A stretch of DNA of 64,000 nt from Setoptus koraiensis. Taxonomy: Eukaryota > Animalia > Arthropoda. Positions within the stretch are counted from its first letter, which is position 1; each line of letters opens with the position of its first letter. A program made the translations under genes and the position numbers. This document shows, piece after piece, positions 1 to 64,000 of the stretch. Location: NCBI GenBank assembly GCA_048013815.1, contig CM106585.1:21514001-21578000 (forward strand). The letters are read 5' to 3'. The notes beneath the pieces are model-generated. The model saw only the letters and a list, made by a program, of their open reading frames with translations, had not been told where the DNA came from and made no database searches.

Positions 1-262
1 ATTCCTTATGATAGTTTCATCTGCTCGTTCGATGTTCGATGATCAGAGTTCGATGTTCGATGGTCACAATTCGAACTTCGAAATTCGAAAACTGAAAATT
101 CGAATTTCTGATAAGAGTTTCAGCTGCATTGTCAGAGTTCCGTGGTCAGAGTTCCGTGGTCAGAGTTCGGTGGTAACATTTCGAACTTCGAAATTCGAAA
201 TTGAAAATTCGGATTTCTGATAAGAGTTACAGCTGCTCGTTCGATGTTCGATGGTCAGAGTT
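1..262 (+). repeat. Degenerate TTCGAA/TCGATG-rich tandem repeat (left copy)
   Basis: Repeated ttcgatgttcgatg and ttcgaacttcgaaattcgaaa units; a reverse-complement copy lies at about 3345-3615. Confidence 0.85.
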
Positions 263-3258
263 TGTTGAAATATACAAAAGCACACACTTGTCATGCGTAG
301 TGTTGTATATACACATACTGTAGTCTCATATATATAAATACATGTAATCGATTAAACAACAGTTTAATCTACATCATGATATCAATAAAGTAGTATCCAT
401 ATATAACCTAAGTTAAAAGCTAGCCTATTTTACTATAGGTTAACAGCCAAAGTTCGAATAGACAAAACAGTGTTATATATATAATAAGTTAAGAATATGG
501 CAAACCCCGTGCAACCGGCAGCAACCGAACCCAAACAGCTTGTGAAACTACAGCAAGAAAGTTCACCCAAAGTTTCAACAGAAGGTCCCATAAGTATACC
601 AAAGTATGATGGTTCGGAATTCATCGTATGGAAAATACAGATGCAATCGGTCTTGGAAAGCAGAGGACTGCAAAACGTATTAAAAGGGACAGGCACAAAA
701 GACGAAGATAGCTTAGTAAAATCTGCTTTACTAATGGGACTAGATGCGAAGAGTGTCAAGCTAGTCATGAACTGCAAAAGTGCAAAGGAGATTTGGGACA
801 AACTTAACGAGACATTTGAGTACAAATCAGCGAAAAGCAAAGTAATGCTACAGCGTGAGTTTTATGCGCTGAAACTAGCACCAGGAGAACGCATGAGGGA
901 TTATTTAACAAGAGCAGAATGTGTTAAGAGCAAACTAGAAGATGTCGGGGTGGTCATTGATGACTTTACATTGATGGGCAAAGTACTAGAGGGCTTGCCA
1001 GAAGAATATGACAATTTCCAATCGTCGTGGTTGAGTGTTGATGAAGAAAAACAAAATATGAGTCTTCTAACTACAAGATTATGTTCCGAAGAAGAAATTA
1101 GATCAAAGAACAAAAGAGGTGAATCTACAGCGTTATTTGCCAGAGGTTTCAGAGGCAAATCTAATAACTACAGGAGACCATATCAGAACGACCAAGTGAG
1201 AGCTAATACAAGTGAAGAAGATAGAAACAAGAACAATTGTTTTAATTGTCACCAAGCCGGGCATTATAGCAGAAACTGTCCACAAAGAAGAGAGACTCCT
1301 CCAAGAAGAGGTGAAAGTAATTTTAACAGAGGTGGACCTAGAAGGGGTCGCGGTAGACGACCTGACCAGAGAATAAATAATGAGGCACCAAGAAGAAATG
1401 AACCATCTGACAGTGATGCAGCCATTGCGATAATGGCAGACACCAATATTGAAGCATCAGCTAACGAAGATCAAGATGAACAAATTTGGGTGCTTGATTC
1501 AGGAGCAACTGAACACATGGCGAAAGACATGTCCAAAATGTACAATTTTAGAAAACTTGAAGAATGTAGACCAGTCTTCTTTGGCAACAACAATACTGGA
1601 AGAGGTCTAGGCTACGGTGATATGTATGTCAGTTCAATAGTAGATAACAAAGAGCGTCGAATCATCTTGAGAGATGTCTTATACGTACCGAATATAAGAA
1701 ACAATCTGTTATCTGTAACAGCGGCTGCAGATCAGGGGTGCATCAGTGCAATGAACAAAGACAAAGCGATTCTTTATGACCCAAACGGGAGAGTCATTTT
1801 AGAGGCGAAGAGATTCGGAAATCTCTATAAAACAAGGCTTCATATAGTTGAAGGAAGCGAGGCGAACGTAGCCGAAACAGATGGTGATGACAATCTACAG
1901 ATATGGCACGAGCGATTGGCTCATATTAGTAAAAACACAATAGTCAACATGGCTAGAAACTGTTGTGTTAGCGGCCTCAAAGGAATTTATCAACCAAATA
2001 TTAGTAATTCTGTGGTGAACAAAATAAGTTGTGACAGTTGTTTGGAAGGGAAGCAATGCAGGCTAAGTTTCCCTTTTAGTGCCAAAGAAAGAGCCGATGA
2101 GGTTGGACAAAGATTGCACACGGACATTGGTGGTCCGATTGGGTGCACTACGATTTCGGGCAAGCAATACTACATATTGTTTAAGGATGAGTACTCTACT
2201 TTCCGCTTTGTTTATTTCATGAAGAGTAGAGATGAGGCTTTCGATTCACTTAGAGATTGCGTCAGAAAGATATTCGGTGACACCGGTAAAATGGTCCGTA
2301 ATTTGGTATCCGACAATGGGTCGGAATATACGAGCAATCGCACAAAGGAGTTTTTACGTGATAAATGCATCAATCATATTGTCTCTGCTCCTTTCACTCC
2401 GCACCAAAACGGCATGATTGAGAGAGACAATCGAACAATAATGAATGCTGTGAGAGCTATGTTAAGCAAGTTCAAGGTGAATGATGAACTATGGGGTGAA
2501 GCTCTCAATACTGCTGTGTATCTGATAAATAGGGCTCCAAACAAAAACACGAAGACAATCACACCCTACGAAAAATATTTTGGAGCAAAGCCTAGAGTGA
2601 AACATTTAAAAGTTTTTGGATGTATAGCCTTCGTTAAAGAACAGGAGAAAAAGCGCAGTGGATATCAGAAGAAGTTAGAGGCGAGATCGAAGCCGATGAT
2701 ATTTGTTGGATACGAACGAGATTTCACCTATCGGCTATTCGATCCAGAATCAAAGAAAATTGTTGTCAGCAGAGAGGTCGTATTTGATGAGACAAGGTCA
2801 TACGATAAAGAAATGAAAGCATGTACTAGCAACAATACTGTATTGATGTATTTTGATAAAGCCTTAAGTACAATCGACACTGATGAAGTAACAAAATGTG
2901 ATGAACAAGAGAGTGCCGATGAAAGTGCTAATGTATCCAATAACCATAATGACTCGTTTATGAGCATTGAGAATGACGAACTATCTGAGAATGTTCCTGA
3001 TGTGCCACCGAGAAGCACATCACTCATTAAGGAGCATAGTGCCAGTGGGAGCAACATTACAAATAGTGCTCAAGAAGACACTCATCGGTATAACTTGAGA
3101 CCAAGAAACAATCCAGCGTCATACAATCAACAGGCTGAAAGTGAAGCTTTGATAGTATATGGTACGGAGCCGGATGACTATTACATAGCAATTAATGGCT
3201 CTGAAGCTAAGCAATGGCGTATAGCGATGGATGAAGAAATTAAAGCACAACATAACAA
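263..3258 (+). mobile_element. Ty1/copia LTR retrotransposon, 5' half (copia-1), cut off at the start of RT
   Basis: Starts TGTTGAAA at 263 with TATA-like and AATAAA sequence before the ORF (LTR end not defined); gag-pol ORF follows; ends abruptly at a Helentron-type terminus at 3259. Confidence 0.9.
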
Positions 3259-3262
3259 GTAA
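497..3262 (+). CDS. Copia gag-protease-integrase polyprotein, truncated at RT start
   Basis: Zn knuckle CFNCHQAGHYSRNC; protease WVLDSGATEHM; WHERLAH...CDSC; integrase DIGGP, SDNGSEY, QNGMIER; RT lead-in WRIAMDEEIKA just before the stop. PR-IN-RT order is copia. Confidence 0.95.
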   Translation: MANPVQPAATEPKQLVKLQQESSPKVSTEGPISIPKYDGSEFIVWKIQMQSVLESRGLQNVLKGTGTKDEDSLVKSALLMGLDAKSVKLVMNCKSAKEIWDKLNETFEYKSAKSKVMLQREFYALKLAPGERMRDYLTRAECVKSKLEDVGVVIDDFTLMGKVLEGLPEEYDNFQSSWLSVDEEKQNMSLLTTRLCSEEEIRSKNKRGESTALFARGFRGKSNNYRRPYQNDQVRANTSEEDRNKNNCFNCHQAGHYSRNCPQRRETPPRRGESNFNRGGPRRGRGRRPDQRINNEAPRRNEPSDSDAAIAIMADTNIEASANEDQDEQIWVLDSGATEHMAKDMSKMYNFRKLEECRPVFFGNNNTGRGLGYGDMYVSSIVDNKERRIILRDVLYVPNIRNNLLSVTAAADQGCISAMNKDKAILYDPNGRVILEAKRFGNLYKTRLHIVEGSEANVAETDGDDNLQIWHERLAHISKNTIVNMARNCCVSGLKGIYQPNISNSVVNKISCDSCLEGKQCRLSFPFSAKERADEVGQRLHTDIGGPIGCTTISGKQYYILFKDEYSTFRFVYFMKSRDEAFDSLRDCVRKIFGDTGKMVRNLVSDNGSEYTSNRTKEFLRDKCINHIVSAPFTPHQNGMIERDNRTIMNAVRAMLSKFKVNDELWGEALNTAVYLINRAPNKNTKTITPYEKYFGAKPRVKHLKVFGCIAFVKEQEKKRSGYQKKLEARSKPMIFVGYERDFTYRLFDPESKKIVVSREVVFDETRSYDKEMKACTSNNTVLMYFDKALSTIDTDEVTKCDEQESADESANVSNNHNDSFMSIENDELSENVPDVPPRSTSLIKEHSASGSNITNSAQEDTHRYNLRPRNNPASYNQQAESEALIVYGTEPDDYYIAINGSEAKQWRIAMDEEIKAQHNK

Positions 3263-3345
3263 TACTGATCAAATCAGTATTTCGAGCGCTTAATTTTTTG
3301 TGTGGACAAGTATTGTTGAAGGATTCAAAGAAGTTTATGACAACC
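3259..3345 (-). mobile_element. 3' terminus of a Helentron/HINE-type element, same family as 14674-19102
   Basis: Hairpin AATACTGAT-CAA-ATCAGTATT (3261-3281) and subterminal repeat AGCGCTTAATTTT (3285-3297) are identical to those at 14676-14712; similarity extends about 95 bp; inserted next to AA (TT on the element strand). Confidence 0.8.
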
Positions 3346-3615
3346 TGTTAACCACCGAACTTCAAAATGTGACCATCGAAGTTCGACAGAGCAGATGGAA
3401 CTGTCATCAGAAATTCGAATTTTCAATTTCAAAGTTCGAAATGTGACCATCAAACTCTGTACAAGCACCTGAAACTAGTATCGGAAATTCGAATTTTCAA
3501 TTTCGAATTTTGAAGTTCGAAATGTGACCATCGAACTCCGACCATCGAACACTGACCATCGAACATCGAACGAGCAGATGAAACTATCATCGGAAATTCG
3601 AATTTTCAATTTCAA
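3345..3615 (-). repeat. TTCGAA-rich tandem repeat (right copy, inverted relative to 1-262)
   Basis: The reverse complement of 3541-3600 nearly reproduces atgatagtttcatctgctcgttcgatgttcgatg from position 8. Confidence 0.85.
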
Positions 3616-4597
3616 CTGATCCTTCTTTCTGAACAATTTGCACCGGTGGCCCAGAGGACAAGGATACTTTGCTTGCGTCTTGTTGTGAAGTCGAGGACGG
3701 TTTTGTACCTTTCTTCGTAAACAAAGATCCTTTGCTTTTCGACATAGAAGGACCAACTGATCCTCCTTCCTGACCAAGTGAGCTCAATTCAATCATCAGT
3801 GGCCGGAATTTCGACCATCTGAATGTTTTATCGCCTTCACAATCATCATAAATAATTGGCGCAGCATATGGCACTGTCAATAGGCCATTAATGAAAGCGA
3901 GTAAGCCTTCTCTACAGCATAACTCTTTCTTCGAGTCGATTTTTCTCATAATGTGAGAAAAAGTGAGCAAGTCGAGCATTGGAACTCCGTAAATTTCCTC
4001 GAGCCAATTACTGATTCTTTCGGCATCTTGAGATGTTATCGTCATGTCCGAATGGAATGAATAAACTGTGGCTATAATTTTATTGCCAGGTTGGACGAGG
4101 ATGAGTATAATATGTCCCCTGATTTGGACTGGATGAATGTTTCCAGGCCCGAAGAATGGATAAATCTGCACGGGATCCCCAACCTCGGATGCGGTCTCTT
4201 CTTCAATTATTAACCCACATGAAACTTTAGGTACAAAATTCAACATGTCTGTGCCAGTAAACACTTGCCTAATTAACGCTTCCAAGCTAACTATGTAATC
4301 CTGACACTTTTCTGTCGTTAAACATGGCTCCGGGTATCGTGAATTAAAATATCCATGAGCCTGGAATTGTGGCAGCTGGACAAACACATGTGGCTCGCTG
4401 TGGCCCGTGTGGGTTCCTTTTCTCTTGATGATCTCACGGCGATCTGCATCGCTCAACTTCTTTTCATTTATGACGATTAACTCATCAATAGCATTGTTTT
4501 TGGTATAGCTAACGAGCATGGATGCAATTCGGCTTGCTTGGAAGTATTCAGGTATAAAAGGGTTCAAGTTGAATTTTATTTGTCCGGCCATGTTCAA
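3587..4597 (-). CDS. Uncharacterised 336-aa ORF with weak Ulp1/C48-like cysteine-protease pattern
   Basis: Long open frame; PVQIRGHIILILVQP...TVYSF resembles P-x-H-W-x-L-x-x-x-D...YDS and ELCCREGLLAF resembles the DCG helix; C-terminus runs into the satellite. Confidence 0.45.
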   Translation of the reverse strand: MNMAGQIKFNLNPFIPEYFQASRIASMLVSYTKNNAIDELIVINEKKLSDADRREIIKRKGTHTGHSEPHVFVQLPQFQAHGYFNSRYPEPCLTTEKCQDYIVSLEALIRQVFTGTDMLNFVPKVSCGLIIEEETASEVGDPVQIYPFFGPGNIHPVQIRGHIILILVQPGNKIIATVYSFHSDMTITSQDAERISNWLEEIYGVPMLDLLTFSHIMRKIDSKKELCCREGLLAFINGLLTVPYAAPIIYDDCEGDKTFRWSKFRPLMIELSSLGQEGGSVGPSMSKSKGSLFTKKGTKPSSTSQQDASKVSLSSGPPVQIVQKEGSVEIENSNFR

Positions 4598-4837
4598 CCT
4601 AATTGGTTTTAATTTAATTAATTAATTTAAATTAATTTCTAAATTTTGGTGTGACTAATGATGAATAATAACCTAGATCAATTGGAGATCATTCTCGAAT
4701 GAAACATATACTGATCAACTCGCTCTGAGTCTATAATTGACATCACGTGACGAAATATTCAAACTGTGACGTCATCGATAACTTAATCAATTGCATCGCA
4801 TTCCACCTGATTTATAAGCAGAAGTAAACCGTGCGCG

Positions 4838-5012
4838 TGTTAGGGTTTTACTATACTATGCTTTATTTATATATGTTTATGCTATAAAGTAATATGTGTA
4901 ATCATCTATATGTATGGTCTCGGCACATATATATATGTGCCGAGTTACAGTGATGGTTGAGACCTATGGCTCAACTCAATTGAGTCCGCTTGAGCGGGCT
5001 CAGCTCCTGACA
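4838..5012 (-). mobile_element. 3' LTR (175 bp) of the minus-strand gypsy element
   Basis: Minus strand reads PPT GCAGGGGGA, then TGTCAGGAG...CCCTAACA; contains a 26-bp palindrome around TATATA and an AATAAA; its start resembles the LTR at 22520. Confidence 0.8.
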
Positions 5013-5504
5013 TCCCCCTGCTTGAGAGCCTTCTCGGGGGTGGAGGTACATCGTAGATATGGACCTTACGATTTGCGCATTTGCACCAAATAACTATGCC
5101 GGTGGTTGCACTAACAATGAATGTTGCGCCAATTGATGCAAGTACGACGACCAAAATATTGGGGTCGGATTCATTCCTACGCCATGCGTCGTCGTCAACG
5201 AATGTTTTCTGTTTCTCGCTCTCCGATTTGTTAATAAGTTCGGAGAGGGCGTCTAACATCTTTACGGCGTCGTCGTGGTGTGGATTGATTATATAAGCGC
5301 TGTCCAATTCGAGTCCCCGAAATCGTTTTCGTACAGAGCGCCTCTGGGACTAACAGCGGTTGTCCACGAGTGATACTCGGTTGACCACTCGAGATCTGGC
5401 CGGACGCTGAAGACATATGGTGGACATTTGATCTTTCTCCCATTGATTTCTATCGTCTTCTTGATACAGTAGACGAATACTTTTGTTTTGGTGGCTATCT
5501 ATGT
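4945..5504 (-). pseudogene. C-terminal part of the gypsy env (Cys motif, heptad region, TM, tail), frameshifted
   Basis: An unlisted frame reads KVFVYCIKKTIEINGRKIKCPPYVFSV, matching RIFINCRGLNITIGGRVVRCPNHVFSV (19104 ORF) and NHVYCYPRRIRTDTGETHCPHYPF (26146 ORF); TM ILVVVLASIGATFIVSATTGIVIW lies in the 4945-5307 ORF. Confidence 0.8.
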
Positions 5505-6098
5505 GATAGCGTTGAGATAAATCTCTTACATCAACTCGTCGGCGATTTGACAATAAGTGCAAGTCACACTTCCGGTTTGCAAACTGACGCGATTCGGCTG
5601 TACTACCACCTAGTTACGGTCTCTTAAGCAGGTTCACACCCACTATAAAAGAAACTCGGCCCGATCACGGGCCCCGCCCACTCGACTCCCATTCCTCGGG
5701 AAGAATCTTTTTTAGTTAGGTGGCCGTCAGTCGTCCCGCCGGAGGCCGCAGGCCGTAGGCGTGGACGACTGGAGGCCGAACCCCTCTTCCGGCCCGGGCC
5801 CAACCTGCTCGACTGTGGTACTCTTTTCCGGTGGTAAAATCCCAAAAGTTTGGGGATATATCCCTGATCGTGTGATGTACGTGAATCTGGTCCACACGTG
5901 AATAGGCACGCGCAACTGGTAGCAAATAGTAATAGTGCACGCGCTGAGACTCGGTGTGTAGTCTGACTAATTGCGGGTGCAGTTTCACTCCGCGCCGCGC
6001 GCATCGGTCACGCCTCTTCAGTTCGACTGCTTTTACTCGACTTCTAGAGCTTCTAGGTGCAATCTACCTTCGGTATAAAGATGTTGGTACCCTAACCG
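5505..6098. mobile_element. Unclassified 594-bp insertion in the gypsy env, flanked by ATGT repeats
   Basis: ATGT at 5501-5504 and 6099-6102; removal rejoins env as EEVKVDIDSHQNK; about 130 bp is similar to 20963-21090. Confidence 0.65.
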
Positions 6099-7906
6099 AT
6101 GTCCACTTTCACCTCTTCTTTTGGTTCGAGGTGGTTGAAATTTTTATAACACGCAACCTCTTTCCAATGCTCGGTGAGCTTAGGCGTGAAATTGTACTCG
6201 CTGCAGTTGAAGTTGACGTATGGGGCTACCTGTGACTCGTGGAAGGGCCTTATGCAATTCGACGTCGTATTCATAAGAATTAGGGCGTTCCCTTCGTATC
6301 GACTCAGACACGGCCGTCCCGTCAAGTTGACATATACGTCGAACGGATCTGCTTTTAAAACGACCGATTTACGGTCTACCACTCTTGTAGTGAAGATTAG
6401 CCTCATACCAGTGACGTTTCCGCCTAGCAGGCGGCAGGACTGTGCAACTGATGACTCGGTATCGATTGAAGACAGCTCGGCTGAGTTTGTGAGGGCGCCG
6501 AGAGAACGGGATACGATACCGTTCTTCCAGTTGTCCATCACATTTATCAATGATGTGGCACCGGACCCTATTTTATTCGCCAAGAACAGCATGATCCACG
6601 TGTCGCGTGGGATTATCGCCATCATGTGCCTCAGGAATACAGTGTTATTATCCACGCGCGCAGCCAAGGTTTTTAAGAAATCACCGTGTACATGGCTCAT
6701 GGCTTCAATTGGGCCTTGTTTCGCCTTTATCTCGGTTACACTCTTCAGAATGTATTCTGTTTGTTCGTTAATTGATTCGCCCTTGTGGAAATAATGCCAG
6801 ACACTCTTGAATAAGTTCGAGCAGCAGTACTCGACGGCGGCTCCTGCTATGAACGACAGTTGGCGTGGCGGACGTGGCTGAATTACGTCTTCAGCGGCTG
6901 GTTTACACCAACCGCTGTTTAGGCGTTGTACTATATCTGTATCAAAGTACCATTCGCAGTATTTATGGGTCTCTTCGCCAAGAGCATTGCATGGTGACAC
7001 GAGTACGACGGTTAGGTCCCAATGCTTTACGCCCTGAACAACCGTAGAGCTGAGTCTTTCCCAGACGACTGGTGATTCTTGATGGAAATCGTCGAATTGC
7101 GACGAGTTTGTCGCCATCAGAATCAATGCGATGAACAGCAGATTAACGCTACTCGGTCGGTTTGGTACCCCGTGTGGAGACTGTGTTCTCGGTGTCCGTG
7201 AGGTCGTATTATCGTTACCGTCTTCGTCGCTGCTGGTATCGTTCGCGTCCGAATTGAGACTGGGTGGGTTTACCTCTTCGTCCTCGTCGGGTGCGTTTCT
7301 TTCGGTGACCATACGCAGCGCGGACACATGTCTAGTTAACTTTTTGCTGTTACTAGTGTGTTCAAGATCGTAGACGTTGTTCGCTTTTAGGGCTGTAACA
7401 GTGTATGGTCCTTCACTATTCCCCGCTAGCTTTGCATTTCGGGCAAGCTTTTTCAGCACCCATACCTGGTCACCGAGTTTGAATTGTGTGTCCTTTCTGT
7501 TGGTGTTGTATCGCACTTTGGAGGCCAGCTTTGCTTGCGCGTTTTGGTTTGACACTTTTGCGATATTGTCTTCCAACTGCATTTTAGCCAACTGGGAATA
7601 CAATTGATGGACGGTTTTGTTTGGCCGGATCACGGCATCGTTCAATGGTTTTGGCTCCCTTCCGAACATGAGTTCGAACGGAGTTACGCCAGTTGATGTA
7701 TGCACCGTAATGTTGATTGCATAAGTGATGAATGGAAGGGCATCGTCCCAATTATCTACGGTGAACTGGTCGCCGCTATTGATTAGGATTGACAACTTGT
7801 CGCCGATGGTGGCGTTCACTCTCTCGACGATTGCATTTCCCTGCGAGTGCAGGGGCGTAGACTTAACATGTTTGACGTTGAATAGGTTACAAAGGACCTG
7901 TTGCAT
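6099..7906 (-). pseudogene. Ty3/gypsy integrase C-terminal half fused in frame to env (5'-truncated element)
   Basis: HSQGNAIVERVNATI, TGVTPFELMFGR and GPY motif (EGPYTV); then hydrophobic LLFIALILMATNSS, ESPVVW, RPPR site and KADPF...C...YEG...NTTSNC. Confidence 0.9.
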
Positions 7907-8019
7907 TTAGGGTCTCCAGAATCAGACTGGTCTGACATACATGTATATAGTATTTTCGTGATCGGAAGAGCCCCCTGAGCAAGAATATACCAATTGCATC
8001 ATCCTTTAGTTCGACGATT

Positions 8020-9232
8020 AGCCACTAGGCGGCGTTGCTGTTTTTCGCTTTGAGGGCCTCTGGAGCCCCAGTCTTTTGTCATAGAGACACGTTCTTGGTA
8101 TCGTTGGATAGATCTCTGGTTGATGCATCTATAGAGGGTACAATTTTCCCCTAGACTCGAATTCAAGTCCGGAGAAAAATCAAAAGAAAACTTTGGCCCC
8201 GTTTTGTGGGGCCCCAAGAATGTCCGCCCAGAAATTCGACAGCTCATAAAAATAGCCCTATAGAAGAGCTTCAAGATGATATATAATACAACGAAATCAA
8301 ATCGAACGCCGATGACCAAAAATGAGAAAAACCACACGCACCCCCCACCAAAAATAGAGACTAAAGGTGGATCGGGTGCTCCGTTGAATGACGGCCAAGT
8401 CCAGATCAGGTATTTTGGGTATTTTTGGGTAGAGTATTGTACCCTGATACCAGACCGGGTATTACGCGAGTGCGAAAATTCTTCATTACTGAGATACCAG
8501 AGGTACCGCATTCCGGGTATTTAAGGGTATTTGAAGGCATATAGACATTAGAATTACGGTGATTTATCCCCACTCTCCACTCGTTCACTGATAGACTGGT
8601 ACTGTGAGTAGTACTGACCCCTTTTACGATCGGCCTTGAGCCTCCCAACATCTCTAGCAGTGCGTATGCGTACCTAACATAACCAACAGTGAATTTCTAA
8701 CGGTTCAGGTGACGCAGAGTGTGAATTTTCACTCTACTTCAAAATTGATATAACAATCTAGACAACTGTGCGAAGATAGTTGTATTGAGGCCCCTCTGAG
8801 GCCCTAAATTCGGGTTTTTTCTTATCTCCGGAAGTAGGCTCTACTGCACTTCTGGACTGTCAAAAACGTCTTCATGGGCCCGTTCAGAGCCCACGTGTCT
8901 ATTTTTATGGAAATCGAGCTTGGCTCCTAATCAAGAGAGCACCCGGTCTGCCTTTCATCTCTAATTCGAGGGGATGTGTGAGTGGTTTTTATCATTTTTG
9001 GTCATCGGCGTTCAATTTTATTTTGTTGTGTTATATATCATTTTGAAGCTCTTTTATAGGTACATTTTTATGAGCTGTCAAATTCTTGGGCGGACATTCC
9101 TGGGGCCACTCAAAATGGGGCCAAAGTTTTCCTTTGGATTTTTTTTGGACTCGGATTCGAGTCTAGGGAAAAATTATACCATTTATAGATGCATCTACCA
9201 GAGAACTATCCAATGATACCAAGAACGTGTCT
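8020..9232. mobile_element. Foldback/MITE-like element with long imperfect inverted arms, right end in the gap
   Basis: About 8090-8540 is the imperfect reverse complement of about 8780-9232; arms share the GGGTATT and CCGGAAGT modules of the MITE at 20729; left boundary approximate. Confidence 0.75.
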
Positions 9233-9732
9233 NNNNNNNNNNNNNNNNNNNNNNNNNNNNNNNNNNNNNNNNNNNNNNNNNNNNNNNNNNNNNNNNNNNN
9301 NNNNNNNNNNNNNNNNNNNNNNNNNNNNNNNNNNNNNNNNNNNNNNNNNNNNNNNNNNNNNNNNNNNNNNNNNNNNNNNNNNNNNNNNNNNNNNNNNNNN
9401 NNNNNNNNNNNNNNNNNNNNNNNNNNNNNNNNNNNNNNNNNNNNNNNNNNNNNNNNNNNNNNNNNNNNNNNNNNNNNNNNNNNNNNNNNNNNNNNNNNNN
9501 NNNNNNNNNNNNNNNNNNNNNNNNNNNNNNNNNNNNNNNNNNNNNNNNNNNNNNNNNNNNNNNNNNNNNNNNNNNNNNNNNNNNNNNNNNNNNNNNNNNN
9601 NNNNNNNNNNNNNNNNNNNNNNNNNNNNNNNNNNNNNNNNNNNNNNNNNNNNNNNNNNNNNNNNNNNNNNNNNNNNNNNNNNNNNNNNNNNNNNNNNNNN
9701 NNNNNNNNNNNNNNNNNNNNNNNNNNNNNNNN
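9233..9732. other. Assembly gap (500 N)
   Basis: Run of N. Confidence 1.
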
Positions 9733-9791
9733 ACACGAACACGAACACGAACACCAACACCAACACCAACACCAACACCAACACCAACACC
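9733..9791 (+). repeat. (ACACGA/ACACCA)n hexamer microsatellite
   Basis: Read directly; lies between the gap and the copia-2 gag ATG. Confidence 0.95.
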
Positions 9792-12700
9792 ATCATCATG
9801 GATGACCAGAACCAACCCCAGAACCGAATGGTAGCACTGGGTGACACGCAGAGCCACCAAAGCCGACTGCAAGTTATTCGATTGACCGGCCAGAAGAACT
9901 TCACGTCATGGAATAAAATAATGAGTCGGGCACTCAAGAACAGAAAGCTTGAAAGTGTAGTATTTGGTGAAGAAGACGCAAATGAAAGCGCAGCAGCTAG
10001 AGAGAAAAGAGATTCCGAGGCATGGGAGTTGCTCATTACCTCGATGGACCAAACGAACATCGATAAGTTTGCGGTATTCAACACTGCCAGAGAGATATGG
10101 GAGAGGTTGATCAGCACCTACGAAAGAGAAGGGAACGTAAGCATGAACAATGACTTCATCCAGCTCTTTACAATCAAGCTAGATGATGCCAACGGCATGT
10201 CAGTCTACATCTCAAAAATGGAGACTCTAGTGGATCGGCTCGCGGGACAAGGCCAGGCACTGAGTGAGAACGCTCAAGAGGCCAACCTCCTGAGGGGACT
10301 TGGCTCCGACTAGGACGTGTTCAAGCAGGTGTGGGACAGCACCCCAGTACAGTCGTTAAAGAGCCTCAAAGATAGGCTACTCCTTGAGGAGGTTAAACTA
10401 AAAGCAAGAAACATACACGAGCCAGAAGCCAGTCATACTGCTCTGTTGAGCAAAGAATATGGGAAAAAGGCTCACTACGAGAAAAACTACACAAATGATA
10501 AGAAAGTCGACTCCTCCTGCAACTACTGTGGAAAGTAAGGCCACTGGATACGGGAGTGCAGGAAGAGGAGGCGAGACGAGTCTGCATCTAAACCACCTGG
10601 TCGCTCGCAGGAATATCGCCAGAGCACGGACAGAAACGTTTCTTTCATGATGAGAAACAAAGAACAAAGTACAGAGGATTGGTACTCAGACCCCGGGTCC
10701 TCTGGACACGTTTGCAAAACAAGGGACTACTTCTCGAGCTGGGAACTTTCCGCCGAACCCATCGAAATAATGGTGGGTAACAAGGAAACGATCCGGGCAT
10801 ACGGATCGGGGTCGATCCAGTTTGTAAGCGAAACGAACCGAGGACCCTTGAGCATAACCATTAACAACATCCTATTCGCACCTGAAGCAGCCGAAAATCT
10901 AATCTCAGTTGGGGCGATCCGTAAACGGATCTGCACGACATTTATAGAGGACCACTGCTACTTTCAGCTGCGTACAGGGAGTAAACCCACGGTCATGATG
11001 GGTATATACCAACCATCTGGCCTGTACCGACTAAAAATAAAACCAATCATCACGAAGATTCTATTTGGCAGGAGCAGCCGCACAATGAGCGAATGGCATA
11101 GAGCTCTAGGCCACATCGGTTCCGCACAGATAGAGGACGTGATAAGGGGTGGACTGGTATCCGGAGCAAGCATCATCGATCACCAGTCACTCCCTCAGTG
11201 CAGCATCTGCCCTATGGGCAAAGCAACGAATACCACGCACCCGCCTACTACTAGGGAAATGGCGAGAGAAGTAGGCGACGTAATTCATATGGACCTGATA
11301 GGGAGACTCCCACCAAGCCTGGGAGGCAACGAATACGCTCTAATACTCACCGACGAAAGCAGCAACTATAGATCCTTTTATCCGCTCAAAACGAAGGATC
11401 AGGTGGTGGAAAAGCTGGAAAGCTACTTCTCCACGATCGAGTGTGAAACGGGGAGGCGAGCTCGCAGCCTGTGGTCAGACTGCGGGTCCGAATTCCTCAA
11501 CCAACGGGTCCGAGTAGTTCTTGCCATAGAACATATAACCCTACACCACAGCGCCCCAGCAGAACGGGAGGGCTGAAAGGTCTAACAGGACCATTATCGA
11601 GAGCGCCCGGACACTCCTAGCATCAAGCGGACTACCACAAACGATGTGGGCTGAATCCTGCATGACCGCGACCTACACCCTAAATAGGGTAGGGAAATCG
11701 AAAGTCCCAGGCAAAAGCCCATATGAAATGTGGTTCGGGCGCAAGCCTAGCATTTCACACATGCATCCATTTGGCGCCAGTGTCCAGGTGCTGGACAAGC
11801 CGCGGACGGGATCAAAATGGTCGCCCAAAACACTTCTAGCATACTTAGTGGGCTACACTGAAAGGTGTAACACTTATAGCTGCTACATTCCAAGTACACA
11901 GACAGTCCGAGTGACAAGCGATGTGATCTTCCGAGATCACCCTAACGCGACGCCACTGATAAGAACACGTGAAATGGACGACCCAAACGAGTGTGCTTAC
12001 CAATTCCATTCCACCACACACACCCATCACACTACACCCGCTCAGTTTCCCACTGAAGTTCCGAAGACAGAACCAAACACCCTAAACAATGATTTAGATA
12101 CAAATAACGAGGCGCCAAACCAGCCACGGAGCGCGCTGTCCGAGTACTTCGAACAACTCAACGAACACGACGGTCGACATTCTGCCATGAAGATATACCG
12201 TGTCCGGAATTCAGCTTAATCTCTGACAAAGGAGACGAGATTGAGCGGACAGGACCAATATCAATTTACAACACCGACAACGCACCATGCGTTGAGAATA
12301 GGGATAATAAACAATCCACACCCAACGAACGGCCTGCCAACAAAACATTCACAAAACCCACTGTCATGGGAAGCGTGAGAAAACAGATAACAAATCTGAT
12401 AAATCCACCTAAGAGGGTAGGTGGAGCTGACCAGACTCCACCACAGGCTACACAGAACTTTGATGAGCCCACAATTAGAGACCAGACGGGGAGAGTAACC
12501 TGTAGGGAGGGCGGCATTGCCTACCATATTAACATATGCAGCATTGACCCTGCTACATATCGTGACGCCATGAAGGGTGACGACGTGGACAAATGGCTTG
12601 TAGCCATAGAAGACGAAAGGCAGGCTCTGGAGGAGAATAATACCTGGTCCATAGTCGAGCGGACAAAAGATACACATGCATTATCGTCGAAATAGGTCTT

Positions 12701-13883
12701 CACGAAGAAGCGTCTCCCCTCAGGAGAAGTCGACAGATATAAGGCGCGACTCGCGATAAAAGGCTTTACTCAACGTCCAGGCCTGGACTATGGGGGAACT
12801 TTTGCCCCTGTAGTCCACCTGGAATCGATAAGAATACTATTTGCACTCATAGCGCGATACAGACTAGAGACATTACAGTTCGACATCCAGACGGCCTTCC
12901 TAAACGGGCAGCTTGATGAGGAGATATACGTGGAGGCGCCGGAGGGGATTAGCGTCCCTCCAAACTGTGTCCTCAGGTTGAACAAAAGTCTGTACGGCCT
13001 GAAACAGGCACCGAGGGTGTGGAAGACCAGCTTCGACCAAATCCTGTCAAGGCTCAACTTCCAACCACTCCTTTCAGATCCATGCTTATTTTCAGGCGTC
13101 ATAAACTCAGAAAGAGTTATCCTAGCCGTATACGTCGATGACGGACTGGCGGCATCGGCGTCAAAAGAAGCGCTCAGAACTCTACTTAAGTTGTTATCCG
13201 ACGAACTCAAGATTAGAGAAGTGAAGACGAGGAAATTTGTAGGAATTGAATACGAAAGGACAGAGGACAAGTCGAAATTAATCCTCCATCAACAATCCTA
13301 TATCACAAGAATGCTAGAGCGGTACAACATGTTAAATTGTAAAGGCGCCAAAATACCGATTAACGACACTAATGACCTGCAGATGAGAAACGATGGTGAC
13401 AGACCAACCCAGCAGCCCTATAGGGAGTTGCTGGGAAGCCTTCCATACGCGGCTTGCCTCACCCGTATCGACATCTGCTTTGCAGTAGGCTTCCTCTCAA
13501 GGTTCTGCAGCGAACCATTGGAGAAGCATTGGGTTGCTGCGAAGAATGTACTAAGATACCTGAAGGAATCGGCCAGCCTAGGTATCTGTTTTTCAGCCAC
13601 TGGCACCATGAAACTAGACTGCTTCACTGACGCTGACTGGGGAGGCAACCTGCTCGATAGAAAATCAACCTCAGGTGCCATCTGTCTGCTGGCAGGAGGA
13701 CCAATATGTTTTAAGACGAGAAAACAGACTGTTGTCGCCCAGTCGACAACAGAGGCCGAGTACTTGGCGGCCAATCTAGTCGTACGTGAAATACTGGGGG
13801 CTAAAAATGTCCTAGAAGAACTAGAAATCAAACTTGATAGCATTAGCCTTAGCATGGACAACCAGTCCGCCATAAGGCTTATT

Positions 13884-14396
13884 GGGCCGGGCGAGCGAAG
13901 CGAGCCGGTCCTATCAAGCGAAATTTTTTTTCTTTCCCCCTTTTGCAGCAAAAAAGTTCATAGAGTTTTCCCCTTCATCGTGTTGTCGTAAATCTGTGTG
14001 CTTCAGTGGAAAATTGTGTGCTTTCCCCCCCGTGCAGCAAAAAAATCCCGTTCAATTTTCCCCTTCGAAAAATCAGCTGTGTTGTTCCTGTTAGTGTTAG
14101 TGTTAGTGTTAGTGTTAGTGTTAGTGTTAGTGTTAGTGTTAGTGTTAGTGTTAGTGTTAGTGTTAGTGTTAGTGTTAGTGTTAGTGTTAGTGTTAGTGTT
14201 AGTGTTAGTGTTAGTGTTAGTGTTAGTGTTCGTGTTCCCTTCGGGACGGTTTCTATGACCGCCGCGGTGGGAGATCTTGGGAGACTTTGGGAGGTTTTGG
14301 AAGACCGTGGGAGTTTGTGATTTGCAACACAGAAGAAGAAAAATTTGAAGCGAGCTCGCCCGGCCCCCTTTCGTTAGTCAGAACGAAACGGTTGTT
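13884..14396 (+). mobile_element. HINE/DINE-1-like non-autonomous Helentron (513 bp) in copia-2 RNase H
   Basis: Subterminal inverted repeats GGGCCGGGCGAGC (13884-13896) and GCTCGCCCGGCCC (14354-14366); 3' hairpin TTTCGTT-AGTCAG-AACGAAA; central (GTTAGT)23; TT ends; removal restores SAIRLI-KNAEYHQDTKHMDI. Confidence 0.85.
14090..14229 (+). repeat. (GTTAGT)n microsatellite, about 23 copies
   Basis: Read directly. Confidence 0.98.
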
Positions 14397-14603
14397 AAAA
14401 ATGCAGAATATCACCAAGATACAAAACATATGGACATTAAAACCCACTTCATCAGGAACCACTTCAACAGGGGACTCTTCGAGCTCGGATATGTGCCATC
14501 CAGTGACCAGAAGGCAGATATCTTGACAAAAGCTCTCCCACCTATATCTCACTCTGCCATGGTAAAGAAGTTAGGAATGGCAGTAGCAACTACGCTGTGT
14601 TGA

Positions 14604-14673
14604 TGGTACTGGCACCGACAAACGGAGAACAGCAATTCAACATCGAAGATCCGATCCTGTGGACCAGAGACAA
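14604..14673 (+). pseudogene. Copia-2 env N-terminus (signal-like segment and EDPILW motif)
   Basis: MVLAPTNGEQQFNIEDPILWTRD, one base out of frame with pol; resembles LMATNSSQFDDFHQESPVVW of the 6099-7906 env. Confidence 0.75.
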
Positions 14674-14943
14674 GTAATACTGATCAAATCAGTATTTCGA
14701 GCGCTTAATTTTTTGAGTGGACGAGTATCGATGGAAAATTCGGGGGCGTATATGACAAGCTTTTTGCCTCCTCTTTGGATATCCAATGGTGGAAGACGTC
14801 AAACCTCTAGTTTTACGGATGATTTATATCTACCGGATACAATACAAGGTTAATTATACGCGTGGGTGCAGTGATCTGACATTTTCTCAGCTATTACGTA
14901 AAATGACCGAATTATGCGTCTTTGGCCACGATAATTAATTTAA

Positions 14944-15420
14944 ATACATACACCAGGACGCAATGGCGCACAATATGCTATAGCGCGCGCTCCATGTGCG
15001 GTGTGCTACTCAAATTGATCGTTTGGTCGTTTCATACCATCTAAAGAGTATCACAAACTAGATCCAGGTTTCTCAAATTTTCACCATAGTTAGATACACA
15101 TGTCAGCTGCCTGCATGCGAAAATTGGTGCATTTTCATCGGTTAGTTTTGCCACAATAAATAATTTCAATACATACACCAAGAAGCAATGGCGCACTATG
15201 TGTTAAAGCGCGCGCTCCATGTGCGGTGCGCTACTCAAATTGATCGTTTGGTCGTTTCATACCATCTAAAGAGTATCACAAACTAGATCCAGGTTTCTCA
15301 AATTTTCACCATAGTTAGATACACATGTCTGCTGCCTGCATGCAAAAATTGGTGCATTTTCATCGGTTAGTTTTGCCACAATTAATGATTTCAATACATA
15401 CACCAGGACGCAATTTTCCA
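14944..15420. repeat. 225-bp tandem repeat, two full copies and one partial
   Basis: atacatacacca recurs at 14944, 15169 and 15394. Confidence 0.92.
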
Positions 15421-15424
15421 CTAT

Positions 15425-15830
15425 GTGAATTCATCTAGTTAGCATCGCAGCATTGAGCGTGTTACTCTCGTCTAGTTTAATCTACATTAGAATCAACAGT
15501 GCTGAGAAGCAGTAGTCATTCTGAGTAGCTTCTACTGTTATACAATCTTCTAGTTCCAACACCTCTAGCTTCCAGTGTACTAAATCCGAATTGTAGACAG
15601 CTAGCCTTCTGCTGTGCTAAATTCATCTAGTTAGCATCTCAGCTTTGAGCGTGCTAATCGCGTCTAGTGAGTGAACGCGCATAGCATTATATGTGCTAAA
15701 TTCAACTAATCAACATTGTAAGCTTTGAGTGTTCTAAATTTATCTAGTTTATTTCTCACAGTACAGCTTTCACCGTGCTATTTTTTTCTAGTTGAAAAAA
15801 GCACTAATTTGTTCTACCCACGTGAATATC
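15425..15830. repeat. CTAG-rich degenerate repeat block, duplicated at 18447-19045
   Basis: Both blocks share aattcatctagttagcatc units and end in ttgttctacccacgtgaata. Confidence 0.85.
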
Positions 15831-16467
15831 GTGGGCTTGCGTCGTGCGGATGAGTCTGAAATTTTTCGAACGCCCCAGTCGATATGAATACTGCGATTTT
15901 TGAACATGTTCTCACCTTAAGAAATCGCTAGTTTTTTCTACATTCGTGCTGCTCACTATCATCAACAACTATAGCAAGTCTCATCAGCGTGCACTTGCCC
16001 GTTCACCCTGCAGAGAAATTTTTCGAACGCCCAAGTCGATATGAATACTGCGATTTTTGAACATGTTCTCACCACTAAAAATCGCTAGTTTTTTCTACAT
16101 ACGTGCTGCACACTGTCATCAACAATCTGAGCGAGTCTAATCAAAAGTTTATTGCCCGTTCACTCTGCAGAGAAATTTTTCGAACGCCCAAGTCGATATG
16201 AATACTGCGATTTTTGAACATGTTCTCACCGTAAAAAATTGCTAGTTTTTTCTACATTCGTGCTGCTTACTATCATCAACAACCATAGCAAGTCTCATCA
16301 GCGTGCACTTGCCCGTTCACCCTGCAGAGAAATTTTTCGAACGCCCAAGTCGATATGAATACTGCGATTTTTGAACATGTTCTCACCCCTAGAATTTTTT
16401 AGTTTTCTCTACATGCTTGCTACACACTGTGATCAACAATCAGAGCGAGTTTCATCAAAAGTTCTGC
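15831..16467. repeat. 157-bp tandem repeat, about four copies
   Basis: cgaacgccc recurs at 15867, 16024, 16181 and 16338. Confidence 0.92.
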
Positions 16468-16477
16468 GATTGTTTGC

Positions 16478-17827
16478 AATTTGTTCGCCATTTTCGACGT
16501 CAACAGGCTCGGCGAGAGCGAGGAAACCTTCCTTCACCGCATGGCTATCTACAAGGAGCGCCTAGATGCTTTCGGCATGCACACGCAAGTAGTGAACGGT
16601 AACGACGTTGCCGACTTAGTGGAGGCTTTCAATCAGGCCTCCCTGGTCGAGGACAAGCCGCATGCCATTCTGTGCAAAACGCTCGAGCGGCGCGGATTTC
16701 CCGACATCGAGGACAAGGACAACTGCCACAGTAAGTCGCTCGCCACCGCCACCAAACATGCGCTCGAGGTAGTGCAGGTGCTCATCAAGAACCGCGATCA
16801 CCGCCACAAGCTGAAACCTGTTGCCCAACTGGCGCCAAAGCCCGACCTGAGCCAAGTGAAACTGTCCGATGGACCCAACTACAAGTCAGGCGACAAGGTG
16901 GAATCGACACAGGCCTACATATCTGCGCTGGCCAAGCTGGGACGCACCAATGATCGTGTTGTTGCCTTTGTCGCCGACACGAAGAACTCAACATTTGCCG
17001 ACAGTTCCAACAAGGAATTTCAGCGACGCTTCTGCGAGTGCTACATGGCCGAACAGAACATGGTCGGGGTGGCCGTTGGGGCCGCTTGCCGCGACCGCTC
17101 AATCGTCTTCGTATCCACGTTTGCCGCATTCTTTTCGCGAGCCCACGATCACTTGCGTATGGCCGCCATATCGCAGTCCAACGTGAACTGCGTCGGTTCC
17201 CATTGCGGCGTCAGCATAGGCGAGGACGGACCCTCACAGATGGCACTCGAAGATCTGGGCATGTTCCGTACCATACCCAATTGTACCATATTTTACCCCA
17301 GCGATGCCGTATCCACGGAGCGTGCCATTGAGCTGGCCGCCCAGTCTAAAGGTATCACGTTCACGCGAACGTCCCGTCCGGCTACGCTCAACGTTTACCC
17401 AAACAATGAAACATTTCAAGTGGGCAAGGCCAAGGTGTTGCGCAAGGACGCCCAAGATCAGGCGCTGGTCATCGGTGCCGGTGTGACGTTGCACGAGGCC
17501 CTGAAGGCCGCCGATCTATTGCTGGCCGAAAACAAGACCCACATCAGAGTGCTGGATCCGTTCACTATTAAACCCTTGGACGTTGAGGGCATTTTATTTA
17601 ACGCCAAAGAGTCCAAATCGCGCGTCGTCGTGGTCGAGGATCACTACCCCGAGGGCGGCATTGGCGAGGCCGTATTGAGCGCCCTGGTGGGACACCAGAT
17701 TAAGTTCGCTCACTTAGCTGTTAGGGAGGTGCCAAGAAGTGGACCACCCGATGTTTTATTGGCAAAATATGGTATTAGTGCTAGCAATATCGTCACTGCG
17801 GTTTATCGTCTTATTGCCAATGTGTAA
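16478..17827 (+). pseudogene. TKT: 5'-truncated animal-type transketolase (captured fragment)
   Basis: DVNRLG, DTKNSTF, AEQNMV, STFAAFF, GSHCGVSIGEDGPSQMALED, RVLDPFTIKPLD, VEDHYPEGGIGEAV; lacks the N-terminal region including the GDG ThDP motif; AATAAA at 17968. Confidence 0.93.
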
Positions 17828-18077
17828 CATTTTTTAATCAACACATACAGGCTAAGCTGGATATTTGAAGACCTCAAAAGTATAGAAACTGTTTGAATAG
17901 TAGGCATTGCCGGCCTCGAGGGCCCTTGATATTAAGTGGCTGTAGTTAACAATTAACAATTGGTTGTAATAAATATGCTAAAGCTATACATTATAAGTAT
18001 CACATTTTCCATATAATCAAATGGTTTATATTATCGTCATTGCCAATACTGCCACCGCAAATACTTTCTGTGCCGTT

Positions 18078-18446
18078 ATTCGTGCTGCTTACTATCATCA
18101 ACAGCCATAGCAAGTCTCATCAGCGTGCACTTGCCCGTTCACCCTGCAGAGAAATTTTTCGAACGCCCAAGTCGATATGAATACTGCGATTTTTGAACAT
18201 GTTCTCACCGTAAAAAATTGCTAGTTTTTTCTACATTCGTGCTGCTTACTATCATCAACAGCCATAGCAAGTCTCATCAGCGTGCACTTGCCCGTTCACC
18301 CTGCAGAGAAATTTTTCGAACGCCCAAGTCGATATGAATACTGCGATTTTTGAACATGTTCTCACCCCTAGAATTTTTTAGTTTTCTCTACATGCTTGCT
18401 ACACACTGTGATCAACAATCAGAGCGAGTTTCATCAAAAGTTCTGC
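18078..18446. repeat. 157-bp tandem repeat resumes after the transketolase segment
   Basis: cgaacgccc at 18160 and 18317; near-identical to 16100-16467. Confidence 0.92.
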
Positions 18447-19102
18447 TGTGCTAAATTCATCTAGTTAGCATCACAGTATTGAGCGTGCTACTCTCGTCTA
18501 GTTTTATCTACAATAGCATTAACAGTACTGAGAAGCACTAGATATTCTGAGTAGCCTCTACTGTACTACAATCTTCTAGTTCTGACGCCTCTAGCTTCCA
18601 GTGTACTAAATCTGCATTGTATACAGCTAGCCTTCTGCTGTGCTAGATTCGTCTAATAAGCATCCCAGTATTGAGCGTGCTAATCGCGTCTAGTTTGATC
18701 TACAATAGCATTAACAGTGCTAAGAAGCAAAAGTTATTCTGAGTAGCTTCCTCTGTTCTACAATCTTCTAGTTCTGACGCCTCTAGCTTCCAGTGTACTA
18801 AATCTGCATTGTATACAGCTAGCCTTCTGCTGTGCTAAATTCATCTAGTTAGCATATCAGCTTTGAGCGTGCTAATCGCGTATAGTGAGTGAACGCGCAT
18901 AGCATTCTATGTGCTAAATTCAACTAATCAACATTGTAAGCTTTGAGTGTTCTAAATTTATCTAGTTTATTTCTCACAGTACAGCTTTCACCGTGCTATT
19001 TTTTTCTAGTTGAAAAAAGCACTGATTTGTTCTACCCACGTGAATAAACGTAGCACCCAGACCCATCCCAATAGCTGCTTAATTAAAATTAAGCGCTAAA
19101 AA

Positions 19103-20728
19103 TGTGTTCTTTCTCAGTGGGCAGGTAGACGAAGTCGTTAACGTAGAGTTAGTAGACCAATGTCCGGTCGCCTTCAGGAACCTCACAGGACTTGGGGCAC
19201 TAGACGGAATGCTCACAGAGGTCTGCACCCGGAGGTTCGACTCCGATATCATTGGACTGTGGCGGAATGTCGTGGATGAGCATACCAAGGTAGCAAGAGA
19301 CGGTGGTGCGTCTCTAGCCACCGTGGCAGCGCTCACCGGCATCTTTGCTAGCGTAGCCGCCACCATCAAGGTGAAGGACATCGAGAAGGAACAAAAGATT
19401 CGAAGTGAGCTGGCATTTCGCCTGGGCGAGTCAGTTTCCGCCATCCAGAATAAGCTGATCCTCGCCAATAGTCGTATCGCCCTCAAGGTAAACAACTTAG
19501 AGGACCGGCTCGAGAAACTAGGTCACGTTGTCGCAGTCCAACCAAGGCTACAAGACGCCCTACATCAAGCCCTAGCGGCAATACGCGACTATAGAATCCG
19601 GTTAGAGCTACTGAGGGGCCAGTTGAAGGTGAATGCAGAAGTCCCTGAGATAATGCTCGATATGTTCAACCTGACTCATCTGACCAACAAGGCAACGCTA
19701 AGCCACTCACAAGTCTACAGGGCATCGGTGCAGGGGAACCAACTTAGACTGCAGGTGACCTTGCCCAAGGTGGACTATCACGTGTCAGTGTATAGAGCCA
19801 AACCTTTTTTCTACACAGGTATAGACAACAATAAAGTATGTATGTTTAAATACCGAGGTCCCGAGTACATGCTGCACAACAGGACCTCGGAGTGCATGCG
19901 TCCTGTGACAGCGGATGAGATTGTAAATAATGCCATCGTAGGGGAAGGCTGTACCCATCAAAGGGCCCTAGATGTAAAAGGACTGTTCACACCAGAAGAC
20001 TGCAGGAAGTTGTCAGCGACAGAGTTCACAAAGCAACCCGCCCAACTCAAACCTCATGGTGTGCGGATATTCATAAATTGCCGAGGACTGAACATCACCA
20101 TAGGAGGGAGAGTGGTCAGATGTCCGAATCATGTGTTTAGCGTGAACGAGGGGACAGAGTTTCTGGTTGATAAAACGTTCTACAACTTCCAGAGGACCGA
20201 CACCGTGAAAACTATGCATCTCTATCACGTCCCAGCCAGAATCAATCTCAATCTGGGGACATCAAAGACGGTGTTCAAGGCACTTGATGCTGAAGATATG
20301 CAGGAAATAGAGAAAGCCAGCGCTCAACTGAAGAAGGAGCAAATTAAATTGAGAGTCATGTCTAATTCTACAGAGGATGGACCATGGTTCAGCCTCGAAC
20401 CAATCTTTACTATTGGAAGTGGAGTCCACCGGTTCATCACCTCTGTAGGGTCTTACATGGGGATGATCGTAGGAATCTACATCATATCAATGGTCATCAA
20501 GGAAAAGTTCTGCGGGATATCAACCACAATGGCGATTATAGCATTGCTCCCTATCATCATATGTGTAGAACAGACTGGATATATAGAGATATCATATTCA
20601 GCAACTGAAGCCACGAGGATCATCAAAGGCTTCCAAACCAGGATGGCCGAGAAATGTAACCTCTGGGAGCTGGACAAGGACGCGAGCATGTGGCAAAGGG
20701 GTGTCGGATATTATCCCGTATCCATCTC
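19103..20728 (+). pseudogene. Copia-2 env main body: class I fusion-like ectodomain, TM, second hydrophobic segment
   Basis: KVAR then hydrophobic GGASLATVAALTGIFASVAA, heptad region, RAKPF...C...YRG...NRTSEC, CPNHVF, TM YMGMIVGIYIISMVI, then TMAIIALLPIIICV. Confidence 0.85.
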
Positions 20729-21677
20729 GGTTATAGTAGCGAATAGCGACCACGCCCAATTTGGGTATTTTGGGTATTTCTGGGTAGGATATTGTACCCT
20801 GATACCCGAACAGGTATTCCGGAAGTGCGGAAATTCTTCGTTACCGAGATACCCGAGGTACCGCATACTGGGTATTTTAGGGTATTAGAGGGCATATTGA
20901 GGGTAAAGTCGGCCGTACCTATCCGCTAGGACATCCGGTCAGATGCTGAGGTCCTCGCACCGGAGGAAAATCATTCCTAGAAGCCACAGGAAGCGAATGA
21001 AAGCGGTCAAACTGAAGAGGCGTGGCCAATGCGCGCGGCGCGGAGTGAAACTGCCCGCAGTTAGTGAGACCACCCACCGAGTCCTAGCACTACTGAGGAT
21101 GATGAAAATTGAATAAAGGCTGAGCCCTAACTTTTTCGACGCTTTCGACCTCGCGGACCGCGCAGACTCGGAACTCCGCTCGCACTGACCCCTATTCCGA
21201 TCTTTACCGACTCGGCCTTCGGCCTCGCAAGCTTGCCTCGCTTCGGGTTGAGGGCTTCGCCCTCAACCCTCGCTCGAACCGACAACCCCGGCCTTCGGCC
21301 GAGTAATTGTCACACACCCGAACACCAGAAACAATGCGAATGCGTGCCAGGCTGAGTGCGGCTCGTGAGACGTCAGATGTGACTCGAATTGCGTGACCGG
21401 AAGTTGGTCCAACAGTGAATGGTGGATATCTCCTGAGTGGATGATTGTGAGGGTGAGATTCTAACTGCATGTTGACGGTGGCAACTGGACCTATTCGAAA
21501 ATACCTAAATTTCTAGTCTGAGGCACTCCTGAGGCCCGGAAAATGCTTTTCCCCGTATCTCCGGAAGTAGAAATTTCCGCACTTCCGGACCTTCAAAAAC
21601 GTTCTTTGGGGCCGCGAAGCGGCCCTTGTGTGGAGTTTGAAGGGAATCGGGCTTGGTCGTTGTTCGCTACTACACCC
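20729..21677. mobile_element. 949-bp non-autonomous TIR element, GG termini, 8-bp TSD (Merlin-like by inference)
   Basis: TIRs GGTTATAGTAGCGAATAGCGACCA and (reverse complement) GGGTGTAGTAGCGAACAACGACCA; TSD TCCATCTC at 20721-20728 and 21678-21685; removal joins YYPVSIS to CAIAQKNITCPC in frame. Confidence 0.9.
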
Positions 21678-21685
21678 TCCATCTC

Positions 21686-22139
21686 CTGTGCCATTGCACA
21701 AAAGAATATCACATGCCCGTGCAGTGTGATGACAGAAACCATACCAATCTTACCATCTTCCGAAAGAAAACTCCTGAAGGACTTCCCAGCAACCAACAAA
21801 TGTGGTGAAAACAAGACACTAGAGTTCGGAAACCAGCTCACCTCATTTAAAACACCTACGAACTATCTGTGCAACACAGCCAGGTTAGAGGCAAGCAGTT
21901 CTTGGCCCAAAGACACCCACAGTCATCTGGTAGCAACATGATGCACTGTAGCGAAATTCGCATATAATTGTCACTGTCCAGGAAACGATCACCAACTAAT
22001 ATTTAATGATGTCCTGACAATCACAGTTCAGGCGCTGGAGAAGAGAAAGGAATTAACCAGAGAAAACATATGCCAGACGGTGGTACAACCGGAACCAGAA
22101 AATTTGCCCAAGTCTATCATCGACAAATTGTATGGATGA
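21686..22139 (+). pseudogene. Cys-rich C-terminal extension of the copia-2 env frame, one premature stop
   Basis: CAIAQKNITCPC...HLVAT*CTVAKFAYNCHCPG...DKLYG*; TGA at 21939-21941 is in frame with the final stop at 22137-22139. Confidence 0.75.
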
Positions 22140-22164
22140 GCACACGAGCTCAGAGCGAGGGGGG

Positions 22165-22327
22165 TGTTGGAATGCGCTCTGTGCCGTCCTGTGCACATCA
22201 CTATTCTGCGCTATGAACAGAGAGATGTTGCGCTACTATATATAGCGAACGATGCTCTGTGCATGAATTACTTAATAGTTGTACTCTTTACGAGAATAAA
22301 GTATATGCTATTAGTAAAACTCTAACA
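22165..22327 (+). mobile_element. 3' LTR of copia-2 (163 bp)
   Basis: Purine tract AGAGCGAGGGGGG directly before TGTTGGAA; TATATA and AATAAA inside; ends CTAACA. Confidence 0.8.
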
Positions 22328-22393
22328 CCCGTTCATAAAAGACAGGCTCTCCTAAATTAAGATGTAAAACATCTCTTTTTAAAAGAAGGGAGA

Positions 22394-22519
22394 TGTTGTA
22401 TGGAGCCTACTTTTGTGACTGTGCTGCGCACAGATCTTCTGTGCGCAGCACTGCTCATTTATATCCATTCTGTGCGCAACTATAAAAGGCGCGCACATTA
22501 TTAAATAAAACGATACTTA
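22394..22519 (+). mobile_element. 3' LTR of another LTR element, split by the gypsy insertion; last 17 bp at 30263-30279
   Basis: PPT AAAAGAAGGGAGA then TGTTGTATGG; TATAAAA and AATAAA; resumes after the CTTA TSD and ends CTCTTACA at 30279. Confidence 0.7.
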
Positions 22520-22730
22520 TGTTAGAGCTCCGCTCAGATGCTCAGTAATTGTAATTGGCGCACAGTATCTCTGTGCGGCTTAATCCAGCATTGTGCATCG
22601 GCACAGTTTCTGTACTTCATCTTGCACGACTATATAAAGTCGTGCACAACGTTTAAATAAATAACTTTTAGATGGACAAACTAACATGGAGGTTCTGGAA
22701 TCGCACTCTGATTATTGAGAATTCATAAAA

Positions 22731-25700
22731 GTGGATACCAACGAGGTAAACCCCCTCGAGCTTCTAGAAGCAGTGCAGCGCAGCAACATTAAGAAGACCA
22801 GTAAAAGTTTAATTGAAAATATTATTAAAAGTGTTAGAAGAATAGTGGAGTCAGATTCATCAGAAGAAGAATTATCAGACGACGAATTCAACAACGATAT
22901 GGCTGACAACGTACAACAGAATCAACGAAATGACAACGAGGGCGACCACTTCGACCAGGTTGACCCTACTCCGGGAACTAACTTCAAGATGTTAAGAAAA
23001 CCGGAGATGTTTAATGGAGATCCAGAGAAGGCCAGACAGTGGCTCGATGATTATATTTATTGTGCTCGTGTCAATCAGTGGACCGGTACAACTCCCGCGA
23101 TAAGATTTCCTGCTTTCCTAGGTGGAAGTGCGAGGAATTGGTTTTGTGTGGCTATCGAAGGTTCCGACGCGGAACATGATTTCGAAGAAATAAGAGAACA
23201 ATTCAACTGTTGGTTCCTCCCCAGATCCACAAAAGTAATGATAGCGAGCGAATTGGATAAGCGCCGCCAAAGAAAGGACGAACCAGTGTCTAATTTTATA
23301 ATCGATATGCGCCTTTTATGTAAACAATACGATGCCAAAATGCCTGAGGAAGAAGTCGTCGATAAGATACGAAACAGAGTCTTGTCGAGCTTCGAACCCA
23401 ATTTATCGCAAGCTAACCCGAAAACTATTAGGGAATTGGTGGATGCGTGTGTTGCCATCGAAGAAGGTAACAAACGACGAAATGGAAACAACGTGATCAA
23501 CAATAATGTAGCAGCAGTAGTGGCAAAGAACACCAGTAAAACATGCTTTAATTGTGGCGGACGAGGGCATCTGTCGAAGGATTGTCCTTCCCCACCAGGC
23601 GACAACAGCGGTTATCGTGGTAATTCACACAACAAACAAAGATCATCATCGTATAATAATGGTAATTATCGCAATGGCGACAATGGTCGGTCATATAACA
23701 ATACACGTGGTAACCCGAACAACAATTATCGTGCACAGGGCCGAAACATTAACATGAACAACAAACGCATGAACTCCAATTCAACGGATTATCGCCAAAA
23801 CAATAACGCTAATAACCGACAGAATTTTAACTCATTCCGTAACAACGGTCAACGAAATTTCAACAATAGAAACGCCAACAATTACACTAACAACCATTCG
23901 AACGGAGGAAGATTCAACGACAACGGGCAGGCTCAGCCCCATAATAATTACGGAGATAATCAACAAGCAGGATATTCAAGAGATGCTAGACAAACCCAAC
24001 ACAAAAATGTATGCTCTGTAATCAATAAACAACAACCCTTGATAGCTTATATTATGCCTGTACAACCAATCATGGTGACTCCGTTAATTAACAATCAGAA
24101 AGTATCGGCAATCGCTGACCCAGGATCGTCGGTCACAATATTGAGCAAAGGAAAAGCTAACGAACTTGGTCTAGAACTGAAATCTTCCAAAGCAGGAGAA
24201 GGCCTCAGAGTAGCAAACAACGCACCTTTTGGTCTATGTGAGGAAGCGACGGCCAACATTAAATTGATGGTAGACAACAAATCAGTCGAGACAGACTTTG
24301 ATATAATAGTCTCGGACCAGCTGCCAGCAGAAATGCTATTGGGCCTGGATCTTTTAACTCACTTGGGATTAATTGTGGATTGCCCCAGACGAAAACTAGC
24401 GTGTGCATTCACAAATGAAGACAAAGATACAGAAGAAGGAGTATGTTTCTTGGTAGAGGCTATCGACATTCCACCTAGGTCGTCGATGATCGTCGGACTT
24501 GGGGTCAATGGCAAACCGAGGGACGACATTGTAATTAGCCCAATGAACAGAGAAGATGTTCTTCTCATTCCGTACAGCTTGAACAAGGCTAACCACGGAA
24601 GAACGTTCACAACAATAACTAATCCTTCTACGACAAATTTAACGATTAAGGGCGGTGTAGAAATAGCAAAATGGGCTACGTTAGAAGAGAAAAGAAAGAA
24701 ATCAGATGCAGATTTTCACGTTAACGCCATCCAAAAAGTCGACGAGACTATGTCAATAGAGGTAGGCGACCAACTAAATATTACACAGCAAGACCAGTTG
24801 ATCGGCTTGTTGAAAAGCTATAGAGATGTGTTCTCAGACGGTACTAGACTGGGATGTACGACTGGGTTTCAACACAAAATAGAGTTGAATGACCCAACGC
24901 CTTTTAAACACCCACTTCGAAGAATGGCCTATAAAGAGAAGGAATTGATTCAGCGCCAGATTGACCAAATGATAGAGAAAGGGGTAATTCAGGAATCGCA
25001 AAGTCCTTTCGCTAGCCCCATGGTCCTAGTGAAGAAACGAGACGGTTCAATCAGATTTTGTATTGATTTTAGAAAGTTGAACGACCGGACAAAGAAATGG
25101 ATTATGCCTTTGCCAAACCAAGAAGAAATAATGAATGCAGGCACGGGCGCTAATTTCTTCACGACTTTAGATTTAAATAACGGATACTGGCAAATGCAGC
25201 TCGAACCTGAATCTAGACAATATACTGCTTTTAATACAACAGACGGGTGTTGTAGCGAATAGTGCCACACTCAGATTTCCACCAAACTTCACACATGGGG
25301 CCCTTAGGGCCCCCAAACAACGGATTCGCTGGTCCGGAAGTGCGGAAACTTCCGGTTCCGGTTTTACACAAAATTCAAGCTAGAGCTATGGAACTTGATA
25401 TGCAGCAGGATATGAACATTCTGAGTACAATGGAGTTCGTTTTACGTGTGTGCGGCTTCCGGTTGCGGAGATATTCAGGAAAAACCGCGCGGGTATCCCG
25501 CTCGGGACGAAGCATCCGCGCGCACGAGTAAATACGTGCGCCCTAGAGGCTCCGATATGTCGCCACACAAGATGGCACAGCGCTAGATCTGTGCTTGAAT
25601 CATGTTCCGAGGCTTTTAACATTTCTTCTTGTCTCTTACTCTCGTCTATGGTTTGCAGTCATGTGAGCGGAGGGTAGAGGGCGCAGCCCGATACCCGAAG

Positions 25701-28700
25701 CGCTCATCAACCCTACCCGAAGGGTTCCCGTCGCACGCAGTCGTCGCGGGAGCGACGACGGAGATGTGACGGCCTCCAAATTACGAGGCCGCAGGCCGAG
25801 TTCTCAGACCTATCGCAGGTTCATACCCGAGTGCAGCGAAGCTGAAATTCGTCAACTTCCGGTCTTCCAAACCAATAAATATGCCGATATCTCGAGAACC
25901 GGAAGTCGCACCGAGCTGAAAATTATGCCATTGTAGTCAGCGTCCTTTGAAAGGCTAGTATGGTGATTTTCAGACCTCTAGCTCTAACTTGAGGTAAAAC
26001 CAGAACCGGAAGTTTCCGCACTTCCGGACCACTTTTTTCGTTCTATTGAGGTCAATATAAACCTTTACCGAAAGTTTCATCAGAATCTGAGTGTGGCACT
26101 ATTCGCTACAACAACCCAACAGACAACCAATACGAATTCCTACGCATGCCTATGGGTTTAGCCAATGCGGCTGCCAGTTTCACAAAAATGATGAACCTTA
26201 TAATGGCAGGAATAGTGGGTAGACAAGTACATGTTTACCTAGATGACTTAATTATCATGAGTAGAACCTGGGATGAACATTTAGAGAGCCTGACAAACGT
26301 TCTTGATCGGATTAAACAAGCAGGTTTAACAATCAAAATAGCGAAATGCACGTTCGCGAAACATGAGGCAGAGATTCTTGGTCATTTGCTGAGCAAGGAC
26401 GGTATTAAGCCGCAACCCAGCAAACTAGCGGCACTTGAACGGTTGGCTCCGCCAACGAGCGTGGAGCAGGTGAGGCAGTTTCTGGGATGCGCCGGCTATT
26501 ATAGGAAGTTTGTACCCGCATTCGCTTCTATTGCGGCACCACTGACCGACTTGACCAAGAAGAACGAACGGTTCAAGTGGGGTCAAGCGGAACAGGACAG
26601 TTTTGACCAGCTCAAGCAGGCTCTGCTGAACAGCAAAGCTATTGCTTACTTTAGAGATCAAGGAGAATTGATGATAAAAACGGATGCATCCAAGACAGGT
26701 TTTGGTGCAATTTTACTACAGAAACAGGACGGCGATTGGAGAATAGTCGCGACTACGAGCCGACGACTATCCTCGGGCGAGAAATCACTTGGTATTACAC
26801 ATTTAGAAGGAGCAGCACTAGTTGATGCAGTAAAGAAATTTCGGCCTTTCATTTACGGCAGGAAGGTTAGAGTGATAGTTGACCACTGCGCACTGTGTTG
26901 TTTAGCTAAAACTAAGCCCTTAGAAGGTAAATTGGCACGTTGGGCCATAGCTCTTTCCCAATTTGATCTGACCATCGAATACCGTTCAGGTAAACAACAT
27001 TTGGACGTAGACTGTTTGTCACGCCAGCCTGTTGCAGACTGCGACGACAAATTGGATGAAGAAAAGTTTGTGTTCGCTTTAATCCCATTGGAGGATTATC
27101 GCACAGAATATAAATCCGACGAAGAGTGTAAAGCAGCGTTACAACAGATACACCGTGGCGATAATACTTTTAATTTGACAAACGGCTATATATATAGAAA
27201 CGGCAAATTGCTTGTACCGTTAAAGTTTAGAAAACAACTTATAAAGACCTTGCATGCACAAGGGCATCCAGGAGAAAAACAAACAACAGATCTCATTGAG
27301 CGCAATTATACCTGGAACGATCTCAAAGAGAACGTGAAAGGGCAAGTAGCATCTTGCAGCACATGCCAAAAACACAAAGTCCCGAGAGAGAAACCTTGTG
27401 GGTTAATGAACTCTTTCACTCCTCATAGACCTTTTGAAATGCTTTGCCTTGATCATTTAGGACCATTAGACAGCACGAGCAAAAGCAACAAGCACGTCCT
27501 CGTAGCTATTGACTCATTCACAAAGTTTGTCATTGCAGCACCAACACTAACAACATCATCAGAAGAAGTAGTTAAATTTATTATCAATAATATAATCGCG
27601 GTACATGGTGTACCACACATATTATTCACCGATAACGCCAGTGGTTTCACAGCTAAGCTCACCAAAGACGTATGCAAAGCTTTTGGTATCGAGTTAAAAC
27701 ATTCAACACCGTATCACCACCAAGGCAACAGCATTGCCGAGCGCGTTATACAGACATTAAAAGACAAAATCGCAATGGCGATGACCGATATAGATAACTC
27801 CGAGTGGGATGACCATGTTGGCATGGCATGCCTAGCAATTAATGCAACACGACACACAAGTACAAAATACAGTCCATATGAAGCATTGTACGGACGACAA
27901 GTGAGACTACCACGAGAAGCAACTGATATCTCAGACGAAACCGAAGTCTACGCTGAGAACTTGCAAGCACGTCTTGAGTTGATAAGAAGAGATGTAGCTA
28001 TTAGTATAAGCCAGAGCAACGAAACTTCAAGGAAGTATTACGACGCTAAACGACAAGAAAGAAAGTTCAACATAGGCGATGAAGTTATGGTTCACTTTGA
28101 GCCTAAACAAGACGCCAGGCCAAATAAACTTTCGAGTAACTACAGAGGACCATACGAAGTGATCGATGTGAAACCACATGATATTTACAAATTAGATCTT
28201 ATTGGAAGCAAGAAGAAGAAAATTACAATGGCTCATGTTTCTCGCTTAAAGGCATATCGAAGAGACGACGAAACGGATAGTACGCCAGACAGGATAAACA
28301 GCGATGACGTCGAAGTTATCGACCTGGACGCGACGGACGCAACAGAAGGAAGGATAACGAATCAGGAGCAGCCGTTACGCCAATCCAGAAGAAAACAAAA
28401 TTTGCATGCATCATTAGCTCTTATGTTCATCATGGCCATAAGCAGCGCATCCGCAGCTTTAATACTACCACCAACGGAGACAATTATCTGGACAGAAAGT
28501 CAGATCAGACCTGTAAAAGATCTCACTATATTCCAAATCGATTGGGACATTGCTAATCCATGCCAGACTCTTTTCAGGAATATAACATCCGACTCAATTA
28601 TGAACGAGAATTATGTTACTCACTGCCAAGAGAAATTTGATGAAGCGAGAGGGAACTTGGAGAAATTCTGCGATGGTTCCGAGGTTCCCCAACGAGACAG

Positions 28701-30081
28701 AAGATTCATCGGAGAAATTCTATCAGTAGTTATGTCAGGAACGTCCTTAATTATGGTTAATGATATACGCAAGCACGATATCCCTTATTTGAAAGACTCA
28801 GTGCAGGAGGTACATTTATTGATGGACGACCAAAGAGTAAGGACTAACGAATTATTTGCAGAACTGCGCACCGTAAAGAATGCAGTACTACAAGAGCACA
28901 GAGACAATACAGAGAATGCAAAATTAATTAGCGATAAACTCAAGACAGTGAGACATGATCTGCGTGCCAGCGCAGAAGCAGCTTATTTGTTAGCCAAGTA
29001 CTTAGAGAAGGTTCAACAATTGATAAATTTCATGGCTGAAGCGAAGTTCTACTGGCACCACGAAAACAGGATCAGCATCGAACTGTTCGAAATGACTGGT
29101 ATGATAAATGAATACACCGAGGACATTAGACGATTCGGTATTCCTCGTTCTTGTAAAAAGAAAGATGGTAAACTGAGGATGACATTTTCCAGCTTCAAGA
29201 GCGACAAAACGTCAACAATTATGGAAGCTAACCCATTTAAATATTTCAATGGTACGGATGACAAAACATGTATTATGGAATACAACGGACCCTTGTTGGC
29301 TTTAGTAAACAGTACCACCAACTGCTATAAATTTCTGTCTAGGACGGACATCAACAAAGACAACACAGTCCGGACGACTTGCGATGTCAAGCAAGACCTA
29401 GATAAGGCAAAATGGACGCCGACCCAGTGTGGCCGCTACAACAAAACAAACAGTCCAGATCTATTTAAGTACGTGGCCAAAGACGGATACAATCACGTTT
29501 ACTGTTACCCGAGAAGAATAAGGACGGATACTGGCGAGACGCATTGCCCGCATTATCCTTTTAAGATACCAGACGAGTATTCGTTCGCAACAGACACACA
29601 CGTGTACGTTAGTGAAAGACGTCTACTCAAAACAACGACCCTCGATATTGCGGCATCCAAACTAAACTTTAAATTGGACATTTTAGATCTGCCAATTATT
29701 GTTCACAATTTAGACGAACTGAAAATAGTTAGCAACTACTCATTCATGAAACCGATTGAATGGATCAAAGAGTTGCCGTACCAGAATATCAGTTCATGGA
29801 TACCGGACACCACCCAATGGAAATCTATATTCGACATTAATTTCATAGGAAGTTTCCCCTTGATTTATATTGTTTATGCTTTACTTCTTTTGTTCATTCT
29901 ATCGTGGCTCATGCCTTTTGCGAACATTATACTATGGGTACTACGCAGGGCATTGAGACCAGTCAAAATAATTATTGGATGGACTGGAATACTAAAGAGA
30001 AGAAAAGCACACTATGGACGGAATATCCTACCCATCTCATTCCCGAGCAAGAGAGCTAAGAGACCGTTCCGGCTCCTCTAG
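22731..30081 (+). CDS. Single gag-PR-RT-RNaseH-IN-env polyprotein (about 2156 aa once the MITE is removed), interrupted in RT
   Basis: CFNCGGRGHLSKDC; IADPGSS; RFCIDFRKLN; YLDD; TDAS; HAQGHPG...CSTC; TDNASGF; RGPYEV; signal-like LALMFIMAISSASA; furin site RDRR-FIGEIL; TM. ...FNTTD joins NQYEFLRMPMGL in frame. Confidence 0.93.
25245..26116. mobile_element. 872-bp non-autonomous TIR element, GG termini, 8-bp TSD, related to 20729-21677
   Basis: TIR GG(G/T)TGTTGTAGCGAATAGTGCCACACTCAGATT with one mismatch; TSD CAACAGAC at 25237-25244 and 26117-26124. Confidence 0.93.
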
Positions 30082-30604
30082 AGGAAGGGGATGTTAGAGC
30101 TCCGCTCAGATGCTCAGTAATTGTAATTGGCGCACAGTATCTCTGTGCGGCTTAATCCAGCATTGTGCATCGGCACAGTTTCTGTACTTCATCTTGCACG
30201 ACTATATAAAGTCGTGCACAACGTTTAAATAAATAACTTTTAGATTGACAAACTAACACTTAAACTTAGAACTCTTACACTATTCAACGCTTTCCTCTTT
30301 ATTTGCACAATACATCGTTTTATACAGTAAGTAAAGCCGAATATCGATACTACTTTTTACAGGTTCATTGGCATATTGCAGTAGTGATATCATTTCTAGC
30401 TTTGTGAGTTGAGAGCGAAAAATGTCCCTATCAGATAAGTGAATAGAGTACCGAATCAGCGAAATCATGATTACAGTGTTCTTGGCCATGTTACTATCGT
30501 TGTTATATACTGGACGAAAAAAAAAACATGGGAATTGCTACCATTTTTTCTACACATATACATATCCGATTCTCTAGTAGAGGGGCTGCGGACACGATTG
30601 TAAA

Positions 30605-33600
30605 TTAGGTGAGAACTGGATCAACTCTATCGTAGGCACTCCAAACCGACAGTGGATGAACTCTGATCTCTTTGAAGCCGTCAACATCATTCAATTCCTT
30701 CGATCTAAACTTGGCCACAATCAACTTTGTGCCTGAGGATTTTGGTGTAAGCATGATGTTGACTTGGGCCTGTTCATTAACTCCAATTTTGCTGTAACAG
30801 GTAAAAACAGGATGAAAACATTTGCTCATTAATAAACTGTCGTCGATTGATGGTCTTTCAGACAACGAGCCATAATGGGTACTCACCCTTTCACAGGAAT
30901 CTTAATCTGTTTTCCTAGACCCGGCCCCTCCAAATAGAAAACTCCCTTTGTGATTGGTTTTGGGAGCGGATTGGACAGTGTCAGTGTGCATTTAAACGAT
31001 TTTCGTTCTTTGAGTGGCCCATCCACCTGATAGAATCATAATTTAAGAAGGGAGCACCACAAGATAAGATTACATAGCGTTAATATAGTTAGCAGTGACA
31101 TTATCGAGAAAATGTCAAAATGAAGACTTTTCTGTGCGAGCTTACCTGTATTAGGATGTCTGGCATTCTCAATCTGAATGTTTCTTTCTTAAAGAATTCA
31201 TACTCGGTATCTTCAATTCTGGCCAATGCCTGCACTATAAATGAGCTCTGATCGACTAAATGACGTTCATAATCACCGTATTCCAGAGTGACGGTGATTA
31301 TCTCCTCTTGGCCAGGAGTTAAAACGTTGATCTGATTAGTTCGCTTGCAAATGTGTACAATTTGGCCAGTATAAGTTGTAGAGGCTATAACTAATGTTGA
31401 TGGAACAGTGAAGGTTTTTCTAGATGGATTTCTCATTCTTAGAATGGCCCTAAATGATTCGCCGACAACAACATCGTCAGGTAACTGCAGATCAAATCTA
31501 ACACTACCAAACACTTCGTTAATGGTATAACGACTAAATTGATTTTTGCATAGTCTAAGCGCTCTCAGCATAACTTCTCTTTCCTCTTTTGTTTTCTCTT
31601 GATGCTTGTAACGATTTGTTATGTCTTCTCTGTATTGGCTACCCATGGCTTTTGTGATTATGAGTACACCAATAGAGTCTGTTCTATAGGCTAGCAATTT
31701 CAAGGGTTCATCGGGTGTCTCATTGTGCACAATCCATTCGGCTTCGTCGGCGTTCACTTCGGCATACAAGAATTTAGTATCAAAATGTTTAGTTATTTCA
31801 CCGCGTCGACAAGCCTCAACACTGGCTGGCCCCATTTGAAATCGTCCGTCTGATGGCTCTTGTGGGGTGCCGTCGAGCACTTGCCAACCATCGTAGATGC
31901 CCGCTTGAGCCAAATCGGGTCTGGTGAGCCAAACCTCTGTCCAAACGTGGAAATTCCAGACGGAATCGCGTTTAGGCAAAACAATTTGTTGATCGCGCTC
32001 ATCAAACAAATAATCCACTGTTAATGATTGATTTGTATCATGTGCGGAACGATAATTTGTGACCGGACGAGCAGGTATACCTAACGCTCTGCAAATTGTT
32101 GTTGCAACTCCAGCGAATACCCAACATTGGCCATATTTAACAGGCTTTTTCGTCTTGTAAAATTGTTGCAAGATGGCCTTGCTGCCAGTGAAATCGTATG
32201 GATTTGTTCCATGTTTGTAAGCATTTCGTCTGCCATCCTCAGGCCAAAATCCCTGAACTATTCCTGCTTGGGACTTTTCTTCATTGTTGTGGTGCACAAT
32301 TGCCGATATGTGACGAACAACTTTGATTGGATCGCCAGCATCTGAGGCAGCCAGTGAACCTAGATTGAACAATGCCCACACTGAGGCCTCTAAGACATTT
32401 TTCTCATACTGACCAAATACCCAGGCAACGGGCCGTATGCTGTTGTGCGAGCCTCGATAGATGATGCCAGAATCGTTCAAGACATAATCTCTAACGGCTA
32501 CGATGAGTCACATTGCAACAAACAAACAAACAAGCAGAAACGTTGACATGTTATTATATCAAGAAACTTATGACATGTTATTATATCAAGAAACTTATGA
32601 CAAAATTAATTAAGAAAGTAAAAGTAATCTTTTTTTTTGTCGCCTCATGATGTAATACTTGTATCGTATTCGTAGGTGCGTGACTGAATAATCAATTAGT
32701 CGCTTATTATGCGCTAATGAAGCACCTTCGAATCTCATTAGTGCTTGTGTGCTATATGACACGCCAGATGGTGCGTGAACTGTGGTGATAATTTCAACTA
32801 CTTACCTTCTCTGTCTTTGATGTATACAGGATCCTCTGTTTGGTAATGGTTATTCACACACAATCATAGTGAAGATGATTTGTATTTGTTGTTTGTTTGT
32901 ATCCACAACAGATTGTTTGATTGATGGTTAAGCAACCACAACAAAGGCATTAAATCAATGAAATAGTTTTGCATGTGTTGTTTGTTCGATGATTGCACCA
33001 TTGAATGAATATTGTAGAGTTATCATCGGTAGTTAATATTAGTCAACAGATAATTAAATTTTTGTTAGAGTGGGCGTCCAATCATGGTAGTGGTCGTAAA
33101 TAAAGAGTTGATGTTGCATTGTGTTTGTAGTTTTTTTCCAACGATTTTCACATCATTTTTCATTCGAACACAAACGGAACGGGGTATATTGTTTTTTTTT
33201 TTTTTGAAACCAATCAACGAGTCAGGGTCATCCGTCAACGAGGAGATATTGCGAAAATGAATTTAGATTCATTCGTTTTCATAAAAACCAAACGATACAA
33301 CCGATAATGTACCGATACGGTACAGGTCGTTATCAATTAATGATTAATAGATAAGGAATAGACAAATTTTTCAGTTACTTGTTTCCATTCACTATCATCC
33401 GTTTTTGAAAAAAAAAAAAAACATCGAGCTATTGATCATGAATGGCTGAGACGGTCGTATCAATCAAACCCATCATTATAGCTGCTAAGGTTTGATTGAT
33501 TGGAGCCAAAGGAGAACGATTCAAAACTGATAGAAAGATCTCTCGATGCGTTGGCACTCTAATTGATTGTTTTTGGTCAACTCTGACTTCAATTGAACGA

Positions 33601-34896
33601 GCACTCATCAAGTTGCGGGTTAAAATTTCAAAATTCCAAGAGTATCAGATCTCTCTAAGAACTGTCCAATTGAAATCAATTTGTAAATTCCTTCGCTAAA
33701 GGTTACAAAAGGCTTAGTATATACAGAGAAAAAAAAAATGCATTATTGATGACTTACGTTTGCACCACGGATTAAACAAGATAAATATATTCTTTTTGGC
33801 CGTGTGTTTGCTAATCGATCTCTCTAGATGGGTGTCCTTTTTAGATCGAGTATCCACATCAATGGACCATTCACCCACAACAGCCTTGGCCGATGGTGTA
33901 ACCGATATTGTTGCAGTTGCATTGTCAATGGAGGACAACCTTGAATGCCAAGCAGTTTCAGAGGCCAATCCAACAATTAGATGCTCCTCTAGAACAGGTG
34001 TAACAATATGAGTTTGATAGTTCAATTTTTGTGTTGCATTGGCTAATGTAAATGTCAAATTGATTACATCGTCTTCTTTTCTAATTGCTCTAGTGAATGT
34101 TACTTTTAATTTAAATGTTTGTCCTCTTCTCACAACTAATCTAGCTTTCTCATTTGAATCGTCCTTATCAATGGTATTTGTGACAGCAAATGAATCAGTC
34201 CAATGCTCATAACTATTATCTCTTATCATATAGTCGATATTGGAGACTTCCAATGGTACATCATCGTTAATAATGAGAGTTTCGCTAGTAACAATACGCT
34301 CCAGATTGCCCTCAATGTCATCTGATTTGTCCTCTTCAATAGCAGACGTTAGTACAAGATATATTGCAAAAAAAGAAGAGAAATTAAATTGAGAATTGAG
34401 GCAGTAATTACCAGGTATTTAACAAATATTTGCTGTGTGGCATTGGTATTTAAAACATACGATTGTTGGCACGGCGCCAGGGCAACCAACGAGTTATGGT
34501 GGACAAAATTGACCGCTTGCCTCTAGCCTCTTTTTTCTTTTGCAACGCCAAAGTTGATGATTGTGTATTATGAATACTGGCCAGTGAGTTTCGTTTATGA
34601 CGTTCGTGAACATTTCCGGCGCTGGCATCAAGTGTGGCCGACTTTTTCATATTGATCCGTTGACTTATTGGCGCCATCTTGATCAATTCTACTCGTTGTG
34701 TAGTAGACGAAGATAAACAGCTTGTTGTTGGCACCGGTTGTTGGTTATTATGTAAACTATCAACTTTATCACTGCTCTTATTTAGTTTGTTGAATGAATA
34801 GGCACGTTTTCGATGCGGGAATAGATTCACTTTGTTTGCCTGATCGCTCACTGTATGGTCTATGTTTGAGTGTTCATTAAGGCAGCCACTAATCAC
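30605..34896 (-). CDS. Tg: Transglutaminase (arthropod hemocyte type), six coding exons
   Basis: Catalytic YGQCWVFAG, NFHVW and QVLDGTPQE. Exons read by eye: 34461-about 34896 (start codon uncertain), 33758-34333, 32806-32835, 31146-32497, 30887-31026, 30605-30791, all GT-AG and phase-consistent. Confidence 0.93.
32547..32601. repeat. 27-bp direct tandem duplication in a Tg intron
   Basis: gacatgttattatatcaagaaacttat twice. Confidence 0.9.
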
Positions 34897-36991
34897 ACCT
34901 CTACCTATGTGATTGTTATTACGGTTACGAATAATAAGTATTTGGGAGCCAGTATTTAACGAGTGACTGTGGTGCTGTTATCACCAAATCACGACTTGCA
35001 TTGGTGACTTATTATTTAAACTCATAATCACACACTAGTTAGTGTTAGGTATCATCACATTGCTCGCTGCTATCGTTGCTGGGTTTGCGAAAAAACAAGC
35101 TTCAAATAATTGAGTCAACTTCGCTAGCTAAGTTTCTCTATGAAAAGTGAGTCCGTGTGTTGTTGAGTAATGCAAAGCGACTGAAAGAATCGTCAGACTC
35201 ACAAGTGTGCAAACAAAATGTTGCAAATTGAATGCTCAATAATACTAGTGACACACCTGTTGTTAGTGTTGCATTCTTTTCTATTGATCTAGGCAGTTTA
35301 ATATTATTAGAATAGTGTTTTGGGACGTGCTCCTTATAAGACAACTGTTGCTGTAAGTCGTTGTTGTTGTTGTTGTTGTTGTGGCGCTGTTGTCAATAAA
35401 ACTTTACTCACTTTATTCTTTCAAAATTGCACATACATACATATACACATTGCTGAGGGCGATGGTGTAACTAATGAATTACAATCAGCGTTGTAATACA
35501 GTATGGGATAAAAGCGAGTGATAAAAGAATAACAATTCGTGTAAAGAGAAAAAGTTTTTAGCTGCTGCCGCTGCTACTATTGACAGCACAATGCAAATCT
35601 CAAATACGGAATCCCAAATATCCGATACGACGAGATACGACGACGCAAAGTGCCTACTGGCAACGCTAGAAAATGTGCACCAAGACGAATCGTGTATTGG
35701 TTGGCCAATCGTTCACGATGTTTAAGAGCTTGCGATATAGCTGCTGGCTGATACTGGCACCAACAACCAGTACGACAGCAACAAACTCTTTTTTATTGGT
35801 GTTGCTCAGAGGATCGCAGCAAAATGGGACTGACGACATACGGTTAGTTAGCTGGAAATAAGCTCGCCATGTGCGAGCTAAATAGACAACCTGCTGCTTT
35901 TACATAACAAGCATTTTGTGGTTATAGTCGTGTTATTCAGCTTGTGGCGAAACCACTAAATCTTGTCTAATCTTGTTATTAATCAATTCTCGAATGCGAT
36001 GATCGAAGGAAATCCCATTCTCAGAGCTATTGCTTGCTCAGGCACGAGAATACCCTGTGAATGGCAGGCTGCGATGAAAAAGAACGAGACTGAAAAGAAT
36101 CACCATGAACGATATGAAATGCAATGCATTTGTTTCGTGATTAGCCGCTGTTAGTTGCATGAACCTATTAATAAAATAAATATACATTTGTTAGACTTTC
36201 AGTTTCAGTGTAAAAACAACAGCTCGCACACACCTCTTTCCCTTCCTTCGCCCTTGCCACTGATCGCCGAGATAGTTAGAGATAGTTAGGGATAGTTAGG
36301 GATAGAAATAGAGTCAGGCTGAGCTTATCGTTCACAAAACTACTTTTATAGCCATGATTCGACGCCTGTTTTCCTCTTTTATTGTGGCAATGTATGTGTG
36401 TTGTTGTTGTTGCTGCTGCTTCCGTCGTTGTTGTTGTTGTTACCGGTGGTGATCGTGAAGATGATTGAACACCCACTCAATATGATAAGAACACTTTCTT
36501 CGAGTTTCTCGACAAGACATCGAACACGACAGAGTTCACTAATAGCAGTGGCTGTTGTTTGTCTCTATCATTTTCTGCCTGATTTGTTTGTTTGTTTACT
36601 GTTTGGAGATCATTGATCTTGACAGCATCAGATGGAATAGGCAACATTCTTGCTGCATTTGATGGAGCAAGCACTGCTTGCCTCATCAAATGAATATCAG
36701 ATTTAAAATAGTAAACAAACACAGACAAGTTTCCAATAATGACCGCACGATGAGTGCAACTTGAAACTTGTTCAAGAAAAATATGCCTTTCTCGTTCTTA
36801 CCTCTTTCTCTCAAGGCGCTCACCAATGTCGGAAGGACATACTTCCGCTCCAAGGTGGCGCCATCTAATATCACTACATCATGTCAAAATTCCTTTGGGA
36901 AGTGGCCTCACCAGAATAAAGTTTACTTAAAAAACCGTTCAATACAAATCGGTGGCCATTGGCAGAGATGCACACCAACATGCAATTACAA

Positions 36992-39571
36992 TCATGAATT
37001 CAAATGGGACTTCAATACAAAATACAATGAAAGTCTGAATACAATCACCATCGCTAGTAAACTAATCAGTCCGACGGGCATCTCATAGTCGTGAATAGTG
37101 TATGTTGTCATCGGGAATGGTCGCAAATCGTCGCAATCCCTAATTTCACGGCCAAATGTCTGAGTTCGGCTCAGTCTGTCTGCAATGGTATCAAATAGAT
37201 CAACTTTTTTTGAATTCACTTTGTTCAGAGTTCCGTTGGAACCGGCACTCAATAAGCTCTTGCGCGTTTCTAATTCTTCATCGCCATTCTCCATAAAAAA
37301 CTTCATCAATCGTTTTACCTGGTCTGTAACTCCAATAATTGTGGCATGAGCTGCTGTCTTTTCTCCAGTTTGTTGTTTCATTTTTACAAATGGACACGAA
37401 CACTGATCATAGCCATATCTGGCCACCATCAACGAAGTTATAGAGTGCCTATAAGGACTTAGGTAGCTCATGAACCGGAAGAAGACATTCCAATGCTTGG
37501 CTCGTATAATATAACCCGAAAGGGGTAAAAAGGGCAGCGCGGTACCAAGGGCAAAACATTGTGCCACTTGCATGTGATTAATAAATATTGCCCCGCAAAG
37601 TAGACCTAATGAGTACATTACATGATTAACAAGCACCATTGTTAGACAACTTATGGTCAGGCGCCAGGCTACTTGCATGTAAAGTGAGATTAATTGTTCG
37701 GAATGATCGCTGTTGCCATTTTGCATGTGGTCTAAATTTATTTGACCTGTCAACGGATATAATATAAGAACACTGATAATCGGATAAATGGTCTCATAGG
37801 GAAATTCTGCAATTGTTTGAGCTACCAAATAAGTGCTCAATGGATATAGAGAATTCTGTGTTTCCTTTCTAATTAGATCAATTGACAATGGCATCAATGT
37901 TGATGTGTGTGTTAGGGTATTGATGGACAAGGCAAATATCATCATTGATAGTAGCATTAAATTCTCTATTGTTGCTCTAGCTTCCAATTGCAACGAATGA
38001 ATAGAATTGGTATGGTTTTCGTCATTTGTTATTTTTTCCAAGAATTGCATCAAATCAATCTCTTGCTGGTAATTGGGACAAGCGTTTGGAATTCCAACAG
38101 TGCCAAATACGTGCCACATAATTACTGGTACAACTATATGAAATACTAAACGTGATCGACAATAGGATTTATTGCGTATCAGACACAGGTAGTGACGTTT
38201 AGTCAAAAGACCCAGTTGATTACAACTCAATTTTCGCTCTGATCTTTGGCCACTCGCAGTGGTCGTTTTCAATAGGCATTCATCAATAAAAAGCTGGCCA
38301 ATTTGTTTGCTTTCTGTTTTGGTTCCTAGAAAACTTTTCTTCATCAGCGTTGCTGTCGCTTGATGATTCATTGAGCTAAATCGTTGCTTGAAATAATTAA
38401 CTAACTTGTTTATTGGCTTCGAGCCTGTTTCACCAGAACCTATCTCCACCAGAAATGAAGCCGGATTATAAGTTGGGTTGGGCATTTTCAAATTTGCAAT
38501 TTCGTTGAGTATGTCGCTAACATTTCTAGGTTGCTCATTATAAATAATTTGACCGCATTTAGACATGGCGACAACTCTGTCAAACAATGTAAACAATTCC
38601 ACTTGCGGTTGATGAACAATCATCACAATCGCCATAGGTGGCAGTTTTTCGTCACATTCGTTTTCTATCACCGCAAGTTTCTTTAGTAATTTTACTAATT
38701 TCAAACTGGACAAAGAATCTAGCCCAGTTGTTGGCTCATCTAAAACAAGTATATCCGGCCTGTGAACAATCTCTCTGGCAACAGAAAGTCGCTTCTGTTC
38801 ACCGCCGGATATTGTTCGTATAGGCACATCTAGGCACTTAGTTAATTGTAAAGAATCGGCTAATTGGTGGACCTTTTCATCGATTTCTGCATCAGTTTTG
38901 TGCAAATTGGGCATGCGACACAGTCTGAGTCGCACAACAAATGTCAAATCCTCTCTAACTGTCAGACATTGTATCAAGTTGTCATTTTGATTGATTATGC
39001 TCACTTGGAGTTTTTTCTTTCTTTCCCCAAATAATGTGCTGTTGCTTTTATTTGATCGAGATGAATGATGATCATTGTTTGAAATACATGATAGAGACCC
39101 TGATGCTGATCTTCGAACATTTTCGCTGCTGTCTATTATTGAATCACCTGTTTTGTCATCAGCTACGAATATACATCCATTCAGATTATTTTTCTCTAAA
39201 GAGTTTAACTGAAACAAAGCTCTTATTAGCGTTGTTTTCCCACAGCCACTTGGGCCCAATATGGCGGTCAGCTTTCCCGATTCTATTTCTCCGAAAGACT
39301 CATTCAATATCAAATGCCGCTGCCCATCCAAATCACGTGCACGTGACGAGCCAGATATCCAGCTGGGATAGCGGACTTTTTTTTGAGTGATATAATTCAA
39401 ATTGTTCCATTTGATTGAGAAACTTTCATCTGGTATCGAGTAAGTTGTTGATGCTTCTTGTTTGTTTTCGACAGCATACTGACACAAAAATGATTCTGGC
39501 GTTAAATCGAAGCACTTGTCTACGGCGAATTTGGTTAGTTTGATTTGTTGAGCTGGTTGGTTGATATGCAT
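36992..39571 (-). CDS. ABCG-family half transporter, single exon
   Basis: Walker A GPSGCGKTT, signature ISGGEQKR, Walker B ILVLDEPTTGLD, NPASF, C-terminal TM domain. Confidence 0.95.
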   Translation of the reverse strand: MHINQPAQQIKLTKFAVDKCFDLTPESFLCQYAVENKQEASTTYSIPDESFSIKWNNLNYITQKKVRYPSWISGSSRARDLDGQRHLILNESFGEIESGKLTAILGPSGCGKTTLIRALFQLNSLEKNNLNGCIFVADDKTGDSIIDSSENVRRSASGSLSCISNNDHHSSRSNKSNSTLFGERKKKLQVSIINQNDNLIQCLTVREDLTFVVRLRLCRMPNLHKTDAEIDEKVHQLADSLQLTKCLDVPIRTISGGEQKRLSVAREIVHRPDILVLDEPTTGLDSLSSLKLVKLLKKLAVIENECDEKLPPMAIVMIVHQPQVELFTLFDRVVAMSKCGQIIYNEQPRNVSDILNEIANLKMPNPTYNPASFLVEIGSGETGSKPINKLVNYFKQRFSSMNHQATATLMKKSFLGTKTESKQIGQLFIDECLLKTTTASGQRSERKLSCNQLGLLTKRHYLCLIRNKSYCRSRLVFHIVVPVIMWHVFGTVGIPNACPNYQQEIDLMQFLEKITNDENHTNSIHSLQLEARATIENLMLLSMMIFALSINTLTHTSTLMPLSIDLIRKETQNSLYPLSTYLVAQTIAEFPYETIYPIISVLILYPLTGQINLDHMQNGNSDHSEQLISLYMQVAWRLTISCLTMVLVNHVMYSLGLLCGAIFINHMQVAQCFALGTALPFLPLSGYIIRAKHWNVFFRFMSYLSPYRHSITSLMVARYGYDQCSCPFVKMKQQTGEKTAAHATIIGVTDQVKRLMKFFMENGDEELETRKSLLSAGSNGTLNKVNSKKVDLFDTIADRLSRTQTFGREIRDCDDLRPFPMTTYTIHDYEMPVGLISLLAMVIVFRLSLYFVLKSHLNS

Positions 39572-42500
39572 ATTTTGACAGGAGTGATTGCTTGCATAAG
39601 TGTATGATGAAATTGAGTTGACTCAAGGCTCTTAGCGACTGAGTTATCTCCAAAGAGACTGTCATTTTCAGTAACTGTCATTGAAAGTCAGGCAGCAACG
39701 TGTGATAGCAACTTGCTGCCGCACGATGCGGAAATCTCCGACCTTCCACATGAGCGGTTACTACCTCTCAGTCGTCACTAAAATAGTCATTATCCAAGGT
39801 AGTGTGGAGGTTTTCCAGCAACCGTCTATACACGTGATCACGTTTAGACACGATTACTAGATTGAGCAAAAAACAACTAATAGATTGTATCTATCAGTCG
39901 GTAGTTGAACACTAGCGTGTAAGACAAATTGTGAGCAAATGTAACAATTATCGACTTGTTTTTGTTTTGAAACATTCCATAGAATCCTCATGACGTCGAA
40001 GGTAGAGCATGCACGCCAGCATGCAAGTTGATTCATTAAGGCGCTAATTAAATCACGATAATAATTGCGGATCTATGCGAGTCAAAATTTTACGCTGTTA
40101 TCTGGAAGGTCGTTTTTATGCTAGTATCTTACAATCTGTATAATCGTGTTTGAGCGCACCCGCTCGCTGATAATATACTGTCTTGCAGGCCTTGATCTAA
40201 GATGCCACATGTATCGAGTAGCGAGCTATCTCGAAAGGCTCATCTCGGAAGGCGGCCTTCATTACGTCACAGCATGACAGCTATTGACAAAGATTTGCTC
40301 AAATGAAGGGATAATGAAAATTGAGAGTTAAAGCTGGCAAATGCGATTGCCTATTCAGCGAAAATACTACTACTCATGCTTGATAACTCAGCAATCGTAA
40401 AAATTTTATCTTGAGCAGTATAAAAGGCCAGCCTTTCGCCGGAACAAAAAAAAATTACATCGCAGGGTGAACCAGAAGCTTCAATCGCTAATTTGACTCA
40501 TGTCATTTTGAAGTATTTCGATTGAGTTACGTGACTAGCTAAGTAATTGTAAGTAATTTATGATTAGCATGTTTTCTTGGATTCCACTCCAGTGTGAGAA
40601 ACAATGCAAAATCCGCCGCGCACCACATAACGTTTTCGTACAATGAATCGCTTCTTTTTCGATGCAAATTAAATGATGTCTATTTTGTTTTGCTCAAGCG
40701 AATTACACTCAAATAATGTTATGCAACTTGGCAGGACGACTGAACGTGTTTAACTGGTTCCCCATGGAATAATCGCTGCGAAAGTGTACATTTTTATGTA
40801 TGTTCAGTCGTTAAATTTTTCAATTTTGTAAACAATACACAATGTAATGTGTCGGAGCAAAGGCAAGTCAGCAAGAAGTATCTAGAGTGTGCACAGTGGC
40901 CTCATTGTTCATTGTTAGTTATTTTGGTTTTTCGTGAGATTTGCAAGAATAAGACAAAAATAACTTTCGAGCGGCGACAGATGGCATAGATGTGCATAGA
41001 GTATGTGCTGTATTGAGGACCGTTAGCGTCAGGCCGCGTTGAATACGGCAAACTGATATTGTTGGTATATTGTCCGGGCCCTGAAACTGTCAGTTTTCCT
41101 TATCAAGTTATTGCAAACTATCTTCTGGTGAAATTTTGCCATTGCGGCACTCACAAGTTATCTCTAGAGGGGGGAGGTGTAAGGGAGAACGTCAAATAGC
41201 AGGGAAATAGTTGGCGGAATTTGTTACGATACATGACACTTGTCATATTATCACTCTTGTGGAGCATCGATATCATCATACAGTGGTGACATGAGCCACT
41301 TTTTGGCTCATTAGTTTGCGCTGTTTGTCCACGGCCAGCGATTCACATGCACGTCGTTGGTCAACTAACAGACTTTTTTACTTAGCTGCTTGCCACTGCC
41401 ATTACCATTAAACACGAGCAGAGATTTTGCTCACACACATTTTTTTGGGGCACCATTGGGGCCCCCGAATGTGTGAGCACGCATGCGTTGTGGCCAAGTG
41501 ACACCTAACGAATTTCGTATTCAACACTACTGGTGATCGAATAAATTACGTAACGCGTGACCATAATGCGCACTTGTCAAACACCAAACAAGCATATATA
41601 CTCATAAATACCACAGCATCGGCTAACCCGAGCCTTGGGTCAGTAGCTTACTAAACAGTTTAGTTAGTGTGTAGTGATATCAGGTTACGGCCAGCCAATT
41701 AACATACGCAATGCGCTTGCCTTGACAATTAACATGAAACAAACGACAAAAACGATGAAGCAGTAGGCAGAAAATGAGCGATTGTCATGAGGAAACGATC
41801 GATAAGCAACCAGAAATAAGTATAAGCGATTCGTCGTCGTGTTAACAAATGGCTGTTAACAAACAATTCATCGCAACGATGCTTTCGTCGTTTTACCATT
41901 AGTCAAATTACGACAGGCACACCAGAAAAAATAACAACACCATTGTTACTGAGACTCAATATCTCGATATATTAACTCTACCCAATTCTCAGAAAGAATA
42001 ACAATAGTATTGTTTGAGTTGGATGAAGTTAATATATCGAGTTATCGAGTCTCGAAATTGGCCAAAGTGACCCCACAAGTTACTTTTAGCTTTAGATTCG
42101 TCGCGCAAGTCATCAGTCAAAATGACCGAAATGATCACAATGTTAGACTTTTTTTAAGTATGCTCGGGCAGCATTTGCTCTAGCTGACAAACAACACTCA
42201 TCGGACGATGGATACCAGCTAATACACGGCCAGTTATATTATTGGTGTGAGTGAGAGGGTGGGTGCAGGCGCCTCAAAATGATGCCGATATGGAGTGGCT
42301 AAATATTTGACAGAAATATATATTAAATATATGCTCAATAATATATATGCGTCATATAATCAATTAGGTGAAATCAATCAAAATCGCAAATATTGGTAAG
42401 TAATCAACAATCTAATTAAGCAAGCGTTGTTTGTGATAATTGCATGTCACATATACACACCAACTAGCGCAATAACAATCGTTCAGTTGTATTGGCTGAT

Positions 42501-43644
42501 CATGAAATAGGCCCCAGTAATTGTTCGAACAAGCTCTATTGAATGTGCATCTCAATCAGATATGTAGAAAGAAAATCGGAGCAACAAACTCATTATCAGT
42601 TCAATTCGAATAACATTGAACATCGCGTCAATTATTGTGCAAATAGTCAACATTCAATTATAGTGAAGTTAGTTATGACATCCATTGAACGACCCAAATA
42701 GTTTTGCTTAACTTTCATTCAAACCGATAACATATAATAATGGCCTCATATAAGTTTCCGCCAACTATTCGATGCACCCGCTCCCCTCTACTTTCGATCA
42801 GTCAGTTGGGGCCCATCAGCGATTGAGAAACGCATGATATGGTGCATTTATGAGTCTCTTTGTTGTTTGTTTGTTCTAAGTATATCACACCACGGATAGC
42901 GACTTGAGCGTCCAAATGGAATGCCAATTTCAATGGCAAACTAAAAACCAGGGGCAAGCAAAACGTATTAGTCAGCATTTCCGAGAATCGGACTTGACAC
43001 GCTTTCGTCGTATTAAAGCGGCCTTTGCTTTACCATAGGTATTCTGATTAAATGATGGGTCAAACATGACGCCATGCTAACTAGCATTATTTATATAAGC
43101 CTGTCGACTGTTATTTATCCATTGCATCATGTATTGGCACTTGCACCAGCACACACCTACGCTAATCTCTGTATGCATACTTATCTATGTATTTATATTT
43201 TCTTATTCTTTAGAGGACACCAGACTGGATCAAATTATCTGGGATTATATTGGCAAAGTTCTATGGCAATATTCAGGCAAGCACCTGAAAACAAGACAAG
43301 TGCAATGCTGGCCAGGTATTAGAATGGTCAGATAGTTGTAGTATTCAAGCGTTGTTTGAGTGGCTTGAATGTGTTTTAAATATATTCAATATTTTGTACG
43401 TGTGACATCATTAAATGAACTTATGAACAATAATGACCAATAACGACTATCAATAGAGAGTGATTACAACATAGAAGCTACTCAACGAAATTAAATTGTG
43501 ATTCTAGCTAAATTGTTACCATAATAGAAGATATATAGTTTATTAAGTAGAGCAAAGGAAAGAAGATTATTGTTATAGTTGTAGCAACAAATTGAATTAG
43601 TTAGATATGTCAGTGATAAACAGCAATAGGCGACCACACTCAAT

Positions 43645-49431
<5,787 letters not shown>

Positions 49432-50258
49432 GAGGCCTCGTTCAAATCATAGCAGCTACTCATGTGTCTATGTGTGTGTGTGTGTGTTATAAATAAATGC
49501 ACGTTGCGGGTGCGTGCAGATAGAAGCTTGTCAGTTTTTAAATATAACAACTGAAAAAAAAAAGATTTTTCTCTCTGATAACTGTGTTGTATGTTCTCGT
49601 CAGAACAACTTTCCATTATTGAACCCGATAGCTATCGGACCAAGGGAGTTTTAACGCTCTCCGTTTACATTTGTCCCGTACAACTTCAATTTCCTGTCGC
49701 GCCCTTTCATTCGGTCTAATCAGTCATAGTGCCACTATAGTTTAATTACGCGTGGATGAACATGATTATCCCATGGATAAGTGTTGTTGGCGATGTTCAG
49801 CAGCAAATTAATTAAGACTTGCCTAATCTCATTGAGCGATAGCTTCACAACACTGATAGCCAGTTAGTTTTTCGGAGAGTAAGGATCTCGTAACTCTCAA
49901 GTTCAGGTCTATGATGATAACTGGCAATACACCCCTCATTTCCAACGGCCACCACTACACATATAGGATTGTCACAAAATGGTGACTCCTATAATTAGAC
50001 AACTATTGATATCTCGATGACACTAGCGCCATGGCTTTAAAGCTGTAATTTTTATAACTGTTCGAATTGCGCGCTGAATTTGTTTCCATTTTTTTTTATT
50101 ATGCTTGTTGCTCTCTTCAAAAACCCGACCATTACATGGTACAGACTGTCTATGATCATTTTACCCTCACTGAGAAAGACGCCTCCATTCTCGGAACTAT
50201 TTATAATTTTATCAGATTTAAAATATAGCAACAGAGGACACAAACGACTGATCTAAAC

Positions 50259-50570
50259 ATGGGCTACACCATACCTCACGTTTGTGGAGTTAAGCGGTCT
50301 ATTTACTGTACCCTGTTAAGTGTTTGGGCCATCGTGATGTTTGCTGTCATGGGAGGACTATTAACGATTAGAAGTTTGGCTTTCATTGAAGATCTCGAAG
50401 TGGATGAATTTGACTCAAATCATCAGACATTAGACAACTTCTATGTAGAGCAGGATCTCCGTTACGATACCGCAGCCAACAATTGTTGGACTGCACTTGC
50501 CATGTATGCCGCCACATTTGTTGTTTCATCGTATCACTGGATTGTCTACAAAAGACAAGGATTGATATGA
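50259..50570 (+). CDS. RNASEK: Ribonuclease kappa / V-ATPase subunit f
   Basis: CGVKRSIYCTLLSVW, SLAFIEDL and NCWTALAMY; two TM segments. Confidence 0.85.
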   Translation: MGYTIPHVCGVKRSIYCTLLSVWAIVMFAVMGGLLTIRSLAFIEDLEVDEFDSNHQTLDNFYVEQDLRYDTAANNCWTALAMYAATFVVSSYHWIVYKRQGLI

Positions 50571-50643
50571 ACAATTAATATTGTCACTTTTTATTTACAT
50601 ATAGTCAAGATAGAGATGTTATATTGAGATACTAAAAAAAACT

Positions 50644-52278
50644 TTATTCAAGATCTTCTCCGATAACATCACACTCTTCTCTGCTAGGGTATTTAGACAA
50701 CATCTTCTTAACTCTTTCATAGATATTCGCTGCCGATGATCTCGCCTCTGGGTCATTGTCCCAGCTTTCTTCAATCGATTTACAAAACAGCTCTGTTTCT
50801 GGACTGTAACGCCATTCCTCTTTTAAAATCGGCCTTTTATGCTCTAAACATACGATCTTGTGCATTGTTTCAGTCGTTGGCATTGGTCCGGCCTCTTTCT
50901 CGAATGGCAACATATATGGCCCAGTTGGTCGTATCGAATCACTAATGACACAACGAGATATAAGCTCCCACAAAACCAAACTTAAGGCATACATGTCTAT
51001 CTTAATAAATGCATCTGCTGTGAATCCTATAGATCCGCCCAATATCTCAGGAGCCATATACCTTCTAGTGCCTATCTGGCCATGCTTTGTGCTCACAGGT
51101 TGGTCAGGATAGAAAATGTAGGCTAGTCCAAAGTCGGCTATACAAGGTGTCAGATCGGGTTTCAGTAGGACATTCTTCGATTTAAAGTCCCTATGAGCCA
51201 CGGCTGGTTTCCTAGCTTGATCATTGGTTGCAATAATATCTTCATGTAAATGCTGCATTCCACAAGCGATTCCTTGAGCAATAAATAACAGTTCTTTCCA
51301 AGTGATGGTGTTGCTTTTCAGATAATCATGAAGAGATCCTAGTTCCATATATTCAGTTATAAGCCAAAGGCTAAAGTTGAGCCCGTCATTGTCTATCTTC
51401 CTCTCAGAACAATAGAATTTAAGTATGTTGTTATGTTTCATCTGAGGTAAACAATAAACTTGTTGTTCATTTTGGAGGGATTGAAATTCCTGTGGGGAGC
51501 TTATTTTTACTGCGACTTCTATTTGTTCATTGGTGGCTATTAGGTGGGCGAGACCTCTATGTACATTTCCATACCTACCCGAGGCTAATTGGCATATAAG
51601 CTCTACTTTGTTAAGATCGATGATGCCATTTTTATCATTACTGGCATTGGAGTTAAGAGGTAGTCGTAAAGCATCATCCTGATTAGGCATTTCATATTGG
51701 CTTCCATTAAAATTTCTAATTCTTTGGCGTCGAAAGTAGAAGCAAATAGATAGGAACAATGTCAACACCAGTAAGGATGTCAAACTACCGCTAACAATCC
51801 ATACTAAGTGTTGTTCTATATTTGTTGTATTGGTGGTGGGTGAAGATACGAGGGGTTCGTATCTGAAATTTGAATTGCAAAAATGTCCGTAACAACAACA
51901 AAATTTCAAATTTTTTTGGTCTTTTTCTTGTCTGTTAGGACGAGTATCAACGCATTGTTCACTGCAGGTTGTTGATTCGGCCCAACAACCTTTATACGTT
52001 ACTCTCACATTATAGCTGGTATTTGATATCGTATCGTTATGCCAGACGACGTAGCAAGTTGGGACAGTGGCTGGTTTAGTACTGGTTACATTGCACCACT
52101 CTGTTCGTTCCTCACATCTGGGTTTAGGATTCCCACTTCTCTTATCTTGTTCACATTCGGTGTTATTATATTGTTGACAATGAAAATTGGGTTCAGATAA
52201 CGTTGAATGACAAATCACAAAAATTGTCAGGCTACAAATCGTGGCAGAAATAAACCTATTTGGTCCCATCGTGTTCAT
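50644..52278 (-). CDS. ACVR2: Activin/BMP type II receptor Ser/Thr kinase (punt/ACVR2-like), single exon
   Basis: Cys-rich ectodomain ending CCCYGHFCN, TM, GRYGNV, AHRDFKSKNVL, IADFGLA, GTRRYMAPE, WDNDPEAR. Confidence 0.93.
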   Translation of the reverse strand: MNTMGPNRFISATICSLTIFVICHSTLSEPNFHCQQYNNTECEQDKRSGNPKPRCEERTEWCNVTSTKPATVPTCYVVWHNDTISNTSYNVRVTYKGCWAESTTCSEQCVDTRPNRQEKDQKNLKFCCCYGHFCNSNFRYEPLVSSPTTNTTNIEQHLVWIVSGSLTSLLVLTLFLSICFYFRRQRIRNFNGSQYEMPNQDDALRLPLNSNASNDKNGIIDLNKVELICQLASGRYGNVHRGLAHLIATNEQIEVAVKISSPQEFQSLQNEQQVYCLPQMKHNNILKFYCSERKIDNDGLNFSLWLITEYMELGSLHDYLKSNTITWKELLFIAQGIACGMQHLHEDIIATNDQARKPAVAHRDFKSKNVLLKPDLTPCIADFGLAYIFYPDQPVSTKHGQIGTRRYMAPEILGGSIGFTADAFIKIDMYALSLVLWELISRCVISDSIRPTGPYMLPFEKEAGPMPTTETMHKIVCLEHKRPILKEEWRYSPETELFCKSIEESWDNDPEARSSAANIYERVKKMLSKYPSREECDVIGEDLE

Positions 52279-52549
52279 CTATGTGTGTAAATGAAGTGTA
52301 CTGAATTAAAAAAAATCACTTAATGAAAATCCTACAAGCGCTGCCGCCGCTGCTGGACAATAAACGATACAGACTCATGAAAATTTGATTGTTCAAATTG
52401 CGCGCTCTATCATGCCGGTTGTTTTTTCTTTACCATTCAACCAGTCAGCATGATTTTTTATTAATCTCGATCAACAAAAAAAGTGCGGCCACTCTTAACA
52501 TCTTTATACTCTTAATTGATGATTAGGCTGGTACGATGCTGATAACAAT

Positions 52550-54148
52550 TCAGTTCCAGTCATTCTCATCTGACTCGTCGTTTTCGGTTGTACTTATACC
52601 GTCACGTCTCATCTTAAGCTTGTTCATCAAGTCGAACATGAGGTCCCCACCTACTTTCAGATCTTCTCTCTGCTTTTCCTTCTTTGCCTCAATCTTTTTC
52701 TCCATGGAAGTTAACGCTTGTTTTTTTGGCTTTCCCGCCGCGGCCCTGATAGACTCCAACAAACTGGCTCGGCCCCCATCAGCACTACTGATAACCTTGG
52801 CAACGGGCTTACTAGTGTTACTTGAGCTTTGCATTAACGTCTGCTCTGTCGAAGAAATCGGATCTTTGACCGATTTAGATGTCGAGTCTGGGTCAGTGAC
52901 TAGTGGATTGCTGAGGATATCTGGATTGCTTGTCGGAGAAATAACCTTGGGCAAGCTCGGTAGCAGCAATTGCATCGGCGGCGGCGGCGGTGGTGGTGGT
53001 GGTGGTGGTGGTGGTGGTGGGGGTGGAGGAGAGATTTGGGACGGTCCGGGTCGTGGCTGTGTCGTTCTAGGGGACGGCTCTATTCTAGGAATGAAGTTAC
53101 TAATGGATACTGGATCAGGCTCTGTAGTAACCATTGTAGAATTTGTCACAGAATCGTAACTGGTGATGTGATCTATAGAAGTTGACGCACCTAAGAACAT
53201 AGGTGATTTCGAACTTGCAGGTATTCGTGACGGTTCGAGAAGTTGATCATCATCAAGAGATATATCTTGAACTATGCCAGTCAAAGACGGCAGTACGTCG
53301 GGCATATCGTCAATTTTAGGGCCATCGTCGTTCAAGATGTATTGCGATGGTAAGCCATAAGAACTTAAAGCAGACTCATAGTTAATGATTGAATCAGGTG
53401 CGGAGCCCATCATATAAACATTGTCATCCTGGCCATTGATTGTGTCTTGAGCGATAGAGAGATTAGTTTTCTTCGACCTCACTGATCTAGCCGTGTCATA
53501 TATCGATGATGATCCGTTGTTGATCACAGGATTAAAACCTCTATTGATTAGAATGTTCTCATAAGTATGGAAAACAAGCAAAGAGCTTACGCTCTTGATC
53601 TTACTCCGCACATCCTCGATGATGTTGGCCTGTTTCTTCGTTGCGGGCCTATCATATAAGCTATCCTCTATTGGAGTCAGGTTGGGATCCTCTTCCTCAG
53701 AATTCCAAAAGTTGATATATGATGGTTGAATATGCTCCAGTTTACAGTTTATTTGTTCATCATCAAATGGCACATGCTTTGAACGGATTTGATAGGGTGC
53801 CTTTGTGTAGTGCCTGTTAACACTACTTTGGCGAGACGTAATAACATCGTTCTTGAAGAGAGGCTTGTTCAGAGATGAACCATCATCAAGTGGAAATTTT
53901 GATGGACAAAATATCTTGATTGCCTTGGTTCTATCTCGACTCAATGAGTCCACTCTTAATCTAGCCCGTTGAATCTGATCCTTTATACTATCAAGGTGGT
54001 TATTAATATCTCTAGTCCTTTGGTCGATCGAGTCGAACAAATTGTCGCTGTTTCTACAGATCAACTCAAGCTTATCACAGACTTGCATAATCAATTCTTC
54101 TTGGCGTAAACTCTCCGGTATGAGTGAAATAGGTTGTATAGTATTCAT
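52550..54148 (-). CDS. WASHC1: WASH complex subunit 1
   Basis: N-terminal ESLRQEELIMQV domain, polyproline run, GGRASLLESIRAAAG WH2, GGDLMFDLMNKLKMRRDGIS, acidic tail ending DDWN. Confidence 0.92.
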   Translation of the reverse strand: MNTIQPISLIPESLRQEELIMQVCDKLELICRNSDNLFDSIDQRTRDINNHLDSIKDQIQRARLRVDSLSRDRTKAIKIFCPSKFPLDDGSSLNKPLFKNDVITSRQSSVNRHYTKAPYQIRSKHVPFDDEQINCKLEHIQPSYINFWNSEEEDPNLTPIEDSLYDRPATKKQANIIEDVRSKIKSVSSLLVFHTYENILINRGFNPVINNGSSSIYDTARSVRSKKTNLSIAQDTINGQDDNVYMMGSAPDSIINYESALSSYGLPSQYILNDDGPKIDDMPDVLPSLTGIVQDISLDDDQLLEPSRIPASSKSPMFLGASTSIDHITSYDSVTNSTMVTTEPDPVSISNFIPRIEPSPRTTQPRPGPSQISPPPPPPPPPPPPPPPPPPMQLLLPSLPKVISPTSNPDILSNPLVTDPDSTSKSVKDPISSTEQTLMQSSSNTSKPVAKVISSADGGRASLLESIRAAAGKPKKQALTSMEKKIEAKKEKQREDLKVGGDLMFDLMNKLKMRRDGISTTENDESDENDWN

Positions 54149-54617
54149 CCTTGAATGAGCTACATAACGACATAGTTGGGAGATACAGTTGGAGAACCTT
54201 AATTGACAACATTTTTATCCAAAAGAAATAGGCGCATATTTTAAACTGTATCACTGGTAAAGGTGGTACATTTGCGTGCCTCAGATTTCAACTACATACG
54301 CACGCTCAGAGGAAAAATTTTCGCGTTCCGAATGTTCGCATTTCTGGTCTTCCTGTTTTGTAAAGGCGACGTTTATCTGTGTGTTGTGCAAGGCGTCTAT
54401 ATGGAACTTTTGTTCAGATTCGTCTTAAACAACAGGTTAGTCAGCTGCAGAGGCCCCCGAGTGTGTAACACCGTCATTACCATTGATCAAAATTCACATG
54501 TACATATTTTCACAAGAACAAATTAACAATTAAATATTTTCACAAACCGCATATAAATAGCAAATTGATTTCCCAACACTTTTCATGATTCTTCTGTCGA
54601 CAAATTTTATTTCATCA

Positions 54618-55142
54618 TTAATCCACATAATCATCTCTTTCACCTCGATATTCTGCAATCTTTCCTTTGAATTTGTCGTCCCATGATATATAATCTTCTT
54701 GATCGAGTGTAACAAGAGTTGCTGGGTCTCTAATTGCACGTGGTCCTATCTTTACATGTCCATGCTCTATATATTTGACGGCAGTTTCCATCGGACCATC
54801 GAACATGCCAGACTGTATTATAAAAACAGGCAAACGACGACGGCAGAAGGCTTTCACGCTAATTCCTAGACATTTTTTTATCCTTTTTGTTTTGATTAGA
54901 CCGGCAGAATACAGTTTGTCCAGTAGTAGATTAGTTGCCTGAACCTTGAAAGCCTCATCTTTGATTTTGATAATATCCCCGGCTAAATTTCGAATGTCTG
55001 TGCATAATTTATTATAAATTGTATACTCTTGTCTAGATATGTGAAATCTTCTCATAATAGCCACCTCCTTGAGGTTGTGATTCCAATTGACAAATTCTAC
55101 CTTCTTGAGGATTTTCTTCTCATGGTATTTTAATTTCCTCAT
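54618..55142 (-). CDS. IMP3: U3 snoRNP protein IMP3
   Basis: MRKLKYHEKKILKK, FCRRRLPV S4 domain, RDDY near the C-terminus. Confidence 0.93.
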   Translation of the reverse strand: MRKLKYHEKKILKKVEFVNWNHNLKEVAIMRRFHISRQEYTIYNKLCTDIRNLAGDIIKIKDEAFKVQATNLLLDKLYSAGLIKTKRIKKCLGISVKAFCRRRLPVFIIQSGMFDGPMETAVKYIEHGHVKIGPRAIRDPATLVTLDQEDYISWDDKFKGKIAEYRGERDDYVD

Positions 55143-55523
55143 ATTTCTCAGATCTTAATCTCTTTTTCTTTCGAAAATCTTTACAGATATTAAAGAGATA
55201 CCGTGATACGAGATATCAATATCTGTTTGGAGATGATGCAGCGATGTGGTTGGGGTAACGATGCACATGATTCTGTAAGAAAGAAACGGCAATGCCAGAC
55301 ATTTACAAAACAATCCCATGTGCTTTGTAATCGCAACCACATTGCGCCAGCATTCCGAACGCCCCCAGGCGGACAATCACTGAACCGAAGACGTGAAAAA
55401 GACAATCTCGCACATTCTTGTTGGGCAAAAGGTAAATATTTATCAAACGACCAACAATGAAGCGACACCATTTTATCTAATTAGCTCCTACTTTCAACTA
55501 ATAGAAGAACCTCATACTTTGAA

Positions 55524-55814
55524 ATGGCCGAGAAACCATCCGACTTTACACTACCGGAGAAAATAGTATCTAAGATATTAAAGGATGCTTTACCCGACAA
55601 TGTTGCCGTCAGTAAGGACGCCAAAAGTGCTGCTGCACGAGGGGCTGCGATGTTTATATTGAATTTAGTTATTTCAGCAAACAGTCAAGCAGAGGATACC
55701 AAGAGGGATACCATAAGCTGCCAAGACATATTAGACGCGCTAAGTTACGTTGGTCTGGAAGAATACGCTCCTCAGCTATTGAAATATTCTCGCAAGAAGA
55801 AAAAAGAGAAATAG
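55524..55814 (+). CDS. POLE3: Histone-fold POLE3/CHRAC17
   Basis: MAEKPSDFTLPEKIVSKILKDALPDNVAVSKDAK...RDTISCQDILDAL. Confidence 0.85.
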   Translation: MAEKPSDFTLPEKIVSKILKDALPDNVAVSKDAKSAAARGAAMFILNLVISANSQAEDTKRDTISCQDILDALSYVGLEEYAPQLLKYSRKKKKEK

Positions 55815-55899
55815 ATTGTGTCTGATAACTAGCTAATATTCTTGTACATTCATTTAATAAACTAACCAGCTTAATCTAAGCTTACGACAATTTTCATAA

Positions 55900-56376
55900 T
55901 TAATGCTCATCATGATGACCATGGCCTGACCCATGACTAGAGTATTTATCCTCGATGGGCGGGAATAAATACTTGACCGTGGCCCACAGAGCAAAACCAA
56001 GGGCTATTCCAGTGGTACTGCCTTGACAGACCCACGCGAGAATTGATCTGTTTTGCCTCATGTTAGGATAGAATCTGTATGCATGATTTCTAAGCCAAGG
56101 GTCGTGTAAACCAGCAGCGTGGCATCTCTTTTGAAATTGTACCAATTCTGGGTGATCTTCTACTTTGTATTTTCTCCAATCTGCTAAGTACATTCCGTGG
56201 GGTAGATGAAGCTTCTTAATGTTGGGATGAAGCATATCCATAGGCCCTTTGCCTGGTATTTCATACGGTTTAGGTTGAAAGATGGTCTCAAGTATTGCCT
56301 CTTTCCATGTTGGTGTGTTGCTGGCTGTCCATCTAGATCTATGGGCCTCTTCTCGAAGTTTTTGTAGAAACCCCAT
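55900..56376 (-). CDS. NDUFB3: Complex I subunit NDUFB3 (B12) with N-terminal extension; likely start MGFLQK
   Basis: LADWRKYKVE...QKRCHAAGLHDPWLRNHAYRF matches the LxDPWxRNxAWRY motif; TM; His-rich C-terminus. Confidence 0.8.
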   Translation of the reverse strand: MGFLQKLREEAHRSRWTASNTPTWKEAILETIFQPKPYEIPGKGPMDMLHPNIKKLHLPHGMYLADWRKYKVEDHPELVQFQKRCHAAGLHDPWLRNHAYRFYPNMRQNRSILAWVCQGSTTGIALGFALWATVKYLFPPIEDKYSSHGSGHGHHDEH

Positions 56377-56607
56377 TTGTATCATGATTATTCTAAAAAT
56401 GATATCTAGTGCACTCAATAAAGAGAAAAACGGAGAATGGATAAACTCTCTCAAGGAGATTCTTCGAGTAAATAAGAGAAGTGTTTGCTTCGATAGAGCT
56501 ACACAACAATAGCGCGAATTTCAATCAAATCATATGTTCAATGACATTATAGGTTATTTTGCTTTGCCATTCCAGCCTCGAAACAAGGCAACTCAAAGTC
56601 ACCGATT

Positions 56608-57034
56608 TAGTGATGGGGGGAGATCTCCCGCCACGGGAGAAATTTCTCCCGCCCAGGGAGAATTCTCCCGGGAGATTTTCTCCCTGGGAGCCTCCCGGGC
56701 TCTCCCGCTCCCGCGGATCTCCCGAGTCTCCCAAATGTCCCGTTTTTGAAAAATTTATCGAAACACTCTTTGCTTGGCTGAGCATTTTCTGGCGCTCGAG
56801 GCGCTCCTGGCGGAGAAGAAAGCAAGCTTCCATAGTCAAAAACGCACACGGGAGGTTTGGGAGAAATTCGGGAGGTTTGGGAAGAATTTGGGAGATTCGG
56901 GAGAGGATTGGGACATTCGGGAGACTCGGGAGATCCGCGGGAGCGGGAGAGCCCGGGAGGCTCCCATGGGTGAATCTCCCGGGGAGCGGGAGATGTTCTC
57001 CCATGGGCGGGAGATCGATCTCCCCCCATCACTA
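56608..57034. mobile_element. hAT-type MITE (427 bp)
   Basis: 17-bp TIR TAGTGATGGGGGGAGAT; 8-bp TSD CACCGATT at 56600-56607 and 57035-57042; many CTCCC/GGGAG subterminal repeats in inverted arrangement. Confidence 0.93.
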
Positions 57035-57213
57035 CACCGATTTTGAGATTTGAATGTGGCGCTTGGAAGTAGAATGGAGGTTCTGTAACTGACCCACGTT
57101 TTTTTTTTATTGAGACAGGAGACTTTCGGATTATCATCCACATGGATTAGAGAATATCTAGGATATTTATTCAACTATATCTTCTGGACAGCCTTATAAC
57201 AAATTATTTCAAC

Positions 57214-58923
57214 ATGGCCAGTCCGATGTTCGCCGTGATCAGCCATGCCAAAGTGAAAAAAATATCTGAGACCGAGCGTGTTCTACCATCATGGCTGTCC
57301 CATCCAACAAAATTTCCTGGTAGTGGAATCCTTGAAAATAGCCAAGATCTCAGCTTGTTTAATTGCTACATTGATGAAGACATAAGACAACATCTCAAGA
57401 AGGAACTGAAAATATCAAAATTGTTTCCACTACAGGCGTGCCTAATACCATCGCTTACTCGTCAATTGAAGAGTAGATCATTCCGACGGCCCAACGACAT
57501 ATGTGTCTCGTCGCCAACTGGCTCTGGAAAAACATTGGCCTATGTTTTACCTATCGTTAACCATTATAAGAGTAGATTTACTACCAGCTTAAGAGTTCTT
57601 GTTATTCTACCCATAAGAGATTTGGCTGTTCAAGTTCACAAGACATTTGTTCAAGTTTCTCAAGCCACCACACTGCAGGTTGGACTTGCGGTATCAGAAA
57701 CGGACTTCGGAAACTTGTGTCAAACTTTAGTAGATAAAAAAATTCTAGGCAATAATATATCTAAAGATACTCGTATCTCCGGTCGAGATAGAGATGGAAA
57801 CACATATAGATATACCAGCGCCGTCGATATATTGGTAGCCACACCGGGAACTCTAGTGGACTTGATACAGAAATGCCCAGGTTTTAGTATCGAAGATGTT
57901 GAAATACTCGTAATTGATGAGGCAGATAGATTAATGAGCAATAATCGTCACGATTGGTTGAATACAGTTGAGAAGAGTATCTTCAGAGACAACTCAAGAT
58001 CCAACTTGGACTGTCCTTGCCACTCTATAGATTCCCCGCGCAGAAAGAGAATTTGCTACAGTGGAACTAATGGGTGCTCATTGGATCAGTCTTTCAGGTC
58101 TAGACCGTTACACAAACTTTTATTCTCCGCCACTCTTTCTAGTGACCCACAATTATTACTACACATGAATCTCTTCCAGCCTAGGTTGTTTGTGGCTACG
58201 AGGCAAGCAGAAACCTCAGACAATAATTCCTCATCTACCGACCATGGCCTAACAAAGCCGAAAACTGTTGGCTCAACCGACCTATTAGCGGTCACTTCTA
58301 AGAATGAGCTTCTAACAAGTTCAACAATCCCTGACCAACTTGAGGAGAAGATGTTCATTGTGGAACCAAAGAGGAGCGTGAAAGCTAAATTGTTTGTTAC
58401 ATACTATTTGTTTCATGTCATGAAAATTCGCAGAGTTATTTGTTTTGTAAACAAAGTTGAAACAAGTGGTCCGGTGTGTAAATTTATTAATCAGATTGGC
58501 GAAGTTAAGGCGGCAGAGTTTTCTTCGAACATGAAATCGGGTGTGAGAGAAAAATATCTATCAGATTTCGCCAATGGAAACTTAGATGTTCTAGTAAGTA
58601 GTGACATGATGGCGAGAGGTATGGATGTGGACAATGTAGACTATGTAATTTCCTTCGACGTGCCGTCTAGTGAGATTTACTATGTTCATCGAGTTGGAAG
58701 GACCGCAAGAGCCGGTAGAAAGGGCACGGCAGTTACAATAGTGCAAACTGGCCAACTACTACGATTCAAAAAGATAGTTCAATTGGCTCATGTCAAGCCG
58801 AATTCGATGCGACTTAATGATGTTGTAGAAGAAATGAAAATACCCCAAACATTGTTGAGAGATTCAGTCCATCAGGATAGATTTACAGCTATCATAGAAA
58901 ACTTCCAAGATCTAATAAAATGA
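57214..58923 (+). CDS. DDX51: DEAD-box helicase DDX51/Dbp6, single exon
   Basis: LFPLQ, DICVSSPTGSGKTLAY, ATPG, IDEADRL, SAT, ARGMD, HRVGRTARAG. Confidence 0.92.
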   Translation: MASPMFAVISHAKVKKISETERVLPSWLSHPTKFPGSGILENSQDLSLFNCYIDEDIRQHLKKELKISKLFPLQACLIPSLTRQLKSRSFRRPNDICVSSPTGSGKTLAYVLPIVNHYKSRFTTSLRVLVILPIRDLAVQVHKTFVQVSQATTLQVGLAVSETDFGNLCQTLVDKKILGNNISKDTRISGRDRDGNTYRYTSAVDILVATPGTLVDLIQKCPGFSIEDVEILVIDEADRLMSNNRHDWLNTVEKSIFRDNSRSNLDCPCHSIDSPRRKRICYSGTNGCSLDQSFRSRPLHKLLFSATLSSDPQLLLHMNLFQPRLFVATRQAETSDNNSSSTDHGLTKPKTVGSTDLLAVTSKNELLTSSTIPDQLEEKMFIVEPKRSVKAKLFVTYYLFHVMKIRRVICFVNKVETSGPVCKFINQIGEVKAAEFSSNMKSGVREKYLSDFANGNLDVLVSSDMMARGMDVDNVDYVISFDVPSSEIYYVHRVGRTARAGRKGTAVTIVQTGQLLRFKKIVQLAHVKPNSMRLNDVVEEMKIPQTLLRDSVHQDRFTAIIENFQDLIK

Positions 58924-59715
58924 CAACAATAGACTAAACTAGCAACAATGGACAGCACATCCTAAATGAATTTTTTCCACTCTTTTCAATGTCACTCAAT
59001 ATTCGAGCAGAGGTTCTGTGTGTGTGTTGATGTGGGCAAAGTTTGTGTGACAGTAGGCTGGGCGATTGACGAACAATCAATGCCATTAAATAATATAATT
59101 AGTCTAGAATGATTTGTGCGTTGTATCAGATTCATGAGTGTAGAATGATTTAGAACACGAGTCTCACATAACAACAGATAACAATCTGCTGGAACACAAC
59201 TCATGGCATAGCGATTTTCCATTTGTTCTGATGGCTGGCATCACCATCATCATCATCATCATCGTGGACCGCATCTTTGTTTTTCCGGCTCGCTCTTTCC
59301 AGAACAAAAACTCTGATACTCTAGAGATGTGCTAGAAATTACATGTATTTACTGCGCGATTGGTCACGTCTCTGTCATGTACGCGTTAGCTGATTGAGCG
59401 ATCGATAATGGTCTTAGCACTGGTAGCAATAGTTGCGCGCAACTAATCCAAATGCTGTAAGAAGACTAGAAACTTCTAGATGAATCTCTGTGTTTGTGCC
59501 ACGCTCATTAATTGATATAAATAGAAGCAACACCGCTAACTCATTACCACTATCACTTTCAACAGGCAACAAATAAGACAAACTCGTCACATGTTCAACA
59601 ATTGTTAACAAGAGACTATTCAACACATATCTGACAACATCAACGATAACGACCTAACAACATTACATAACAACAAATACTCTAGACAAATACCACAGTA
59701 GTCATCACCATCAGC

Positions 59716-60825
59716 ATGGACTTATTATATGACGCTTCAATACCGTTAATCAGCAAAACACAAGAATACTTTTATGATTACAACCAGCTCATGAAGTTAA
59801 TCTCAACCGTGTTCGACCCAAAATATGCCTTTCTCATCTATTCGCCCATTGTGTTTGCCATTGATCACAAAATTGGCCGCAAGCTCATGTTGACAACTGT
59901 ACTCGCCGAATGGATAAATCAAATACTCAAATGGCTGTTACATGGCGAACGACCCTATTGGTACGTCCACTCAAGTGGCAAATTTAATCCCGAATTGACG
60001 CCCATTCATCAATTCTCTGTCACATGTGAACTGGGTCCTGGAGACCCTAGCGGACATGCAATGGTTACCGCCGCCGTTTGGTACATAATAATATCGTCAT
60101 TTTTCGATCTCGACAAGCACAACTCTCAACACCCCCAAACATCAGCTCTGTTTGTTGCCTTGCGAACTAGGCGCCACCATATCACCGGATGGCTACTTTA
60201 CGTTGTACTCATACTTATAGTCAGTTTGTCTCGAGTCTGCTTAGGCTGTCACTTCCCTCATCAATGTCTCGCCGGAGCTCTCATTGGTGTTGTGCTTGCC
60301 AGAGCAGTGTCCAGTTGGGATTTTCTACAATTCAAAAAGCGCCACTTCCTGTTTTCATCTATGTTAATGTTTGTCACTGCTTTTGGAACATTTGCCTCGC
60401 TACAATGGCTAGGATCAGATCCGTCGTGGACCATCAAGAATGCGGTGAAATACTGCGCCAAACGCGAATACATACACATGGACACGGCCCCATTCTTTTC
60501 AATCATGCGCTACTGTGGCTTTTGTCTAGGTTGCGGATTGGGTCTATCGTCGCCATTATTCAAATATCTTCATCATAAATCATCATCGTCACAAATGTCA
60601 TTATTGACAACGCGCAGGTTAGCGTCTACAATGTTGACAGCTCTAATATCATTGGTGGCAGCTAGAATGGTCGACAATCTCGGTCAATTTGTTTCACACC
60701 ACAATATTGTACTATTCTATTCTAGCGCCATGCTGGTCTATCTATTGTTTGCCTTCTCTATTGTGGCACTCATACCTTATTTGGTTGATCGTCACGTATT
60801 CAAATACAAGATGGCCAACGTGTGA
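59716..60825 (+). CDS. G6PC: Glucose-6-phosphatase (PAP2 family), single exon
   Basis: KWLLHGERPYW, PSGHAM and SRVCLGCHFPHQ; multiple TM segments. Confidence 0.92.
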   Translation: MDLLYDASIPLISKTQEYFYDYNQLMKLISTVFDPKYAFLIYSPIVFAIDHKIGRKLMLTTVLAEWINQILKWLLHGERPYWYVHSSGKFNPELTPIHQFSVTCELGPGDPSGHAMVTAAVWYIIISSFFDLDKHNSQHPQTSALFVALRTRRHHITGWLLYVVLILIVSLSRVCLGCHFPHQCLAGALIGVVLARAVSSWDFLQFKKRHFLFSSMLMFVTAFGTFASLQWLGSDPSWTIKNAVKYCAKREYIHMDTAPFFSIMRYCGFCLGCGLGLSSPLFKYLHHKSSSSQMSLLTTRRLASTMLTALISLVAARMVDNLGQFVSHHNIVLFYSSAMLVYLLFAFSIVALIPYLVDRHVFKYKMANV

Positions 60826-61120
60826 TACTAAGAACAACATTACATAATAATACACATCAATTGTCTACTTACATTATGCCAAAAAACAAAAATTAAGACC
60901 AAGAAAAAATAAGTTGATTTTATAGCACAAAAAATGTAAAAATATCTACCACACCTCATTATCTAATAAACGTGTGCAAGTTACAAATTCAATCTCAACC
61001 TGTTGCTGATTCAAGTACATATTTAATCAAGTGGCTCTGGCCTGCAAACATACATAGTGTTGGCAGCAAATTTTGAGAGCTGCGGAGTGCTACGACATGT
61101 TACAATGAATTCATCTTCAG

Positions 61121-64000
61121 TCACCTGTGCCTATGAATTAGGTGCGTGAGATTGTCTGTTTGCCGGTTGACCAAATGCTCGTCGTCCGTGTCTGTGTTGT
61201 CGTTAATGTTACCCGTGGCCAAATGATTGTGATCGTGACCTTGCCCAGACAAAGAGTCCAATGACATGTCGTGCAAATTATCCAACAGATCGTCGTCATA
61301 ATCAATGTTTTGCTGGCTCACATGCTGATTGTAGTGCGATAAATTGCGCTGATAACCCAGAACACTGACACTAGGCGCACCAACGTGCGCGGAAGAAACC
61401 GCCAGATCGGAATGGAAATCCTCTTCGTCTGTCGGTGTTTGTAGTGCCGGATGACTAACATGTTGTTGTTGTTGTTGCTGTTCAATAAAACTTGCCGATG
61501 GTTTCGACAAAAACACTGTCGAGCCCTCCGAGTGCGGCTGTTGGTGCTGCAGCGTTTGAGGTCTGTGATGCAAGTGAACATCGAGACTTGTTTCATAAAC
61601 GGGAGTAGTCGGCTGCAATTGTGGTTGTTGCTGGCTTGTTGCTTCAGCTGACACGTACTCATTTTCGGCCTCTATTTCGCTGAACGATCTCATTGGGGCA
61701 GATCTGTAAAGCGTTTGGCTGTCCGGCGTTTGTATCGTGTGATGCTTATTGGCAAACGACAATAACGGCGTTTCCGCTGCGGTTGGTGTGGGTGCTGTTT
61801 GCGTGGGTGTCAACACCAACGCCGCTTGAGGCGCCAACGACGATAGTGGAGGCGGACGTGCATGTGGATGCGGGTTCGGGTGCGCATGCTGGTGCGCATG
61901 TTGGCTTGTTGAGCGTGAATGTGGAGTGTCCGGCGGCGACGGTGGCTGAAGTTGTATATAAGTGGATGAGACGTCATCATGCGGATGACTCAATGTGGAG
62001 CCCGACATACTGACCGTATGCTTTTGCTTGCCTCTCATCATTGATCTGCTGACATGTTGACCGGACAAACTTGTGTGAATCGAATTGGCCTTGCCAAATA
62101 GTCTATCTCTGGCGCTTGTTTGTTTACCATGATTTTGCTGGCTTGTCGAGGCCGGGGATTTACTTGTTGCTGGCTGGTGATGTTGTTGTTGTTGTTGTTG
62201 TTGTTGAGCAATACCAACATGATCGGTCATTTGTTGAGTTGATGGTGCCACATTGTGGCCGTTATTTTCCATGCTATTGTTTCGTGTTACAGAGGGCGCT
62301 CTTGTAAACCTATGCACAACATTGTCACCATCAATATTATCAACTTTTATCTCGGCAATATGATACAGAGAATTGTCGCCATCTTCGTCATCTGTCAAAT
62401 GATGATGATGATGGTGGTGTTGCTGGTGCTGTTGGTGCTGTTGGTGCTGTTGGTGCTGCTGGTGCTGCTGGTGATGGTGTGAATGAGGATGTGAATGGGA
62501 ATGAGCATGATTATCGTTCTTGTTGACTGCATCCTCGTCACTGAAACTGATCATTTCATCATTTAGATGTTTAGTAACGGTAGCGGCCACTTTAGGACTC
62601 GCTTCCGCTTCTAATTGCGGACTAGTGGGCATGTGGTGACCATCGGGTGCAATGTCGTGCATGCTTACATCACTATAAGTATCACCGTAATGATGTTGTT
62701 TGTTGATCGCTAATTGCGCCCCATGATCGCTACGTATATCATCATCGTTGGCCTCATAACTGGCCATTGAACTCAGCAAACTTACGTCGTCAGGTTTGTT
62801 TTTTTTGCTATGTCTGTTTGTCTGCTGGCCATGCTGTGTTGTTGTCTCGCCAGCGGCAGCCCTAAGCTTACTCGAGCTGGTTAGATCACTTTCGTCGTCT
62901 TCATATTCGTCATCTTCGTAGCCTTCGGCACCTGACGAGGATGCAATTAGATCGTCCTCTAAATTGGCCACTTCCAACATTTTTGGAACAGTTTGATGAT
63001 TGTTGTTATTGTGGTTTTTTGTTGTATCATGTGACAGTTGTCTTCTTGTCGACTCATTTGTGGTGGCTTTGTGTTGTTCGTGTCCTTGCTTGTCGTCGTC
63101 AACATCCACGGATCTCTTCTGTTGTTGTTGCTGTTGTATTCTGTGATGATGCCTAGAGGTGCTACGATTCGACGTCGATGTGGCCAAACTCAAATGCTGC
63201 GATCCGCTGTCTAAAGTATCTCGGCGACTAAAATCACTGTGGAGGCCACCATTGGTGCCGGGCGTTGTATTGTTTGTCTTCGTGTTTGTATTTGTATTTG
63301 TATTAGTAATTGTGTTTGTGTTGGTGTTTGTAATAGTATTGGTGCCGTCAACTGAATAAGATTCAAAAGATTGAGACAATGGCGGCGACGAATATTCAGT
63401 GGCATCGCCATACTGACGAACATCGTCAGAAATGCTAAAAAAGTTTTTGTCGTCCGTTTGATCGTCCTCGTGTGTGTAATAAGTGTTTCCCTTTTTCCTA
63501 TACAATATAATAACTATTATAATGACCACCACCAATGCACAAATAATTACGACAGCTAAAGTGAGGCCAATTTTGGGCTCTGTTGGCACTCTAGCCTCAG
63601 TGCAGAACTTGAATTCGCTCGATTCTAAGCTCAACAATTGATAGTCTCTCAATTCGCCAGGATATTCGCATATGATGCACAAGTTAGACTTGATTGTCAT
63701 CTCGGGCCACCATTGGACAATGCCGTTGTATTGCATTATTTTTTTCATATCCAAACTGTCATCGATGTCTTGTTTAGCTAACGATGTTGTTTGCTGTTGT
63801 GATGCCTCCAATGAATTGCTCGACACAGACAGATAATCATTATTGTCGTTGTTGTTGTCATTGTTGTTGTTGTTGTTGTTGTTAATGTTGTCAGGATTGT
63901 AACATGAAGACTTGACAAGATCGTATCTGCTCGGGGTGGACAGCCAATTTTGTAATGGCATTACTTTGCAACGAAAACAGGACCATTGATTCTCCTCCAT
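61121..64000 (-). CDS. 3' part of a single-pass LRR membrane protein with a long low-complexity tail; 5' end outside the window
   Basis: LRR C-cap NQWSCFRC...LQNWL...CEYPGELRDYQL...C; TM IGLTLAVVIICALVVVIIIVIILY; juxtamembrane RKKGNTYYTHED; His/Gln/Asn runs. Confidence 0.8.
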   Translation of the reverse strand: MEENQWSCFRCKVMPLQNWLSTPSRYDLVKSSCYNPDNINNNNNNNNDNNNDNNDYLSVSSNSLEASQQQTTSLAKQDIDDSLDMKKIMQYNGIVQWWPEMTIKSNLCIICEYPGELRDYQLLSLESSEFKFCTEARVPTEPKIGLTLAVVIICALVVVIIIVIILYRKKGNTYYTHEDDQTDDKNFFSISDDVRQYGDATEYSSPPLSQSFESYSVDGTNTITNTNTNTITNTNTNTNTKTNNTTPGTNGGLHSDFSRRDTLDSGSQHLSLATSTSNRSTSRHHHRIQQQQQQKRSVDVDDDKQGHEQHKATTNESTRRQLSHDTTKNHNNNNHQTVPKMLEVANLEDDLIASSSGAEGYEDDEYEDDESDLTSSSKLRAAAGETTTQHGQQTNRHSKKNKPDDVSLLSSMASYEANDDDIRSDHGAQLAINKQHHYGDTYSDVSMHDIAPDGHHMPTSPQLEAEASPKVAATVTKHLNDEMISFSDEDAVNKNDNHAHSHSHPHSHHHQQHQQHQQHQQHQQHQQHHHHHHHLTDDEDGDNSLYHIAEIKVDNIDGDNVVHRFTRAPSVTRNNSMENNGHNVAPSTQQMTDHVGIAQQQQQQQQHHQPATSKSPASTSQQNHGKQTSARDRLFGKANSIHTSLSGQHVSRSMMRGKQKHTVSMSGSTLSHPHDDVSSTYIQLQPPSPPDTPHSRSTSQHAHQHAHPNPHPHARPPPLSSLAPQAALVLTPTQTAPTPTAAETPLLSFANKHHTIQTPDSQTLYRSAPMRSFSEIEAENEYVSAEATSQQQPQLQPTTPVYETSLDVHLHHRPQTLQHQQPHSEGSTVFLSKPSASFIEQQQQQQHVSHPALQTPTDEEDFHSDLAVSSAHVGAPSVSVLGYQRNLSHYNQHVSQQNIDYDDDLLDNLHDMSLDSLSGQGHDHNHLATGNINDNTDTDDEHLVNRQTDNLTHLIHRHR

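What the first reader, a model, noticed from the sequence alone, without database searches (positions are those of the whole stretch)
9797..22327. Ty1/copia element carrying a fusogen-like env shared with gypsy elements
Seen: removing three insertions with clean empty sites (13884-14396, 14674-19102, 20729-21685) gives copia gag-PR-IN-RT-RH, then ...KKLGMAVATTLC, one base out of frame with LMVLAPTNGEQQFNIEDPILWTRD-NVFFLSGQVDEVVNVELVDQC. This continues as an env-like frame of about 720 aa, followed by a copia-style PPT and a TGTTG...AACA LTR. The join gives the same W-to-G spacing as the gypsy env (WTRDNVFFLSG versus WERLSSTVVQG). Established: env-like ORFs in Ty1/copia are mainly known from plant Sireviruses, while fusogen envs are typical of gypsy errantiviruses and some BEL elements. 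Inference: an animal copia lineage acquired, or donated, a class I fusion protein and may have been infectious. Novelty cannot be confirmed without a search.
Basis: partly seen in the sequence, partly recalled or inferred. Interest (0 to 1): 0.9.

Follow-up and report, generated by a model that had tools for sequence, protein, structure and literature searches.

The report
Copia retroelements carrying viral fusion envelope
A broken copia-type jumping gene in an animal genome carries, directly behind its replication genes, an envelope protein predicted to fold like the membrane-fusion proteins of measles-type viruses; dozens of related copia proteins have the same joint, so this group likely includes enveloped, possibly infectious, retrovirus-like elements.

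Summary
Confirmed, and wider than one locus. The window holds a decayed Ty1/copia element (gag-PR-IN-RT-RH; four stops, three frameshifts, three insertions) followed by an env, PPT and LTR. It is not a chimera. A natural 1829-aa protein (P0001) runs from copia pol into the same env in one frame, across all three insertion sites. Contigs of two runs skip the big insertion. Of the 150 best env relatives, 39 sit behind copia RNase H, 11 behind gypsy integrase and 100 are unassigned; 14 are full gag-pol-env single ORFs. The env model matches paramyxo/pneumovirus F (Foldseek E 1e-7; Z about 9). An internal signal-like segment follows RNase H in 37 of 37 scored. Copia envs form several clades mixed with gypsy envs (one clade rejected, p 0.001). 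The window's own gypsy envs are only about 20% alike, so no local swap is shown. This clade adds a cysteine-rich tail of no known fold. Fusion and infectivity are untested. Nine paper searches found no description; this scan noted the same kind of element in two other genomes.

The parts
9233..9732 (.). Assembly gap (500 N) where the 5' LTR and primer-binding site are expected
   Evidence: LTR-bearing contigs continue into the leader repeat
9733..9797 (+). Leader: short hexamer-type repeat directly before the gag start
   Evidence: the same repeat follows the LTR in loose ends of X1, X2, X3
9798..10538 (+). Copia gag, broken by stops at 10311 and 10536
   Evidence: Retrotran_gag_2 E 3e-16; 51% to P0151 over 9801-11558
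10539..12189 (+). Protease region and integrase (IN before RT, the copia order); frameshifts near 11555 and 12187
   Evidence: Pol_BBD, gag_pre-integrs, rve, SH3_retrovirus
12186..13883 (+). Reverse transcriptase and most of RNase H; stop at 12693
   Evidence: RVT_2 E 9e-53; 81% to P0001 over 395 columns
13884..14396 (.). Insertion 1 inside RNase H: short element with inverted ends and a hexamer microsatellite
   Evidence: read by eye; P0001 is continuous across it
14397..14600 (+). End of RNase H and start of the env signal-like segment; frameshift near 14600
   Evidence: 79% to P0001 1040-1109; no indel in covering contigs
14603..14669 (+). Rest of the signal-like segment and first env residues
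   Evidence: 57% to P0001 1113-1135
14670..19098 (.). Insertion 2: Helitron/Helentron-like element (label recalled from its end hairpin and subterminal inverted repeat) with tandem repeats and a transketolase fragment; present in some samples, absent in others
   Evidence: transketolase Pfam at 16433-17824; skipped by contigs of X1 and X3, left junction filled in X4/X5
19099..20728 (+). Env body: F2-like part, basic cleavage site, fusion-peptide-like segment, long heptad helix, beta-rich head, membrane anchor, second hydrophobic segment, start of Cys-rich tail
   Evidence: model pLDDT 79.9; F-protein matches; hydropathy
20729..21685 (.). Insertion 3: repeat with relatives at 8386-8545, 8786-8923, 5948-6057 and 25245-25361
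   Evidence: P0001 is continuous across it
21686..22139 (+). Cys-rich C-terminal domain of env, broken by a stop at 21939
   Evidence: 66% to P0001 1677-1828; alignment A2
22152..22164 (+). Polypurine tract
22165..22327 (+). 3' LTR, 163 bp, TG...CA ends; single copy in the window
   Evidence: variant copies with 1-6 differences among contigs

Best explanation
This is a dead copy of a Ty1/copia lineage whose intact members encode gag, pol and an envelope protein predicted to be a paramyxovirus-F-type membrane fusogen in one reading frame, and that envelope likely let their particles enter neighbouring cells, as it does for insect errantiviruses. Shown: the single-frame joint in many relatives; the F-like fold of the model; a hydrophobic signal-like segment a median 27 residues after the last RNase H motif; a basic site before a hydrophobic fusion-peptide-like stretch; a long heptad helix; a C-terminal anchor. 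Inferred: the internal signal sends env into the ER and signal peptidase frees it from pol (or env is made from a sub-genomic RNA starting at the Met that opens the signal). The F0 precursor would then trimerise, be cut at the basic site, coat budding particles and fuse them with a target cell, most plausibly moving the element from soma to germline. In this clade a second hydrophobic segment after the anchor likely acts as a second signal, placing a roughly 190-aa cysteine-rich helical domain outside the cell as an accessory protein. Env was exchanged between copia and gypsy lineages more than once, long ago, and has since travelled mostly with its pol.
For: P0001 is one ORF, copia PR-IN-RT-RH-env, 73% to the window env. 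39 of the 150 listed env relatives have copia RNase H upstream in the same ORF (2 of the 39 by motif only). 14 of 24 long hits that I chose to scan are gag-PR-IN-RT copia ORFs of 1896-2187 aa. All rows shown from the PDB are paramyxo/pneumovirus F (Foldseek best E 1.2e-7; best Z 9.2/304 aligned/rmsd 22.9 and Z 9.1/305/8.8). BFVD adds lispivirus G and baculovirus F. The atlas gives 0.94 to Fusion_gly clusters. Signal-like segment in 37 of 37 scored rows (2 more lacked the motif), against 11 of 198 control windows in RT-RH and 1 of 45 env-less tails. R-x-x-R before the fusion-peptide-like stretch in 31 of 40. Env stays open and in frame across families whose RT-RH is only about 50% identical, which implies selection. 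Env clades largely repeat RT clades. One copia-env clade is rejected (p-AU 0.0011; 0% of 200 bootstrap trees). Contigs in X1 and X3 join pol to env directly.
Against: No fusion, particle or expression data. The window copy and P0001 lack a canonical R-x-x-R (a single Arg with Lys at P4). Global structural agreement is low (TM about 0.25, rmsd 8-42 A, pTM 0.57); a conformational difference is the likely reason but was not shown. Sequence evidence alone is weak: no Pfam hit for the window env, Fusion_gly in 4 of 110 relatives, best F chain E 4e-4. The atlas recognition value was below its usual range. Most close pol relatives among the unnamed hits end at RNase H without env (42 rows), so env is not needed for copia replication. 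Nearly all env-bearing relatives are single unnamed contigs (10 of 10 looked up are one-member clusters), so their hosts and LTRs are unseen. Whether copia Gag can bud at membranes was not examined. The env tree has long branches and no root. The control with env-less tails is biased, because those tails are short.
Confidence: 0.7

Rival explanations
1. The env is real and selected but does not make free infectious particles. It acts as a cell-surface fusogen or receptor blocker that helps the element pass directly between touching cells or shuts out competing enveloped elements.
For: Fusion to pol ties env output to low pol levels unless a sub-genomic RNA exists (inference). The furin site is non-canonical here. 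Copia particles are known as intracellular (recalled).
Against: All parts of a particle fusogen are kept across many families. Gypsy elements in this window use the same in-frame pol-env layout.
Confidence: 0.2
2. Env is a passenger: copia elements repeatedly picked it up from neighbouring gypsy elements by template switching, and it decays without function.
For: Copia and gypsy envs are mixed in the tree (at least 3 changes). Env-bearing and env-less copias are interleaved (3 changes). TE nests like this window favour recombination.
Against: Env clades match RT clades over deep divergence. Env is 72-76% identical between the window copy and P0001, close to pol at 70-81%. Long ORFs stay open. 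The nearest gypsy-linked env ranks 30th at 27%.
Confidence: 0.07
3. The locus is a one-off chimera or misassembly of a copia pol with a gypsy env.
For: The element is split by three insertions, lacks a visible 5' LTR and sits between two env-bearing gypsy elements.
Against: P0001 and P0151 carry the same joint. Contigs of a second study (X3) join pol and env. LTR contigs lead into the leader repeat of this gag. The local gypsy envs are about 20% alike.
Confidence: 0.01

Closest known systems
Errantiviruses and other F-type-env Ty3/gypsy elements of animals (Metaviridae; Chary and Hayashi, PMC13524379)
   Same: F-type env with signal peptide, furin site, fusion peptide, stalk and anchor behind pol; env tree broadly follows pol tree (paper sections read; here).
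   Different: Backbone is Ty1/copia (RVT_2, IN before RT). That study searched with gypsy pol and classed all its elements as Ty3/gypsy. This clade has an extra Cys-rich tail.
Sireviruses (plant Pseudoviridae with env-like ORFs, e.g. SIRE-1)
   Same: Copia backbone with an extra membrane-protein coding region after pol.
   Different: Animal host; env fused in frame; demonstrable likeness to viral F proteins. For plant copia env-like ORFs it is 'still unclear' whether they are envelopes (PMC5408684, passage). That the sirevirus ORF is separate from pol is recalled.
BEL/Pao elements with env (Drosophila Roo, F-like; Anakin, chuvirus glycoprotein)
   Same: A second LTR superfamily that captured a viral fusogen (PMC13524379 and PMC12440569, passages). 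The single gag-pol-env ORF of Roo is recalled.
   Different: Different superfamily and domain order.
Paramyxovirus/pneumovirus F, baculovirus F, lispivirus G, rotifer TelKA env
   Same: Fold and order of parts; TelKA described in PMC5408684 (passage).
   Different: About 10-13% identity; carried by a retroelement polyprotein; no known attachment partner.

Membership tests
Ty1/copia (Pseudoviridae) | Domain order PR-IN-RT-RH | tested here: met
Ty1/copia (Pseudoviridae) | Copia-type RT and gag | tested here: met
   RVT_2 E 9e-53, Retrotran_gag_2 E 3e-16; nested among copia RTs, in a tree without non-copia rows
Ty1/copia (Pseudoviridae) | Paired LTRs with TG...CA ends, PBS and PPT | tested here: inconclusive
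   3' LTR and PPT seen; the 5' end lies in a gap; contigs link an LTR copy to the gag leader repeat, but no single piece spans the element
Sirevirus | Plant host and sirevirus RT clade | tested here: not met
   Neighbouring genes (secretin-type hormone receptor, transglutaminase, receptor kinase) point to an animal; window RT is apart from the plant rows used, which are not named sirevirus references
Errantivirus / Metaviridae | Ty3/gypsy pol (RVT_1, IN after RH) | tested here: not met
F-type class I fusogen | Paramyxovirus-F-like fold of the ectodomain | tested here: met
   predicted model
F-type class I fusogen | Signal peptide, fusion peptide, heptad helix, membrane anchor | tested here: met
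   hydropathy and model; no dedicated signal-peptide predictor was available
F-type class I fusogen | Furin-type R-x-x-R before the fusion peptide | tested here: inconclusive
   31 of 40 copia-linked envs have it; the window copy and P0001 have a weaker basic site
F-type class I fusogen | Trimer | not tested
   no complex job sent
F-type class I fusogen | Membrane fusion activity and presence in particles | not testable with these tools
   needs experiment

The most novel reading that the evidence does not exclude
Animals harbour an undescribed set of enveloped, infectious Pseudoviridae: copia 'retroviruses' that make an F-type fusogen from their own polyprotein. They traded env with gypsy elements across the superfamily boundary several times, and in this clade carry a second secreted cysteine-rich protein of new fold that could be an attachment or host-modulating partner of F.
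Probability: 0.45. Interest if true: 0.9.

Novelty: new variant of a known kind. Interest (0 to 1): 0.78.

Why it matters
Proven viral fusogens are described for gypsy, BEL and retroviral backbones; for copia, the papers I could read mention only env-like ORFs of uncertain nature. An F-type env kept in frame in several copia clades means the step from transposon to enveloped virus was also taken in the copia superfamily, with the opposite IN/RT order. It also means env genes cross superfamily lines, which bears on the recent claim that env-pol pairs are ancient and rarely recombine. Intact natural ORFs such as P0008 make the question testable, and the conserved Cys-rich tail is a candidate new protein family.

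Tried and rejected
No genome is held for the window, so copy number, the 5' end and target-site duplication could not be read. No env relatives in viral contigs or metagenome contigs. No RNA holder listed. Runs X4/X5 have no cover over 19154-20518; this is uninformative, and the two may be one data set. The Cys-rich tail gave no fold match (model pLDDT 65.7; best Z 6.0 to unrelated helical proteins; no BFVD match at E<=0.001), no atlas hit at 0.9 or above, only one further relative among 49 candidates, and one sub-threshold Pfam hit judged chance; none of this shows a new fold. The idea that this env came from the neighbouring gypsy elements was rejected. One origin of all copia envs was rejected under LG+G4, with long-branch caveats. 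Hosts of relatives could not be read: no names. No tRNA gene in the window to test the primer site. The first signal-peptide count was confounded by the fusion peptide and was redone. Rows left out of the trees. RT tree: hits covering under 60% of RT-RH and all but 18 of the named long database proteins. Env tree: the 100 unassigned hits and P0029 (too short). Paper searches without a description of animal copia with F-type env: (open-licence PMC and bioRxiv only; Repbase and subscription journals unseen).
Full report
1. Observation. The region 9798-22327 holds a Ty1/copia element on the + strand. Pfam places copia gag, protease region, integrase, SH3 and RVT_2 in the copia order. After RNase H the frame passes, through a frameshift near 14600, into a hydrophobic segment and an env-like region, then a polypurine tract (22152-22164) and a 163-bp LTR (22165-22327). 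Three insertions split it. The copy is dead: stops at 10311, 10536, 12693 and 21939, and frameshifts near 11555, 12187 and 14600. A 500-base gap hides the 5' end.

2. It is not a chimera. A search with the env piece among longer proteins returned one hit among 7994 candidates scored: P0001, 1829 aa, 73% identical over the whole query. It is one ORF with copia PR-IN-RT-RH followed by env, and it tiles the window element with no residues missing at any insertion site. The next closest pol, P0151 (71% in RT-RH), also runs into a signal-like segment and the env start before it ends. Contigs of run X1 (possibly the source) and of X3 (another study) go from 14669 to 19099, with 30 letters on the short side; X4/X5 hold the filled left junction. 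Insertion 2 is therefore polymorphic, and the pol-env joint exists as DNA. In X1, X2 and X3 (two samples), contigs that end an LTR copy continue into the same repeat that stands before this gag, so this LTR belongs to the copia. No single piece spans the element.

3. It is a lineage trait. HMMER against 1.84 billion representatives found 209 relatives at E<=0.001 and listed 150. Of these, 39 have copia RNase H upstream in the same ORF, 11 have gypsy integrase and 100 are unassigned, mostly fragments. Seven of the top ten are copia-linked; the first gypsy-linked hit ranks 30th. Of 24 long hits scanned, 14 are complete gag-PR-IN-RT copia ORFs of 1896-2187 aa, 2 are partial copia and 8 are gypsy. 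An RT search added one more, P0231. The ten looked up are unnamed one-member clusters from Logan or JGI, so hosts are unknown. The window's own genes indicate an animal.

4. The env is F-type. The window piece, folded with 109 relatives, gave mean pLDDT 79.9 and pTM 0.57, with a 70-residue helix and a beta-rich head. Foldseek found 165 PDB chains at E<=0.001; all rows shown are paramyxo- or pneumovirus F (best hPIV3 F, E 1.2e-7; TM about 0.25). VIA-align gave Z 8-9.2 over 255-307 residues, again all F, with rmsd 7.5-23. BFVD lists lispivirus G, paramyxovirus F and baculovirus F near the top, with an uncharacterised abalone herpesvirus protein first. The atlas agrees (0.94, Fusion_gly). Sequence-only signals are weak but point the same way. 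A hydrophobic segment lies between the last RNase H motif and the ectodomain in 37 of 37 scored copia rows (median 27 residues), against 11 of 198 control windows. R-x-x-R precedes the fusion-peptide-like stretch in 31 of 40 rows; the window copy and P0001 have a weaker basic site. P0001 has four hydrophobic peaks: signal (1100), fusion peptide (1205), anchor (1585) and a second segment (1606), followed by a tail with ten cysteines. The tail is conserved in this clade, models as helical and matches nothing known.

5. History. In an RT-RH tree of 83 copia rows (23 with env), the window RT sits with P0001 and P0151 in a clade of seven env-bearing rows (SH-aLRT 100). Env-bearing rows fall in four groups among env-less ones, with at least 3 changes. 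'Env-less' means the ORF ends just after RNase H; a separate downstream env was not excluded. In an env tree of 53 rows (40 copia, 13 gypsy), the window env lies in a clade of ten copia envs (100/99). Another copia clade is sister to ten gypsy envs (100/97), and no bootstrap tree of 200 holds copia envs together; the AU test rejects one clade (p 0.0011). Env groups largely repeat RT groups; P0066 and P0150 are the exception. The window's gypsy envs are long, distant branches. So env moved between superfamilies more than once and long ago; without a root the direction is open.

6. Mechanism. Most likely (0.7) the env is a working particle fusogen, released from the gag-pol-env polyprotein by an internal signal or made from a sub-genomic RNA, matured at the basic site, and used for cell-to-cell, probably soma-to-germline, spread by analogy with Drosophila errantiviruses (PMC13524379, Discussion). 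The layout and fold are shown or predicted here; processing, budding and infection are inferred. Rivals: a particle-free role (0.2), a passenger (0.07), an artefact (0.01).

7. Comparison with what is known. PMC13524379 (abstract, passages, first parts of two sections, supplements searched for 'copia' with no hit in 7 files; bioRxiv version passages) describes F-type env for gypsy elements across animals and mentions copia env-like ORFs only by citation. The search listing counts 8 uses of 'copia' in a longer version of that paper, of which I saw 3. PMC5408684 (passages) reports F-type env in rotifer TelKA and calls plant copia env-like ORFs unclear. PMC12440569 (passages) names errantivirus and Anakin as env captures, not copia. 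PMC5962544 and PMC2774666 (passages) add nothing on animal copia env. Nine searches found no description; subscription journals, Repbase and preprint supplements were unseen. After forming my reading I found two notes of this scan on other genomes with the same conclusion; they are unchecked AI notes, not independent evidence. None matched this sequence or place.

8. Verdict. Observation confirmed; interpretation supported except for a local gypsy donor. New variant of a known kind: enveloped LTR retroelements are known, but not, in what I could search, on an animal copia backbone with an in-frame F-type fusogen and an extra Cys-rich domain. Interest 0.78.

Noticed in passing
window 14670-19098: Helitron/Helentron-like insertion carrying a 464-codon transketolase fragment (16433-17827) between tandem repeats of 225, 192 and 157 bp. 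It is absent at this site in contigs of X1/X3 and present at the left junction in X4/X5, so it is likely recent; several divergent transketolase copies appear among contigs.
   Followed up: partly
window 22719-30081 (+): Ty3/gypsy element with integrase running in frame into an F-like env (ORF 26050-30081), interrupted at about 25245-26116 by an insert with inverted ends; repeat pair 22519-22686 / 30091-30258 is 99% alike.
   Followed up: partly
window 4700-7906 (-): Second gypsy integrase-env fusion, broken; its env groups with copia-linked envs P0066, P0150 and P0231 (99/93, long branch).
   Followed up: partly
window 488-3262 (+): A second, unrelated copia element (29% to P0001), cut after integrase by a copy of the same end sequence as insertion 2 (3255-3349, 84%).
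   Followed up: no
window 3587-4621 (-): 344-codon ORF with no Pfam match, between repeats.
   Followed up: no
P0001 1636-1829 and relatives: The Cys-rich tail is found in 14 of the 150 env hits, all within or near the window's clade and in none of the gypsy-linked ones.
   Followed up: yes
window 22328 loose ends: The stretch behind LTR copies looks like a half-tRNA primer site rather than a 3'-end one (recalled pattern, untested).
   Followed up: partly
window 31000-61000: Host genes are long single-exon frames (ABC transporter, receptor kinase, WASH, DEAD helicase, PAP2 phosphatase), pointing to an intron-poor animal genome.
   Followed up: no
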